In this document: piece by piece, positions 1-64,000 of the stretch | How positions within the stretch are numbered: position 1 is the stretch's first letter | Layout: every line of letters starts with the position of its first letter | The notes under the pieces: generated by a model | What the model saw: the letters and a program-made list of their open reading frames with translations, nothing else | Databases searched by the model: none | Told to the model about the DNA's origin: nothing | Assembly (NCBI GenBank): GCA_004431415.1 | Contig: QPMI01000490.1 | Coordinates: 1-64,000 of the forward strand | Origin: Cyanophora paradoxa CCMP329 | Lineage: Eukaryota > Plantae > Glaucophyta | Length of the DNA: 64,000 nucleotides | Reading direction: 5' to 3' | Translations under genes and position numbers: made by a program

Positions 1-444
1 TACGCGTTGAATTCCGACAATACAGTGAACTTACTGATTGCCTGATGCGACGGGGGGCTGTCCTGCGATAGCCGAGGGAACCTGCTCTCGCCCGTCCGCA
101 TCCCTGCGATCATCGAGGACCTTGTCGGCACCATCCGCGGCATGTCCACTGTCACGAATAAAAATTAGACACAGCGCAAGGACCGTACACACCACTGGCG
201 TTGAAAGTTTCAAAACCCACCTGGCCGCCGGAACCGGATTTCCAGAAGCTTCGGGCTTCTCAGTGACATCAATCGCTGTCTCCTCCGCCTCGGCTTCCGG
301 CTGCAGTCCCTTCGCTGGATTACCACTCCCTTTTGCCTTTGCAGGTGGAGCTGTCGCCGACGCTTTCTTAGGCGTCTTCACACTGGCCTCCTCAGGATTA
401 TCACCTTGCGCGGCAGGGGCCGTGGTCTTGGGTTGACGGGCCAT
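1..444 (-). CDS. 5' part of an unknown gene (MARQPKTTAPAAQG...), probable paralog of the gene at 13983; runs off the window start
   Basis: ATG at 444 (minus) opens an Ala/Pro/Lys-rich N-terminus like MARQSKAAAA at 13983. Both ATGs have a similar upstream motif (aaagtttgaaatt vs aaatttgaaatt). Confidence 0.5.
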
Positions 445-1794
445 GACGCTTGAAGAGGTGCACACCCGAGTGACCGCGGTGAATTTCAAACTTTGCTCTA
501 ACACTGCGGTATCGATTGCGTACTAACCAAAATTGCGTACACCCCGCAAAAGTTCCCGTTTAGATTAGAATCGCTGCACCCTTGCATTGCTTGCTTCATG
601 CTGGCGCTCTCTAACTCGCCACCGTACACCTTGTTCCCGCCCTCTAACAGATCCCGCCGGCCCTGCTGACGCCGTCTCAGGCCAGACACATGCACGACGT
701 TCCAGACGCACCACATCTCGCGCGTATCCGCGCTGTCCGTTTGGCGAGGGCCCAGCGCTGCCGCTTTTCAACTCCGGTTACAGTCACCAAGTGCACGCTC
801 GCGCACTTGGACATTACCCGACCTGGATTCATAGGAATGCCGACACCTTTTTTCGATTGCAGCGCACGTGGCAGTACAGCCGAGATTGTTAGAAAATATC
901 GAAGAGTGATTATACAATCCAATGATCGTGAATAGCCTGAACGGACGCAGCACACAATTCGCAATTTGCTGCTGCTGGACGGCGGCGGTGGCGGGTCGCT
1001 TGCGATGCACCAGTGGCGGGGCGATGTGATGTAGAGCGACGGAGGTAGTGTGCGGGCAGGGCGCCCGCCATAGGCATGTCCATTGAATGACGGCGGGTGC
1101 GGGCCGCTGTCGTGTCCCTGGACGTGAAGGCCGCCGCCGTCTCTCTTCCGGAGCACGCAGCTAAGACATGGCGCCGGGGGCCGATCGCGAGAAGCCATAG
1201 TGCGCGGGAGGGCGCCGGGGGCCGAGGAGCCAGATTGCGCGGGTAAGGCACTGGGAGGTGGCATGAGAGAGACGCTAGAGTGCGGCGCTGGCGGGGGGGC
1301 CTGCGAGCAGATCGACTGGGCTGAGCTTGGGCGGGGGTACGGGTGCTTCAGCAATCTTAAGCTCTATGGCTGCATAGCTGCCAGCACGGCTCTTACTTCG
1401 GAGAAGCCAGCTAGCATTACACTTGTATTCGTACAATTTAGTTTCCCGACCGCGGGGCGGGGTGTGGTGGGGCGGGGCGGGGCGGGGCGGGTCAGGGCGG
1501 CCATGGGGCAGGGCGGCCGCTGGGCGGGGCAGGGCGACCGCGGGGCGGGCCTGTGGGGCTAGCCGGCGCCTGATAGTGTCTGTTAGTTTATTGAGCCTCT
1601 GCAAAAATTCAGGGGTGTGCGCCCGCAAAGGAATCTATAGATCTATCTTTTACTGCCGCCAGGGATGGGGCCCCGCTGCCTAATATAGTCGGCGTCTGGC
1701 ATGAGAGAGACTTGCGAATCTTGCTTGCAGCTGCGGACTTGGCCTCTGTGACCGCCGCCGACGCACCGGCTTGGGATTTCTGTTCTCACTTGCT

Positions 1795-2860
1795 ATCCTC
1801 CGCCGTCCCGGTCCCGCCGCGAAGGCTCGCGAGTAGGTCGCCTGCGCTCACCTAGTCGCGCAGGCGCGCGTTGAAGGGCGGGAGGCGTGCACGAAGTGAG
1901 AAATGGGCGCCGATGTGTCCGACGCCCCCGCCGCAAGGCGCTGCGAGTCGAGCTCCCTGCATCCGCGCTATCGCGCGGGCGCGCGTCGAAGGGCGGGGAG
2001 TGCGCACGACGCGAGAGATGAGCCGCCGCTGCGCCCCGCTGCCCCGCCGCGAAGGCGCAGCGATTCGGGGCGCCTGCGCTCGGCTTCTCGCGCGGGGCGT
2101 GTGGGGAAGGGCGGTGAAGCGCGCACCAGGCATAGATGGGCCGCCGCTGCGTCCCGGCCGCCCCGGCCCTGCGCGAATGCTCCGCGAGTCGGGTCGCCGT
2201 GCTCACCTCTTCGCGCGGGGCGCGACGCGGAAGCGGGGATGCGCGCACCAAGCGAGAGATGAACCGCCGCTGCGCCCCGGCCGCCGTCGCCGCGCGGCGC
2301 GCCGCGAGAGGTCCTCCCTGCGCCCGCCCCGTCGCGCGAAGCGCGGCGCCGAAGTGCGGGAGGCCGCACCAAGCGAGAGATGGGCCGCCGCTGAGCCCGC
2401 GAGTCGGGTCGCCTACGCTCGCTTGTCGCGCGGGGCACGGCGGGAAGGCGGGAGGCGCGCACCAAGCTATAGATGGCGCCGCTGCTACCCGGCCGCCCCC
2501 ACGCGAAGGTGCCGCAAGTCGAGCTACCTTCGCCGCCCGTTGCGCGGGCGCGGCGAGGAAGGGCGGGAGGCCCGCACCAAGCGAGACATGTGCCGCCGTG
2601 CAAACCGGCCGCGCCGCCCTGCCGCAAAGCGCCGCGAATCGGGTCGCTCCGTTCACCTAGCTCGTCGCGCGGGAGCGGCGCTGAAGGGCGGGAGGCGCGC
2701 ACCAAGCGAGAGATGGGCCGCCGCGGCCTGCGGTTCCGGACACCCCCGCCGCGCGGGCGTCGCGAGTCGAGATCCTGCCCCGCCCCGTCGCGCGGGCGCG
2801 GTGGCGACGGGTGTGGAGGCGCGCACCAAGCGAGAGATGAGCCAAGGCTGCGCCCGGGTG
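1795..2860. repeat. GC-rich degenerate tandem array, about 9 units of about 95-125 bp
   Basis: Core gcgcaccaagcgagagatg(g/a)gccgccgctg recurs near 1888, 2001, 2120, 2242, 2364, 2457, 2572, 2697 and 2821. Confidence 0.9.
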
Positions 2861-2920
2861 GCTTACTATATTCTAGTCCATGTCCTAGCTAAAGATCTTC
2901 GCATCGCGGACTGAAAGCAA
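2847..2920 (+). repeat. Dispersed direct repeat, copy 1 (copy 2 at 12981-13055)
   Basis: 36-bp identical core ggcttactatattctagtccatgtcctagctaaaga at 2860-2895 and 12995-13030; flanks also similar (cggactgaaagcaa). Confidence 0.9.
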
Positions 2921-2932
2921 GATGTCGAATAA

Positions 2933-2972
2933 GACTCACTCCCAGGATTCGAACCTGGTCTAAGCGATGTGA
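2933..2972 (-). other. tRNA-like 3' half (T-arm/B-box fragment), not a complete tRNA
   Basis: Minus strand reads CCAGG-TTCGAAT-CCTGG (perfect 5-bp T-stem with canonical T-loop), then GAGTGAG. No matching 5' acceptor strand or D-arm found. Confidence 0.45.
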
Positions 2973-2995
2973 GCAGCCGTCCGGGACGGCTGGTC
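2971..2995 (+). repeat. 25-bp palindromic motif, left copy of an inverted pair
   Basis: gagcagccgtccgggacggctggtc. The reverse complement of 21111-21135 is gagcagccgtccaggacggctggtc (24/25 identical). Confidence 0.85.
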
Positions 2996-4894
2996 TAGAT
3001 CTACGGGTACCGAATAGCAAAGCTTCAGCCCGACCCTTCAACTAATAGCCAAGCTTCAGCCCTTTTTTGGAGCTTCGAATAGTGAGGAGCGGCTGGTCAC
3101 TTCCCCTTATCGAGCGCGCCATCCCGATGTCCACGAAGATGAATATCTGGCTTTGCGCAGGTGAGTCGCACGTGTGCACTGCGTGACTCAAATGTGCAAG
3201 CAAAGCCAGAACTTCGGAACTTGTACTAATATGCGTCCTCTACGCGCAGCGGCAGGCTAACGCGCTTGCACACTGGAACGCAGAGAAGAAGAACGAGGTT
3301 GAAGCGTTCCGACTCGCAGCTCAAGAGGTGCGCCTTATGCCGCGCAGTGCGAGGAGGGCCGCCGCTGCGCCGCGTAATTTGAGGCGTGGTTCGTAGATAG
3401 GCAGCGTCGTCGATCATCACCCACCGGCTGCAATGTGGAAGACACAGAACGCCGCCGGGGAAGCAAAAGACGCAGGGAGGAGGATCTTCTCTGGGCAAGC
3501 GGCGCCGCGACCGCAGCGACAAGCGGGACATCTACAGCGCCCGTGGCCCGCCCAAGCGTGGCCATTGCGAGTAGTAGCGTAGCTGCTAGCGGCCGAACGC
3601 ACATGTGCTCGGCTGCAGAAGTCACAACGGTCGGTGGGCATGCACACCTTCAACCACCCCACATCGTAAAAACGACGATTCGCCAGCGGCGGTCAAGCCC
3701 ACCGACTCGATGCTCGTGCCTCAGCTCGCCCGCGCATCTGCATCGCCTGCGGCGAGGAGAGCACCAGAACACAAGAGCCCTGCTCGCGCCATCGAGAACG
3801 GCTTCGTGGTAAGAACCTCAAGTGATTACAATATATAGCTACACTATGAATCTGACACGTGGGCACAGGGGCATGTACTTGTCTGTATGATGGAAGGAGG
3901 AGAGCTTGGCGCGAAAATTCAGGAGCGCGCAAGGAGGTCATCGATGCGATCGACATCTTCTTTCGCGGGACTCAGCGGGTATTGCAGTGCAACTTGCTCA
4001 AGAGCTACGACTCGTGAGAGCCAGAATCGATAGATTCCCTGAAGAACATATATCTTCGTCAGAGCAAGCGACCGATTCACTACGTACCAGGATGACCCAG
4101 CCGCTGGAATTGAACGTGTGTACTCCTGCATTTATGTTTTCGTCCAGCACGCGTTGCGGTTGGGTGGCTGACTCAAGACACAGGAAGGGAACAGTGGCAC
4201 CACTGAAGACGGACTACGTCGGTCATTGCGCATGCCGTATGCAATGCAATCAGAGACGCGAAGTCAAACGTGGAGCGCGAACTGGGCTGGTTGCAATCGG
4301 TCTCAAGGTCGATCGGAAGCTGGAGGGTCTTGCTTTCTACCTGGCGGATGAAGTTGTCACCCTGCGCAAACTTGCAGGGCAAGCAGGGGCGCCAGAGCAA
4401 TCTGGTAATCTGCATCCCGCGCCAATAGAGCTGTCGCCTACTCAGCCCTCCGGCTTCAGCTACTACGGCACAGAATCTTCGCACCCTCCCTCAGAACCAC
4501 AGGATCGCGGACCACCCGTGACCAACGTATTCTTATCGAACTCTCTCCTTTTCGCCGTTCTGCCGATCTCATCGTCAACCATTTCGCCTGCGGCAGCTCG
4601 CCGTCCACCACCTTACACTCCTCCTATGTGTACGTTTTCCGTGCACTCATAGTTCTTTCATTTAAAGTTACTAATCTCGTTCGTACAGAGCACGGGATTC
4701 GGTGGTGGTTGTCCATGTCCAATATCACACCATACTCTCAAGCTAGCCCCTCCAAATACACAATAGGCGGCTGCTTACGATTACGATGAATAAACTATAC
4801 GTAGACTTGGGTTTTCCGAGCTATATACGCAGGCTATCGTTGTGGTACGAAGGTACCAGTGTTGCCTACAGTACTGTGCACAAACAATCAGGAG

Positions 4895-5052
4895 GGCATT
4901 GGAAATCTCTTTTGTGCGAAGCGGCAGACCGTAGTGTGCACGATGCCGGATAGCGAAGAACGTGGTGAGGTCCCGGCGGAGTCTATCGTACCAGGTAAAC
5001 TCTGCCGCATGTGTGACCGGCAGCAGCGTACACATGCACGTTCGTAAATTTG
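4895..5052 (-). pseudogene. Inverted, frameshifted paralog fragment of the ORF at 10303-10623
   Basis: Reverse complement aligns with about 10309-10465 (aacgtgcatgtgtacgctgctgccgg...gagattt). Peptides: WYDRLRRDLTTFFAIR vs WYERLRRDLIKFFAMR. Confidence 0.7.
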
Positions 5053-5093
5053 TACGAAAGGTGAACTGAGTCGATTGTCATTGGATCACGTCT

Positions 5094-7407
5094 GTGCACG
5101 TGCTGCGTTTCAATGAACATCGTATGCGCTGGTCCTTTCTACGTTTGCTTGCTCCTTTCTCTTATGTTCGGGGGTACCCTGTATCGATTTGCTTTGGTGA
5201 TATCGGCTCTTTGGATCCGCTTCCCGCGCTGCTGGTGTTCATCATCTACGCAAAGCGTGCGTATGCAACCCGCCTACTGCCTGGGTTATGCTGCGCGGGT
5301 GCTGGCACACCTTTTAGCTGGGCTCTCGTCGACGTCGGAGCGGGCTTGCATCTCTCACACTTCTTACGCAGCTCATTCTGACGGCAGGTATTAGAGGCAA
5401 GACAGTACGGACTGCCTGTACGACCTTCTGGCGTCAGTCCCGAAGCCACGTCATCCGGCTCGTTCTGTCTTGCAATGAACATCACGCGTATGACACGTAA
5501 GTTTCTCCTTCGTGGTATTTCCGACGTTACGGGTTTGAAACCAGATCTCTGTCGTAGGTTCACGAATGCAGGATCTGTGCAGCGGGTAAAATTTTCTTTT
5601 GACGTTGGTATTATTGCCGCGTCATTGCAAAAGGACAGGTGTTCGAGAACCCTGGGATTTTCATTATTATCGCATCTTTCATATGTGACAACCAGTACCG
5701 TGCTGTCGTCTGTGTGCTTGGTGGCGTCTGTCAGAGTTGGAGACGTATAGTACGTGTGGTTGCCGTGATTGATGCGGTACTGATGGCCCTCGAGCTCATT
5801 TCTCTTGTCCTTCAGGCACGCAATTTCAAACCAGTGTCAGCTGTTTTTTCGTGCAGGATGAAAGTGGACTTGTGCGCAGACCCATCGGTCAAGTTAATAT
5901 AAGCGTGAATTCAATTGCGGAGGTGCGTTGTATTTCGCTAATGAGATCGCCCATGATCACCTCGGTAGCTAATGACATGATTCAGGCCGTTCGTATGCTA
6001 ATATCGCATCCTAAGAAGTGTCTTCTCGAACATGTGCGTTTTCAGGGTTACGACGCTATGTAACATATACCTCACGTCCTTCGATGGCTCCTAGGTTTTG
6101 ACAACAGTTACGAGGGTGGTGTTTATTACTTCACGTACAGAAGAAATATTCGTAGAACTCCCTCGTCTCGTGACTCATATTGGGTGTGCGGATATGCTAG
6201 TTGTCGAACTGTGCATATTTCGTGCACGTCCGTCACCGAATACGCTTTTTTGGTTTGTTAATTCAATTTCGGCTGTTGTGTTTCTATCTCATTTTTAATT
6301 ATCAAATGAACAGGCAAGTCGCAGGAAATGGAAATCGTACTGAAAGAATTTACGCGGAACTTACTACACGCCATGGACACTGTGCCAGCACATGTAATTC
6401 CAGCTGGATTCGGTGTCTCAGTCACGACATTATCGTCTCTGCGCACAGGCCCAACCGTTCCATCATCTACCAAAACATATATTGCTCATGCGCCACTTTT
6501 GGGGGGCTATCCGTCTGCTGCAATTTCCCATGTACGCGTCTTTTCTAAAGTCGTGAATGCTTTAATTAATAGAGCGTCCGTTGATATATTAAGCGCAGTT
6601 GGAGATTTGTTTGGATCCCAGAGAATCAGATCTGTTGATACTACACTCCGTCCTGGAACGACGGGAGAAGCCATTGAGTCTGGCAGGATAGCATTGCAGT
6701 CGCAGCATTCGATATCTTCTGCAAGAGCACTCCGTCGCCATGAATCACTTGTCAGTGAAACATGGAGGCTCTCGGCTTTCATTTCACCTATATCGCATCG
6801 ACTCAAGATATTCGGATTTTATATACGTATTAATGAGGACTGCCCATTGCAGTGCTGTGTGGATCCGATTGTCGATCCATTTCAACAGAGTATACCGCCG
6901 CTCGAAGTGTGCAAGATATTGACACCGGATCCTCGCACTGGGCCGTTACTCTGGGTATATTTGCAAGAACTTGCAATGTGCTCATTTTTCTTGTATATAT
7001 GTTTGGGTGATTTTACGTTATTCTGTCCTTAGGCAAAGGGGATGGCGGAGTTCCGGGAATTCCGATATGCCTTTCGTTTGCTGGAATTGATTCTGGCGGA
7101 GATTTCTAAACCGTTCCTTCTGTCATTTGAAGGGTGCGTGTTACGGTAGGGACTGTGAACTGGTTTTTCATTTTTCGTTTTCATCTGAATTGTCCTTGCT
7201 TTGTACAGATTAAATTTGTCGCATGTGGCGGGTCTTTTATTCGAGACAAGGATTGTGACATTACTGGAACGTAACCCACCCCGTCATCTCATTCTTCGTG
7301 ATTGTTATAAATGGCCAACGATGCGAGGAACGGCATTATCGATAGTTTTAGTTTCCCAGTTATTCGGACTGGGTGCCAGATTACATACGAATCATAATAT
7401 TGAGTGA
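5094..7407 (+). CDS. Probable multi-exon gene of unknown function (boundaries approximate, possibly degenerate)
   Basis: Chain of plus-strand ORFs, including the 234-aa ORF 6328-7032, separated by GT..AG intron-like segments (e.g. gtaagt at about 5497 to gtcgtag at about 5557). No domain recognised. Confidence 0.35.
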
Positions 7408-9147
7408 ATGTTTGTCTGGTCAAGTACATATGCATGCATATAGAATCCTAAGCACTACTAGCCCAGTGTTCCACTGCCCCCATCGACCCGCTGCCCCTCT
7501 GCACCCCTTCACCCCGGCCCGAGTATCCCGTCGCCCACCAGTGCCCGCCTCTTCTGGTCTCTAGCGCCCCGCTTCCTACGCCCCTATCGTCCACCCGCGC
7601 CGCCCTCTAGCACCCCGGCCCGTCACCCCTCTGCCGTCTCGCTTCCATCGGAGAGGACCAGCGGGAGACAAACCGCCTAGACTCAGTGTTCCGCCGCCCC
7701 CAGCAACCTTCTGCCCCCCCTCAGTACACCGTCTTCCCCATCGACATGACCCCACTCTGACCCTACTCAGCATCCCGTCTCACACCAGCGACCTGCTGTC
7801 CCCACCGCCCCGTCCCCGCCGCCCTTTAGCGCAAACCCTCTGTTTCTCACTTGCCCCCCCCCCCCCTCCTCCCCCCCCTCCCCCCCGCACCTCTCCGCCT
7901 CTCTAAACATCTGCAGTCGATGATTGCATTTGTAAATGCCTACTTTTGCTTCGGGAATACCTGGATTGCAGACTCAAGGTGTTTAATGCTAGTTCTTAAA
8001 AAGCTGCTTGAACACCAAGCGTGTACCGAGCTCTTTCTCATGTCAGGACACCTACTTCCGGTTGCTTCGTCGACATCTCATCAATGGCCTCTGATAAAAT
8101 TACCATTTCGATCGACACCTTCTGAAGTCTCATCAGGACGCCGGACAGCTTAGCAGAATCATCGTCCGACAGTGGCAAAATTGGGAACGTTGGCCTTGTC
8201 AGAACTGCAAGCAATACGGCCGTGTGAACCAGACGTACGCTAGCAGCAATATTAATGCCGATGTGCACGAGATGCACTGCGTACTTACTTGAATCGTCGC
8301 TTGCGCTGTCGCTGTCAGTGCCCTGCATATCGACATCCGACCCTGTTCGTGCCACCTTTCAGTACACAGCGCGTTCGTTAGCAACCGATCGTACGTTCGG
8401 AATGCCAGATATGCACCTGTTGCATTCTGCCATTTCTCTGCCCAGTGGCACGACGGGCAATCGCTATAGTCATCACCCCGGACACTCTGCGCGATCCCCA
8501 TGCGCGTATGAGTCGGTAGACCGGTCCAACCTCGTGAAAACATGCTCGCGTACTTCCCGACCAGCGTCTGATTGCGAATCGCCTGACGCTTCTGCAAAGT
8601 GAAGTGCATATGCAATGCGTTAGCCTGCTGCGGACTCTGCACGTCTACAGCGAGCGCTGGTCTGAATGCGTCACCTCGCCCATGTTCGATAGGTGCTATC
8701 CGGCTTCGCTCTCCATTAACGTGCAAACGGTAACCTTCCCGACGCGAGCATCTACCCCTGTGCTGTCGCTCCGTCAGCGTCACTTCGATAATAGCTGTCA
8801 TCAGTCTCTCTCCGTACATCCTGTTCCTAGGCGGCCATGTACGACTTGTACGATATCACAGGCGCGATCGATCATCCCCGGCGCAAGCTAGCATCATACC
8901 TCGCTGCGCGCTTTAATCTGAGTGCCTTATACAAGCCCACCGCCACCGATCTATGTATCGCGCCACCGAGGTTCGCACACACGCATGTTCTATCCTTTGT
9001 TTGCGCATCCGATCCGGTAAACACATGTTACTATAGCTACTCTCATGCGTGCTCCTACTCCCAGTTTTTACAGAGCGGTGATATGCTCGGAAGAGCCATT
9101 GACAATGGCTGCCGCGACCATGGGATCATCGACCAGGATTGCCTGTG

Positions 9148-10130
9148 ATGGACGGCTTTTATGCACATCCTGCGGCTTTTGGGGAGCGTCTCCGCGACCA
9201 CGCCTTAATTTCGTACCTTCCTCCTGACATACCAAGCTGCGTGTTCATATCAGGTCCGTCATTCGCCATCGTTCCATACCTATGCATACAAACATACGCA
9301 TCCTCTCTATGCGCACAGGTGGCCTCCCTTCAAAGCCCTCACGTGCCCGCCGATTGCCTACCGAATGGCATTGTACGCATGCATGCGAGAAAGCATGAGC
9401 GCGAACCGTTTGTCCTGAGAGTAGCTTGCAGGAACGATATCGACATCTACGTAAAAGCCTCAACCGTGGCAGAATTCACTCGCGTCGTCAACGCCTTCTA
9501 TCAAGCTGCGGCGCGCGCATCCGCAGAACGAGTCGCGCCTTACCTACCAAAGAATAAAACCGTGGATGTCTTCTGCGCACCTTTTGCCTACGGCATCCAG
9601 ATCATGGCCCCAGGTGTCCTACCTCTGCAGGTGCCTGCTACATGCAGAATATTTCGAACGGTATCATTTCGATTTTCAAATTCTGTTCCTCAGATCAGTG
9701 TCATGGGTTCGAATACTATTGAGCGTATAGTATCATCGTACGACCTCCCTGCATGTGCAATCTACGTGCCAGGAGACGACCTTAGCCACCCGGTCGCAAC
9801 GTTTGCAGCGTGTATGACCCTCATCACGCACACAATTCCATCAACGTGGACTACCTGGGCCTTTTTCACCCCTTCTACTACGTTGAAAATGGCCACGTGT
9901 TAACCACGCATCATCCATACCACTGCGTGCCCCGGATTTTGAAATACGTGCAAGACACCGGAGCTGGAGTACGTACTCTCTCGCATTCAATCCATACTAC
10001 TGCTGGCCTCCGCGATCGTGTTCGTGGGTCATCGCTTTCTGGCATCGAAGACGTTAACCCGCGATCAAGATCCGAACTCGAGTGCATAATGCATCCTGCC
10101 TCCGCAGCTGGCGTCCTGCAACTACTATGA
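9148..10130 (+). CDS. Putative nucleotidyltransferase (Pol-beta superfamily, class II CCA/poly(A)-polymerase-like, virus-type); 3 introns and about 2 apparent frameshifts; true start may be upstream
   Basis: Removing introns 9254-9318, 9373-9431 and 9631-9693 and restoring one base in a C run near 9326 gives CVFISGG...NDIDIYV...PLQISV...IVSSYDLPACAIY. After a frameshift near 9835 it continues to PRILKYVQDTG. Confidence 0.6.
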
Positions 10131-10302
10131 CACTCAAATGTTGTGCGCAGGAATCTGAGGGCGCGTCACCTGGATTGGATTGGTTGCGAAGGGGACACCG
10201 GTCTGCTTCCCTCAGGAGTACACCCTGTGCGTTTCTATTTTATACGATCATCGTGGCCGGTATCGAGTTCACCCGCAAAGTTAATGTGTTTGCGGCCAGT
10301 TC

Positions 10303-10623
10303 ATGAAGAAATTTGCGAACGTGCATGTGTACGCTGCTGCCGGTTACACATGCGGAAGAGTTTACGCCTGGTACGAGAGACTCCGACGTGACCTCATCAA
10401 GTTCTTCGCTATGCGGCAGCTCACACACAACGGTCTGCCGCTTCTCACACAAGAGATTTACGATGCCTTCAACGCTGCATTCGACGCCTCGGTGGCAGCA
10501 AGGGAATCGGACCCCGACAGAGTACGTCGCTACGTATACTATTCCTTCGAATTCCTGCGACCCCTGCTACTACAGTTCTTTCACTCCCCCCAACCCCAAG
10601 TAACTACAGCATGTGATCTCTAA
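10303..10623 (+). CDS. Small unknown ORF (106 aa) with duplicated fragments elsewhere in the region
   Basis: Intact ATG-to-stop ORF. Inverted paralog at about 4895-5052; about 50 bp of it (10475-10523) is repeated at about 10695-10743. Confidence 0.4.
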   Translation: MKKFANVHVYAAAGYTCGRVYAWYERLRRDLIKFFAMRQLTHNGLPLLTQEIYDAFNAAFDASVAARESDPDRVRRYVYYSFEFLRPLLLQFFHSPQPQVTTACDL

Positions 10624-11023
10624 ACCCTCCTTGCGGTGGTGATCGTACCCGTATTCTTCATGTGCACATCTTCACGGGTGCAGTGTGGTGAACTCTGCAT
10701 TCGACGCATCTGTTGCAGCAAGGGGATCGGACCCCGGCATAGTTAAGCTTACTATACTGTAGTCCAGGCCTAGTCAGCTAGCATAGTACGGAGCATGTGA
10801 GGAGGGATCGAGGCAGTGTGAGTGGATGATATTGGAATGGAAGTCAAGTGCAGCAAGCTGAGGGTAGCCAGTGCCAATGTGCGCATTCAATAAAGGCAGG
10901 CAAAACTAAGTAGTCGAGCGCAAGATAGAAGGTGTCAGAGATAGGAAACAGAAATCGATGCGAAACGAACCCCGACAACTGACTGCCATACAACGTATAT
11001 GGAGTACGGCGCGCGTCCTTGCC

Positions 11024-11730
11024 CTAATTCTGACCGACATCGTCGTACATTCCGTGGTACATATCATCATGCAGCGGCCATCCATCTGGGTCCACATCGG
11101 GTCGATGTACGACGTGCTTGGCGACCGTCCCATTCCTCTTCATATAGATTTCGGCCCACCGGCGATCGGGGTCCCAACTGCCAGCACAATCGAAGGCATT
11201 TACTATCAAGTCGTACTCTGCGGTGGGGATGGGTTTAATAGTTGATCATCATCCAAGATTACATGTGTACAGGCACCTCCATTACAGTCCGTAAGCTGAA
11301 CGGACGCAATCACATCGTACGCAGAAGTAAACTCGTTGTTACTCACGCGCACCGCTGCAGGCCCAGGTGGTACTGCTATGATGGCGCCTGTGCCGGGATT
11401 CTTGATTATAAAAACGTCGGGGTCATTTGGCTCATGGCCTCCAGTACGATGATGGAACCGGGGCCGCTGACTCGCACTGATTGAGATATATCGCGGTAAG
11501 AAGCTAAATCGAGATTCGGTCTCGCGTAAGAAGCAGCTAGCACTATATCGGATGTGGGCGACGTATCTGCGATGGCGCAAATCGCAGCATGCACTTGCGT
11601 CAGCAGCGAACGGAGCAAGCGCACGGAGAACATACCTCTCGATCGCTTCTTGGAACCGGAATCGAGGATGGGACGCAAAGTATTCGTCAACGACATGTCT
11701 AGCCGTCTCTGCAAGAATCAAGTCCGGCAA
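11024..11730 (-). CDS. Unknown ORF(s), probably one frameshifted coding region
   Basis: 174-aa ORF 11206-11730 abuts 61-aa ORF 11024-11209. Normal-complexity protein-like sequence, no domain recognised. Confidence 0.3.
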
Positions 11731-12980
11731 TTAGGGGTACAGCCTGCATTCCCGGCGCCGTGAACGACAGCCCGTGCGCTACACGCGCAACTCGTCGCAT
11801 CGTTCTTAGCGCGCTCATTCGCCTGCGCAATCTCCAGCTAGGCCAACCCACCGCTAAGCGCGAAGCAACGCGGCGCGCTCCTTCGCCAACGCCAGCGCCA
11901 TCAAGGCGAACACAAGCGCTAGAAGCGCCGCTCGTCGTACCTTCGAAGCGCGCTCAGTCGCAGGGTGGCTGATACCCCGGCTCGAAGTAAGCATGCTCAG
12001 ACCCGATCCGCGCCTGCCGTCTAAACACAGACGACTTTTAACTTATATGTTTCAACAGGTTCCGATTACTTGATCATGGCGAAAACAAAAGCGTGCCATG
12101 GGATCTCACCTGGGATGTTCAGAGGAACGATGCAGAGGATCGAGCAGCCACATGATTATAGAGGACCGATCCGTGACTATAGTCACTTCTCCGACGTCAC
12201 TACTCTTATGAGAAACACACCGCATGTTGATCGCATCCAAATCGTTGAAGATGGAACGGTTCTGCAACGATTTCTGCAGATCGAGCCTATCCACATCTTC
12301 AGGCCATGGCAAGCCGGGCGTGACTTCGGTATTACCCTTACGTAAACCTCTACTTCTTCACGTCTCACCACCAGACGCCTGCCAGCTATCTCTCGGGCAC
12401 TCGATACGAAACTCCGCCTGCATCTGTCCTGTCCCTACACATCAGAACGTATCAGAGTGCCAGTTCAGTCAGTGTACTGCGTTCACCCGCACGTACGTGG
12501 TCGCATTCCCTTCATAAATTCCACATTATTCTTATCCCTGCGCAGTGTTTCGATTTCAACGAGCACTTGATATTCTCCCTTCATAATGAAGATTGGTCAG
12601 CTATTCGTCCTGCACTCATGGTCATGATCAAAGTTAAATCCTTTCCATAGGGAATGCCCATTCCAATTCTGCCAAAGACAAGCAGGTCTCCACAATCTCA
12701 TCATTGACGAGTTCTTCAAGTCCATCCTTGACGGGGTCTGTGCCCGATTTACCTTTACATCTCATAATTACTGATACCCTCATTCCAGACAACGCCTGCA
12801 GATCTCGCTGTCGAAATAGACAACACAGGAAGATGGCTGCCATGCGCTTCCGACAATATACCCGACTAGATCAAAATCTCCAAGCAAGGCTAGGCCGCGC
12901 ACCCCCATCAGTGCATCACCCCGCCCCGCCCTTCTCTGCCACATCCAACCCCGCCCCCGCCAGGGCGTCGCGAGTCGACC

Positions 12981-13055
12981 GCTGCGCCCCGGGCGGCTTA
13001 CTATATTCTAGTCCATGTCCTAGCTAAAGAGCATCGTACCACGGACTGAAAGCAA
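12981..13055 (+). repeat. Dispersed direct repeat, copy 2 (see 2847-2920)
   Basis: 36-bp identical core; preceded by gggcgtcgcgagtcga, which also occurs in the last array unit (about 2755-2770). Confidence 0.9.
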
Positions 13056-13982
13056 CGTGGCCCCCTAATCGATAGACCTATAGCTAGTAGTCTTCAGTCG
13101 AATCATAGCCACAAACATGGTCATCGTAGCAGTCTGTTTCGGTGCAGCATAGACGATTGCAGATTTCGCCGCGGGCCTTGCCGTATGCAAGGTGCTCTCC
13201 TGGCGCTGCTGGTGGTGCATGTCTCTCATTCTTGGCGCGAGGATCGCCGTATTGACGATCAAGAGGGTTTCGCTTCAGAATCCGCCGACAGCGTATAACT
13301 GTGTGATTGGGGCAGAGGGTTGTGACATAGAAGTAATCAAGCGCGCCCATGCGGACATGAGCCCATGTGCGATCGGTACAGACATCGCATTTTATCATCT
13401 CGCTGCTATGTTCCTCACAGTAGATGCTGCATAACAAGGGCGTTGGCTCCAGTCAGATATGTTGGTTTTGTGCGTAGGGTTGACCACTTAAACATCATAT
13501 ATATCCCTCGCGAACCTGCTACAGTTATCCGATGAGCACCGGTATACCGTATGCTGACGACCGCCAGTACTGGCCATGGAGGGAGCGTGAAAGTCGTCAT
13601 TGCAGAAAAGAACAGGACAGCCAGTGACGGATGAACACCGAGCAAGCCGGCACGTTCGTGCTGGTTCGAGCGGGCATGGGCCGTGCATACCGTCGATGGC
13701 AGGGCACGCGTACGGTCCGTGCGCACGCGCGTCGGCAATCTCATCCCCGGAACACGCTGCAGTCGAAGTAGGAGGTGGATCGGCTTCAGCTGCCGGCGCC
13801 ATTACGCTGTCTGGGCCCAGGCCTCAGTCTGACGTAGAGTCTCTGGCATCAAACCCGAACGGCGGCTTTTTTCCCAATATGCGTACGCGAACTCGGAGAG
13901 TTAGTCGACGATCGAGAACTAAAGTTAGTCCCAAATTTGAAATTTTGCGTTGAGTACGTACTCTAAACCATACCGAAGTGCA

Positions 13983-16417
13983 ATGGCACGTCAATCAAAG
14001 GCAGCTGCTGCTGCAGCCACGGCTGAGAAGAAGGACAACGTGCTCGAGCCGAAGAAGGCTGACGTGGCCGCGTCACTGGCGAAATCTGATGCCACTGCTG
14101 CTGCCGGGAAGGACCCGCTCCCTGTCGCCGTTGACGAGGCTTCGCCGGTGATCCCTACGCCGGTGGATGCGACGTGGACGACGCGGCACGCGCTGCCTGG
14201 GTGCGCTTGGAGTTAATCAATGTTCGGTCCGGCATGGTGCGGATTTAAGCTGACGATCGGCGCGATAGCAGGCTGAACGACGGCATGCCACGGGAAGGGG
14301 CAGCTGCAACTATCACGGCGGCAGTGGCATCGTCTCGCCCGTTGCCTGGCGCGTCCGGATCCATTTGCAATGCTGGGCAAGTGTACGTATTCTACGATCG
14401 CGTAATATTGGCTGTGACTAATACGACGTTATTCGTCCCTGCGTAGATCGGCTGCCGTGCCGGTCGCCACTAATTCGGCAAGTGCCACGGCTAATGGGAT
14501 TGTGATGCTATCGTACGTGCTTTTATAATCAATAGCATTTGTGCACGACGAGCGTCACAACCCTAATATATTTCCAGGCCCGCAAAGAAGGTTACTGTGG
14601 CGCGCACGTTCATGGATTTGAAGGATGGGAGGGATTTTAACGGTGTCGTGCGGATTGCGAACATGCACACCATAAGTGGAAGGAACGGAGGTGACACCAT
14701 CCGCGGTACTCTGGAGGATGAGGTGCGCAACCCCGTTGTAGCTGGGTAACATCATGTGTAATGTCAATGTGGCGATTTTATATAAGCTTTCTGCTCATCG
14801 ACGTACGCAATGCAGGTCGGCGATAAGGTGCCGCTCCGTATCTTCACAGGGGCGATGCTAACAAGTGCGGGAAAAAATGCCATCAAGGGAGACATGCTAA
14901 TCGATCAAGTGAACAATATAACCGAACACTTGAACGCAAGCTGCAACTCAGAAAATATGGTATACTCTCCCATTTACGTATACTTCCATTATCCGTATCA
15001 GTATGCTGACATGGAATATATCGATCAGTACTTAATCATGAAATCATCAAACAAAGCACGCTACTTGGTGAAAGGGACTGCGACCGAGAAACTGGCTTGG
15101 CCATTGACGCGAGACCGCACACTGCTGAAGGAGATCCAGATTAATTCTGGTAATGTCGGTCTAATCAACTTCGAATCAGTGAATGAGGAGGTCTGTCACT
15201 CATGTTTTACCTACATTCATATCGCGCGTATTCATTACCTGCTCACTTTTGCTGCCGTACGTTAGGATCCTCGTCTCATCGAGCTTCCTCACAAACTCGC
15301 GAATATGGATCGCGCATCATTTGTCATGATGCGCTACGACATCGTTTCCGACTTCAGGGGAGCAGCAGTTGACTATATGAATGTCAACAAACTGTGCGAC
15401 TCGAACAGGTTCAGCGAATGTGCGTGCTACTATAGATAACTGGGATGATACCACGTTTTTCGTCGCGCTCGTACCGTGTTTTATCGCTTCATCAGATAAC
15501 ATTGGATGCATCATCAAGGAGGAAGAGGACGGATACGTGTGCATGGACAAGCTCGGGTGTAAGGTGCCAGCTCGGTTTGGACTTGGCGCAAAGTTCGAGT
15601 CCCTCGGGGAGCTGTTCGACACCTACAGCATCGACGGGGTCGCGGACATCGTCGTTTCATTCGCGGAGGTTCGGACGTCTATACTGTAGTTAAACATGGT
15701 AAACGAATGCAAGGCGTAATTCACACGCATTCAAACGTAGTTCAAATTCGAGCGACCATCAGGCACCCCGACGGAACTGTGGTTTGGCTTCTTTTCTGAA
15801 GTAATGGGACTTGCGGAATTCGAGGAGAAAAAGAAGACCCTGCCGGTAGGGTTCGTCTCGAAGGCAATTAAAATTCCGGATGCGAGTGCTCGCTTGCATG
15901 CATCTGTCCCGTTTGGTAATGGGTCGAACCGAGTTGGTGCGGAAGTTCAGCCTATCGGTTTTAACCTGTGTAACCCTTTCATGCAGCGCTCTTCGCCGGC
16001 GGTACCGGCCCGACAGGGAGCACCCCGAATTTGTCGGGTACGACCGGATCCCTGTCAAGGTTGGAAATGGTGGATCAGCGATCGCTCTGAATGGAATCTC
16101 AAGCTCGCCGATGGCAATGGCAGCAATGAACATGCCGATGCAGCTGCGCCTGAGCCTGAAGGACAATCCGTTCGCGGTGTCTCGCGATCGCACTGGAAGT
16201 GAGGCTTCTTTTCCTAATGGGCTCGTTGAGCGCGAGGTATATGACTTTCCGTACATTGCATATGCCACGTTCCAGCTAATCTCGTAGCAGGCAACTATCG
16301 CAAAGCGGAAGAAGGGAGGCAAGGACGAAGCCAAAACTTCAAAGAAACAGAAGAACGTGAGCGTGGAGTCGGAGTCAGATGCGGAGGTGGACGACGAGGA
16401 GGAGGAAGAAAATTGAA
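13983..16417 (+). CDS. Multi-exon gene for an unknown protein with an Ala/Lys-rich N-terminus, basic NLS-like patch and acidic C-terminal tail
   Basis: ATG 13983 (MARQSKAAAA); exon-like ORFs 14810-15190, 15381-15667 and 15880-16236 bounded by GT/AG; last exon ATIAKRKKGGKDEAKTSKKQKNVSVESESDAEVDDEEEEEN followed by TGA at 16415-16417. Confidence 0.6.
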
Positions 16418-16897
16418 CGGACCGACTCATGGCTCTGCATCTAATTCATAGATTCCATATATTCATTCATAGTTTGAACATTTGTCATGTATAGCACAAT
16501 GGCGGGAGGGTAGTAACCGGGTAGCATTATATATATATAGGTTTTCGTAGGTCATTTCGCTTCGCATACGAGATAAAGAGTGTAAATCAATTTCTTATAA
16601 AGTATCACGCAACGATGGCATACGAATCAACCGCACCGGGGCGCGGTTGGCTAGGTTGGGAAGCTGGGCGACCGCGGGCCGGGGCGCTGTAGCTCCGAGG
16701 GCGTGCTCCTGGTAGCGGACGCTAGATGGCAGGGCCAAAGCGCTGGAAGAGGGCCCGGAATGCGTCGGTAACATATTCTCACGTGCTGCATCCCTACGAA
16801 GCATGATGCACGCGACGTACACTGCGAGCACCCCTACGCTTGGTGCGCGCTTTCGATTGCGTACCCGGCCAGTCCGTGCATCTGATCCGCGTCAACT

Positions 16898-17457
16898 ATG
16901 GCGCGTGTGAAGGTGACGCCGAAGAAATCCGATCAACGGATGGCCTCCAAGGCCGCCACCGGGTCCCGCGGTCCGCGCAGGGCCAAGACGGGAACGAAGA
17001 GTGTCATTCCGGGAAGGAAACCTCACCGTTCTCGTCCAGGTGCGAATGCTATCGCCCCATATCGTACCTCGCGGTGCGTGGATGATTACCACGTCAGCCC
17101 GAACCCGCAGGCACCGTCGCGCTTCGTGAAATCCGCAAATACCAGAAGACGACAGATCTCCTCCTTCGCAAGCTGCCGTTCCAGCGGCTGGTGCGCGAGA
17201 TCGCACAGAACTACGGCATGCCGGACAAGCGCTTCCAATCCTCCAGCGTCCTTGCGCTACAGGAAGCCAGCGAGGCGTACCTTATCGGCCTTTTCCAGGA
17301 CGCAAATCTATGCGCTATCCACGCAAAGAGGTGCATTGCGACCTACTGATCATGAATACAACTACACTGCTTACATCTTACAGGCCCGACGCGCAGGGTG
17401 ACGCTCATGCCAAAGGATATGCAACTCGCCCGTCGCATCCGAGGCGAGCGCACATAA
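16898..17457 (+). CDS. H3: Divergent histone H3 variant, 140 aa, 3 exons (16898-17039, 17111-17330, 17397-17457)
   Basis: Spliced translation: [140 protein letters not shown]. Canonical GT-AG introns; AATAAA at 17586. Confidence 0.95.
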
Positions 17458-18079
17458 ATCGTACGATTTCCAGGACGTGAGGTGTGCTCCGACAACTCCG
17501 GTGTAATCCAATTCAGGATACAGTATGTTTAACGCTTCACGAGATTATGTTGCACGTACACTCAATGCAACGGATTGAAAACCGTAATAAAGCCCGTTGA
17601 GTAACGCGACGGACCAACCATCGGACGTGCACTAATTCAGCGGCACGTTATCGAATACAGATGCACATGCTACTTGCATACTGCAGTGACTCGCTCATGT
17701 TGCACAGTCTTCCACTACTCTGGGTAATGCCTGGAGACGGGGGCTGGTCCAGTTGGAAGCCAGCGCCGGGTTGCTTGCGGGGGGGCATGGCCGGGAGCGA
17801 CGGAGTACGGGGCACTACGGGGCGGCAAGGACGATGCGCTGCGGCGGGCCGGTGCATGGGGGCGGATCGCGCGGGGCGGAGGGCGATGGGCTGCCTCCAC
17901 ATCTCTCGGCTGACGTGCGCAAGATTGTGCTCACCCCGGTCGCCATCGCCCTTGCATGACCGACTCATCATATCGCTGACGGATGACGTTTGCCACGTTC
18001 TCGTCCGCGCTCCTGTAACGACATCGGAATCAAGATTTTATAGTATGGCGAAGTGTAGAGACGTGTTGACAAATTAAAG

Positions 18080-21034
18080 GGAGAGGGGGGCGACGGTACA
18101 TGAGGAGGGGGGGGGAGGGCGGTAGGGGGGGAGGGGGGTATGGAGCTTACCGCCGAATGGCCTCCTCCGCGAGTACGGCCACCTGCATTGCAAGAGTCAG
18201 CCGTCATACTGAAAACGTCATTATCGGTAGTCCTATGCTTCGGTATGATTGAGTGTAAAAATCGTGTGGACCCTACAGTCGATCAAGTACAGAATCAAAT
18301 CGAGCCGGCCGGGGACGCCGATGCCGGCGCCTTTGCAAATCTCCACCAGCCGACCCCGAAACATCTTCATTGGATACAGCAGCAGCTCCGGCCCTGTCAA
18401 TGGCAGCTCCTGCATGCACTGTAACCTGCTGCAGCGTTGGCTGAGAGTTCACGTAAGGGAAAATGGACGGACTCTGGAGATCCATCAGGGAGCGTGACAA
18501 ATTGGCGAATATACGCGAGGACGGTGGGAGGCGTCCAGGTCATCACCGTCGCGGAGTCCGGGCCCACGGTACCCGGAGGTTGGGCTCCCATGTTCCCCGT
18601 GTTATCGTCGTCAACGCTGTCGCTCGCGGCATGTACCGGTGCGTTGGCATCTGACGTTGGATTACTAGGTGGTCAGAGACGACGTTCCAATAGAATATAA
18701 CTTCGCTAGATCTAAAGTTGCTAGCTCAGGCACTGATAGCGCCTGCACGACCGCACGTCCGTAATAGCGCACCTGCCTCCGGTCGTACTCTCTCGGTTCT
18801 CGCCCCTGCTCTCCGAATTAATCGGGTAGCCCGAATATTTAAACTCGATAGGTAATAATTCGCACACCCTCTGATGAGACTTTAGCCTTCTTCGAATTCC
18901 GCGTGTTCGCACTTGGGCCCCCGTCCTTCTTTGCAGCAGAAGAGCTCTCCTCGATCACACTACCCGCCGATTCGTACGCCTCCTCGTCCTCGTACGCGTC
19001 CTCCCCATCCGTCTCGCCCTCTACTCAAGGCGCCATGCGTCAGCGATTACTCACATCGCATCGCTCGACATACCACTACTGGTTTCAGCGTTGTACTTGG
19101 GGCAGGTCTTCATGTGATTGGACAGGGTCTTCTTGCTGGCATACGTGCGATTGCAATTAGCAGCGGGGCAAGGGAGACGGTCGTCGTCGGCCTTCTTGCT
19201 CGTAGCTTCGGAAGCTGCTGGATAAATTCAATGAGTACCGTTCGCACACCAGCCGGCGCACATGAGAGGCATGTTTGGCACCTGACTTCCGTTTGCATGC
19301 ATCAATGTGCGTCCCCTTTCCTTTGAACGTTATGCCACAGTTATCACAAATAAACGGCGCCTGCTTCTTTCGCGCTTTCCCAGACGATCCTGCATCTCAG
19401 TCAGATCGGCTGCAGTTATGCATGATGTATGGGGAATGCAGTCAGCGATCGTGACCGTACCCCGTGACGCCTCGGTGCCCTTTCCTGCATCAGTCGACTC
19501 CGCCCCCTTCGAACCCTCGCGCTGGTTGCCTGCAATTGAGTCTAAGGGGTCGCTCCCTCGAGGGTGTTCGGGGACCTCTTAAATTCAACGCATCCTGCCG
19601 CTCACCAGGCCCTCCAGGTTGACTGTCTATACCTCGAGACTTGCCTGCGAGCATGTGAACTGTGACCATCTCGAGTGGATATTACGGTGCACCGGTTGCG
19701 TACCTTTCGATGTGGCGACGGGTGGTACGCCCGCCACCTCGCCTGCTTCCTTGCCCTTGCCAGTACCGCGCGATGACGCCATGCCTGCGGGCTCGAAGGA
19801 CAATTAACTGCCGTATCCTTGCGACAGACGCTGCTCCCTTCGTTCGTGCACCTGATGAACGAACCGTAGTCTGGGGGGGGCTTGATGCCCGCTCTTGTTT
19901 CACTTCGTCCGGGCGCCGCCACAGATTGGGCGGCGCAGGGACATTCGATCTCGTGGTTCTCGCCTGGGGGGGGCTTGATGCCCGTTCTTGTTTCACTTCG
20001 TCCGGGCGCCGCCGCATATTGGGCGGCGCAGGGACATTAGATCTTGTGGTTCGCATTGCATCGGCGGGCTCGACTTTCGGCTGTACAGCGCGACCATCTT
20101 TGTACGCATCAGAACTACATATATCGCGCCAATTTCAAAGTTCCAATGACCGCACCTGTGCTGTGACGCCGCGGGCTCTTCTCTGATAGGCGCATCCCAT
20201 CTGCGGCTCCAGCATTGCTGCCGCCTATTACGCCTGGCACCCGCCCGAGCCTGCCGCAGAGCCGAACCGAGGTTGTCAGTCGCATCGTTCTAGCGGGGCT
20301 GCGCGCATGCACCTGCTATGTCGCCTTGGTCGCTCGAACCTGGTCCTGGGCCAATCGTGACGTCACACCGCGAGCCATCGGAGGTCAGTTCCTTCACTCC
20401 GGCTGATCCACTATCGCTGCCGCCGGGTGTACATGCGCCCCCGTCCAAGCCTGCCGCCAACCCGAAGTTGTCAGTCGCTTCGTTCGAGAGGGGGTCCGGG
20501 CAGGCACCTGCGATGTCGCCTTCAGCCGGCGCGCTCGCAGTCTGACTGTCGCCTTCCGCGGGTTATTTGCCGTCGCCGCCGCGCGCGCCGTCCCGCCCGT
20601 GTCCTTTGCACCTTCTGCCGAGTCCAGATCGATCACTGCTCGATTACAGTCAGCGTCAGGGCGCGGCGCTCGCTTAGTCTACGGTATCACCTGGAGCTCC
20701 GTCGCCTTCGGCATCGCCTGAAAGCGCCGGCGCCTCGCTCGTCGTCTTTCTCGACTCCATTGTCTCGTCGGCCGAGTCCAGATCAATCACTGCTCCAGTC
20801 CGGTCAACGCCAGCACGCTGCGCTTCCGTGGCACTCTCACCTGATTGAGCCGCTAGCGCTCCTGCCGTACTGTTCCCTTCCATGTCCCTTTCGGCCGCGC
20901 CACCGCCCTCGTCGTCTTGTGCGAGCCTCTCGGTACGATCGTCGCCGGCGTGCGGCGAACCACACTCTCGCTCCATGTGCACCTAGTGCTGCGGCTGTCA
21001 GCTGGTTCCCTGTGGTGATGCTGTGCACGTGCAC
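18080..21034 (-). CDS. Multi-exon low-complexity protein with C-terminal SAM-like domain and two SIM-like motifs (boundaries approximate)
   Basis: Removing intron 18426-18472 gives VMTWTPPTVLAYIRQFVTLPDGSPELQCMQELPLTGPELLLYPMKMFRGRLVEICKGAGIGVPGRLDLILYLIDCR, matching the SAM pattern W-T-x-x-x-V...G-x-x-L-L...G-I-x-x-x-G-R. AVIDLDSA occurs twice (about 20617 and 20771). Acidic patch near 18990. Confidence 0.45.
19871..20052. repeat. Tandem duplication, 2 x 93 bp (31 codons)
   Basis: ctggggggggcttgatgcccg...acatt(c/a)gatct(c/t)gtggttc starts at 19871 and 19964. Frame-preserving in the minus ORF (RTTRSNVPAPPN..RRPDEVKQERASSPPQ twice). Confidence 0.9.
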
Positions 21035-21110
21035 CCGACGCTCTGGTCTTCAGCTTCCTTACCTGCTCGCACCTGGCGTCTTACGCGCTTATTCCAACGT
21101 GTACCCCTTC

Positions 21111-21135
21111 GACCAGCCGTCCTGGACGGCTGCTC
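21111..21135 (-). repeat. 25-bp palindromic motif, right copy of the inverted pair with 2971-2995
   Basis: gaccagccgtcctggacggctgctc. Confidence 0.85.
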
Positions 21136-21536
21136 CCTTAGCTTCATTATAAGCTCATACTCGGAAGCCCGACGTCGACGGGCGGCGGCTGGGCTCCTGG
21201 TGCGACACGGGGATTGATCAGGCGGCTGAGGTCCGGATCGCTGGGCGCAGTTACCGTAGTACGTATACGGGCGGAGACCCGCCAGACGCGTACGTATACG
21301 TACACCGGATCCTGAGTACTAGTGGATCGCCGCGCCGGCGCTGCGGCCGGCGCCGGGCCGCACCTCCGACCCGGGCCGGGCCGGCGGCGGGCCGCGCCCG
21401 GCCTGCGGCAATAAGCAAGGCATGAGGAGGACCTGCAAACCCTCCGAATTACCTGCAGCTGATCGATGTAACATAGCTAGCTACCAATATTAATAGTGCT
21501 CTAGATCTCGCCGGGCCTATAGCTAGGCATCCGGAT

Positions 21537-22038
21537 TAGGGCTGCGCCCAGTGAGGTCCGCGGGCTCACTTTGTGAGTGAGCTTTTTGCGTCCCACTCAC
21601 TCAGTCACTGTAGTGAGCAGCGGGTACGTTTTCGTATACGCGAAAAACGACCTAAAACGACCTAAAACGACCCAGATTTTGCCGTGTTTTCAGGCGCTTC
21701 GTGCCGTAACTGCCAGCTGTTTCCGCGGGCTTCTAAAATGTCGAGACTCTGAGAGGTCGTTTCGAATCTCAAATTGGTCATGGTCAGCATCGCGCGCGGT
21801 GCTGCTAGCGCTACGCTATGCGCATGTAGATCTGACTCAAAAGTACCCCCGGCCCAAATCGTTAGGTGGGGCGCCTGGGTCGTGATTTCATGGCGCCAGA
21901 TACCCCCCCGCGCGGCGCGGGCTGAGGTCTGGCTCACTCGCCCCATACATTTTTCTTTGTACGAGTGAGCCAAAATCCTCACTCAGTGAGTGGAGTGAGA
22001 CCCTCGACCCTCCACTGATCTCACTGGACCCAGCCCTA
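21537..22038. mobile_element. Non-autonomous hAT-type element (MITE), 502 bp
   Basis: Terminal inverted repeats tagggctgcgcccagtgag / ctcactggacccagcccta; exact 8-bp TSD atccggat (21529-21536, 22039-22046); subterminal gagtgag/ctcactc repeats. Confidence 0.9.
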
Positions 22039-22829
22039 ATCCGGATCCGGATCCGGGCCGCGGCCGGTACTTTTTTTTGCAAAAGTGGACGTCGCATTGA
22101 TACACCACGGCACATGTATCAATGTTCTACGTGACGTGCCCTTCCGACCGGTCAACTATCTAGCCGAAGGTGCTAGCTAGGTGCCGGCCATGGGTCGCGG
22201 GCCGCGGCCGGTACGAGGTCCCCCGGCAGCGGGCGCGCGAGGGTAGGAGGTGGAGCTCGAGCGGGCGCTAAATCTAGTACTAGTACTGATACTTGTTGCG
22301 CGTTCATGCAAACAATCCGAATTACCTGCAGCTGATCGATGCAGCACAGCTATATAGCTAGCTACCAATATTAATAGCGCTCTTCACGACTCTCCTCCTC
22401 TCGCGATTGCAGACCCCCGCCGCCGGGAGGTCGATGTCGTACCCCATCATTCCTTCTACCCTTCCGATTTTCATCCCTCAGCACTCTCGCTCCTCCCTAT
22501 TTACCCGGTTTAATTCTGATGATATATACGAAATATTTCAAAATTACGGGCGCCGGCTACTATAGGTATTAAATATTTGAATTCTGCGTGAAAATTATAT
22601 ATGTTGTCCGGATATCGATCTATCCTTCTGGCATTTTAAACATTTCCGTGCCGGCGGAGACCTGATACAGACCAGAGGCTGCACTGCCCCGGGGCAGGAA
22701 TGTTTATAGTACAGTATTCAATGATTAGTACTATGAATCGTCTATGATATACTATGATATACGTAGTACTATATATGAACTTCGGAAGTTAGCTACTGCC
22801 ACCTACTCGCTACGAGTTATGGCTCTATG

Positions 22830-23353
22830 TAGGGTTGCCGGTAGGAAGTTTCCATGCATGGAAACTTCCTAGGAAGTGCGAAGTTTCCGTTTCTGTTTCC
22901 ATGGGGGGATGGAAACTTCCTAGGAAACTGGCGCTCTCATACAAAAGCCGCGGTTGGAGCCACGGCGGAAACCCCCTGAAACGCACAGTTCGAGGCTCCA
23001 GAACGATGTCTTAAGTGTAATAACCGGCATCACATTCGAAAACAAGCTTAGTTGCGTCAGGAATCAAGCACTTTCAGGCTTCTGCCAGGCTGGGTCCCTG
23101 TGTGAAGGCCTACTTATACCCCCCCTGAGCCACCCACAAAATGCTTGTGTCTGCAGCGAATTAACGCATCAGGAACGTGAGATAGCACAGAAAAGGCATC
23201 CAGACAACTCTAAACGCCCTGTCTTACGCGAGAACAGTCGCGAGACGCGCTGGTATGGGAAAGTTCGGAAGTTTCCTAGGAAACTATGGAAACTTCCTAT
23301 CAGTTTCCGTTTCCATGGGGGCGTAGGAAACTTCCTAGGAAGCGGCAACCCTA
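22830..23353. mobile_element. Non-autonomous hAT-type element (MITE), 524 bp
   Basis: Terminal inverted repeats tagggttgccg / cggcaacccta; exact 8-bp TSD gctctatg (22822-22829, 23354-23361); subterminal ggaaacttcct repeats. Confidence 0.92.
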
Positions 23354-24160
23354 GCTCTATGGCGCGATTTCCGCCATACAAACCTTTTTCCGAGTCAAGT
23401 TGATTGACTCAACTCGGCAGAGGCCTCGACCACTGCCAATGGCCGCCCGGTCACCGGGTGCCCGGTTTCGAGTCAAATTAGTGTTGCCAGGTGCCCGCGT
23501 TTTCCCCGTACTAATTCGACTTGAAAATGCCAGTGTATTCTGATTGGGCACGTGACAGTATATTTCGCATGCTATATAAAAGCTGCTGTTGGCAGTTACT
23601 AGCCGGCAGTTACTAGGACTGTACCAGGTAGCTACTAGAACCTTCCAGGTAGCTAATTTACATAAGGGCAAGATCTGCCAGCCGCGCATCCGGCGCCTGC
23701 CAATCTGGAGTTTGCCCCCAGTTCGCCAGGAAACTCCGCCTAAGGCCCATAACTCGTAGCGTATCATAGTATATATACGTACTGCCAGGCTACTGCCAGG
23801 CTGGCCGCAAGTTCCGCAACTGGCCGTTACTACTGGCGGCGAGTCCGGATGGCGATATGAACTACCGGCAGTACTTGCCAAGTTGGCAAGTGTACCCGCC
23901 GTTACCCGGTGTCATTATACCGCCGGCTACTAGCCCAGCTAGCCAAGTAGTAGGCTAGCCGCGAGCCGCTAGCGCTGTCTAAGATCGAAGTTAGATCTAT
24001 GTTAGATGAGAACTTAGATCTAGCTCGGCTATTAGAAATATAGTACCTATATGAGGCTATATCATAGTATATAGGCTGGTAGAAATATTTAGTATGCTGC
24101 ATATTGTATATTTTTGTTTTTGGTAAATTTCATGGCATATATGGCTTGGCCCGTTATGGC

Positions 24161-24679
24161 CAGTGATGGAATTAATAATAACCCCAAAAATGGGACTTTA
24201 TAAGAATGATTATTAATAGTTAATAATAAGTTATTAGTAGATTAATAATTACTTCCTCATAGAAGCGCGAAACCACGTTGAAGGAGCGTTGCCGCGCGGT
24301 TCTGGTGCTAAACACTCGTATATAAGCTGCCTGAGCATTGCGAGTGCCCTCTTTATCTGTTGGGGGTCGAATAAAAGGGTTAAAGTGCGACCAAGGGGGT
24401 ACTGGATGGTCTGGAGCTGCCGTCTGATCAGCTTATGAGCATCATATCAAGCTGCAGAAGTGCCCAGAAGGTCTCTAGACGTGTATAGAACTGCTTTGTA
24501 TCGCTCTAGCATGCACAGACTCGTCATAGAGTGCAAGAAATGGTGTGTCTACGGGTACCCCCCCAAACTAATAAACGTTATTAATAAGAATGGCTGTTCC
24601 GGGACCTTACTAATAACGTATTATTAATACGTTATTAATAAAATATTATAAGTACTTATTAATAAAGTGCCCATCACTG
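24161..24679. mobile_element. Non-autonomous hAT-type element (MITE), 519 bp
   Basis: Terminal inverted repeats cagtgatgg / ccatcactg; exact 8-bp TSD gttatggc (24153-24160, 24680-24687); subterminal ttattaata repeats. Confidence 0.92.
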
Positions 24680-24910
24680 GTTATGGCTTGGCCGATGGCA
24701 TCATTAATATTGGCATGCCATGATCATCGGATGGGCGGCGCGGCGTGACTCATGATCATGCAGTGATTCGGTGCCACTGATATCGATCATGATTCCATAC
24801 TAGTACTACGGTCACCGGGTACTATGAGTCTACTAGGCTAGATCTCGAGTCTATGACATGCATCTGCTTAGGATGCATCTCAGAGTCTCGAGCTCCGCCG
24901 GGCCTGAGGG

Positions 24911-25181
24911 CAGTGATGGCATTTTTTCTAGAAACATTTCTATAAACAATTTCGAAATCAATTTCGAAATTGTTTCCGAAAAGGTCCCGAGAGACCCCCC
25001 TAATTAGGAATTGTTTCTAATAAAGGAAAGCATAAGAAGGTTAAAGGGAGCGTCAGGCATCAGCAGAAGGGCCCTCGGGAGGGGCCCCTGATTTCGGAAA
25101 TATTTCGGAAATATTTCCGAAATATTTCGGAAACGTTTCCGAAATGGTCCATTTTTGGGTTAATTCCGAATACCATCACTG
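24911..25181. mobile_element. Non-autonomous hAT-type element (MITE), 271 bp
   Basis: Terminal inverted repeats cagtgatgg / ccatcactg; exact 8-bp TSD cctgaggg (24903-24910, 25182-25189); subterminal tttcggaaa/tttccgaaa repeats. Confidence 0.92.
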
Positions 25182-26383
25182 CCTGAGGGGCCTCCGGCCC
25201 TCCAGGCTCCAGGCAGACTCCGGCCGGGATAATATCGATATCATAGTATATTATTTACTGTATATATATGGCCCTGCATGCTGAATCCCGCCGCCGGGTC
25301 CCTGAATCGGACATGATATGGCCCATCATATGGGGCCTCTCTAGTAGTCTCTATATAGCTACTAGGCTTGCTCGATCTCGGCCTAGCGGCCCTAGCCTAG
25401 TAGGCCTGGGCCATGATTCCCATGAATTGACGTCGACGACAGTCGGACCGACTCGGACGCTTACGTCGACGTGAAGTTTTTTTAACGTGCACGTCGTCGA
25501 CGACTCGTCGTAGCCGACTCGTAGGTGCCATCACACGTGCACCGTCATGCCACCGTGCACGGTGCATCATATGCATATGCATCTGATGCGTTCATCGACA
25601 TCACTGAGTCATCTGCGCGCGGCGGCCCGCCGGCGGGGCCTTGCAATTTGCAATTGGGCCCGGGCCCGCGCCGGAGGCTCCGGAGCCCCGGGGGGCCGGC
25701 GGGGGCCGGCCCGGCCGGGCCCGCGGGCCCGGGGCGGGGAGCGGCAGGGGCTGAGACCCGACCCGACTCGGCGACTCCCGACTCCGAGGCTCCCGAGTCC
25801 CGAGGGCCGGGGCGCCGGCCGGGGCCGGGAACGTTTAGTCCGGGCCGCGACTGGTACCGGGGCCGGGGCGCCGGGGCCGGGCTGGGGCGGGGGGGATCTG
25901 GAGGGGAGCTTCCCGAGGGGGAAGGAGCTCGAGGGGGAGGGGGGGGGGGAGGGAGGGAGGGGGGGGGAGGGGGGCAGGGGGAGGCCTATATATCTAGGGG
26001 GGCGCCAAAGCTGCTGCTTGTCGAGGCATCCTTCGGCAAGTAGCGTTTTTTAAAAAATTAATTCATGCACACCCTCCGAGGCTCCTCCTCAACCTTAAGC
26101 TTCTAGCCTAGTAGATCTGTGTCCGACGGTCCGTGCAGGTATGCGCGCAGCCCAGGCATGCGCGCAGCCCGTGCACGTGGCGCTAGCTGGGGAGATCGCA
26201 AGCCCCATATATGCATGCGCAGTAAGCCAAATTTAATTTATAAAGCTTTAATTTGCCGAGCCTCATTTATAAGCCTTTGAAGTGAATATTCAGACAATAT
26301 AGGTACCCCCCCGCGCTGCGGGAGCGCGTCTGTTAGCCCAGACGCGTGCACGTCTCTCACGTCAACCATCTGGATCGTAATCT

Positions 26384-27427
26384 GTGGCTCTAGACGAGCT
26401 TGAGCGTATGCCGCGATCAGAGCAGAACCGGGCGACAGCCAACTTCGACCTTGCCCCGCTGCAGGCGGAGTGGCAGCGGCTGTTTCCGACTAGCGCTGTG
26501 CCATTGACAGTGCTCACGCTTGTTACTGTTGCGACCGTCGCCCAGCTCTATCCGCCAACCTTCAGTTATGCTAGCATCATTCCTCCGACTGCTTGGACCT
26601 TCTACACGCAGCCGGCCTTCGATGCGCTACAGCAGCTGATCACTGAGCGTGTGAGCGCTCTTACCAGCGAGCCAGCGCATTCGGTCGCGCGCTGGGGTCG
26701 CGGTTTTCTTGTGATCTTCAGTAGTACTGCGCATTGTGAGCGGTTCCTGACATCGGTCGGTGCAGCTGGCCTCCAGTTGGCCGTTCCAGCCCTTGGCATT
26801 CTTGCGGCCGCTTGGATTGTCGGCCGTGAGCCGACGCCGCCGGCGGGCGGTCTGCCTCCTGACCCTGGCCAGCCGCCGCTTCAGCGCCCGCAGGGCCAGG
26901 ATCACTGGATCTGGCTTGAGAAGTTTCAGCATCGGCCCGATGAGGACCCTATCCGCCATTGGCTGGCGCAGCGCGGCCTGAAAGTCCGGCACATTCATTA
27001 TCAGCAGCGGGGCATGCCAGCCGGGATTATGAAGATCTATCTCTCTGAGCTGCCCCCGCTCGATGTGCAAGTTGCTCTTCCTAATACGGTTACCTTTGGC
27101 GACGGGCTTGAGCTTCGTGTGGCGGCCAGCTGGCGGGACTGCCGCCTGTATGGTTGCGGAGGCCGGCCTCACCTTCCTCATCCCCTAGCTGACCATCACC
27201 CTCTCTCTCTGAATTTCATACCTCCAAACTCTCCGCCGCGTCCACTCCGTCCTCAGCGTCCCGGCCTCAGAAGGCGGCCCGCAAGGAGACAGCCGCAGCT
27301 GGGCCCAGCGCAGCTGCAGATAAGCCTGCAGCTGATCAGTTTACTTATTCTTACCCAGCAACTGGCCCGCGTTGGACAGAGGCAACTGGTCCTATGGGCC
27401 TTGAGCTCTCCGCCCGCCAGGGCCTGA
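26384..27427 (+). CDS. LINE ORF1 (RRM-like plus degenerate zinc knuckle)
   Basis: Directly follows the 5' TSD. GRGFLVIFSSTAHCERFL and HWIWLEKF...LPNTVTFGDGLELRV..CRLYGCGGRPH resemble L1/Tx1 ORF1 organisation. Confidence 0.7.
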   Translation: MALDELERMPRSEQNRATANFDLAPLQAEWQRLFPTSAVPLTVLTLVTVATVAQLYPPTFSYASIIPPTAWTFYTQPAFDALQQLITERVSALTSEPAHSVARWGRGFLVIFSSTAHCERFLTSVGAAGLQLAVPALGILAAAWIVGREPTPPAGGLPPDPGQPPLQRPQGQDHWIWLEKFQHRPDEDPIRHWLAQRGLKVRHIHYQQRGMPAGIMKIYLSELPPLDVQVALPNTVTFGDGLELRVAASWRDCRLYGCGGRPHLPHPLADHHPLSLNFIPPNSPPRPLRPQRPGLRRRPARRQPQLGPAQLQISLQLISLLILTQQLARVGQRQLVLWALSSPPARA

Positions 27428-28036
27428 CGGACAGCTCTCCAAGCCTGCCCACCGCATTGTCTTCCCCTTCAGGCCATTCTCCAAGCCCGGGCCGGGAAGG
27501 CCTCTGCCGCACCTCCCGCCCCCTCTGGCTCCGCTGGCGGCCCTTCGGACATGGCTATAGACCCGGTGAGCTCTTTCTTTTTGTTCAGATCTAATAGGGG
27601 TGTACAGTTGGTGGCCCCCCGGCTGCGCTGCAGTTGGGGTTGTGGACTGCCAAAGCTGCACTGCAGCTGCGGCATGATGCCAAGGCTGCGCTGCAGCTGC
27701 GGCACCTTGAACTTGCAATTGTTCTGATCTGGGCTTTAAAACTGGATTACTGTTTAAATACGATGCATAGACATCTCATAAATTGGCACTCTTATTACTT
27801 TTTTCAACTCGCCCTCACCTTGTTTCTGAGCGCAGCCCGCTGGCCTGCCCACGGAGATGACGAACATGCAGATCGCTGCCGCCGGCCGTACAATTCCAAC
27901 ACGCGTTCGGGTTGCCGGTTCTGGCACTGGTGCCGGTTCTGGCACTGGCAAGTAGGGTCGTCTCGTATTTTGCCCTTCTTCAATTTAAGCTTGTACATAG
28001 TTTTCTCTGGATTCTTTAAACCACCGTGATCATACT

Positions 28037-31000
28037 ATGGCCATCAATATTGTCTCCCTGAACGTTGCAGGGAAATTAGTAGGAGACACAAGCTTCTGTG
28101 CTTCACTTGGTATGCACCACGTTGATTATCTCCTTAAGTGTGCTCGTGAACAGTCTCGCAAATCCATAGTTTGTTTACAGGAAACTCACGTATCGAGTAA
28201 AGTAGACGCTGCTTTTCTGCAAGGCAAGTGGGGGGCTACCCCTTCGTACTGGGCTTTCAATCCAGAAGTTGCCAGTCAAGGTGTAGCTACTCTCTTCCCT
28301 AATAAGCGATTTAGCATTACCTCGCTAGCTCCTGCACAGAGTTCCCGGCTGCAGCTGTTCCTGTTGTGCTCTGGAACTGTAAATATTTACCTGTGCAACA
28401 TTTACGCACCTGTTCAGGATGCTGAACGGTTAGGCTTCTACGAGACATTGTGTCATACTCTGGAGTCGGTCGTTCCTGTGGGGTCCCATTTAATCTTATG
28501 TGGTGATTTTAACTTTCACCTTTTGCCTTCTGACGCGAACAGTACTTCGGGGCGGGTGTCGCCCCTGCATCCTTTGAAGCGGTTTGCTCGCAATATCAAC
28601 TCCAGGATGTTGCATCGCTTTGTACGGATGAGCGCCGGTCTAATCGATTTAAAACATTTTATCGGACTAATGCCCAGGCAGCCTCGGGGGCCGTCGAATC
28701 TCGTCTAGATTATTTCTTTGTCTCTCAATCCCTACTCGCATGGAACCCAGTGCTCGTCCCATGGATGAAATACACTTCCAGACATCTTGATAGGCCTCTT
28801 TCTGATCACATTGGAATTCAACTCACGCTGTCCCTCCAGTTCATCAGCGTGGGCCGGGTCGCTGGAAGATGCGATGGGACCTTTATGGGAAGAACCCAGC
28901 GTATCTCGCTGAAATTCGGAAGGTTTTTCAGATGTGGCGTGCTGAGTGGCCTTCGCCTGCATCCGATTCTATTCTTCGCTTCGAAGCTCTTAAACGGTAT
29001 CTACAGACTGCTCTCTCTGCGTGGGAGTCGACTGAGCGGCGCAAGAATAAGTCGGCTTACTGGTCTGCCATGAAACGTCTCGAACGTCTCATCACCGCCT
29101 ATTCGCAGGGCGAGATCTTACGGGACAGTTTCTTGAGTGGCCGCTCTGCTCTTTATAGAGAGCTGCGGGAGCGCATGCCTCAAGTGTGTAGGGCTGCCGT
29201 TCAAGCTGACTCGCTATTCTCAAGTCAGAACGAGGCCACATCGAGGCGGGAGTTTTTCACTCATTATTTCGGAACTGCTGAGCAGGAGACCGGATGTGAG
29301 AATAAACTCCGGCCGGCCAACACCCGGATCCTCTTATGCTTCTGATAATCCCTTTGTGCTTATGACGTTGTCGGCAGCTCATTTCGCTGATTTATACGAT
29401 GGTCAGCAAGCTCAAAGTGTGGTGGCGGCGCATCGTGATGAACGGGCTGAATGTGCGTCACTGTATGCGCCTTATAAACTCATTCCGCGGGAGGCCGTGG
29501 ATCTCGATACCCCACTGGCCGCCTATGAATTGTTGCAATCGTTTAAGGATATATCTGGGCTTAGAAAATCCCCTGGACTTGATGGTTTAGTACCTGAATT
29601 TTATAGTACTTTCTGGGGCGACATTGGTCCAGATTTTATGGAATACCTTAAGGCTATGCATAATCGGAAGGCGGCCCCTGGCTCGCTACGAGATATCCTC
29701 ATTGTCCAATTCCGAAACCTGGTACGGATGCGACTTTGGTCACTAACCGTCGGCCTATCGCTCTATCGAATGTAGAGGAGCGAGCAGTCGAGCGGGCATT
29801 ATCTAACCGCTTGACCCCTATCATGCCCCGCTTAATATCAAAATATCAGTCGGGTTTTATCACCAAACGTTCTGCGGTGCATCAATTTATGCTCGTATAT
29901 TTATTGATGTATTATGAGGGGATAATCCCGATCTCGAGGAACTTTGTTTGGGGTTCCTTGATTTCTCCAAAGCCTATGATCGGGTGAATTGGGAGTTTCT
30001 TTTCTGGACCTTGAATCAATATGGATTTGGGTCATACTTTACTGACTGGGTCCGTCTTTTGTATTCTGATCTGTCGGGGATGATCCATATTAATGGCTGG
30101 ACAACGCCTCGGTTTCCCATCCGGTGCGGAGTCCGGCAGGGTGGTCCTCTATCGCCATATCTATATAATTTGTGTGCGCATCTATTAATCATGTTAATCG
30201 ATACTGAACCCCGTATACGCGGGGTGCAAATTTCTGGGCGGTCCATATGCAAGGTCCTCCAGTTTGCTGATGATACTGTTCCCCTTATTGCCTCCTTTGC
30301 GGAATTCCCATTTGGGACGCTCTCATTAAGAAATTTCAACGGTTAACAGGGGCGAAAATTAATCTCGAAAAATCGCATATACTACCCATGCACTCAAATT
30401 TATCTCTTCCACCTGCTTGTCCTTTTGAGCGTATGAAGGTTGATCCTTCTGAGATTTCCGCAGATGCCAAGATCGCCAAATATCTCGGGTTCCTCTGGAG
30501 CTAGTGCATGACCGGTTTTGGAATAAAAAGACTGCTGCTCTCGTTCTGCGCGCACAGTCAGTTAACCGGAATCGGATGCCTCTACGCTCTGGTGTTTTAC
30601 TTGCGTGGGCTGCTATTGTGGGATCACTACATTATCCGCTGTATATTTTAGAACCGGGAGGTGATCGTTATAAAGCTTGGAGTAATTTAATCCGCAACTT
30701 TTCGGGTGTACGCGGCTCCGTATCTACATATGTTACGGCGCTTCCGTTTAAAGACGGTGGATTAAATTGCCCAGATATTGTTACGTTTTCGCTGGCTTTA
30801 AAATCTAAATGGCTTGCCTTCCTTAACGACCCGGCCTGTTCAGCTCCTTGGAAGGAATATATTCAATACCAAATAGACCGTCAGTTGGCTCCATTCTCTT
30901 ATGCTAATGTCATTTTGGGGCTTGATGTGTCTGCCATCTTGCCAAGATTGCATTTGCCACCGCTTTGGCAGATGCTGTTTGAGGCGTGGCGAGATCGTCA

Positions 31001-32941
31001 AGCCGTTGCATCTCCTACAACCGTGCATCAAATTTTGACCCAGCCTATTTTTCTTAATCCTTTATATGTTCTTCCTAGTGACATTGCAGCACAGACACAT
31101 ACTGAGTTTGCGAGAGCCGGTGTACAGCGCGTCGCTGACATTTGGGATGTACAGTTGCACCGATTTCGTGCTCCCCTGCAATGCTAGTTGATTATACTGC
31201 TGCCTTTGATCAAATTTGTCGTGCCCTGCCATCCAGTTGGCTTACAACGCTTACTGCTAATGCCGTACCGGAACGTTTCTTATGGTATAAATCGAAAGAT
31301 GATAAATATGTGTATCTGAGGGGTCCCTCGGGCTTTTTTGTGGCCTTCCCTCTTTTTGAAGGTGAGATTGTCCCACGGGTGTTGGATTTCGTCCCGTGGC
31401 CCCGTGGCCGCCCTCCAGATCCGCTCTTGTACCCTGGCGTACCAGCTGGCCTCTTGCCGCTTCATGTGCTCTCCTCCCAGTATTTTATTTCTTTGCGCAG
31501 AGGTTCGCGTCCAATTCTGGTTTCGCTTGGCACGGGTTCGACAGCTACGCTTTCCTACAGCAATTTTGCTTTCACATTCGATAAGATGCTCACGCTTCAG
31601 GGCTTTTCTGTTCGGCGCTTTTACCAGCTCGAGGTACAGCGACTGTGGCGGGTGCGGAGTAGGGCTAAGATGCCTTCAGAACACTGGGGTCTGGATCTCC
31701 CTCTTAATCGCGTGTCTCAGCTCGTCGCCCTTCGTGCCTTTCCTATGCTGTGGCTCGATGTCCTCTTCCGTCTCCGATATAAGGCTTTCCCATCTTTACA
31801 ACGGCCGCCGGTCGCGGCTATTTTCTGCCGCGCTTGTAATGATGGGCAGCATCGTTCAGTGCGGCACGTTTTCTTTGATTGCCCTGTGGTGCAGGGTTTT
31901 TGGCGGGCCATGCATGCTGAGCTCACATCCTTAGCAGAGGCTTTGCCCGAGGACGTGCAGCCCTCTTTACCATTGCCTCCTATTACGTTCTCCGCTATTC
32001 TAGATCCACAAGTTCCCGGTGTTGCGGGGACATTGATCACATCTTCTGTGGATGCCGATTTCTGTGTTCGGTATCTCGGTTATATTTTGGCGGGCATTTA
32101 CGCAATTTTTCAGCTGTCCCGTGCATATCTCTCACCCGATAATTTACTTGCTGAGCGGGTACCAGTGTACTCCGTTAATGCTCTGCTAAACCTGTGGAAA
32201 CGTTTTCTGGATATTCTCGAGATTACGTTGCCTCCTGCTGTCGAGCGCATTGAGCTTCTTCGTTTACGGCATTTAGGGGAGGGCTCTGATTACGATGGTT
32301 CAAACCCTGAGTCACGTGACCGCCCTAGCCCCCTCAATCTATTTTTGATGCGAGCTTCTTTTCTGTGCGCGGAGCTATCCCTCTACAGCGCTCGGGCCCC
32401 CAGCAGTCGCGGTCCCGGGCCCCCTGCAGTCGCTACCCCTAGGCCTGCTGCTACAGTTAATGGCGTCGGCGTGAATCCTCAAGTTCAGCACATTGCGAGG
32501 CCATCTGCTAGCGCTGATACAGCTTCGGTCCCGGCTCCCTCGAGTTCTCGTTTGAGCTCGTCTGCCGATGCTAGCGCTAGCGCCGCTTCTGCCTCCACAT
32601 TAATATGCCCTATTTGTGGGAAGAACTTTCAGTCTTCTGCTGATCGTGACCGTCATGTTCGGGCTGATAAACATCCTGCTAACGCCCGTGGCGTTCGCCG
32701 ACCTCGAACCCCCTCTAGTTCAGAGAATCCTCCAGATCCTGTGCCTCCTGCCCAGCGCCCCCGCCTCCAGTCTCCGGATCCGGCACCCCCAGTGCTTGCT
32801 CCAGCTCCTGCAGCTGCGGCTACATATGCCGAGCCCCGTCAGCCTGTTCCGACTTTGCGACGGATTCGCTCCCCTGCACCCTCACCGTCGCCACCTGCTC
32901 AGCGGCTCCGTACTTCCCTGCCCCCCCTAGTCCTTCTCTGA
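28037..32941 (+). CDS. LINE ORF2: AP endonuclease, reverse transcriptase, CCHC zinc knuckle and extra C2H2 finger; broken by several frameshifts
   Basis: APE motifs SLNVAG, CLQETH, NIYAP, GDFN, RLDY, SDH. RT motifs KSPGLDG, RPIALSN, QSGF, LDFSKAYDRV, GVRQGGPLSP, QFADD, KINLEKS, KYLG. CRACNDGQHRSVRHVFFDC at about 31826-31882. Confidence 0.93.
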
Positions 32942-33281
32942 TACCTTCCGTTTCACGAATCCGCCGCCCCGGTCTCCGTCGAATTCAACCTTGCCTCCCG
33001 ATGCCGATCCGTCCCTGTCCATGTGTCTCGGCGCCTGCGGCTTTCCTCTCCTGTACCTTCGGCTTCCCCTCTGGCTGTCCCGCCAGATCCACCTCGCCCG
33101 CCGGTTCCTGCATGGCCCCTTTGATTCATGATAGTCTTGTATCAATCTTCGCTTCACCTCAACTTAGTTTACCCTCAGTTGTTTTGCCGTCACCTCCATC
33201 AGATGCTTCATCGATGTTAGTTAGGAGCACTGGCCCCTCCACCTTCCAGTTCCTCGTGTATTCCATGCCTTCCCTGTACCT

Positions 33282-33983
33282 TTGATTCCGTTCCCTTTGT
33301 CGTTAGCTCTGCCTCTTCCTCCTCCATCTCTCACTGTTAGCCCTCAGGCAGTTCCGCCTCTTTATCTTCAGCGACCGTCAGACCGTATAGTTTTTGGCAG
33401 CGAGTATTTTGTGTATGGTGACGTTCCTCGTGTGTACCCTTCTCTCTCTTCTACTTCGCTATATTTGCCTCTCCCGCCTGGTTCAGCCCCATCGTCTGCC
33501 TTCCCTGTCACTACTGGCTTGCGTTTCGCCCCTCCTCTTATACTGCCGATTCCGAGTCTGCACCCGAGCTCTGCCCCTTTCCTCGTGTCGTCCCCAGTTC
33601 CTCAGATTAGTCTTCAGCCGTCCATTGTTTTACCAACTCTACAATCTCGATTCCGTTTAGACACTCCGCCAGCTTCGACTTTCCCCTCTAGTGGTGTCCT
33701 ACGTTTCGCCTCTCCTACTGTTCTACCGCCTTTGCCTCCTGCGACTACGTCTTCTAGTTCTGCTGTTAGCTCTGTCTTGTCGTCTTCGTCTAGATCTTCG
33801 TCTTCGACTGTAGTTCCTCGTGCTCGTTCTCCTTATTTGCTGCGTCCCCGTGCTCCTCGTCGTTCTAGTGTGACTAGTACTTATGCATCGACGCCCTTGA
33901 GCTCTTCTACTCCTTCTCCTCGTGCTCGTTCTCCTTATCTTTTGCGTTCTTCTGATCGTGTCCCTTCTCGTGATCCCTCTTGA
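33282..33983 (+). CDS. Ser/Pro-rich terminal ORF of the LINE (probable frameshifted ORF2 continuation, or an ORF3)
   Basis: 233-codon open frame ending about 100 bp before the poly(A); contains RARSPYLLR twice. Confidence 0.45.
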   Translation: MIPFPLSLALPLPPPSLTVSPQAVPPLYLQRPSDRIVFGSEYFVYGDVPRVYPSLSSTSLYLPLPPGSAPSSAFPVTTGLRFAPPLILPIPSLHPSSAPFLVSSPVPQISLQPSIVLPTLQSRFRLDTPPASTFPSSGVLRFASPTVLPPLPPATTSSSSAVSSVLSSSSRSSSSTVVPRARSPYLLRPRAPRRSSVTSTYASTPLSSSTPSPRARSPYLLRSSDRVPSRDPS

Positions 33984-34055
33984 TTCTGTATATATTTTGT
34001 GCTAGTTTACTGTATCTTTGATTTGTGATTGCTTTGTTGTCTTTAATATCACTAC

Positions 34056-34080
34056 CTACGGGGGGTTCGCCCCACCGTAG
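34056..34080 (+). other. LINE 3'-terminal stem-loop
   Basis: ctacgggggg-ttcg-cccc-a-ccgtag: 10-bp stem with one bulged A and a UUCG loop, 6 nt upstream of the A tail. Confidence 0.75.
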
Positions 34081-34853
34081 TCTCTCAAAAAAAAAAAGTG
34101 AATATTCAGAGCCTGCCGAATTCGAAGTCTGCCCGTGGCTATTTGATGGTACGCGGGCTAGGCTACACTGTGCCACGTGTCCTTCAAGCTTAAGGCCACG
34201 CTCGTTAGCCCTTGAGCACCGCGGCCGCGCCCTTCAGCCTTTGAACGCCGCGCCCTTCAGCCCTTGACTCGATCACCCCGGGTGAATGCCGCGCGCGCCT
34301 TTCAGCCCTTGAGCGCCGCGCCCTTTAATTTAGCCGTATAACTATAGCTAGCTGCAGCTGTAGGCCTTGAGGCTGCGCCACCTTCGGCCCTCGCAATCGA
34401 GCGCCACGCCTCCCTGGCGCTTGAGCGCCACGTGCACTGGGCCACGCCTCCTAGGCCTCGGTCCGCAAGCTCGAGCGCCACGTGCACGCCCCCTCGGCCC
34501 TCGAGCCTCGGAGCGCCCCGGGCCGAGAACGGACCGCCTGCCGCCCCCCTCGAACTCGAGGCCCGCATCGGGTACACCCAAGCGGCCTCCGCGAACTCGG
34601 GCCCTCGACACCTCGACCAAGGGCCTTGCTATATTACACGGCCAGGTCCTGTAACGTGGGCCCTGATGATGAGTAAAATGTATTTAATTATAAAGATCCG
34701 AGGATGCTGGAACTAAAAAAAAAACTGATTTTGATTCTGATGACAATCCTGTGTCCACGGGCCACGGAAATACATGATGCCATTCCTGTGTCCACGGGCC
34801 ATGAGTCATTGTTTCTGATAATGGGCGAAATATACGTGAAGAACCGAAGCGTT

Positions 34854-37800
34854 TCAGAAAAGTCGCTTCAGCATGCGCAGGGCGCGCTTGCGGCGACCGC
34901 CCTTATTCATGGCGGCAGCGGCGGTGGCAGCCTCCGAGCCATGGACTTGCCGCCCATAGAGGACGTTCATTCCGGCGCCAATGGCAAGGCCGCGTTGCTT
35001 GAGCCGGGTGTGTGGCACGCGAAGCACGCCGCCAATAGTCCTTGGAAGGGCGAGCCAGGGCGATATGGCCCGCTCCCAGGCTCGCTCGGGCCCCGCCAAG
35101 AGCGCAAACAGGAGCAAGCCAAGCACAACAGTGAAAAGGATCGTGGACACGCTGACCACCGCACCGAACACGAGCTGACGGAAGCGAAAAGGACGCGGCG
35201 ATCAATTTAGAGTGGCTACGACTTGGCGAGATTTACATCCACGGACCTTGTTCTCAGCCCACGAAGAGTGGCTTGAGGCGGACGGCGGACCCTCCTGACC
35301 TCGAGGTGGTGTCGCGGGCCCCTCCGTGGGACCTTCACCTGTTGATGCCGTTGATGAGTTTGCCGACGACGGGTCGCCGAGTTGAAGGGCCTGAAAGTGT
35401 AAATGAAGCAGAAAATGCTCAGATAATAAACAGCAAACGATCGCGAAGAGCGAAAGGTGCAATCGTGCAGGGCGCACGTCAACGAGGACGACCGGGGGGA
35501 AGGTTCCGCGGCGGGACTCGATCCGCAGGCTGAACGCGCGCGCCACCTGTGCCTGCGCCAGCGCCCGCCGCGCCGCGCCCACCGCCGGCATCCCTGCAGC
35601 GCCGTCGGCGGCTGCAACGGCGACGACGACAGGCGGCGGGGCGGGGCGGACGGAAGCGGATGCCCTCGGGGGCGACGTGAGCCTCGGGGGCCTCGAGGGC
35701 GGCGCCGTCGGGGGCGACGAGGACGACGCGCACAGGGTCGCCGGCGAGGGGCCCGAACGCGTCGCCCGCCGCCCCGATCGTCACCCACTCGCCCTCCTGC
35801 GCGGAGCCTCATGGCGGGCGGGGAAGGATGGGCGGGCGGGGCAGGCGCACGGGCAGGGCGGCGAGGAGAGGCCGGGACAGCACCACTTGCACGACAGCAT
35901 CGGAGGCCTTCACGCGGCGGGCGCTGACCGTCACGCCCCCGACGGTTACCCGCGACAACGACATCGCCACAGCGAAAGGCTCCTGCCGGCGGCGTTCGGA
36001 TGTCAGGACGAGAGAACTGCAGGGCTCACGAAGAGTTTAGAGGGCGAGGCGAACTGCGGACCAGCGTCGGGGCCGCGTCGATGGTGGGCGTGGGGGACGC
36101 TAGAGGCGCTGTCGGGGACGGCAGCGCAGAGGGGCTTGCAGTGGGCGACGGCGCGGCGAGAGGAGTCGCGGAGGCGGTCGGAGATGGGAGAGGCGAGGGG
36201 CAGGGCGAGGGGCTGGCGGAGGGCGTGGCCGACGGGGAGGGCGTGGGCGGGGCGGTGGGGGAGGCGCTGGGGGTGGCGGAGGCGGTGGCGGAGGCGGTGG
36301 GCGAGGGGGATGCGGAAGGTGATGGGTACGCCATTGCGGTGGGGGACGGGCTGGCGGTCGCGCTCGGGGAGGGCGAGGGGCTCGGGGAGGGCGAGGGGCT
36401 GGCGCTCGGGGTGGGCGAGGCGCTCGGCGAGGGGGTGGGCGAGGCAGAGGGCGAAGCGGAGGGGGAAGGGGTGGCGGGCGTGATGGGCTCGGGCCACGGC
36501 AGCTGCTGCCCGAGCGGGTCGCGGTTCGTCTCTGGCGCGGGGTCAGCGCCGAGGCAGAAGAGCCCGGGGAGGGTCCCGCGGACCGATCTTGAGGACCGAT
36601 AAACGGGCGGCCCCCGTCTCATCGGGGGTTGCCCCACTGGTGCCAGAGCCCGCTACATAAACGCCGCACCGGCCGCGAATCCGAGCGGCCTGCGAGAGCC
36701 TCCCTCCGTGCACGCCAGTCGCGACCGTGGAGAATGAGACTGCACTAGGTTAGGATGAATTCGAATTCGATGCGAACAACGGATGCAGACGCACCCGGCG
36801 TCTGCGCAAGGTCGGCGACGAGGATGGATGGAGAGTACGAGCGAAAATAGACTCCTCGTCTGAAGTAATAAGGACCTCTCTCCTCGCCGCGGGCGACGAA
36901 CAGCAGCGAACCGCACGTCCACGCCACTCCGTTGATGCGAGGGACGGGGCTGGTCGCGGCCTGGAGGGCATATATATGAATGTTTGGCACGCAAGACATT
37001 TGGGAAAGCAAATTCTAAATTCTGGTTTCCTATCTGAAGCCCGCACCACAGAAACTGCGATCCAGGACGTCGACGCGAGGCGTAGATCGGCGTAGTGCAA
37101 ACTATGAGCTTCATCTGTCTGCACGAGGGAAATCCATAAGATGGATACGAACGGTGCGAGGCAGAAAGAAGAAAGCCACGAGCCGCCCGGTAAAAGAAGA
37201 GCTTGTCCGAGTAGACAGCACCGTGGCCATCGGTCAAGATGAGGTTGCCTGCATGCGGCACAACGACACGCCACTTGGCAATCGAGGCGGGGGCGTCGTG
37301 ATTGTACGAGCTGTCGCGATTCATTAGATATCTTAAAAGCTCAATGAACGGAATCTGAAACGTTTACGTACATTAGCGATTCTGTGGCAGTCCAAGCCCC
37401 ATTTGTGTCCAGAAACTTCCCGCCGGCTGCAAAGAACTGCGTCCCAACAGCACGGATCTCGATGCAAAGCGAGATCAAAGCGCTTCAGTACAAAATCAAG
37501 TGCACCTTGCCGCTATAGCTGACAGAGACAGACAGGATGCGAGCTCGCAGCCGTGCATCGGGCGTCGACCGATCGCTGTTTGCATTCGCGCTGCAGCGGG
37601 AGCCACCATCTGCCGCGGCGGGTGGTTATGGAAGCACGCAGTGCAAGTAGCGCAAGCGATTGTGCTAGCACAAAAGCGGATATAATCAAAAGCTTTCGCG
37701 AACCCCAGAAGTAGTATCTGCAAAGAGGGACTGAGCGTTAGCACTGTCCAGCTGCAAGAGTACATGAGAAAGTTTGAGCAAGTAAACGCTTCGCACTTAG

Positions 37801-40800
37801 AGCCGTCGTCGCCGGCGTGTGCAACGAAGAACCTCAGAGAATTGCGCATGCTGCTCCCGACGTCATCAAAGATGCGCTCGTGCGCGCTGCGGCCGATGTC
37901 GCATTCCGGATCCGTGGTCTTGATCACGCTCCATACGCCGGTCGAGAGGTGAAAGGCTGCCAGGCGGCCGCGCTCAGAGTCTACCCTGAGCCATGGCCAG
38001 TAGCTCGCATTTGTCATCACAGGACCGACTTGCATCACCGCAGTGAGACGCACAAAAGGACTGCATTTGAATTAAAAAGGTGCACCTGAGAGAAGAAATT
38101 CGCCTTGTTCCTCCAGGACCTGGCCACCCGAGATCCAGCCAGATGCCATTGATCCCGGCTGGTATCCCTCAATAACAGATACGTTTACTTGCAAAGGGAG
38201 CAATGCCGGCACTGGCGAGGGCGTTGGTGTCATGGTAATCGTGAGAACTCCTGTACGAAACCTCTCGGAAAACGTGCTTAGCGACTGCCCCGCTGCATTC
38301 CAGACACTCGCCGCGCATATATAGAACGAATCACTTTCAAGGTTCTTCGCTGTGAGCGTCGCCGAAGCGGAGCCCTCGGGAACATAGACCACCGCGGCCC
38401 ACGTCTCCTCCCCTCCGCCAGCCGGAGCGCACGTGGCAAAGACACGCGTGATCGGTGCCCCTCCATCGTCAGCAAAGACAGTGGAAAGCACGGCCGACCG
38501 TGCATTGACCGACGCAACGTCAACAGATGCAGGGGCATCAGGGGGCTGCATCGTTGTGAATGAAGGCGACGTGGAGCTCGTTGATGTGCCGACAGCGTTC
38601 GATGCGTTGGCGGCGCACACGTACGTGACGTTCGGCTGCAGACCGACGACTGATAAAGCGAGCCGGTCTTCAGACTCTGAAACCCCGGCACTGGGACGAA
38701 CTTGCATGCAGTCCTCCCACGCCACCTCGCGAGTCGCCTCCACCTCGCAGACGGCGCACACCCGCGTGACTGCGCTGCCTCCGCTGAAGCCCAACTGAAC
38801 GCTCAGGCTCGCGTTCCGGTTGCTTATCCCGCTGGACGCAGAAACGGAAATCGGAGGTGAGGGAGCTTCGGCTGCAGTAAAGAGGGATGCCGTGCCGCTC
38901 AAAGAAAATCCTGCAGAGTTCTTCGCCCGGGAAGAGCAAATGTAGCTTGTGTTAGGCAAGAGACCGGAAGCAGTAAAAGAGATCTCAGAAATCGGAGCAG
39001 TCAGCGGCTGATGATGAACCCAGATGGCAGATGAATTGGAAGGACTCGCTATCGGCTCGCATCGAAGCAGAAGGAGAGAAACTGATTCGCCACCGTCGTA
39101 CGCCAGCGAGACGGTCAGACTCGCACCACGGGCAGATACGAAAGCTACTGTCACAACAGGCGCGGCGGGTGCCTCGTGAGTCGTTGTGAATGACACCACC
39201 GAAGACATCGGTGATGTGCCGAGTGCGTTGCTTATATTTGCGTGGCATTCGTACGCTGTGCGCGGCTCCAGCCCATGCACGGTCAGCACCGTCACATTCG
39301 TCCTTGGGCTAGAAGATGCCGCCCCTGTCCACTCGATGCTGCCGGCAGCCGCACCGGCTCTCCAGCAGGTCCCCGCAGCGCTTACAATTGACGATCCGCC
39401 ATCGAATGTGGTTTCTACGGCGAGAGTTGCGTTCCTCGCCCCGAGGCCAGAGAGAATCGCGCCCCAAGGGGGTATCGTGGCTGCTCGAATCGGTTTTTCG
39501 GTGAATTGCGGTGAATTGCCGATTGCGGTTTAAGTTGAATGAGCGCTAGTGCAGCATCAGCTCACCGGATGCTCTCAATCCCCAAGGAGAGATTCGTACT
39601 GGGTTGTAGTACTGGACCCCGCTCACGTCATATTTGTATGCTATTTCATATCCAGAGTCTCCCCCCGCTGCAAGTAACTCGCACGTAATCGGATCACCGC
39701 CATATGCCAGCGTCCGCAGGCCAAAGCCTGGCCCCGAAAAGGGGACAGTCGCTCCCGTTGCCACAACCGAGGCATCTGAATATTAATATTTGCAGTCGAA
39801 TGCAGTCGATGTGAATCCCATGAATCAACCGTATATATGTAACAAAGAGGGGGCCGACCTTGAGGGTCGACAATGTAGGGCCGCAGCTCGTAGTATGACG
39901 AATCATCGTGCAAGCGGGTACGTGTACCGATTGCCAATATTAGAAGAAGATTTCCGCAACCAATCAAAGGGCGTCCAAAGCCGAAATAAGTGTGGCCATA
40001 GCCCGCGATTTGCTCAGCAATGCTGCCAACCAAGCGGAAAACCTTCTGGCCTTCCTGAGCCAGGTCGACCTCGCTGTGCTTTTTATCAGTTGCGTGCATC
40101 TCACCGCATGCACATCACACCCGCTCACTATAGATTTGCTGGATTATTGTTTGTCCATTCTCCGCCGTTTATATACCACTTGTTGTTCAGGCGGGCGCAG
40201 CTCGGGCCTCTCCAACCGGGGCGGGCATAGTAGAAATTGGGAGGTGGCGTGATTTCCTCAATCCACTCAGGGTCTCCGCCGATTTCCCATCTGCAATAGC
40301 AGGTAACGGATCCCACATCCGCATGGGCAACGGCTGTGCGCACCGGATTAGGTCCCCGCTGAGTTGAGAGCCTTGGCCCAGAACGTAAACTTCGCCTGCA
40401 GTAACCCAGACGCTTCCATTCCACACAGTCATGCAATGATATTGGCGTGGGAGGGGCATTGCAGGAAGATCCGTCCGGTTGTCAAGCGTGGTTGGGAATT
40501 TCCACAGGCGCCTCGACATAAACTGCGGGCAGTACCCGCTCGCCTCGATCGGATACAAGTCGCAGCCGAAGCCGCCTGGGAGACGTTGCAAAGGTGAGCT
40601 CGCGTGCGTACAAAACTGGAGCAAGAGCTCACGTGCCTGAACAGAAGATGCTACCGTTCGGATTTTCATCCCACGCGCATGCAGAGCTGTGTCCTCGGAA
40701 GGGCATAACCACTGGCGCGGTCCACCAAGAGTTCACATCTGCACATGGCTTGAGCACAAGTGCAAATCACTGCATTCCGCCAATTTGAAATCACACAAAC

Positions 40801-43800
40801 CGGGATCGAACACGACAACCTCATCACTGAACTCTTCCACCCAGGGACGAATCAAGCCTCCAACAAGCACAAGTTTCAAGCCGCCGCGACCTGTTCTGAA
40901 TGCAGTTCCGCCATGCCAACCAGGCCAGCTCCAACTGCCGTCTGCCCGTCTCCATGGAGCTGGATTTTCGGAAGTGCTGGGACCATTTCGATATCCGTCG
41001 ACCTGAATCGACAGAAACTCTGTGAACAATGAGATTAGTTATCTAACCATTAGAAAGCGAAATGCAACTCGGGTTCAATGCAACGCACGTGTGCGATTGA
41101 TGGTAGGCACATATGCGGAAATGCGAGCCATTGGTGGCGATGGCAGCTCGCGGGCAATGAAGGGGGTGGAGGAGGCGATCGGACTCTCGCCCACCACGTT
41201 GGCGACACGTGCTCTGCAGACGTACTCGAAGCTGGGAGTAAGGCCAGTGACATTGAAGATGACCGAGGGCGATCCTGGGGCTACGAGCGCCCGCGCTGTC
41301 CACACAGATGTGCTTCCTGATCTCTGTGCACAGGTGGCGGTCGCATTCTCAATCCACGCACCTCCATTGTAGCCTACCCAGGCCTCCACAACAGCGGCGC
41401 GCGAAGAGATGCTGCTGACGATTACGGAAGCCGGCGCTCCGGGGAGCTCAGGAGGCGTGATGAATGGCGTTGATATAACATTATCAGATGTGCCAAGGAC
41501 GTTGCTTGCATTTGCCATGCAGATGTATGTGGCATTTGGGACTACATTGGTGATTTTGAAAGTGGTGAATGCCGGGCTGGAGGGGCTGAAAGGGAACACG
41601 TTCGATCCGCCCCATGCAACCACTCCGGGCGAGCCGACAGGCGAGCAACTTGCTTCTGATCTCAGCAGGGGTGACCCTCCATCGAATGTCAGATTGATGT
41701 TGAGTGTTGCACCCCTGGAAACAATGCCGACAACCTCAACTCGCGACGGGACAGTGGGCGGCTCGGCCAGCGTGCTGAACACGGCCACAGGTGAAGCACT
41801 GAGCAACGACGCGCCCGCAACGGAAGCCAGTGAGACTCGGCAACGGTACGCTGTCACGGGATCTAGCCCGCCGACGCTAATGAGACCAGGACCGCTGAAC
41901 CCAGGATCGAAGGTAGCGTTTCCGAAGGCCTTCATTTCTCCTCCTGCGACTAAGAAGCAGCTTGCGAACGCGGAGACGATCCACGAACCTCCATTGTAAC
42001 TAAACGAGGCTGACAGAAGGACACGCCGAGCGAGAACGAGGCTGACGTCTATGGCAAGTGGCGGAAAAGGCGGCTCGGAAATGGTAATGAACGTTTTGGA
42101 AGCAGTCCTTGCACTCGAGCCCGCGCTGTTTTCAGCCTCGGCCGTGCACACGTAGCTTGTGTTCGGCTGCAGCCCTGCTACAGTTATGTTTGCTCCGCTC
42201 GCCCCCGCTCCCTCCGTCACCAGCGGGACCAGCGCCAACGCTGACACCGGGGCCCCGCCGTGCAATGGATCCGGATTGCAGTGGGCCGAGACGCGCTGAA
42301 CCCACGCGCCCCCGTTGTAGCCAAGCAGCAGCTCCAACAGCACACTCCGCGCGAGAATGACGGAGGCGTTGACGGAGAGCGGGGCGGCGGGCGGCTCGGG
42401 GATGGTTGTGATGGGCAAGGACGCCGTGGCGGGCGAGGGGCCGATGGCGTTCGTGACGAAGGCCGAGCACGTATAGGTGGTGTTGGGAAGTATAGGGGCG
42501 ATAGACACGGAAATCGAATCGGCCCCAGGTGCAACAAAGGAAACATCGCTGCAAAGGTTGAGCGGGCTCGAGCCCCCTGAAGCCTTGCAGCAGGTGGTTG
42601 CGTTCTCAATAAACGCTCCACCATTGTAGCCAAGATGAATGTTGAGCGTCGCATTTCGAGAGCACACAATGTGTGCAGCCAGCATGCGTGGAGCAGCTGG
42701 AGCCTCTGCCGGCGTCGTAAAAGGCTCGATAGGGGTACGCTTGGATGCACCGTATGCATTTACAAGCCAAGCGTTGCAAGAGTAGGTTGTGTTGGGAGCC
42801 AGCGCAGTCAAGCGAACGAAGCCGTGGAATACGTCTACGTAGTCGACGTGGGTTTGGGTTTCGAAGGACCTTGGCAGGCTGCCATTTTCTCCGGTACACG
42901 AAATGACGGCGCTTAGAATCGGGGCGCCCCCGTCGAAGCCTGAAACAACAGACGCGTTTGCGGAGCGGGCTGCATGAACGATAATCGTTGCGACAACCGG
43001 GACGTCGGGCGGCTGAGCTGCAAGAAAAGGAACAGAAATGCCTGGTTCTGACGTCCCAAGTCGATTCGTCACGTTTGAGACGCAGGTGTAAACGAAACCT
43101 GGCTGCAAGTTGCTAACGAAAAACTTCACTATAGTCTCGGCCTGCCTGATCTCTTGATCAAAGAGCTGAGAGCCGCTCCAAACAGTTGATTCGGTTCCGT
43201 TTCGGAGACAGCTTGCCGACACGCCTGACAGCCACGAGCCGCCATTTGAACCGAGCACCACATCGAGAGCAGCTGAGAAAGCAGTGATATTGCGTAGGTT
43301 CAAAGCCACAGGGGCGGAAGGAGCCTCCGCAAGTGTGATAAAGCTTATGGCAGAAGTACCCGTGCCCAAGCCCGCGCTGTTTTCAGCCTCGGCCGAGCAC
43401 ACGTAGCTTGTGTTCGGCTGCAGCCCTGCTACAGTTATGTTTGCTCCGCTCGCCCCCGCTCCCTCCGTCACCAGCGGGACCAGCGCCAACGCTGACACCG
43501 GGGCCCCGCCGTGCAATGGATCCGGATTGCAGTGGGCCGAGACGCGCTGAACCCACGCGCCCCCGTTGTAGCCAAGCAGCAGCTCCAACAGCACACTCCG
43601 CGCGAGAATGACGGAGGCGTTGACGGAGAGCGGGGCGGCGGGCGGCTCGGGGATGGTTGTGATGGGCAAGGACGCCGTGGCGGGCGAGGGGCCGATGGCG
43701 TTCGTGACGAAGGCCGAGCACGTGTATGTTGCGTTTGGAACGAGGCCGGGCACTTGAAAGGTAGCCCGGTCATCACCAGGAGACATTACGTTGGAGCCAT

Positions 43801-46800
43801 TCCATACAGCAAAGCCAATTTCAAAAGCCATACACTCCAGCGAAGCCGTTGTAATGAAGGATCCTCCATTATACCCAAAGCCTACTTCGATGACCATGTT
43901 TCGAGCCTCAATTTCGGCGGGTATCACAAAGATTGGAGCGAAGGGGGCAGTGATCATCGTGAGAAACGGCGCTGATATTGTGTTGTTGGAGACACCAACT
44001 GCATTCGAGACGTTCCCCCAGCAAACATAAGTTGTATTCAGTCGGAGCCCGTTAACGATAAGGTTCACGCCAACAGCATCAACAGGAACCGAGATAGAGC
44101 CGCTCCAAAGTAGCGACCCAGCTGGAGAGTCTTCGGAGACTGAGTCGTCCATGTTACTGGACGAGCTGCGCATACCTGCTAGTGTGCAATTCAGAGTTGT
44201 GCTGTAATCAGTTGCAGTGCAATTGCTCGATCCACCAATTAAGGCGGCGGGGTTGGTGCTATTGCCCGCATCGGCCCTGCCCCCCGGGTCTCCGGGTGCG
44301 GTGGTGTTGTTGCCGGCGTCGGCCCCGCCGCCCGCGTCTCCCGGTGCAGTGCTGTTGCCGGCGTCAGCTGCAGCCCCTCCGTCCGTGTCTCTAGGTGCGG
44401 TGCTGTTGCCCGCGTCGGCCCCACCGCCTGGGTCTCCCGGTGCAGTGCTGTTGCCCGCGTCGGCCCCACCGCCTGGGTCTCCCGGTGCAGTGCTGTTGCC
44501 TGCGTCGGCCCCACCGCCCGCGTCTCCCGGTGCGGTGCTGTTGCCGGTGCTGTTGCCCGCGTCGGCCCCACCGCCCGCGTCTCCCGGTGCAGTCCTGTTG
44601 CCGGTGTCAGCCCCGCCGTCCGCGTCTCCAGGTGCGGTGCTGTTGCCCGCGTCGGCCCCACCGCCTGGGTCTCCCGGTGCAGTGCTGTTGCCCGCGTCGG
44701 CCCCACCGCCCGCGTCTCCCGGTGCAGTGCTGTTGCCTGCGTCGGCCCCACCGCCCGCGTCTCCCGGTGCAGTGCTGTTGCCGGCATTGGTCCCGCTGCC
44801 CGCGTCTTCGGGTGCGGTGCTGTTGCCGGCGTCGGCCCCGCTGCCCGCGTCTCCCGGTGCAGTGCTGTTGCCGGCGTCGGCCCCGCTGCCCGAGTCTCCG
44901 GGTGCGGTGCTGTTGCCCACGTCGGCCCCACCGACCGGGTCTCCGGTCGGAAACAACAAAGATTCGGCAAGGCAGGTTGCGGAAGCCGTGGTGATTGCGG
45001 ATCCCCCGTTTAGTCCGAAAGATACACGGAGGGTTACGCCGCCATCAAGAGTGGTCTCGCCAGCAACAATGCGAAGCGGTGGAGCAGGAGCCTCCGACAA
45101 TGTTACAAAAGGAGCAGACAAGGTTGGAAACGAAACTCCCGCAGAATTAGTGGCGTTGGCACGGCAAATGTAAGACGTGTTCGGCTGCAGGCCCACCACA
45201 TCGAAAGTGAGTCCGGTCGCAGATGGAGCCACAATGTGGACACCCGTCCAGGCTGCAGTCCCTCCCATTTCAGCGAAGCAGCTTGCCGCTGCGCTGATTA
45301 TTGGGTCGCCACCATCCTGCCCAAAAAGCACGACAAGTGCCGCAGTGCGGGCGAAGATGCTAGCCGGGTCTACTCGGACGACCGTGGGGGCTTCGGGGAC
45401 GCCCCGCAACGTAACAAACGGTTTTGACGCTGCTGGTGGAGAAGCGCCGAGGGCGTTGACAAGGCGCGTGTAGCAGGAGTAGGTCGTGGTTGGAAGGAGG
45501 GTATTCAGCATGATGCTGTGCCCTGAGGCGCCTTCCGGCACTGCAAAGCTTGTCCAGTTCAGATGCTGTCCTGGACCCTCAGCACTGAGCGAAGCATTCA
45601 TAGCACAAGTGACTTCAGCGTGCGTTATTGGTGGGCCACCCGTCGCGCCGAATACAATTGAGATCGTTGCGCCGTAGCCCGTTATAGCGCTGATAAAGAC
45701 GGAAGGCCGCGCAGGTGGGCTTGAAAGTGTCGTGAACGTCACCGAAGGGGAGCTACTCGACGAGCCGCCAAGGTTCCGCAAGATGGCCGTGCATGTGTAC
45801 GTGGTCGCTGCCTGGAGCCCGGAGACGGCAGCTGAGGCGGACCGTGCGGGACCGCTCGCCCACGCGATGTCAGTGAAGTCCCGCTGGCCGTCGGAGCTTC
45901 TGCAGGTGATTTGGGCCATCCAGATCCAATCAACCGAGACACGTGGGAATGTCACAGTGATGAGTGCTCCTCCGGCCGAGATGTTTTGGACGGCAACCGC
46001 AACCGGAGGGTCAGGAGGGACGGCGGACATTGATGCAGCGTCCAGAGCACTCCCAAAAATGTCGCGGTCAATTTCTGTGATGCAAATCGGGTTTTTCACG
46101 ATTTCAAATTCTTTGCTTAATTTGCGCATGGCGCGCATGCACAGCTGCAGCTCACCAATGGAGACGACGGAATTCGATATTGCACCAGTGCTGGTGCGCA
46201 GTCCGGCCAGGTACACTCCTGTGATGGCGGCGCGAGTCGCTCAACTCTTGATGCCCGTGTACGTGACCAAAGTCACAATCATTGATCGCACCGCATTTTC
46301 CAGCAGGTCCCATGCTTGCAGCCTGCAGCTGACTGCTGCCTCCCGAAAGTCCCACGGCCGTGACGACGCTACTCGAAATGTTGCGGAATTGCACTTTATA
46401 GAAAAAGAAACTCAGCGAATCTGAGAGCGCAAAAGCCGCGCAGAATGTGAACACCGCACCCGTGATGGCGGCGTTATCCATGCCTCCAACGCTCCACAGG
46501 TCCGCGACGACGACGCCGGAGCGCTCACCCAAGTCTTGCGCCGTCCCGTGCGCCATGAAGAAAAGCGGGCCGCACGCCCATGCGACACCATTGAACAGCC
46601 CGCTCACGCCGCTCTGACAAAAGCAAATCTCAAAGAGGACGCGAACAACGTCTCGTTGAAGAGCTGACCTGAGCGACTAATACCCATTCGGGACGGGATG
46701 AAGCTATGTCTGCATAGAAGAGCTGGTCCGAAACTTGTCCACGTGAATCCAGGCCTCCGTAGTAGAACAGTTTGCCATCTGCGCGAAGCTCGATCAGCTT

Positions 46801-49800
46801 GGCCCCGCCCTAGCGACTTGAACATGGGCTCCGATCGCACCGAACGCAGCTCCTTGTGCTCTGCAGGTCGGACGCTGTTGCAGACCACTCACAGCTTCGT
46901 GCGCAATTACGACCGCCCAGGTACCGTCGGCCCCAGCCCCTCCGGGTTTGTAAGACCTGCGGCACAAGCCGCTTTAGAGGGCGGCTTCTGCAGAACAGCT
47001 CGCTTGTTCGACGCACAGGACAGAAGCAGTAAAGGAGGTTGCGCCCGTGAGCGCCAGCCGCAGACCGCCTGCGACGTAGTACGTTCCGCCATAGACGACA
47101 TCGACGGGACTGATGCGCGCCCTCGCCGTCCGCTCAGACACGGTGCCTGTATTAACGTCCAAGCAGCTCGTTGCTCCATTCCACTCCCAGTATCTGAAGC
47201 CACGATGCTTATAAGCTGAGCTTAATAAATACGAACTTCAAGTTGAAGTAAATTTTCTGCACCGCGCGTTGGTTACAGGCACTACTATCCCGGCAGCACT
47301 GAATGGACCGCCGGAATGGGCGACGAAGAAGCGCTGCCTGCCAAAGTTGGCGAAAACACTAGGAGTCCGGTCCTCAAACCCAGAGAGAAAATCGCAGGAC
47401 GAGTTGGTGAGGTTCACATGGCGCCTCCAGGCCAGGCTCGTCAGGTTAAACGAAAATGTGGAGTTCCCTGTGCCAACCGAGGCGCTTCCGACTGCGAAAA
47501 CCAAAGAAACGCGTATACGCAGTCATAAACCTTCTACAGACCATATTCTAAATGCACGAACTCGAGATGAGCGATCCGGGATCCGGAGCAGACGAGCTGA
47601 AAGTTTGGAGCACGGCACCAAGGCCGGTTGACAGTTCGAGGACCCGAGGGGCCGACGAGCTGTCAAGTCGCGAGATGTTCACGTTAACAGGGTCCAAACT
47701 CGGCGGAGGTGCGCTTGTAAAAATCGTCAGAGACGTCGACGGTAGGGACGTGCCGTATTCATTCGTAAGGGAGGCGAAGCACGAATACATGCTAAGTGGT
47801 GAGAATCCGGTTTCCTTGACCTCGAAGAGAATTTCTGTAGCCGGCTGCCAGAGTGAACCACCGACGGGAACCTTCTTCTCTGTCCATACAGGGGAGGAGC
47901 CGCCGATACGGAAGCAACCTGCAGACGCGCTGGAAACCGGAGCATCGCCAGCAGACGCGATAGTGAGTCCCAGCACGGCACTGCGAGAGGCGACGGAGCG
48001 GGCAGCGAGAAGCGGGGGCGCAGGCAGCGCGAAGGCTGAAGTAGTGAAGCTCAGAGCAGATGAGGCGCTCGAGCCTGCAGCGTTGACCGCCAGGGCGCTG
48101 CAAGAGTAGCTACTATTGGGAAGTAGCTCTGCAATGTCGAATCGCAGCGCGCCGCTGCCCACGTACGAAGTGGCGAACGGTCCGCGGGGGACGGCCTGCA
48201 TCGTTGACCAAAACGGACTGATCTGCTCCGAACGCAAGCACATGACTGACACTGTGTCGATAAACGTGGCATCCGTTCGCTGGTACGCGACTGTCAATGT
48301 TGCAGTCGTGCCGGTGACATCTGACGCAGACAGGACCACCGGAGACGGCGGAGCTATGCCAACAAATGCATTCCCTGTGTCGCGCATGTAAGTCTTGGAA
48401 CATATGGAGTGCCGCCCGCGTTTCGCACCGGAAATTCGGATCACGCCTGTCAAGTCAAATGGGTTGTACTTGCTTTCCGTCGAGCCCAGCGCCGCCAGAG
48501 TTGTGCAGGAGGCGGAGTCGGAGCCGTAAGCGGGATAGAAGAGGCTCCACGGTGAGCTACTCGGCGATCTTGCATTCGTGGCGTTCATCAACAGCTCGCC
48601 GCCTTCGCAAACAAAGTCAATGCGCTGATCATGAGCTACCTTAGAAGATTTGCGAGGTGTAGAGATGACTTACTTCCTGCAGATACAAGAACCGGCGGGA
48701 ATGCGCGCGCGCCATAGAGAAGAGCGCCGCCGCAGGTGCCGAGAAAATGCGTCTGATCCGTGGCGAGCGGCGCCGCCGCCGTCACTAGACGGAAGGCGCG
48801 CGGTCGCAACCGGCTGTCCGACAGGTCCACCTCGCTGCAGCGCAAATCAAACACTCTCTGGAGCTAGGCAAAGGGGCTAAGTTTCTGTACGCACTAGATC
48901 GTGGAAGCGAGCACGAGCGAGGACGTGACTCCCGAGTAGATGTACCAGCGGCTCGAAAGGCGGGCGCACAATGCGCCGGTCAGACCTGGGAATATACTCG
49001 CGCCATGCTCGATTTCCGTCACCCACCCCGAGCTCGGCGACCAACTGCGTGCGTGAACCGGCGGCTCAATTGGATTGAGAATACTAAGTATTCGCAAAAT
49101 TATGATTAGCTGCTTTACCGCAGAAGGTCGGCGTAAAAGCGACCAGCAGAACAGCCGCCTGTGACCTGTGTTCGTGCAAAGAAGAGGAAGTATGAGGAGA
49201 GTCTCTAAACGAGATAGACCTCCCTGCGCAGCCCTCTATATATGTAAACGTGCGCACCCAGACGCTCGAGTTGAACACGGTCAGACCTGCTCCCTTATTA
49301 GACTCTAGTCGCAAGAGAGGGCCGCCGAGGCTCGATGGCTCACAATGCCCCAAGCGCGGTGCTGGCATGAGAGCCCGGTCGACGCGGCTGTTCACAGCAA
49401 ACGAGACTGGAAAGCTCCAGAACTCTCTGCGTCCCTTCGAAACGCACTTTTGGCCCAGACTTGATACGATATAGTCATTACCCCCCGCGCAGTACACGAG
49501 CCCGCTGCTGCTCCTGTCCCAGTCACATGCGCTCTGAGAGGCGTAGATGGGATTGGTCGCTCCAGCTGTGCTCCATGTGTTTGTGTCTAGCAAAGAGCGT
49601 ATTTAGAGGGCATTGACGCTGACAAGCGATGGCTTTCAAAGGCAATTACCAGAGTTGAGTAGAAGGATTGTGTTAGTGTGCGCAGTTGGCGCTCCAACTG
49701 CAGCAACGTATCCACCGATCAAAGCCAGCTGCAACCCGCTGGATCCACTCAGGAAAGCGACACCCGCGCTTGCCGAGCGTCCTGTATTCGCCGGTGCAGC

Positions 49801-52800
49801 AGCGAGCCCGGAAGCAGCTAGGTTGAAAAGAGCTGCGGTGGAGTTAGCGAAGAATCCTTTTGTTGCTTTTAGGAACTCTTGGAATTGAAAATAAAGCGGC
49901 ACACGCAAAGTTCTGAACTCGACTGCTGTGGACGTCGACGTGCCAAGTGTGTTCGTCACATTCGCAGCACAGTAAAAAGTCGTATGCGGCATGCGCAGCG
50001 CAGGACTTGTAACTAAAATTGAAGCGTTGGATGCTCCAGCGTTGACCGTCGTGGATCCTGTCCAAATAATAACAGTCGGGTACTTTGCTGCAAGCCAGCA
50101 GCTCGCAGCGGCAGCAATTATAGGCAGTCCTGAGGAATAACCGAATCGAACGTCGATCACAACAGATTCGGAACTAATGTTCCGAGCCGATAACCCGACG
50201 GGAGGTGCAGGCTCCGTCAGGGGAAGTGACACTAGCACGAAAGCATAATCAAGTCAAAGCCTCCACGGTAGGGGGCTGCAATGAAAATAAAGCGAAGTGA
50301 AGGGGACTGAACTACCTGTTTCCGTAAAACGTACGTTCAATCCATCTGTTCCGACACCAATTTTCATCCTGGAATACCCCAGCGCGCATCAAAGCTCGTC
50401 GACAAGATTCGTACATGCCTGCATGTGCACGAACCTAGTGCAGTTTCTGCTCGCGATTGTCTGAACGGGGTCGAGCACTGCATAGGTAACCCCTGCTGTC
50501 GACGTCGTCTGCAAAGAGTAGCCGCTTGAAGGTATCGCCGATGCTTCTCCAGCCTTCATGCCAGCTGAGATGTGCGATTATTTGCATTAATATTGTAGTT
50601 ATTACTATGCACGCGCTCGTGTACATTAACGCACTCGCCGGATCGATCAACTCCGGGGGGAAGTTCAAATCTGCAGAGAGGGCGAATATCCCGCAGAAGC
50701 CCCAGACACCCACGGGTCCCTGGGTCGGAATGCGCCGATATCGAAAAGGCTTCGCCGTCGGATTGAGATCCACTTCACTGGGCCGCAGTCATTAGAGCAT
50801 ATTGGGACTATATCTTGGGACTATATCTGCTCACTAGAAGTCACTGTAGAACAGATTTTGACAGCAAAGTTCGGGCTGTCCTTGTCCGAAGTACCTGCAG
50901 AATTAATGAATAAAAGAGTGGTAAGCACGCAAATGACCTCAATACCATTTTCCTCCTGCTCCGAAGCGCACAAGCTCAAGCTCAGCTTAAAACTTCCAGG
51001 CACATTACATACACAGCGAGCGCACCGAGCCGGGCGGCTTTGACGTTGAAGCGAGATTTCAAGGCGGGGTACTCTGGACCTACTGAGGGCAGCAATCCGT
51101 CGGGGATTTCTTGAATCCAACCTGTCGCCTCTGACCAGCTGCAGCAAATCGAATCAGATGACCGTTTACGTTCAAGAGCGTATACAGCGCCAAAACCCAA
51201 ACCTCCACATGTCCGTTCTGTCGTTCAACATCATGAGAACGTCATGATGAGACAAGAACGAGAATGAGCTAAACGAGCGAAGCCTGAACGCACTGTTCCC
51301 CCAAAGCAACCTGCGATAGACAAATAGATTAGCTCAAAGAGAAGCGAAAATTGAAACGAACAGGGAACGCGCCCAGAAGTAGCCTCCGAAATACGTGACA
51401 ATAAAATTCTGTTTGCGGAAGGGCAAGGTGACGCTGTTTCCGGGAGGTTTGTGTCCTACAGGCGCAGTGTAGACAGTTGCAGAAGATAATATACTAGTAG
51501 TCGGAAAACTGAAGAAATAGAAGCGCCCTAATTCGAACAATTCCGATCAGAGCTTATAATTGTGCGCCATTGGTTGGATGCAGTTCGGTGCATCACCTAC
51601 GCAGTAAACTCGGCTGGATGGGCCCGTGTCTTCGTTCCAGGCGCAGAGCACATCGTCTCCCCAAAGATCAGGAAGCTCGGAGACATCGTGGAAATATTCG
51701 AACATTTGCCACCGATTGGAGTCTTGACGAAAGAAGGGGAGAAATATCACACGACTCGGCGAGTTGAATGCAAGCGGATCTGGGAAATATAAAAGCGCAC
51801 CCCAGGAGTGCCGGAAGAAAGCCCGATTTCGCATATCGTAAAGATCGTAGCTGGATTTCCAACGCGAGCTCCCGACCCATACAAGCTCGAGACCACGCGA
51901 CTCGGTGCGGATCGCTGTCACTGGTGACGCAAGGCGTGTGTCACTCCCAGGCCAGCGACTCCTATCGGTATACCATTGATACCAATCCGAGCTTTTGGTT
52001 CCGACCATGCTGAAAATCGCTGCACATGGTTTGCGTGTTAATGCAAAGACGAGATGAAACCTACGCAAACAGACAGACCTGCCGTCGAGAACGTTGCTGA
52101 CACCTTCCCAGGAGAGCACCCCTGGGGGTTGCAGAGCCAGGCGGTGCAGGTGTGCATGCGCGTCGAATTGGTGTAAGGGACCAGACCGGTCGCGGTGAAC
52201 GCAGCTGTGCCGGCGCTGCCTGCAACGGAAAGGGGGGCCTCCCATGCCCGTGGAAGGCGAGGCTGCCACTCGAACGTTGAGCCCGACGTCGATTTCCAGT
52301 CGTTCATCTCACAGGTCGCAGTCACGCTGGTGATCCAAGCCACTGAAGCGGCTGACGCTGGCCAAGTCACAAACACAGTCGCCCGCCGGTTTTCCGCACG
52401 CCCATCCCCAAGGGTGACATCGCCGACTGTCACGCTCGTTGGCGCGGCTGGGAGATCTCGCATTGCGAAGCGCGCGGATGCCGATGGGGCCCCGATTCCA
52501 GCGGAATTCTGCCCCGCAACGCTGCACGTGTATAAGGCGCCGAGGGTCAGGCCGGTCGCCGTAATCTTTGCAATGCTCGCGCCCGCCGGCACGGACGCCG
52601 ATCCCGCCCAGTCCACCGTGCCAGTATCCTCCCGGGTGCAATTTCCGTGCACACGAGTGACCCACGCGCCCCCGTTCCAGCCAAACACGGCGTAGAGGGT
52701 CGCGGAACGCGAGGATATCGAAGTGCCGTTCCAGGGCGCAAGCACTTCCCGTGGCCCGGCGGGGGGTACAGCTTGAAAGCGCGCATCGGAGAATATCGGC

Positions 52801-54560
52801 TCGGTGACTAGAGCGAGGGTCAGACACCAGGAAGAAAATAAAAATATGCGCCCCCGCTCACCAGTCAGGCGGCTCAGCTGTGGGGTATTACCGGCTCCGA
52901 CGGTAAAAGCGCTGCAGACCCCGTTCTGAATCGAGGCGACCGCGGGCGAAGCCGTCCAGTCGTGCCAAAACCAAGGCTCCGACATGCTCGTGTTCGCCCA
53001 CGAATAAGTGACTGGGAAAACCGATCATTGTCTGCAAGCAGACTGAAACAGTGACTTCGGCTGAGCGCACGAATCTTCGGTTCTTCGGGAAGGGGATCAA
53101 TATTGCTCAAGTCAACAAACAGTACATTTTGAGACGGATCGCTGGATGCAGAGCGCCTGTAGCCGTTGAAATTGAAGTACAGAGAGCCGCACATCCAGGT
53201 GAAGCCAATGCCCCGCGGGACCACAGTGCCGGTCTGAAAACGCAGAAAAGAGATTCATGTTTGAACGGCTGCAGATCTTGAGGCAACGCCATGCCACGGC
53301 ACCTGAGAGACACGAATCCATGCTGGTTTGGGGGACCGCAGGTCCGCGTAAAACACCGTGGTGTTGACATCCTCCGTCCCAACCCCATCACCCTGCGAAA
53401 CTCTGTCAGCTTCGAATTCCGATCGCAGCCTTCAAGTCTTTTGTAGCATGCTTGAGCTGCACATGCTCACCCCAAAATAGAAGAGTTTTCCATCATAGAT
53501 CTCGCCAGTCGATCGGAAAGCCGCGGGCTTCTGCGCACTCCCCTCATAATGACCAATGAGCACCGTCCAGGTCCCGGTCTGCCCTGGCAGTCCTGGGGTG
53601 TATGATCTGCAGTGTGTACGTTTATCGGCCGCGCGAGCAAGTGCTAGCTATAGTATTAGTTCGAAGATGCATATATGTGCATACATCAAGGATGAGGTCA
53701 AGCTCGAGTAAGTCCAGCCATGTAATCCGATGTAAGAGTATCGCCCTCCAGCGACATAGAGCTGCATGCGTTTATGTATATATTTGAACAGTGTTTCCAT
53801 CACAAGCGAGCATGCTAGAATGTTTTTCATATAGGGTAGAGACGCCACGCACCCGCCCCTCAAACGCCACTGTGACCGCCCACTCCCTACATCTGAAGAG
53901 GTCATTTCCAGCGTTCAAGTTGGCGCTGCATGTCGACTGTCCATCTGCCGCTCGAACGAGTTACGGTTGGCGAGAAGCGCGGTGACAGGGAGCAGCGGGG
54001 ACCGTATTCGAAGTACTGGCAACCTCGGCTGCCTGCGTGGGCGACAAAGTAGGGCATATTGCCGACTCCCCTCAGCAGCTTGTGGGTATGGCCATTATCC
54101 CCAGCCCCGAAGAAGCACTGTGTCGCAGCGAAAAAGGTGGCCGCAGACGTGTACGCTGGGGGGACCGACTTCGGGCTCGCTATGGGCCGAATGATGCCGG
54201 TGCTCGGGTCTAGCGACATGACGCCCCACTCCGAGTCTGTTCGTAATCAGGAGAAACGCATTTCGTAAGTGCTTCAAAACGCAATCGCAAGTTTAGCGTC
54301 GTTGAGCATGCTCGCACTCATGAAGATTAATGTTGTGTCCCTGCCCGCGGTTTCGTTGTAAGCTCCAGCGAAGGCGCCATAGAAGACCGAGCTGGCGACA
54401 GTGGTGCCAACAAAGGTAACGGTCGACGTGGCACTGGGGCCAGCAATCGCTGGAATGCGGGTAAGGGAAACTCTTTGGGAAGATGCCAGACCCAAGATCA
54501 TGGCCGACACTGAAAATGAAAGCAAGACGAAAGTCAGGCGAGAAAAGAGCAGGAGATTTT
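34854..54560 (-). CDS. Giant multi-exon type I membrane protein with many FN3 repeats, Kelch/beta-propeller-like modules, Pro/Ser/Thr stalk, one TM helix and a short basic tail (5' boundary approximate; could be more than one gene)
   Basis: FN3 signature P.AP...GG..I....C....L.PNT.Y.C.A...N..G repeated through ORFs 52038-52985, 49636-50238, 47548-48591, 41075-46216 and 38072-39295. Kelch-like segments (LVYCAGG..PAPRLGHC, PLPRQYHCMTVWNGSVWVTAG). PSPSPTPS stalk 36060-36490. TM LVFGAVVSVSTILFTVVLGLLLFALLAG at about 35090-35175. Hydrophobic leader near 54480-54555. Confidence 0.85.
42119..43723. repeat. Near-identical internal duplication of about 354 bp (42119-42472 and 43370-43723)
   Basis: Offset 1251 bp (417 codons); I see only one mismatch (ggccgtgcac vs ggccgagcac). 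Confidence 0.9.
44250..44945 (-). repeat. Coding minisatellite, 39-bp unit (GGGADAGNSTAPGD-type 13-mer), about 17 copies
   Basis: Repeated gtctcccggtgcagtgctgttgcccgcgtcggccccacc within the 1713-aa ORF. Confidence 0.95.
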
Positions 54561-56711
54561 TAAAAACGCACCAAGAAAGTAGTATGCCAGCAGGCCGGCC
54601 GCGTGCTCTTGCCTGCCCCCGATCAATGCTCTTGCCTGCCCCCGATCAGCTCCGGATCCACAACGCGTCCCAATGAGAATTCCCCGACGTGAGCGGCAGT
54701 TCGAGGGCCACCTGCTCGAAGAGCTTCAACGCTTAATTAGACCCCTAAATTAGAGCTGAAAGAAAGCGCGCACCGTTCTTGTGCCACGCGGTGGCCAATC
54801 AAGCATGAGGTAGCTGGGCGACTCGGCGTGCGAGTCATGATCATGGTAGACGCTCGCGACCGTTTGCGTGAACTCCGAATCCAACTCCTCCGCTCGTCCA
54901 ACATCGCGGTGCAACCGTTACCGCTACCGTAGTACGCTAACTAAACAAAGAGGTGCAGCGCTAGCTGGCAATCTCCAGATACCATGTATATGTATATGTT
55001 ATATCTCTGAAGTTCGGGGGCCGAAAAAGAGCTCGGGCTGCTGCTGCCGGGCTGCAGCTGCTGCTGCTGCGCATGCCGCGCCCCGACCTATAAACGCGAA
55101 TTGCCGCAGCCACAGCGGCCGGCGGCCGCGGGCCCGCCCCGGCGGCCGGGCGCGCTGCAACGTTAATCGTTGACTCAGTGAATGCGCGCGCTCATGATCA
55201 CGCGCGCGCGCACTGCGGCATGTGCCGCAATAAACGCTGGGGCGGCTGCAGCTGGGTCCGGCCCGGGGGCCCGGCCGGGGCTGGGATCCTGGCCCGATTC
55301 CTGGGACAGCCTGGGGGTCAGGGGCTCGGAAGCCTGGCCACTTGCACGGATGTTAGCTATAGAACTCGGAAAGCTTGAAGGCCGCGGCCTCTTCACAAGT
55401 ACGGGCCGCTGAGTGTCCGACGGTCACACGTATACGTATACCGTAGTACGTACGAGCCGATGCCTAGGCTAGCCCAATGGTACTATGATAAGTTGATAAC
55501 TAGTCCGACGGTCACCCGGGTCTCTCTTAAACTAGACTATATATATAGGCTCAGCGGCTAGTAAAGTTGAAATTCACAGATCTCAGAGTCTGGCCTAGGC
55601 CTAGCTATAGCTATCGATATCATAGACTCATAGCCTGATGATATAGCTAGCTATACAGTAGTAGACTGGCCCAGTGGTAGACTCACAGACTAGAGTCACA
55701 GACTCACAGTGTCTCACACTCACTAGGCCCACATTGACAGTGCCACGCCGTGACGGTGGGAGTCGTGGGACCCGGGGGCCGGGGCCCGGGGGCCGGGGGC
55801 CGGGACACTGGGAAGTCTGGGATCCCGGATCCTCCGGCTCGAGCTGCTCTCGGAGTGACGGAGTCCCGCCGACTCCCGACTCCCGAGTCCCGGACTCCCG
55901 GACTCCCGGGAGTCCCAAGACTTACACGGTACGGTCACCGGGTAAGGCAAACGCGACCGTCGGACGTTGACCTGGCCAATGGGCGGGAAGATCAAGCTGC
56001 GCGTGCCATGGGGCCTCTGAGCTAGCCACGGCTAGCTAGCCAGCCTAGCGCTATCTTATAATTACGGAAGGGGTACAGAAGGGGTGATGTCGAGATCTGG
56101 CCATCTCATGTGTACCTATGTTTGGCCTATAGCTACGGTTGAAATGAGTTAACGTTAACGTTAACGATAAACGTTTGGCCTCCATTCATCATGATTCATG
56201 ATAACACTACTTGTACTACCGTAGTACTACGTATACGCACGTGTCTACGTAAACATCTAGGCTCATCTAGCTACTAGGCTAGGGTCGATCTGGAGTCAAT
56301 TAATCATAATATATAAATCTGGAGGAATTATACTTATTAGAAGGCTGTGTGATCGAGTACCCCACTTGCATAACGCATTGTGCTTGTGTTCGACAATAAC
56401 TCAAAGTAACGCCTTCGTCTAAGACGAGACACGATCGCGAGTTTTCGATTTAGAAACGCACGCGCGGCACCCGATCCCAGTGTCCCGGCTGTGTCCGGTC
56501 AGATCATCGGATTTTTTACAGATACCCGCAGAGGTCCCGCCGGGCCGCTGTCTCCCGCACCGCTGCAGCCCTGGCAGCCTACCGGGTACTAGGCGGGTAG
56601 CTGCAGGCTGCAGGCTGCAGCCTGCAGGCAGCAGGGCCTGAGCAGGCTAGTAGTAACTTACTACTAGTAAGTAGCTCAGCTGCCAGGCTGCAGCCTGCAG
56701 GCTGCAGCGGC

Positions 56712-57195
56712 TAGGGGCGTGGACCGGGTCGGGGGGTCGGCCCGATCGACCCGACCCGCTCGCCCGGCCGACCCGACCGGGTCGACCCGGGTCGGCCCAG
56801 GGGGGGTACTTCGATCCCGCCCTCGACCGAAAGAACACCGCAAACGTGATGAATTACATCGAAAACGTGCTACAATGCAGCAGATACATTATAAAGATGC
56901 AATATTTGCAATATCTAGATGCATTATGCGCTCCGGAAACGAACTTCTGCTGTTTCGGGGGGTACGTATATTCCATCAAGCAGCCACGTCCACGTGCACT
57001 GTACATGTACATCTGCATGCATCTGTGCGACATATAAGTGTAATACACATAGTATGTGTTATATAGACGAAGATCTCAGCATTTATCAACACTTCAGAAA
57101 GGTGGAGAACGGTCCCCAAGGGTGTACCCAAGACCCTCCGGCCCGGGTCGACCCGGTTCGGGCCCGGATCGGGTCTGACCCGGGTCGGGAGGCTA
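56712..57195. mobile_element. Possible degenerate MITE (about 485 bp)
   Basis: TAG...CTA ends, gacccg/cgggtc subterminal repeats at both ends around an AT-rich core, and size like the other MITEs. The terminal repeats match poorly and the flanks (gcagcggc / gcggcagc) differ at 2 of 8 positions. Confidence 0.35.
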
Positions 57196-58087
57196 GCGGC
57201 AGCAGCGCTAGCCTGCAATGGCCCTGCATGCAGTGCCACTAGTACTCAGTGACTGTGCCAGCCCATGCACTGTGCACTGCCGGGCCAGTGCCGGCCCTGC
57301 AGGCTGCAGCCTCAGGCCCTCACTGAGTCAGGGCCTGCAGGCTGCAGCCTGGCAGGCTGCACAGCCTGCACTGCCCGCGGCCGCTCCAGGCTGCAGCTGC
57401 CAGACTAGTGCCAGTGCCTGCCACTGCCTGCCATGGGCCATGGCCCATCATGGCATGGCCAGTGCAGCCTGCAGGCTGCAGCCTGCATCCGATGATCATG
57501 GGCCTTCATGCATACCTATGGCTGCATGCGCATGCAGCCTGCAGCCTGCAGGCTGCAGCCTGCAGGCCCAGCCTGCCCAGGGCCCCAGACTCCCAGAGTC
57601 CCAGACTCCCAGTGCACTACCGTAGTACTAGTCACACAGTTCTCACACTGATGAGTAGTACTGTTACAAAGTTACTACTGTACTGTACAGTCTGTACTAC
57701 GCCGTAACTAGTAACTACGGTACTACTGAGCGCTACGCCGCTACCACCACTAGTAGGCTGGCTAGCGTGGCCGCGCGCGCACACACACACTGTGACCGTC
57801 GGACCGCGGCGTCGGTGCGACGTCGGGCCGTTGGACACGCCGCTCAGTACTAGTCGCCGGCGACTCGCCGCCGAGTCGCAGAATCGCCGCTGCCGCAGCG
57901 CGGCGCAGCCTACCGCAGTGCAGCCCGCAGCTGTAGGCCTAGGGCGACGCGCCCCGCGCGCATGCGCAGGCGTGTACATGCGTGTGAGAGTAGCTGAAGT
58001 CATTGCAATTACAATTAGCCGCGATTCCGCGACCTCGTAGCATCGATATCGCGGCGTGGTTGCGATATCCATGTCATATCATAATTA

Positions 58088-61000
58088 ATGAGCGGCGTGC
58101 CTCGAACTATAGCTAGTTGCAGGAGCGGCAAGAGCGGCATGCTCGAGCTCCTCGGCCGCAGCCGACGCGTACGGCGAAGCTTGAGCCGCAAGCGGCGCAT
58201 TTGCATGTACAGGGGGTCAGCGGCTTCGTTAAAACCATCGTCCTCCAGCCACCCGCGACTGCTTAGTCAAACAACATTCGGGAGCGCGATCCTCGGCGTT
58301 CTCGTGCTTGCTGTTGCGCTCGCCGGCCCAGCTTTTGCCGTCCAGAACGGTGCGCGCGGCGAGCTCTAGCTCTCGTCGACGTCATATTTCCTGTTGCTAT
58401 CATCAAGCTCCCCGTTGTAATTGCCGAGCTGCTAACTGCCCCGAGCAACGCCCCACCGCTCTTAAGCTTGCCGCGCTTCCCAACGCGTCTTGTCCCCCCC
58501 TCTCACCCTATCCCGCATCTACCCCCTCGCTCTCTGCCCACCCTTTTTGCTCTATGCCCTTTCCATCCCTAAGCCTTGCAATTGTGCCTCTGCTAGTCTA
58601 CCCCCCGAGAGTGTGTGTGGGGCGGGGCGGGGGGTGGAGGTGGCGTAGTAAGTGAGCCGACCGTTCGGCGAACAGGGTTCGCTGTCTCGCTTGCGGAGAC
58701 GCTGACGGAGGTGGTGTACGCTGCGCCCCTGAGCGCCAGCTTCGTCAACTCGGACCGCGACATCGCCTCCAACTACCGCCTCGCTCTCTTGGGCCGCAAC
58801 GCTCGGGGCGAATGGGTCTTCTGCGAGGCCCGCCGCGTTGATTTTCTCAAACCCAAGTTCCACGCATCGCGCTCACATGCACATGCTTGTGCAGTGGGAC
58901 TTGTTCCGCGATGGCTGCGTTTCTGACTTCAAGCCCAACTTTGTGCGCCTGCAGAATCTGCTGGCCAGTTGAAGATCTGTTTAGATTATGATACCCCTCG
59001 CTTCTCCGCAGGGCGGCTTCTCCCCCGTCGACTTCTCATTCTCGCAGCTGACTCCGTGCGTCGGACCTGCGGCTGCCCCCAGACCCAATCACGACATTAT
59101 TCCCAGATTTCCGGGGGTCGATATCGATATGTGGTCGACGGCGGCGGGAAACAGCACCTTTTTTCGCAGCATCGCTACGTGGGCCGATCCATCGGTCAGC
59201 GCCCCGCCGTGGGAGATCGCGGGCTTGGTGGGAGGTCCCAACAGCTACTTTCAACGGCACTGCACGGACGATCCTCTGGCGGCGCCAGCGAATCCTTGCA
59301 CGCACTTCACCCCTTTCAACTGGTTATCTTACGCCTACGACGGTGCTGCTGACCTTGATTCTCTTGGCCTAAATATTAAGGCAACAGCTGAACGTGCGTG
59401 CGTGCGCAGACAACTGCACCGGATGCTGCAAGGCACGCCGCCCATCTATTTCGAATTTGATTGAAGTGCACCGGCGACGCGGGCGCACCTTATATTTGCG
59501 CCGGCGATCAGACGGGCACGGCGGATGTCTGCAACGAGTTCGTGGACTGGACCCGGTCGGGCTGCGCGTGCGCATCAGCAGAGCCGTACGCGCACATCCG
59601 CCGCGGCCGCGAGTTCTCCGTCGACGAGCGGTGCGGCGGCCGCCTTGTCTATCGGCCACCAGAATTTCAAGTCTCAAGCCCATTTTCCTACCAGCTGGCT
59701 GTTCGATATGTTTGAGCGGATGCTCTTGGCCTTCGCGGGGACCAGGTGAGATACCTCTCGACTTGTCGGCGACCTTTATTGCGGCGCTCATGCGCCGTTC
59801 TTCGGCTTGTCTCACCTCCTTACAGTCACTACCAGTTGGCGGTGAGCCACCCTAAACGTCCAATAAAATCGCTCAGAATTTGGAATCGAGATTTTTTAAC
59901 TTTGCCTTGCAATTTTCTCAGACTTTCGACACGATGTACGCATTGTCCACCAACCCAACGTCGCCCTCCATGAAGTTGATCCACGCGAGTCCTCTGATTA
60001 CTTCATTCCCCAATCGCCATTATTAACCGGTTCACCACATTCGCAGGCCGACTTCTACGGCGTCTACATCCGCGCTGCTCGCGACAATGCGGCTTATTAC
60101 GCAGCAGACTCCGTGCACAACTTCAACACGCAGGCCGTCCCTTCTATCAACTGCCCGATTTGTCTGGCCCGACTTTGTCGATCTTTATGTCCGCTTCTCA
60201 CCGGGGGGCGCAGGGACGGACGAGATTAATGTGCGCCAGCACGACTTCGGCTCGTACCAGGCGTGGGAGAGCGCCTACCTCACCGACACGCGTGCGGAGC
60301 GCGCGTTCGCGCTTTCCGTCTCTCGCGGTTCACTGTTGAGCGCAGAGCATTTCACATTCCCCATGCGTGGCATCGCGTATTTCGGGTCGTACGTGCGGTA
60401 TCCCTGGGGCCGCATCGAGCCGCGGATCCGCATCTGCCGCCTCGCCGCGCCCCGCAACGTCGAGCTGCCCATCCTCGAGCACCTCCCCAAAATAACACCC
60501 GAAGGCTACACGTCCAATTCAAACGGCCTCTTCCGCACGACGAGCTTCCCGGGGGCCACGTCCGCTGAGGCGGTACCTCTTGGGGCGACGGTGCAGGCGA
60601 TGGCCGCCGACGGGCGCGTCGAGCGCGGCGGGCCGATCATCTACCACGCCGTCCTGCGGTCCGCCCCGCGCTCCCCTGCGCATGCGCCCTCGCCATCGAT
60701 CGGTCGCTCACAAGTGTCCAGCATCCCCTTCTTCCCCATCCGAAACCCCGATGACGCCTGCCCCGAAACGACGATCCTCAACGACCTCATCTGCCCGGGA
60801 ATCATCCGCTACGTCGTGTCCCTCTGGTGCCGCCGCACACGTCGAGTCCGATCGCTGCAGCACCGCCGCAGCCCTCTTACTGGCGGCAGGTCGTGGGGCC
60901 TCACATCTTCCGGCGCCACGCTGCTGCGGGACCCTGTCGTCGTGACGGAGCGGGCCTACCACTGGAATTTGACGCCGTTTATCCAGGGCCAGGTACCCCT

Positions 61001-64000
61001 TGTCGCTGGGCCGGGTTTCGGCGTACGTTCTGTCCGACCTCTTGCATCGTCTGCGGCGCCTGCTGAGCGCGTCGCTGCCGCGCAGCTCGTTGAGGGCCGC
61101 TGGGTGGAGGGGCGTCGCAACTCGTTCTTCGTGCTTTGCGACGAGGTCGTCCGCTACCGGTGCGCGCTGTGGGGTGTGTTGTTTTGCTTCAAAGCTCGGA
61201 GAGCGTGGGCACGCAGGCGGCCCGGTGCCTTTGAGAGCGGGATTGGAGGCGTGGAGAATGGAAGGATGCGCCTGCTTCCGAGTGATTGGCAGCCTAAGTG
61301 CGCCTTCGTGCCCGCTGCTCCTCGTGCGGTGCATGACACGCTCAACCTCTGCGCGCAGCGCGTGGGACTGGTACAGCGTCGCCGCCGCCGTCTACAAGGG
61401 CGGGAGCCTCTTTATTGTCCGCGAGCACAACCGTTGGGGCACGAACAACGAGTGCCCCCCATTCCCCGTCCACGGTGAGTGCTGTGTCTTCCGCAGAGTC
61501 TAGCTCTTCGCGCAATCACAGCGGACCTGCAGGAATATACCCCGTTTGGGCCGAACATGGAGGGCGCATGCGGCGCTGGGCCTGCCGCGCACTCGGCGGG
61601 CCCGCGCTTGGGGAACTCCTCAAGGCGCGCTCCCCTCGTCTAGATCTAGACACTTGCGTCCGCTCGTTTCATGGCCGGTAGTGAGCGAAGCACGCGCGCG
61701 CAGATCGACAACGTGGACAGTGCCGACTTCTCCGGCCCCTTCCGCGTCGTTCTCCCCGCGTTCCCCACCCAGACCATGCGCGCCCTGTTCTGGCCGCTCT
61801 GCGTGCCTATCGGTCCCTGTTTGATGGCGTTGCGCAGGGGGGGATTCGTGATTGCGGATGTCTGGTGCCCTCCCTTTCTCTTCAGAGCACTCAGATGTAC
61901 ATGTGAACCTGGCTCACGCGAGATTTCGCAGGGCCGCCACGGGGCCGGAGGCCGGCTGGTGCGGCAACTGGTATGTGTCATGCAAGAAGGGGATGGACCC
62001 GACAATTATGCCCTACCCCGAAACCGACTATATCGTTTTCTACTCGAAGAGCCCGTGCGCTCGGATCGAAAACAGCTGCATTACCCTTGCCCGCATCCAA
62101 TGTCGCTGACGCCGCCCCAGGGCTTACATCACGAAGGTCCACTGCAGCTGTTATTGCGCCTGGCCTGCGGCACATACTTCGTGTCTTTCTAAGAGCTCTC
62201 CGTTATGCGCAGGTCTACACGAACTGCCCCGTGGGCAGCGTGCGCGATTTTTGTGCTGCGGCTTAGACTCTTCTGCGGTACGTCTTGACCCCGCGTGCGA
62301 ATGCGGCGCAGCATTTCAACAACGACTCGATTGCTGGGGAGGCTGTGGGGCCGAGCTGCGTCCCCATTCGACCGGGCCTTCACTCCAACAAGTCCGGCCT
62401 TCTGAGCGCCGCGGAGGCCGATCCGTGCCCCGCCGGCACCTTCTCCCTCGGCGGGACCTCGGGCTGCCAGGTGCAAGCTCGAGGGCAGCCTTCAGTTAAA
62501 CGCTGCCGCCTCTGTCCGGCCGCCCGCCGGCGCCAACCCCCCGCGCGCCTCTCGCAGCCGTGCCCCGCCGGCTCATACAGCGCCCCCGGCTCAGCATCCT
62601 GCTACGGTCCGTCAATCTAGCGCGTGCAAGATTCATATTATTGTGTTCCTCACGCGCCGCAGACTGCCCTCAAAACACATATTCGATCACACCGGGCTCG
62701 CCCTGCAAGCCTTGGTGCCCCACCTCCTCGCACGAAATCCACCGTACCATCCCTCACGGACCGTGCTCGCGATCGCCTTCGACAGTGCGAACAACTCGTT
62801 CACGCAAACCGAGCGCTGGACATCCGGTGCCCGCCCACCGTCGCCGCGCGCGTCATCCCCGCGCCCGTGTTCATGAGCGTCGCCACGGGTGCAGAGTGCC
62901 AGACGTGCCCGCCGGGCATGTACCTGCAGTACACGGGGGCTGCTGTCTGCACGCCCTGCCCGCCTCTGACCTACAGTGCTCGAGGTACTTTCGTACCCGT
63001 CCCGTCTCTATTCCAGTCGCACCATGCCTAAAGGGGCACAGGAACCCTCGGGTCCTGCAGCACGTGCCCCCCCGGGCAGGTGCCCAGTGTGGACGGCTCT
63101 CGCTGCGTGGATTGGTATCTTCTCTTTTGCTTCGCTCGGCTCTTTGGCTTGCTTTCGGCTCATACCGTTTTGTGCAGTCCGGCAGGGATGTACCAGCCGA
63201 ACAATGAGACAGGGTGCTTGTACTGCCCCTGGCTGACCTATTCCGCTGCCGGCGCATTCGGCAGCTGCACGCCCTGCCCGCCCGGTCAGCTGCAGCTCAA
63301 ATAATATTTGTACCCGCGTTCTAAACCTCGTCCGCAGGGTCGACGAGTCTTGAAGACGGGACGGAGTGCCGGCCCTGCGGGAAAGGCATGAAGGAGGAGG
63401 GCGGCATCTGCAAGCCCTGCGTCGGCAACACGTACAACCCGGAGCGCTACTCGACAGTCTGCCTCAGCTGGTTCGCATCTCTTTGATTCCCGTGCCTCGA
63501 CACCTCAGCTCGCGCTGCTCGTGCCTCGAGCACCTCGGCTGGCGCCGCTTGACGGTTCTGGTGCTGCCAGCCCGGACGGGTTCCAGGCGAGTGCGGACCA
63601 GGAGTCGTGCCAGGGCTGCCTCCCGGGCTTCTTCCGCTCGGGCAACATGTCCGCCTGCACGCAGTGCCCCCCGCAGGTGCCCCCGCACCAGCTTTGTCTC
63701 TCGCCTTGCAAGTCCCTCACGGCCCGTGGCCGTGCAGACCTTCAGCACCGGCGGCTCGGGCCACTGCAGGGCGTGCCCCCCCGGCACTGTCTCTACCCCC
63801 GAGCGGTCCGCTCTTCCCGCCCTCTTGCGCGGCGCCGGCGCCAACGAGTGCCCGCGCGAAGGACGGCCTGCGTGGACTGCAGGGCTGGCTTTTACGAGAG
63901 CAACGGCACTTGCATCGAGTGCGAATCTAACGTGAACTTGCGACGCAGCCTGCAGACCGTTCTTGATCTCGATTGGCAGGTGCCCCGACAACAGCGTGAC
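58088..64000 (+). CDS. Multi-exon secreted or surface protein with tandem Cys-rich TNFR/GCC2-GCC3 (ephrin-receptor-like) repeats; incomplete at 3' end
   Basis: Signal-like SAILGVLVLAVALAGPAFA (about 58283-58340). From about 62420: CPAGTFSLGGTSGCQ, CPAGSYSAPGSASC, CQTCPPGMYLQYTGAAVCTPCPPLTYS, GMYQPNNETGCLYCPWLTYSAAGAFGSCTPCPPG in short exons. Confidence 0.8.

Follow-up and report, generated by a model that had tools for sequence, protein, structure and literature searches.

An amplified gene block carrying a histone H3 variant in Cyanophora paradoxa, possibly part of a giant mobile element

The window analysed here, a 64-kb stretch of DNA, belongs to contig tig00020516 of Cyanophora paradoxa, a species for which a public assembly, methylome and RNA runs exist. 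Homologue searches show that its left part is dense in orphan genes. Several genes of this block are spliced in all three RNA runs (X15, X16 and X19), whose contigs contain GT..AG or CT..AC joints absent from DNA run X6; such contigs show splicing and carry no expression level. On the plus strand, RNA joints outline a spliced orphan gene with at least five introns (3110..5162), its frame broken by single-base assembly errors, which has no Pfam match above noise. It is followed by a second spliced orphan gene, covered by RNA contigs (5180..7407, plus strand), whose longest exon has a low GC3 of 0.41 and no homologue among longer proteins or viral contigs; near 5640-5750 it holds what we take to be an F-box-like motif, for which Pfam gave no F-box match. 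A probable polymerase-beta-type nucleotidyltransferase gene, seen in RNA contig pieces, lies at 8837..10623 on the plus strand, and an inverted fragment of its last exon occurs at 4892..5051 on the minus strand (87% over 162 nt to 10309-10470). The nucleotidyltransferase proposed in the initial annotation of this DNA thus holds as a motif-level match to a viral ORF but not as a profile match; no phage homologue was found, and the frame, with two in-frame introns left in, matched none of 1.84 billion representatives.

Further to the right, a putative orphan gene with exons read by eye (11024..11730, minus strand) has no match in Pfam, PHROGs or NCBIfam, nor its frame 11209-11730 any in viral contigs. 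An SP-RING (zf-MIZ)-like gene at 12076..12774 (plus strand), predicted to encode a SUMO E3 ligase, matches PF02891 in one exon (E 5.9e-5, below the curated cut-off), with the remaining cysteines in the following exons. A Cys-rich two-exon orphan gene (13084..13802, minus strand) is covered by RNA contigs 12995-13430 and 13516-13854. One or more spliced genes at 17600..20976, with minus-strand introns, encode C2H2-type zinc fingers (PF23101, E 2.8e-6), acidic patches and two SIM-like motifs (at 20790 and 20636); the latter bear out half of an earlier assignment as a SAM/SIM protein, whereas the SAM domain lacks Pfam support. Ten single-exon predictions have no counterpart in the protein collection.

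Two paralogues of the region are 56% identical to each other. The orphan protein g9958 (P0001, 563 aa; 13983..16416, plus strand) has the basic NLS-like stretch and acidic tail initially described, and near-identical models of it exist elsewhere. The 5' part of g9955 (P0002, 580 aa) was placed by tblastn at 16..444 on the minus strand, where it runs off the left window end. We presume a likeness of g9958 to OB-fold/RPA proteins, for which searches of Pfam and PDB sequences gave no match. The AlphaFold models are of low confidence (pLDDT 27.1 and 45.5), and fold searches with them returned nothing at E <= 0.001 (Foldseek) or at Z >= 5 (wide search). No relatives of the g9958 family were found in viral contigs, metagenomes, plasmids or the PDB. 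The regions upstream of the two paralogues show no protein or DNA homology above shuffle level, and both contain the same 9-mer 46-47 nt before the start codon, presumably resembling a host cell-cycle promoter element.

Between g9958 and the zinc finger gene(s) lies the histone H3 variant that had been noted from the start (140 aa; 16898..17457, plus strand; exons 16898-17039, 17111-17330 and 17397-17457). It matches PF00125 with an E-value of 2.6e-27, and its second intron is spliced in all three RNA runs. Compared with plant H3, 80 of the 96 core residues are identical as against 13 of 39 in the tail, where K4, K9 and S10 are kept, R replaces K36, and the ARKS motif around K27, a region of ambiguous alignment, is absent. 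In centromeric H3 (CenH3/CENP-A), Q68 and F84 are lost, the core has low identity to H3, loop 1 is longer and the tail is divergent. The variant keeps Q68 and F84 along with its high core identity, and so departs from this pattern in the core; one extra loop 1 residue and the tail agree with it. Depth over the gene is 229.2, or 6.0 times the host level, and its copy number rests on depth because the protein search filled with fused H3 models, the Cyanophora protein not being among the matches listed.

The block as a whole is multi-copy. Within the region, seven X6 contigs reach depths of 128.9-242.9, against 38.3 and 33.5 for the host-flank contigs, a ratio of 3.4-6.3, with the proviso that contig depth is not copy number. 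Run X1, from another study and another year, gives 384.3 against 70.4 and 69.9. A depth of about 200 was considered as the single-copy level and was ruled out by the host-gene baseline. Among gene models, the g9958 cluster has six members on four contigs (three besides this one) and the g9955 cluster three members on three named contigs plus a second accession with identical sequence; members align at 98-100% identity. That second accession, P014196, is numbered two away from tig00020781_g13700.t2, and this numbering suggests that the two paralogues lie side by side on another contig too. Long X6 contigs carry 0-1 substitutions relative to the window, which makes the copies young. We estimate about five near-identical copies of a stretch of some 21,000 bases, dispersed as judged from depth, gene-model clusters and alignment, the flanks covered being those of this copy. 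The initial annotation had made its case depend on these genes not being single-copy, and depth and clusters agree that they are multi-copy; together with the splicing and transcription of the genes, this upholds the idea of a large, amplified unit that contains chromatin-related genes.

A somewhat unlikely source of these copies is recent segmental duplication, perhaps subtelomeric or mediated by repeats, in which a fast-evolving but immobile gene cluster was copied and the palindromes described below are bits of small dispersed repeats. It would account for partial g9958 and g9955 models on other contigs (195, 242 and 131 aa), although these truncations may stem from assembly indel errors, for the uneven depth along the block and for the 9-mer shared by both paralogues, and it sits easily with the lack of a mobility gene in Pfam scans and of a target-site duplication (TSD). 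Multi-copy DNA is also common in this assembly, for which 34.7 Mb of duplicate features are reported (PMC6704402). However, the tested genes are orphans or have viral-contig matches only, rather than conserved host relatives, and the block contains direct repeats and an array module of higher copy number.

This module lies at the left. A tandem array of ~121-bp units (1800..2857, plus strand; 76% GC), with divergent copies and loose ends in read contigs, is repeated elsewhere in the genome. It leads into the first copy of a 75-bp direct repeat (2847..2920, plus strand), 90.7% identical to the second at 12981..13055 (plus strand), which has a degenerate array-like unit just before it; with flank, the pair scores 125 against a shuffle maximum of 39. 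The array and g9955 make up the related sequence already suspected left of 2971, and this repeat pair and the nucleotidyltransferase exon fragment confirm the internal duplications. A tRNA-like T-arm (B-box-like; 2935..2965, minus strand) is the sole B-box match in the window; ARAGORN found 0 genes there, and Rfam gave no match to tRNA or any other family of RNAs. Depths summed at positions 2902, 2925 and 2956 reach ~22, 52 and 29 times the host level.

A 25-nt self-complementary motif (12-bp arms, 1-nt spacer) had been proposed to bound an 18-kb element. A pattern search allowing up to three mismatches finds it at just two sites in the window, 2971..2995 (plus strand) and 21111..21135 (minus strand), and in none of 100 shuffles. 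As also claimed, similarity spreads beyond 25 bp, to 34 nt at 88% identity (2962-2995 / 21111-21144) and, in gapped alignment, to ~49 columns (score 55 versus a shuffle maximum of 32). Being a palindrome, the motif can also be read in direct orientation, with two mismatches to the pattern, so that its inverted orientation hangs on two positions and weak flanks. Searches with the 19-nt core gave 0 matches among viral contigs and 49 among metagenome contigs. None of those 49 holds the 25-mer within two substitutions or matches window positions 1-22200 over more than 28 nt, and they were treated as chance matches.

That the element ends at these palindromes and faces, in head-to-head arrangement, a diverged sister element holding g9955 and the array, we consider unlikely. 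The motif does occur only twice, inverted, around the gene block, an X6 contig breaks at 2981, and host-level depth is regained by 22880 and 25137, with bins next to 21135 that allow a drop. Against this, the left palindrome sits inside the module of 22-52 times host depth and is elsewhere joined to the 2855 segment (joint 3033 -> 2855, depth 190) and therefore does not form a left end in every case, and multi-copy DNA persists to its left (bin 1600-2266 at 226.8). The bin 20834-21500 is likewise too deep for a clean drop at 21135, with 178 versus ~114 expected in X6 and 577 versus ~217 in X1. The right palindrome may sit close to a true end; the depth in the adjoining bins fits either case. 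In agreement with the initial annotation, no TSD above chance level was found at the proposed termini: the longest flanking direct repeat is 5 bp, in 2 of 1681 boundary pairs with ~1.6 expected by chance, a comparison of one copy in which TSDs of 2-3 bp are indistinguishable from chance. Among the read-contig matches listed, none shows an end, an empty site or a TSD for the larger unit. GC is 54.0% between the palindromes, lower, as had been thought, than in two host genes (57.2% and 62.8%) but not than in the right flank (53.0%, 21136-26290) or the LINE (52.8%), and it therefore gives no marker for the right limit. The observed/expected ratio of CpG, 1.13 inside, compares with 1.07-1.10 for host genes. 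Short inverted-repeat elements and a LINE are nested in the right flank.

Searches for hallmark genes bear on what kind of unit this may be. Pfam scans of 134 of the 176 frames of at least 65 aa, plus 95 shorter sense-strand frames, returned no transposase (including the DDE type of giant TIR elements such as Plavaka/EnSpm, KDZ and hAT), recombinase, RepHel, polymerase or capsid, and among 23 proteins compared with PHROGs and NCBIfam no mobility or virus hallmark was found, as the initial annotation had also reported for transposase, integrase and capsid. These searches cover the window, past which the unit runs, with short exons and frames broken by assembly errors. Polintons/Mavericks and polinton-like viruses are recognized by a double jelly-roll capsid, a packaging ATPase and a protein-primed polymerase or integrase, and Nucleocytoviricota by capsid, A32 ATPase, PolB and VLTF3. 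The former had no match in the general profiles of Pfam, PHROGs and NCBIfam, nor the latter in Pfam as far as the unit lies in the window. An HK97-fold capsid, a terminase and a portal would mark a mirusvirus integrant.

It is accordingly doubtful that the block stems, as a fragment amplified at a later time, from an endogenised large DNA virus (Nucleocytoviricota or mirusvirus-like). For such an origin speaks the nucleotidyltransferase frame, which matches an ORF of giant-virus contig L001 with a pairwise E of 3e-8 (score 79 versus a shuffle maximum of 48), a match that is partly by construction because L001 was picked with an 8-residue pattern from the query; four other scans of viral contigs gave no relative. 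H3-like proteins are encoded by 21 viral contigs, yet an H3 tree of 20 rows, which left out 7 of the 21 viral rows as fragments, near-duplicates or non-H3, has no well-supported branch, and the rows closest to the variant in path distance are cellular H3. Giant-virus insertions are reported in C. paradoxa (PMC12344493), and mirusviruses have histones, RING ligases and introns (PMC12768974). The reported insertions are, however, methylated and mostly silent, whereas block genes yield spliced contigs in all three RNA runs.

We consider it quite possible, if short of probable, that the block belongs to a giant DNA mobile element, recently amplified, with its left end beyond 2971 and its mobilizing enzyme encoded outside the window or supplied by another element. 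The higher-copy, end-like module, the dense orphan genes, the young copies, the splicing and the nested elements of the right flank point this way, and the red algal Plavaka elements discussed below offer a precedent. What survives of the large mobile or virus-like element with a chromatin toolkit first proposed is thus an amplified block of spliced, chromatin-related genes, and not its boundaries or a mobility or virus hallmark. The copies would then owe their number to movement directed by the element, not to passive duplication, with the palindrome, the 75-bp repeats and the array of 121-bp units as putative cis-acting binding or recombination sites in or near the ends; in some copies, recombination between the two 75-bp repeats could delete the intervening 10.1 kb. 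The cargo proteins, all of whose functions are predicted from sequence, may act on the element's own chromatin: the SP-RING ligase would combine with a SIM/zinc-finger partner into a SUMO module that, with the H3 variant, maintains expression of the copies against the host's silencing of repeats through CpG methylation. The variant keeps K9, a repressive-mark site, which argues against such a role. It is improbable, though conceivable, that we are dealing with an undescribed, recently active class of giant glaucophyte mobile element in which an own H3 variant and a SUMO ligase/reader pair make private, silencing-resistant chromatin, and which moves via palindromic sites and a not yet recognizable enzyme.

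Anti-silencing enzymes on transposons and histones in viruses are already known; if an element of a cellular genome, young and present in several copies, does carry an expressed H3 variant, this would be a different escape from host chromatin control. Even on the least exciting reading, several Cyanophora 'genes', the H3 variant among them, represent copies of a single amplified block, with consequences for glaucophyte histone-variant and gene-family counts. A literature search, with most subscription journals outside its scope, found no published description of the block.

Among known systems, giant endogenous viral elements of C. paradoxa (PMC12344493) and mirusvirus integrants (PMC12768974) share with it orphan gene clusters, a virus-like nucleotidyltransferase, a histone and introns, as far as the available texts describe them; unlike them, the block has no hallmark gene in the window, is transcribed rather than silent, and exists in several near-identical copies. 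None of six contig names occurs in the supplement text (19,200 characters) available for PMC12344493, nor is Cyanophora mentioned in the available main text of PMC10827195. Helitron-like HLE1/HLE2 elements have hairpins, no TSD, gene capture and sometimes an RPA gene, with termini of either 5' TC plus a 3' hairpin and CTRR, or short TIRs with a stem-loop and T/T insertion (PMC11417382), although whole-gene capture by Helitrons is described as exceptionally rare (PMC6431247). The hairpins, the missing TSD and a CTAG directly after the left palindrome recall these elements. Unlike them, the right palindrome lacks CTAG, the RPA likeness of g9958 is presumed, and no RepHel was found in the window, as could be the case for a non-autonomous element. 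In the red alga Bostrychia moritziana, 17-19 kb Plavaka elements (EnSpm/CACTA-related) are reported with chromatin accessory genes and tandem arrays (10.1101/2025.02.11.637652), and the size class, intact chromatin accessory genes, adjoining arrays and archaeplastid host all resemble the present case. Here, however, no DDE transposase was found, the cargo is an H3 variant, SP-RING and nucleotidyltransferase rather than methylase/SET and 2OG oxygenase, Plavaka end motifs as given in the available text of PMC12730594 are not at the palindromes, and the block is in about five copies and transcribed. VANDAL (MuDR) and TET/JBP-bearing fungal transposons differ in their known transposases and TSDs, and the available texts (10.1101/2025.02.11.637652, PMC12730594) make no mention of a histone gene as their cargo. 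By analogy with the logic proposed for them, the proteins encoded by the Cyanophora block may likewise change the epigenetic state of the element that encodes them.

The DNA lying roughly between two copies of a 25-bp palindrome (2971-2995 and 21111-21135), and continuing to the left of the first, is a real, young, expressed and multi-copy block that carries a histone H3 variant. Contigs from 5 of the 24 listed sequencing runs were compared with the window, and those over flanking host DNA served as the depth baseline. These host-flank contigs have depths of 38.3 and 33.5, with one further at 23.8, in the DNA run X6, and of 70.4, 69.9 and 82.7 in a second DNA run, X1. Among the matches listed, seven X6 contigs within 2981-20886 show depths of 128.9-242.9, each with 0-1 substitutions relative to the window, and an X1 contig ending at 20995 reaches 384.3. 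The block therefore exceeds the host flank by 3.4-6.3 times in X6 and 5.5 times in X1; contig depth does not equal copy number, and gene-model counts on other contigs concur with a multi-copy state. The lowest depth in the block, 3.4x, belongs to the contig at 7900-8820, where a further minus-strand gene is possible. In the bins covering 8937-13605, depth is higher still and substitutions are more numerous, which points to additional, more diverged copies of that part. One X6 contig (depth 159) joins 12957 and 17453 on opposite strands, setting sequence like the 3' end of the H3 gene beside the 12950 region, and suggests rearranged copies elsewhere.

A one-exon homologue search returned two EukProt proteins, namely the window's own tig00020516_g9958 (P0001; 13983-16416) and tig00020516_g9955 (P0002; starting at 444 on the minus strand and exiting the window). 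The two orphans are 56% identical to one another, and their likeness to RPA-type OB folds is our assumption, which neither sequence nor fold comparisons confirmed. A 9-mer that we take to resemble the cell-cycle promoter element CHR precedes both start codons by 46-47 nt, at 490 (minus strand) and 13936 (plus strand); another of its five occurrences in the 64 kb, at 20139 (minus strand), is upstream of part of a zinc-finger gene. Counting the cargo genes elsewhere, as the initial annotation had proposed, gave gene models on several contigs for both. The g9958 cluster has six members on four contigs at 98-100% identity; that of g9955 is represented on three named contigs and by a second accession, two numbers away from tig00020781_g13700.t2, and this numbering suggests that paralogues of the two types are neighbours on tig00020781 as well. 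Segmental duplication, an explanation that we consider rather unlikely, would also yield such copies; C. paradoxa is probably haploid according to PMC6704402, which reports 34.7 Mb of its assembly as duplicate features.

Intron joints at 3110-5162, 16898-17457 and 17600-20976 occur in RNA runs from three studies (X15, X16 and X19), and none of them occurs among the matches listed for DNA run X6. Other joints or contig pieces span 5258-6977, 9691-11217, 12995-13854 and 13913-16612. All four runs compared with the window here, X6, X15, X16 and X19, reveal many single-base deletions in it, and every run has many single-base insertions relative to it at 3088-3733, 9837 and 29322-33233. The broken look of several frames thus reflects assembly errors, and these frames are probably intact. 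A Pfam scan of 134 of the 176 frames of at least 65 aa, together with 95 shorter ones (36-64 aa) from the sense strand, matched a histone (E 2.6e-27), C2H2 fingers (E 2.8e-6) and, below the cut-off, zf-MIZ (E 5.9e-5), with nothing else beyond scattered weak matches; PHROGs and NCBIfam added no match for 23 proteins. No SAM domain was detected in these frames, which leaves the SAM part of the SAM/SIM protein in the initial annotation unsupported. The probable nucleotidyltransferase, whose family label we presume, has no match in 1.84 billion representatives. An ORF without annotation on a giant-virus contig (L001) can be aligned to it, scoring 79 where shuffles reached at most 48. The first shared motif was the very pattern by which that contig had been selected; the second, S[FY]DL..C, played no part in the selection.

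The H3 variant, also noted initially, is confirmed by the histone match and a spliced model of 140 aa. Relative to one plant H3, 80 of 96 core residues are identical and 13 of 39 in the tail. It keeps K4, K9, S10, K56, Q68, F84 and C110, has R at position 36, and its loop 1 is one residue longer and lacks K79; there is no ARKS motif around K27, whose mapping is ambiguous owing to a nearby lysine-serine pair. By criteria that we take to be standard, it is not a typical CenH3. H3-like proteins are encoded by 21 viral contigs, and the viral proteins from L002-L019 have variously altered tails (for instance L004 and L012). An H3 tree did not place the variant's origin, and viral H3 genes recently acquired from eukaryotes are known (10.1101/2021.11.30.470311). 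An endogenous virus as the explanation of the block appears improbable.

The palindrome itself is secure: its 25 nt have no third site in the 64 kb at up to three mismatches and no match in 100 shuffles, and the similarity of the pair extends to 34 nt at 88% identity or, with gaps, to about 49 aligned columns (score 55; shuffle maximum 32). Being self-palindromic, the motif fits a direct orientation as well as the inverted one first proposed. Duplications flanking the palindromes were sought, and none exceeded chance: five-base matches occurred in 2 of 1681 boundary pairs, with about 1.6 expected. As the limits of an element, the palindromes divide. To the left, depth stays high across 2971 (226.8 in X6 for bin 1600-2266, the depth comparison running rightwards from 1600) and g9955 is multi-copy; related sequence left of 2971, noted initially, is indeed there as this paralogue of g9958 and a repeated array. 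To the right, positions 22880 and 25137 have depths close to that of the host, and bin 20834-21500 stands at 178 in X6, where about 114 would be expected from a clean drop at 21144 and 200 from none; in X1 this bin reaches 577, a value raised by other repeats. The bins put the right end between about 21000 and 22800, and it may or may not coincide with the right palindrome. Depth and joint statements rest on the best matches listed, and junction reads could lie beyond them.

The left palindrome is flanked directly on its left by an array of ~121-bp units (1800-2857), a 75-bp segment (2847-2920; second copy at 12981-13055, same orientation, 90.7%) and a minus-strand tRNA-like T-arm at which no tRNA gene was called. 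Summed X6 depth among the matches listed is 855 at 2902, 2002 at 2925 and 1104 at 2956 (about 22, 52 and 29 times host level), and one listed X6 contig (depth 190) runs from 3033 back to 2855 with 31 letters of other sequence between. Because of this depth and this joint, the left palindrome is a member of a repeated module commoner than the genes, with at least one alternative arrangement. An element bounded exactly by the two palindromes, compatible with the right end and at odds with the left, is therefore doubtful. Its supposed lower GC holds against two host genes, which have 57.2% and 62.8% where the DNA between the palindromes has 54.0%, but not against the right flank, at 53.0%; CpG is not depleted between the palindromes.

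Further right, a MITE-like element with 35-nt inverted ends (21529-22046) has an empty form, 21528 joined to 22039, in both DNA runs. More short inverted-repeat elements lie at 22828-23384, skipped by one joint, and 24161-25209. An L1-like LINE (26294-34097) has endonuclease and reverse-transcriptase domains, a poly(A) tail and a 15-bp target-site duplication; its depth is ~17-20 times host in the middle and higher towards the 3' end. Fibronectin type III repeats occur in a very long gene on the minus strand (36500-54600), which also contains a 45-nt coding tandem repeat (44256-44944) and has single-copy depth at 36519-39499. An intron-rich plus-strand gene with cysteine-rich repeats (58200-64000) exits the window at its right end.

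Our preferred, though tentative, reading is that the block belongs to a young giant DNA element only partly visible in the window. Its multi-copy state, the near-identity of its copies, splicing, the H3 variant and the repeat modules are direct observations. Such an element would move as one unit, with the palindrome, the array and the 75-bp repeats as its putative cis sites, and the H3 variant, together with a predicted SUMO ligase/SIM pair, might shield it from host silencing. A copy lacking the 10.1 kb that separates the two 75-bp repeats is predicted on tig00020781. According to PMC12344493, CpG methylation marks repeats in C. paradoxa, and genes that are methylated are mostly silent. The retention of K9 in the variant and the lack of any detected mobility gene weigh against overconfidence in the giant-element reading. 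No description of this block turned up in the literature listings searched, and supplementary tables of methylated or viral C. paradoxa genes may list its genes. The block was compared with Helitrons (PMC11417382, PMC6431247) and with polinton-like viruses, giant-virus insertions and mirusviruses (PMC12768974), as these sources describe them, and is placed among none of them; a polinton-like virus has been noted in C. paradoxa (PMC12220804). While its membership is not established, the block is most alike in mode to the red-algal giant Plavaka elements or to VANDAL-type elements, as described in 10.1101/2025.02.11.637652 and PMC12730594.

What the first reader, a model, noticed from the sequence alone, without database searches (positions are those of the whole stretch)
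16898..17457. Histone H3 variant that mixes canonical and CenH3-like features and has a rewritten tail
Seen: an intact 140-aa spliced gene. Compared with canonical H3 it keeps K4 and K9-S10, loses the A-R-K27-S motif, and has Arg at the K36 position (GRKPHR vs VKKPHR) and Ser at Y41. Its tail is 3 aa longer. Loop 1 is one residue longer ([11 protein letters not shown] vs AQDFKTDLRF), T107 is Ala, and the end reads VTLMPKDM; these are CenH3-like. It retains Q68 and F84, which CenH3s usually lose. Inference: either the host CenH3 or an element-borne variant that could escape K27/K36-based control. It is undamaged while its neighbours carry frameshifts.
Basis: partly seen in the sequence, partly recalled or inferred. 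Interest (0 to 1): 0.8.

Follow-up and report, generated by a model that had tools for sequence, protein, structure and literature searches.

The report
Element-borne histone H3 variant in alga
An unusual, spliced and transcribed histone H3 gene of the alga Cyanophora paradoxa lies in a DNA block of at least 18 kb present in about five near-identical copies; it is likely cargo of a large mobile element rather than the centromere histone, and its rewritten tail would help that element avoid silencing.

Summary
The gene is real: three exons, 140 aa, both introns spliced in RNA-derived contigs of 4 of 4 runs laid. Two reported features fail. Short-read contigs read Tyr, not Ser, at Y41, and the neighbours' frameshifts look like long-read errors. 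Five Cyanophora paradoxa gene models encode this protein; four adjoin the same orphan gene, and DNA depth is flat at about 5-fold over 2981-21500. A sister variant has four more models. It is not a typical CenH3: Q68 and F84 are kept, the fold is 80% identical to canonical H3, and the species has a better CenH3 candidate. A 2017 supplement nevertheless files this protein as CenpA. Best reading: an H3-derived cargo gene of a large, intron-rich, recently amplified element of unassigned class; no transposase, terminal repeat or target duplication was found. It lacks K27, K36 and K79 and alters the K9 motif while keeping K4, so anti-silencing is plausible but untested. Transposon-borne H3-like genes are published for fungal hAT elements, and this scan met them before on fungal DNA. 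New variant of a known kind.

The parts
16898..17039 (+). H3 variant exon 1: rewritten tail (K4, K8, K9-S10, K17, K29, K33, R39 at the K36 position, K40)
   Evidence: covered by RNA contig
17030..17032 (+). Codon at the Y41 position: Ser in the window, Tyr in short-read contigs and gene models
   Evidence: (17031 C>A, 4 of 4 DNA runs)
17040..17110 (+). Intron 1, 71 nt, GT-AG, splits the G44 codon
   Evidence: joint in 4 of 4 runs
17111..17330 (+). Exon 2: histone fold with loop 1 +1, K79 lost, L82K, 87-90 SSVL, E105Q, T107A; Q68 and F84 kept
   Evidence: (PF00125)
17331..17396 (+). Intron 2, 66 nt, GT-AG
   Evidence: joint in 4 of 4 runs
17397..17457 (+). Exon 3 with stop codon (I119L, I124M, A135T)
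13983..16416 (+). Upstream orphan gene (P0121 family, about 563 aa), spliced and transcribed, co-duplicated with the H3 gene
17931..19600 (-). Downstream convergent gene: two C2H2-type fingers (one Pfam-supported) and a C-terminus that looks SAM-like by eye only; 5' end not fixed; one RNA contig joins it to the H3 transcript
12346..12567 (+). Frame holding an SP-RING/MIZ zinc-finger match (E 5.9e-5, below Pfam's cut-off)
1..444 (-). 5' part of a paralogue of the upstream orphan gene (P0122 family, 56% identical), running off the window
   Evidence: accession adjacency
1813..2843 (.). Tandem array, 121-bp unit x 8.9, higher depth than the block
2866..2995 (.). About 130-nt unit with a tRNA-like B-box motif (minus strand, read by eye) and an 8-bp hairpin; partial copy at 12981-13055; hairpin end repeated inverted at 21111-21144
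2981..21536 (.). Multi-copy block: flat DNA depth about 4-6 times the depth of a unique junction, long contigs with 0-1 other letters; likely continues left of the window

Best explanation
This is a spliced, transcribed H3 variant lying in a block of at least 18 kb that is present in about five near-identical copies, likely a large mobile element that captured a canonical H3 gene and is predicted to use the altered histone to keep its own chromatin active. Shown: gene structure, transcription of the family, five gene models, co-duplicated orphan neighbours, a sister variant with the same fold changes, fold close to canonical H3. Inferred: that the block is self-mobile (no mobility gene or ends seen); that the protein pairs with H4 and enters nucleosomes (fold intact); that loss of K27, K36, K79 and the A7P/R8K change beside K9 make such nucleosomes poor substrates for repressive writers and readers while K4 stays usable (recalled enzyme preferences, untested here); and that neighbouring zinc-finger and SP-RING proteins help place it on the element. 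I put element cargo at about 0.7 and the anti-silencing role, given that, at about 0.4.
For: Introns spliced in 4 of 4 RNA-type runs. Five EukProt Cyanophora accessions for this protein and four for sister P0005. The upstream orphan's accessions directly precede 4 of 5 H3 accessions, on four different contigs, and its paralogue lies within a few accessions at 3 of these. Depth of the contig over the gene against a unique junction: 229/41.6, 363/70.6, 623/111, 19.1/3.5, i.e. 5.1-5.6 in 4 of 4 DNA runs; a 5.5-kb contig over the gene has 1 other letter; the species is reported as likely haploid (PMC6704402). The orphan family hit only 3 of 1.84 billion representatives, all Cyanophora. Block GC 0.52-0.56 against 0.58-0.63 in the host-like genes to the right; no CpG depletion. 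P0003 and P0005 are sisters (SH-aLRT 89-95, quick tree) with 83 of 95 fold residues but 20 of 38 tail residues identical, the pattern expected from selection on the fold. Precedent: expressed H3-like cargo in fungal hAT elements (PMC3538342).
Against: No transposase, helicase, recombinase, polymerase or capsid match in about 200 of the 269 frames of 45 aa or more scanned in 2900-21500 (frames are cut by introns and indels). No target-site duplication, and the left end lies outside the window. Contig depth is not a copy number by the tool's own warning, and no single-copy gene was laid as control. One of five H3 accessions (P013471) has no listed orphan neighbour. A published H3 tree put this protein in the CenpA cluster (PMC5579357). 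No core PRC2 was found in an older assembly and H3K27me3 was inconclusive (PMC5405695); repeats in this species are reported to be marked by CpG methylation (PMC12344493), which a tail change need not affect. No protein, nucleosome or location data. RNA contigs cannot say which copy is transcribed.
Confidence: 0.6

Rival explanations
1. A host H3 variant (stage- or region-specific) that was multiplied passively in a recent segmental duplication; the block is not self-mobile.
For: No mobility gene or ends found; genes are intron-rich and spliced like host genes; depth steps inside the block (about 4-fold at 4995-7876, about 6-fold at 13803-15542) show copies of unequal extent.
Against: Neighbours are species-restricted orphans with their own diverged paralogues; a tandem array and hairpin unit shared with other repeats lie in the block; copies lie on different contigs; several variant subfamilies exist.
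Confidence: 0.18
2. It is the centromeric histone, or a CenH3 paralogue, of Cyanophora.
For: Divergent tail, loop 1 +1, T107A; listed as CenpA (CPAR004349) in the supplement of PMC5579357.
Against: Q68 and F84 kept; fold 74 of 92 identical to canonical H3; best 60 solved-structure matches are all ordinary H3s; about five copies; the same supplement lists a fifth Cyanophora entry (CPAR010062) with Ala at the Q68 position and a short unrelated tail, a better CenH3 candidate (compared by eye; its model runs into another gene, so loop 1 and F84 are not visible).
Confidence: 0.07
3. Element cargo without function: a captured H3 that drifts and is transcribed only because the element is.
For: No protein evidence; fungal H3-like cargo is often dead or suggested to drift (PMC6710886, PMC3538342); L82K and E105Q might weaken nucleosomes (inference).
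Against: Two subfamilies keep open frames and 83 of 95 fold residues while tails differ at about half; both appear transcribed (loose end at 17108 in run X17 matches P0005).
Confidence: 0.1
4. A fragment of an endogenised giant virus that gained introns; the histone is a viral H3.
For: Giant-virus insertions are reported in C. paradoxa (PMC12344493); viral H3 genes exist; many orphans.
Against: The 5 viral H3 loci found are 48-63% identical, below cellular H3s at 64-69%; no viral hallmark gene matched; the orphan neighbour had no relative in viral contigs; genes are intron-rich and transcribed.
Confidence: 0.05

Closest known systems
H3L genes in hAT 'transduplicating' elements of Pyrenophora tritici-repentis (Manning et al. 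2013, PMC3538342; passages read)
   Same: Near-identical multi-copy H3-like gene inside a repeat, transcribed, altered tail, matching neither H3 nor CenH3 fully, function unknown.
   Different: Here a glaucophyte, about 5 (+4 sister) copies rather than 26; block of at least 18 kb with many intron-rich orphan genes rather than 2.3-5.6 kb; no hAT transposase or terminal inverted repeat found; at least two diverged subfamilies share fold changes.
hAT-amplified H3-like copies in Pseudocercospora, Cercospora and Sphaerulina (Dhillon et al. 2019, PMC6710886; abstract and passages read)
   Same: Histone H3 captured and amplified by a repeat family.
   Different: Those copies are intronless and inactivated by RIP; this gene keeps two spliced introns and an open frame.
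CenH3/CENP-A (criteria quoted in Drinnenberg et al. 2014, PMC4359364, passages read; Cyanophora entries in van Hooff et al. 2017, PMC5579357, passages and parts of supplement 3 read)
   Same: Divergent tail, slightly longer loop 1, Thr107 replaced; this very protein is listed there as CenpA.
   Different: Gln68 and Phe84 kept, fold 80% identical to canonical H3, K4 and K9-S10 kept, multi-copy.
Giant accessory-gene transposons with chromatin cargo: Plavaka of red algae, VANDAL, HarbingerS (bioRxiv 10.1101/2025.02.11.637652, passages read)
   Same: 17-19 kb scale, accessory genes suggested to act on chromatin, internal tandem arrays.
   Different: Their cargo are enzymes or DNA-binding proteins, not a histone; a DDE transposase is present there and was not found here.

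Membership tests
CenH3 | Gln68 replaced | tested here: not met
   Gln kept
CenH3 | Phe84 replaced | tested here: not met
   Phe kept
CenH3 | Thr107 replaced (PMC4359364 prints 118; I take it as T107 from recall) | tested here: met
   Ala; also in 4 of 137 other H3 hits
CenH3 | Longer loop 1 | tested here: met
   +1 residue; also in 8 of 137 other H3 hits, several with canonical tails
CenH3 | Highly divergent N-terminal tail | tested here: met
   Rewritten, but K4 and K9-S10 keep their register
CenH3 | Groups with CenH3s in a tree | tested here: inconclusive
   No recognisable CenH3 among the 125 rows of my tree; a published tree put it in the CenpA cluster
CenH3 | Located at centromeres | not testable with these tools
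   Needs ChIP or imaging
Canonical H3 / H3.3 | Conserved tail with K9, K14, K18, K23, K27, K36 motifs, and K79 | tested here: not met
   Tail lysines at 4, 8, 9, 17, 29, 33, 40; K79 lost
Histone H3 family | H3 histone fold | tested here: met
   PF00125 E 1e-41; best structures are H3
H3L-carrying hAT elements | H3-like gene in many near-identical, transcribed copies | tested here: met
H3L-carrying hAT elements | hAT transposase in the element | tested here: inconclusive
   No match in about 200 of 269 frames; frames broken, left end outside the window
H3L-carrying hAT elements | Terminal inverted repeats with 8-bp target duplication | tested here: inconclusive
   Only a 34-nt, 88% inverted pair 2962-2995/21111-21144, without flanking duplication by eye
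Helitron-type elements | Rep/helicase gene; RPA-like OB-fold protein | tested here: inconclusive
   No Pfam match; neighbour looks OB-like by eye only; models at pLDDT 27 and 40, no fold match above Z 4.6
Giant-virus endogenous element | Viral core genes (polymerase B, capsid, packaging ATPase) | tested here: inconclusive
   None matched in the frames scanned; whole element not available

The most novel reading that the evidence does not exclude
Cyanophora carries an undescribed class of giant, intron-rich mobile elements that encode their own nucleosomal H3 variants, lacking K27, K36 and K79 and with a disabled K9 motif, and deposit them on their own copies with element-encoded zinc-finger and SUMO-ligase-like proteins: anti-silencing by histone replacement, diversified into several subfamilies that were mistaken for centromeric histones.
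Probability: 0.15. Interest if true: 0.85.

Novelty: new variant of a known kind. Interest (0 to 1): 0.52.

Why it matters
Whether transposon-borne H3-like genes do anything has been open since they were reported in fungi. Here the copies are intact, spliced and transcribed in an alga grown in culture, and two subfamilies share fold changes, so selection, nucleosome entry and location can be tested directly. It would extend histone capture by mobile elements beyond fungal hAT elements, point to an unclassified large element, and suggest that up to four of the five Cyanophora 'CenpA' entries in a kinetochore survey are not centromeric. If the gene proves a passive passenger, the finding is a modest annotation correction.

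Tried and rejected
No whole genome is held for this window, so the five loci could not be aligned and element ends could not be mapped. Ser41 and 'intact among broken neighbours' were rejected as likely sequence errors. Alternative splice sites (AGs 13 nt upstream of both acceptors) are not the ones used in the contigs. No listed run is on record as RNA; the four laid were RNA guesses whose contigs skip GT-AG introns. Searches for a mobility gene found nothing: Pfam on 70, 149 and 65 sequences, PHROGs on 21; this absence is weak because frames are broken. The upstream orphan found no relative in viral or metagenome contigs, solved-structure sequences or Pfam; two structure predictions were low-confidence and fold searches on the second were uninformative; the ESM Atlas gave no answer. 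My by-eye readings (OB-like, SAM-like, MCM-like, B box) are untested. The search aimed at CenH3-like C-termini returned mostly fused canonical histones, so the tree (quick method, 94 columns; P0002, P0004 and multi-domain or short rows left out) cannot place the variant against CenH3. No tRNA gene and no meaningful Rfam match. dN/dS could not be computed without the sister gene's DNA. Literature searches returned no paper describing these Cyanophora genes as element-borne; searches found no usable statement of CenH3 residues. Grau-Bove 2022 and Iyer 2014 were not held; supplements of PMC6704402 and PMC12344493 were not read and may bear on repeat or viral annotation of this block.

Full report
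1. The observation. The gene has three exons (16898-17039, 17111-17330, 17397-17457) and two GT-AG introns of 71 and 66 nt, giving 140 aa. Contigs of 4 of 4 RNA-type runs laid (of 6 such holders listed; at most four studies) skip exactly these introns. Against a stored canonical H3 the fold differs at 18 of 92 positions, with one residue inserted in loop 1 and three in the tail. A substitution in one copy is not excluded, because contigs drop rare variants.

2. The neighbours are not decayed. RNA contigs of all four runs carry an extra G at 16045, 17738 and 17778, and DNA contigs show many more one-base insertions against the window. The 13 sites inspected are G or C, 12 at runs of two or more, and one unknown base at 16045 opens the upstream frame. 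The downstream gene, spliced with the observed joints, is one open frame whose stop precedes the other two indels. This is the pattern of long-read deletion errors left in repeats (inference; the species' published assembly used PacBio RSII reads, PMC6704402, passages read; I did not establish that the window comes from it).

3. Organism and copy number. The closest proteins are EukProt models of Cyanophora paradoxa: P0003 (three accessions), P0002 and P0004 (one each, 99-100% identical over the fold), and a sister variant P0005 (four accessions). The upstream orphan gene's accessions directly precede four of the five H3 accessions, on contigs tig00020516, 20597, 20781 and 20876; its 56%-identical paralogue, whose start lies at window 1-444, sits within a few accessions at three of them. 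The fifth (tig00020693) has no listed neighbour. DNA depth is nearly flat from 2981 to about 21500 and is 5.1-5.6 times the depth of a unique junction in 4 of 4 runs; a 5.5-kb contig across the gene has one other letter. The tool warns that contig depth is no copy number and I laid no single-copy control, but the figure agrees with the five models. So the gene sits in a young, multi-copy block of at least 18 kb that likely continues left of the window.

4. What the block holds. An orphan gene family with only 3 hits among 1.84 billion representatives, all Cyanophora; a C2H2-finger gene; a weak SP-RING match; internal paralogues; a 121-bp array and a hairpin unit shared with other repeats; GC 0.52-0.56 against 0.58-0.63 in host-like genes further right. 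About 200 of the 269 frames of 45 aa or more in 2900-21500 were scanned (my count) without a transposase, helicase, recombinase, polymerase or capsid match. Frames are cut by introns and indels and the left end is missing, so the element class stays open. Structure prediction of the orphan failed.

5. Not a typical CenH3. Of the diagnostic features quoted in PMC4359364 (passages read), the divergent tail, longer loop 1 and Thr107 change are met; Gln68 and Phe84 are kept. The met features are weak: among 137 stored H3 hits, 8 have the loop insertion, 4 T107A and 61 I124M. The 60 best solved-structure matches are ordinary H3s. Against my reading, van Hooff et al. 2017 list this protein (CPAR004349, with Tyr) and P0005 (CPAR026130) as CenpA on the basis of a tree (PMC5579357; passages and supplement hits 1-30 and 101-128 of 128 seen). 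The same list has five Cyanophora entries; only CPAR010062 lacks Gln68, which makes it the better CenH3 candidate (by eye; its model is fused to another gene). My tree held no CenH3 and cannot test the placement; it joins P0003 and P0005 (SH-aLRT 89-95, quick method), which share 83 of 95 fold residues but 20 of 38 tail residues. cenH3 is defined as a functional class (PMC3380720, passages read), so location must decide.

6. How it likely works. Shown: an intact H3 fold, transcription of the family, and shared derived changes in two subfamilies (loop +1, K79 lost, L82K, A88S, M90L, E105Q, T107A, I124M). Inferred: the protein enters nucleosomes with host H4. Its tail keeps K4 but has Pro-Lys before K9, no K14, K23 or K27 motif, and Arg at K36. 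From recalled enzyme preferences, such nucleosomes would be poor substrates for K9, K27, K36 and K79 methylation while still accepting K4 marks, which would favour an element under host silencing. Caveats: no core PRC2 was found in an older assembly and H3K27me3 was inconclusive (PMC5405695, passages read); repeats in this species are marked by CpG methylation (PMC12344493, abstract and passages read); nothing shows targeting to the element. A viral origin is not favoured: five viral H3 loci are 48-63% identical, below cellular H3s at 64-69%.

7. Comparison and novelty. Earlier notes of this scan on fungal DNA led to the precedent, which I checked: 26 near-identical, transcribed H3-like genes in hAT elements of Pyrenophora (PMC3538342) and hundreds of RIP-inactivated, intronless copies in Pseudocercospora and relatives (PMC6710886). 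Large elements with chromatin-acting accessory genes are known from red algae (bioRxiv 10.1101/2025.02.11.637652, passages read) and Amoebidium (PMC11244446, passages read). Searches returned no description of these Cyanophora genes as element-borne; the library lacks most subscription papers. The finding works like the fungal H3L cargo but is not shown to be a hAT element. Verdict: new variant of a known kind; interest 0.52; best explanation 0.6.

Noticed in passing
window 26295-34097: Apparently full-length LINE: endonuclease (PF03372) and reverse transcriptase (PF00078) matches, poly-A end and a 13-bp target duplication at 26282-26294 / 34098-34110.
   Followed up: partly
window 2866-2995, 12981-13055, 21111-21144, 13803-13805: A 130-nt unit with a tRNA-like B box and an 8-bp hairpin follows the 121-bp array. 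In 4 of 4 DNA runs a low-depth contig has its 2912-2995 part inserted at 13803/13805, so the unit seems to move on its own, possibly with a TA duplication (ends read by eye).
   Followed up: partly
window 17455-18011: One RNA contig runs from the H3 transcript into the convergent zinc-finger gene, consistent with overlapping 3' UTRs, which PMC6704402 reports as common in this species; a contig across two genes shows no single transcript.
   Followed up: no
window 4892-5051 and 10309-10470: Inverted 87% identical coding-like stretches: two paralogous orphan genes inside the block; depth about doubles at 9171-10504.
   Followed up: no
window 13000-13854 (-): Spliced, transcribed small gene with a Cys/His-rich product; no Pfam match.
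   Followed up: no
window 35200-54600 (-): Very large gene with many fibronectin type III repeats and a 45-bp internal array; a Cys-rich receptor-like gene follows at about 58200-64000 (+).
   Followed up: no
PMC5579357 supplement 3, CenpA list: Two more Cyanophora variants (CPAR022740, CPAR004798) keep Q68 and F84 and have C-terminal extensions. Three of the four variant models lack the Gly before TVALRE and the fourth starts there, which would fit a shared intron in the G44 codon (inference).
   Followed up: partly
P0036, P0053-P0055: Unnamed metagenome H3s with canonical tails share the +1 loop and Lys at 82, but form their own clade in the tree.
   Followed up: partly
window 2981-7876: Dense one-base deletions relative to short-read contigs (26 gaps in 2981-5013; 21-22 in 4995-7876), so gene models in these repeats are unreliable.
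   Followed up: partly
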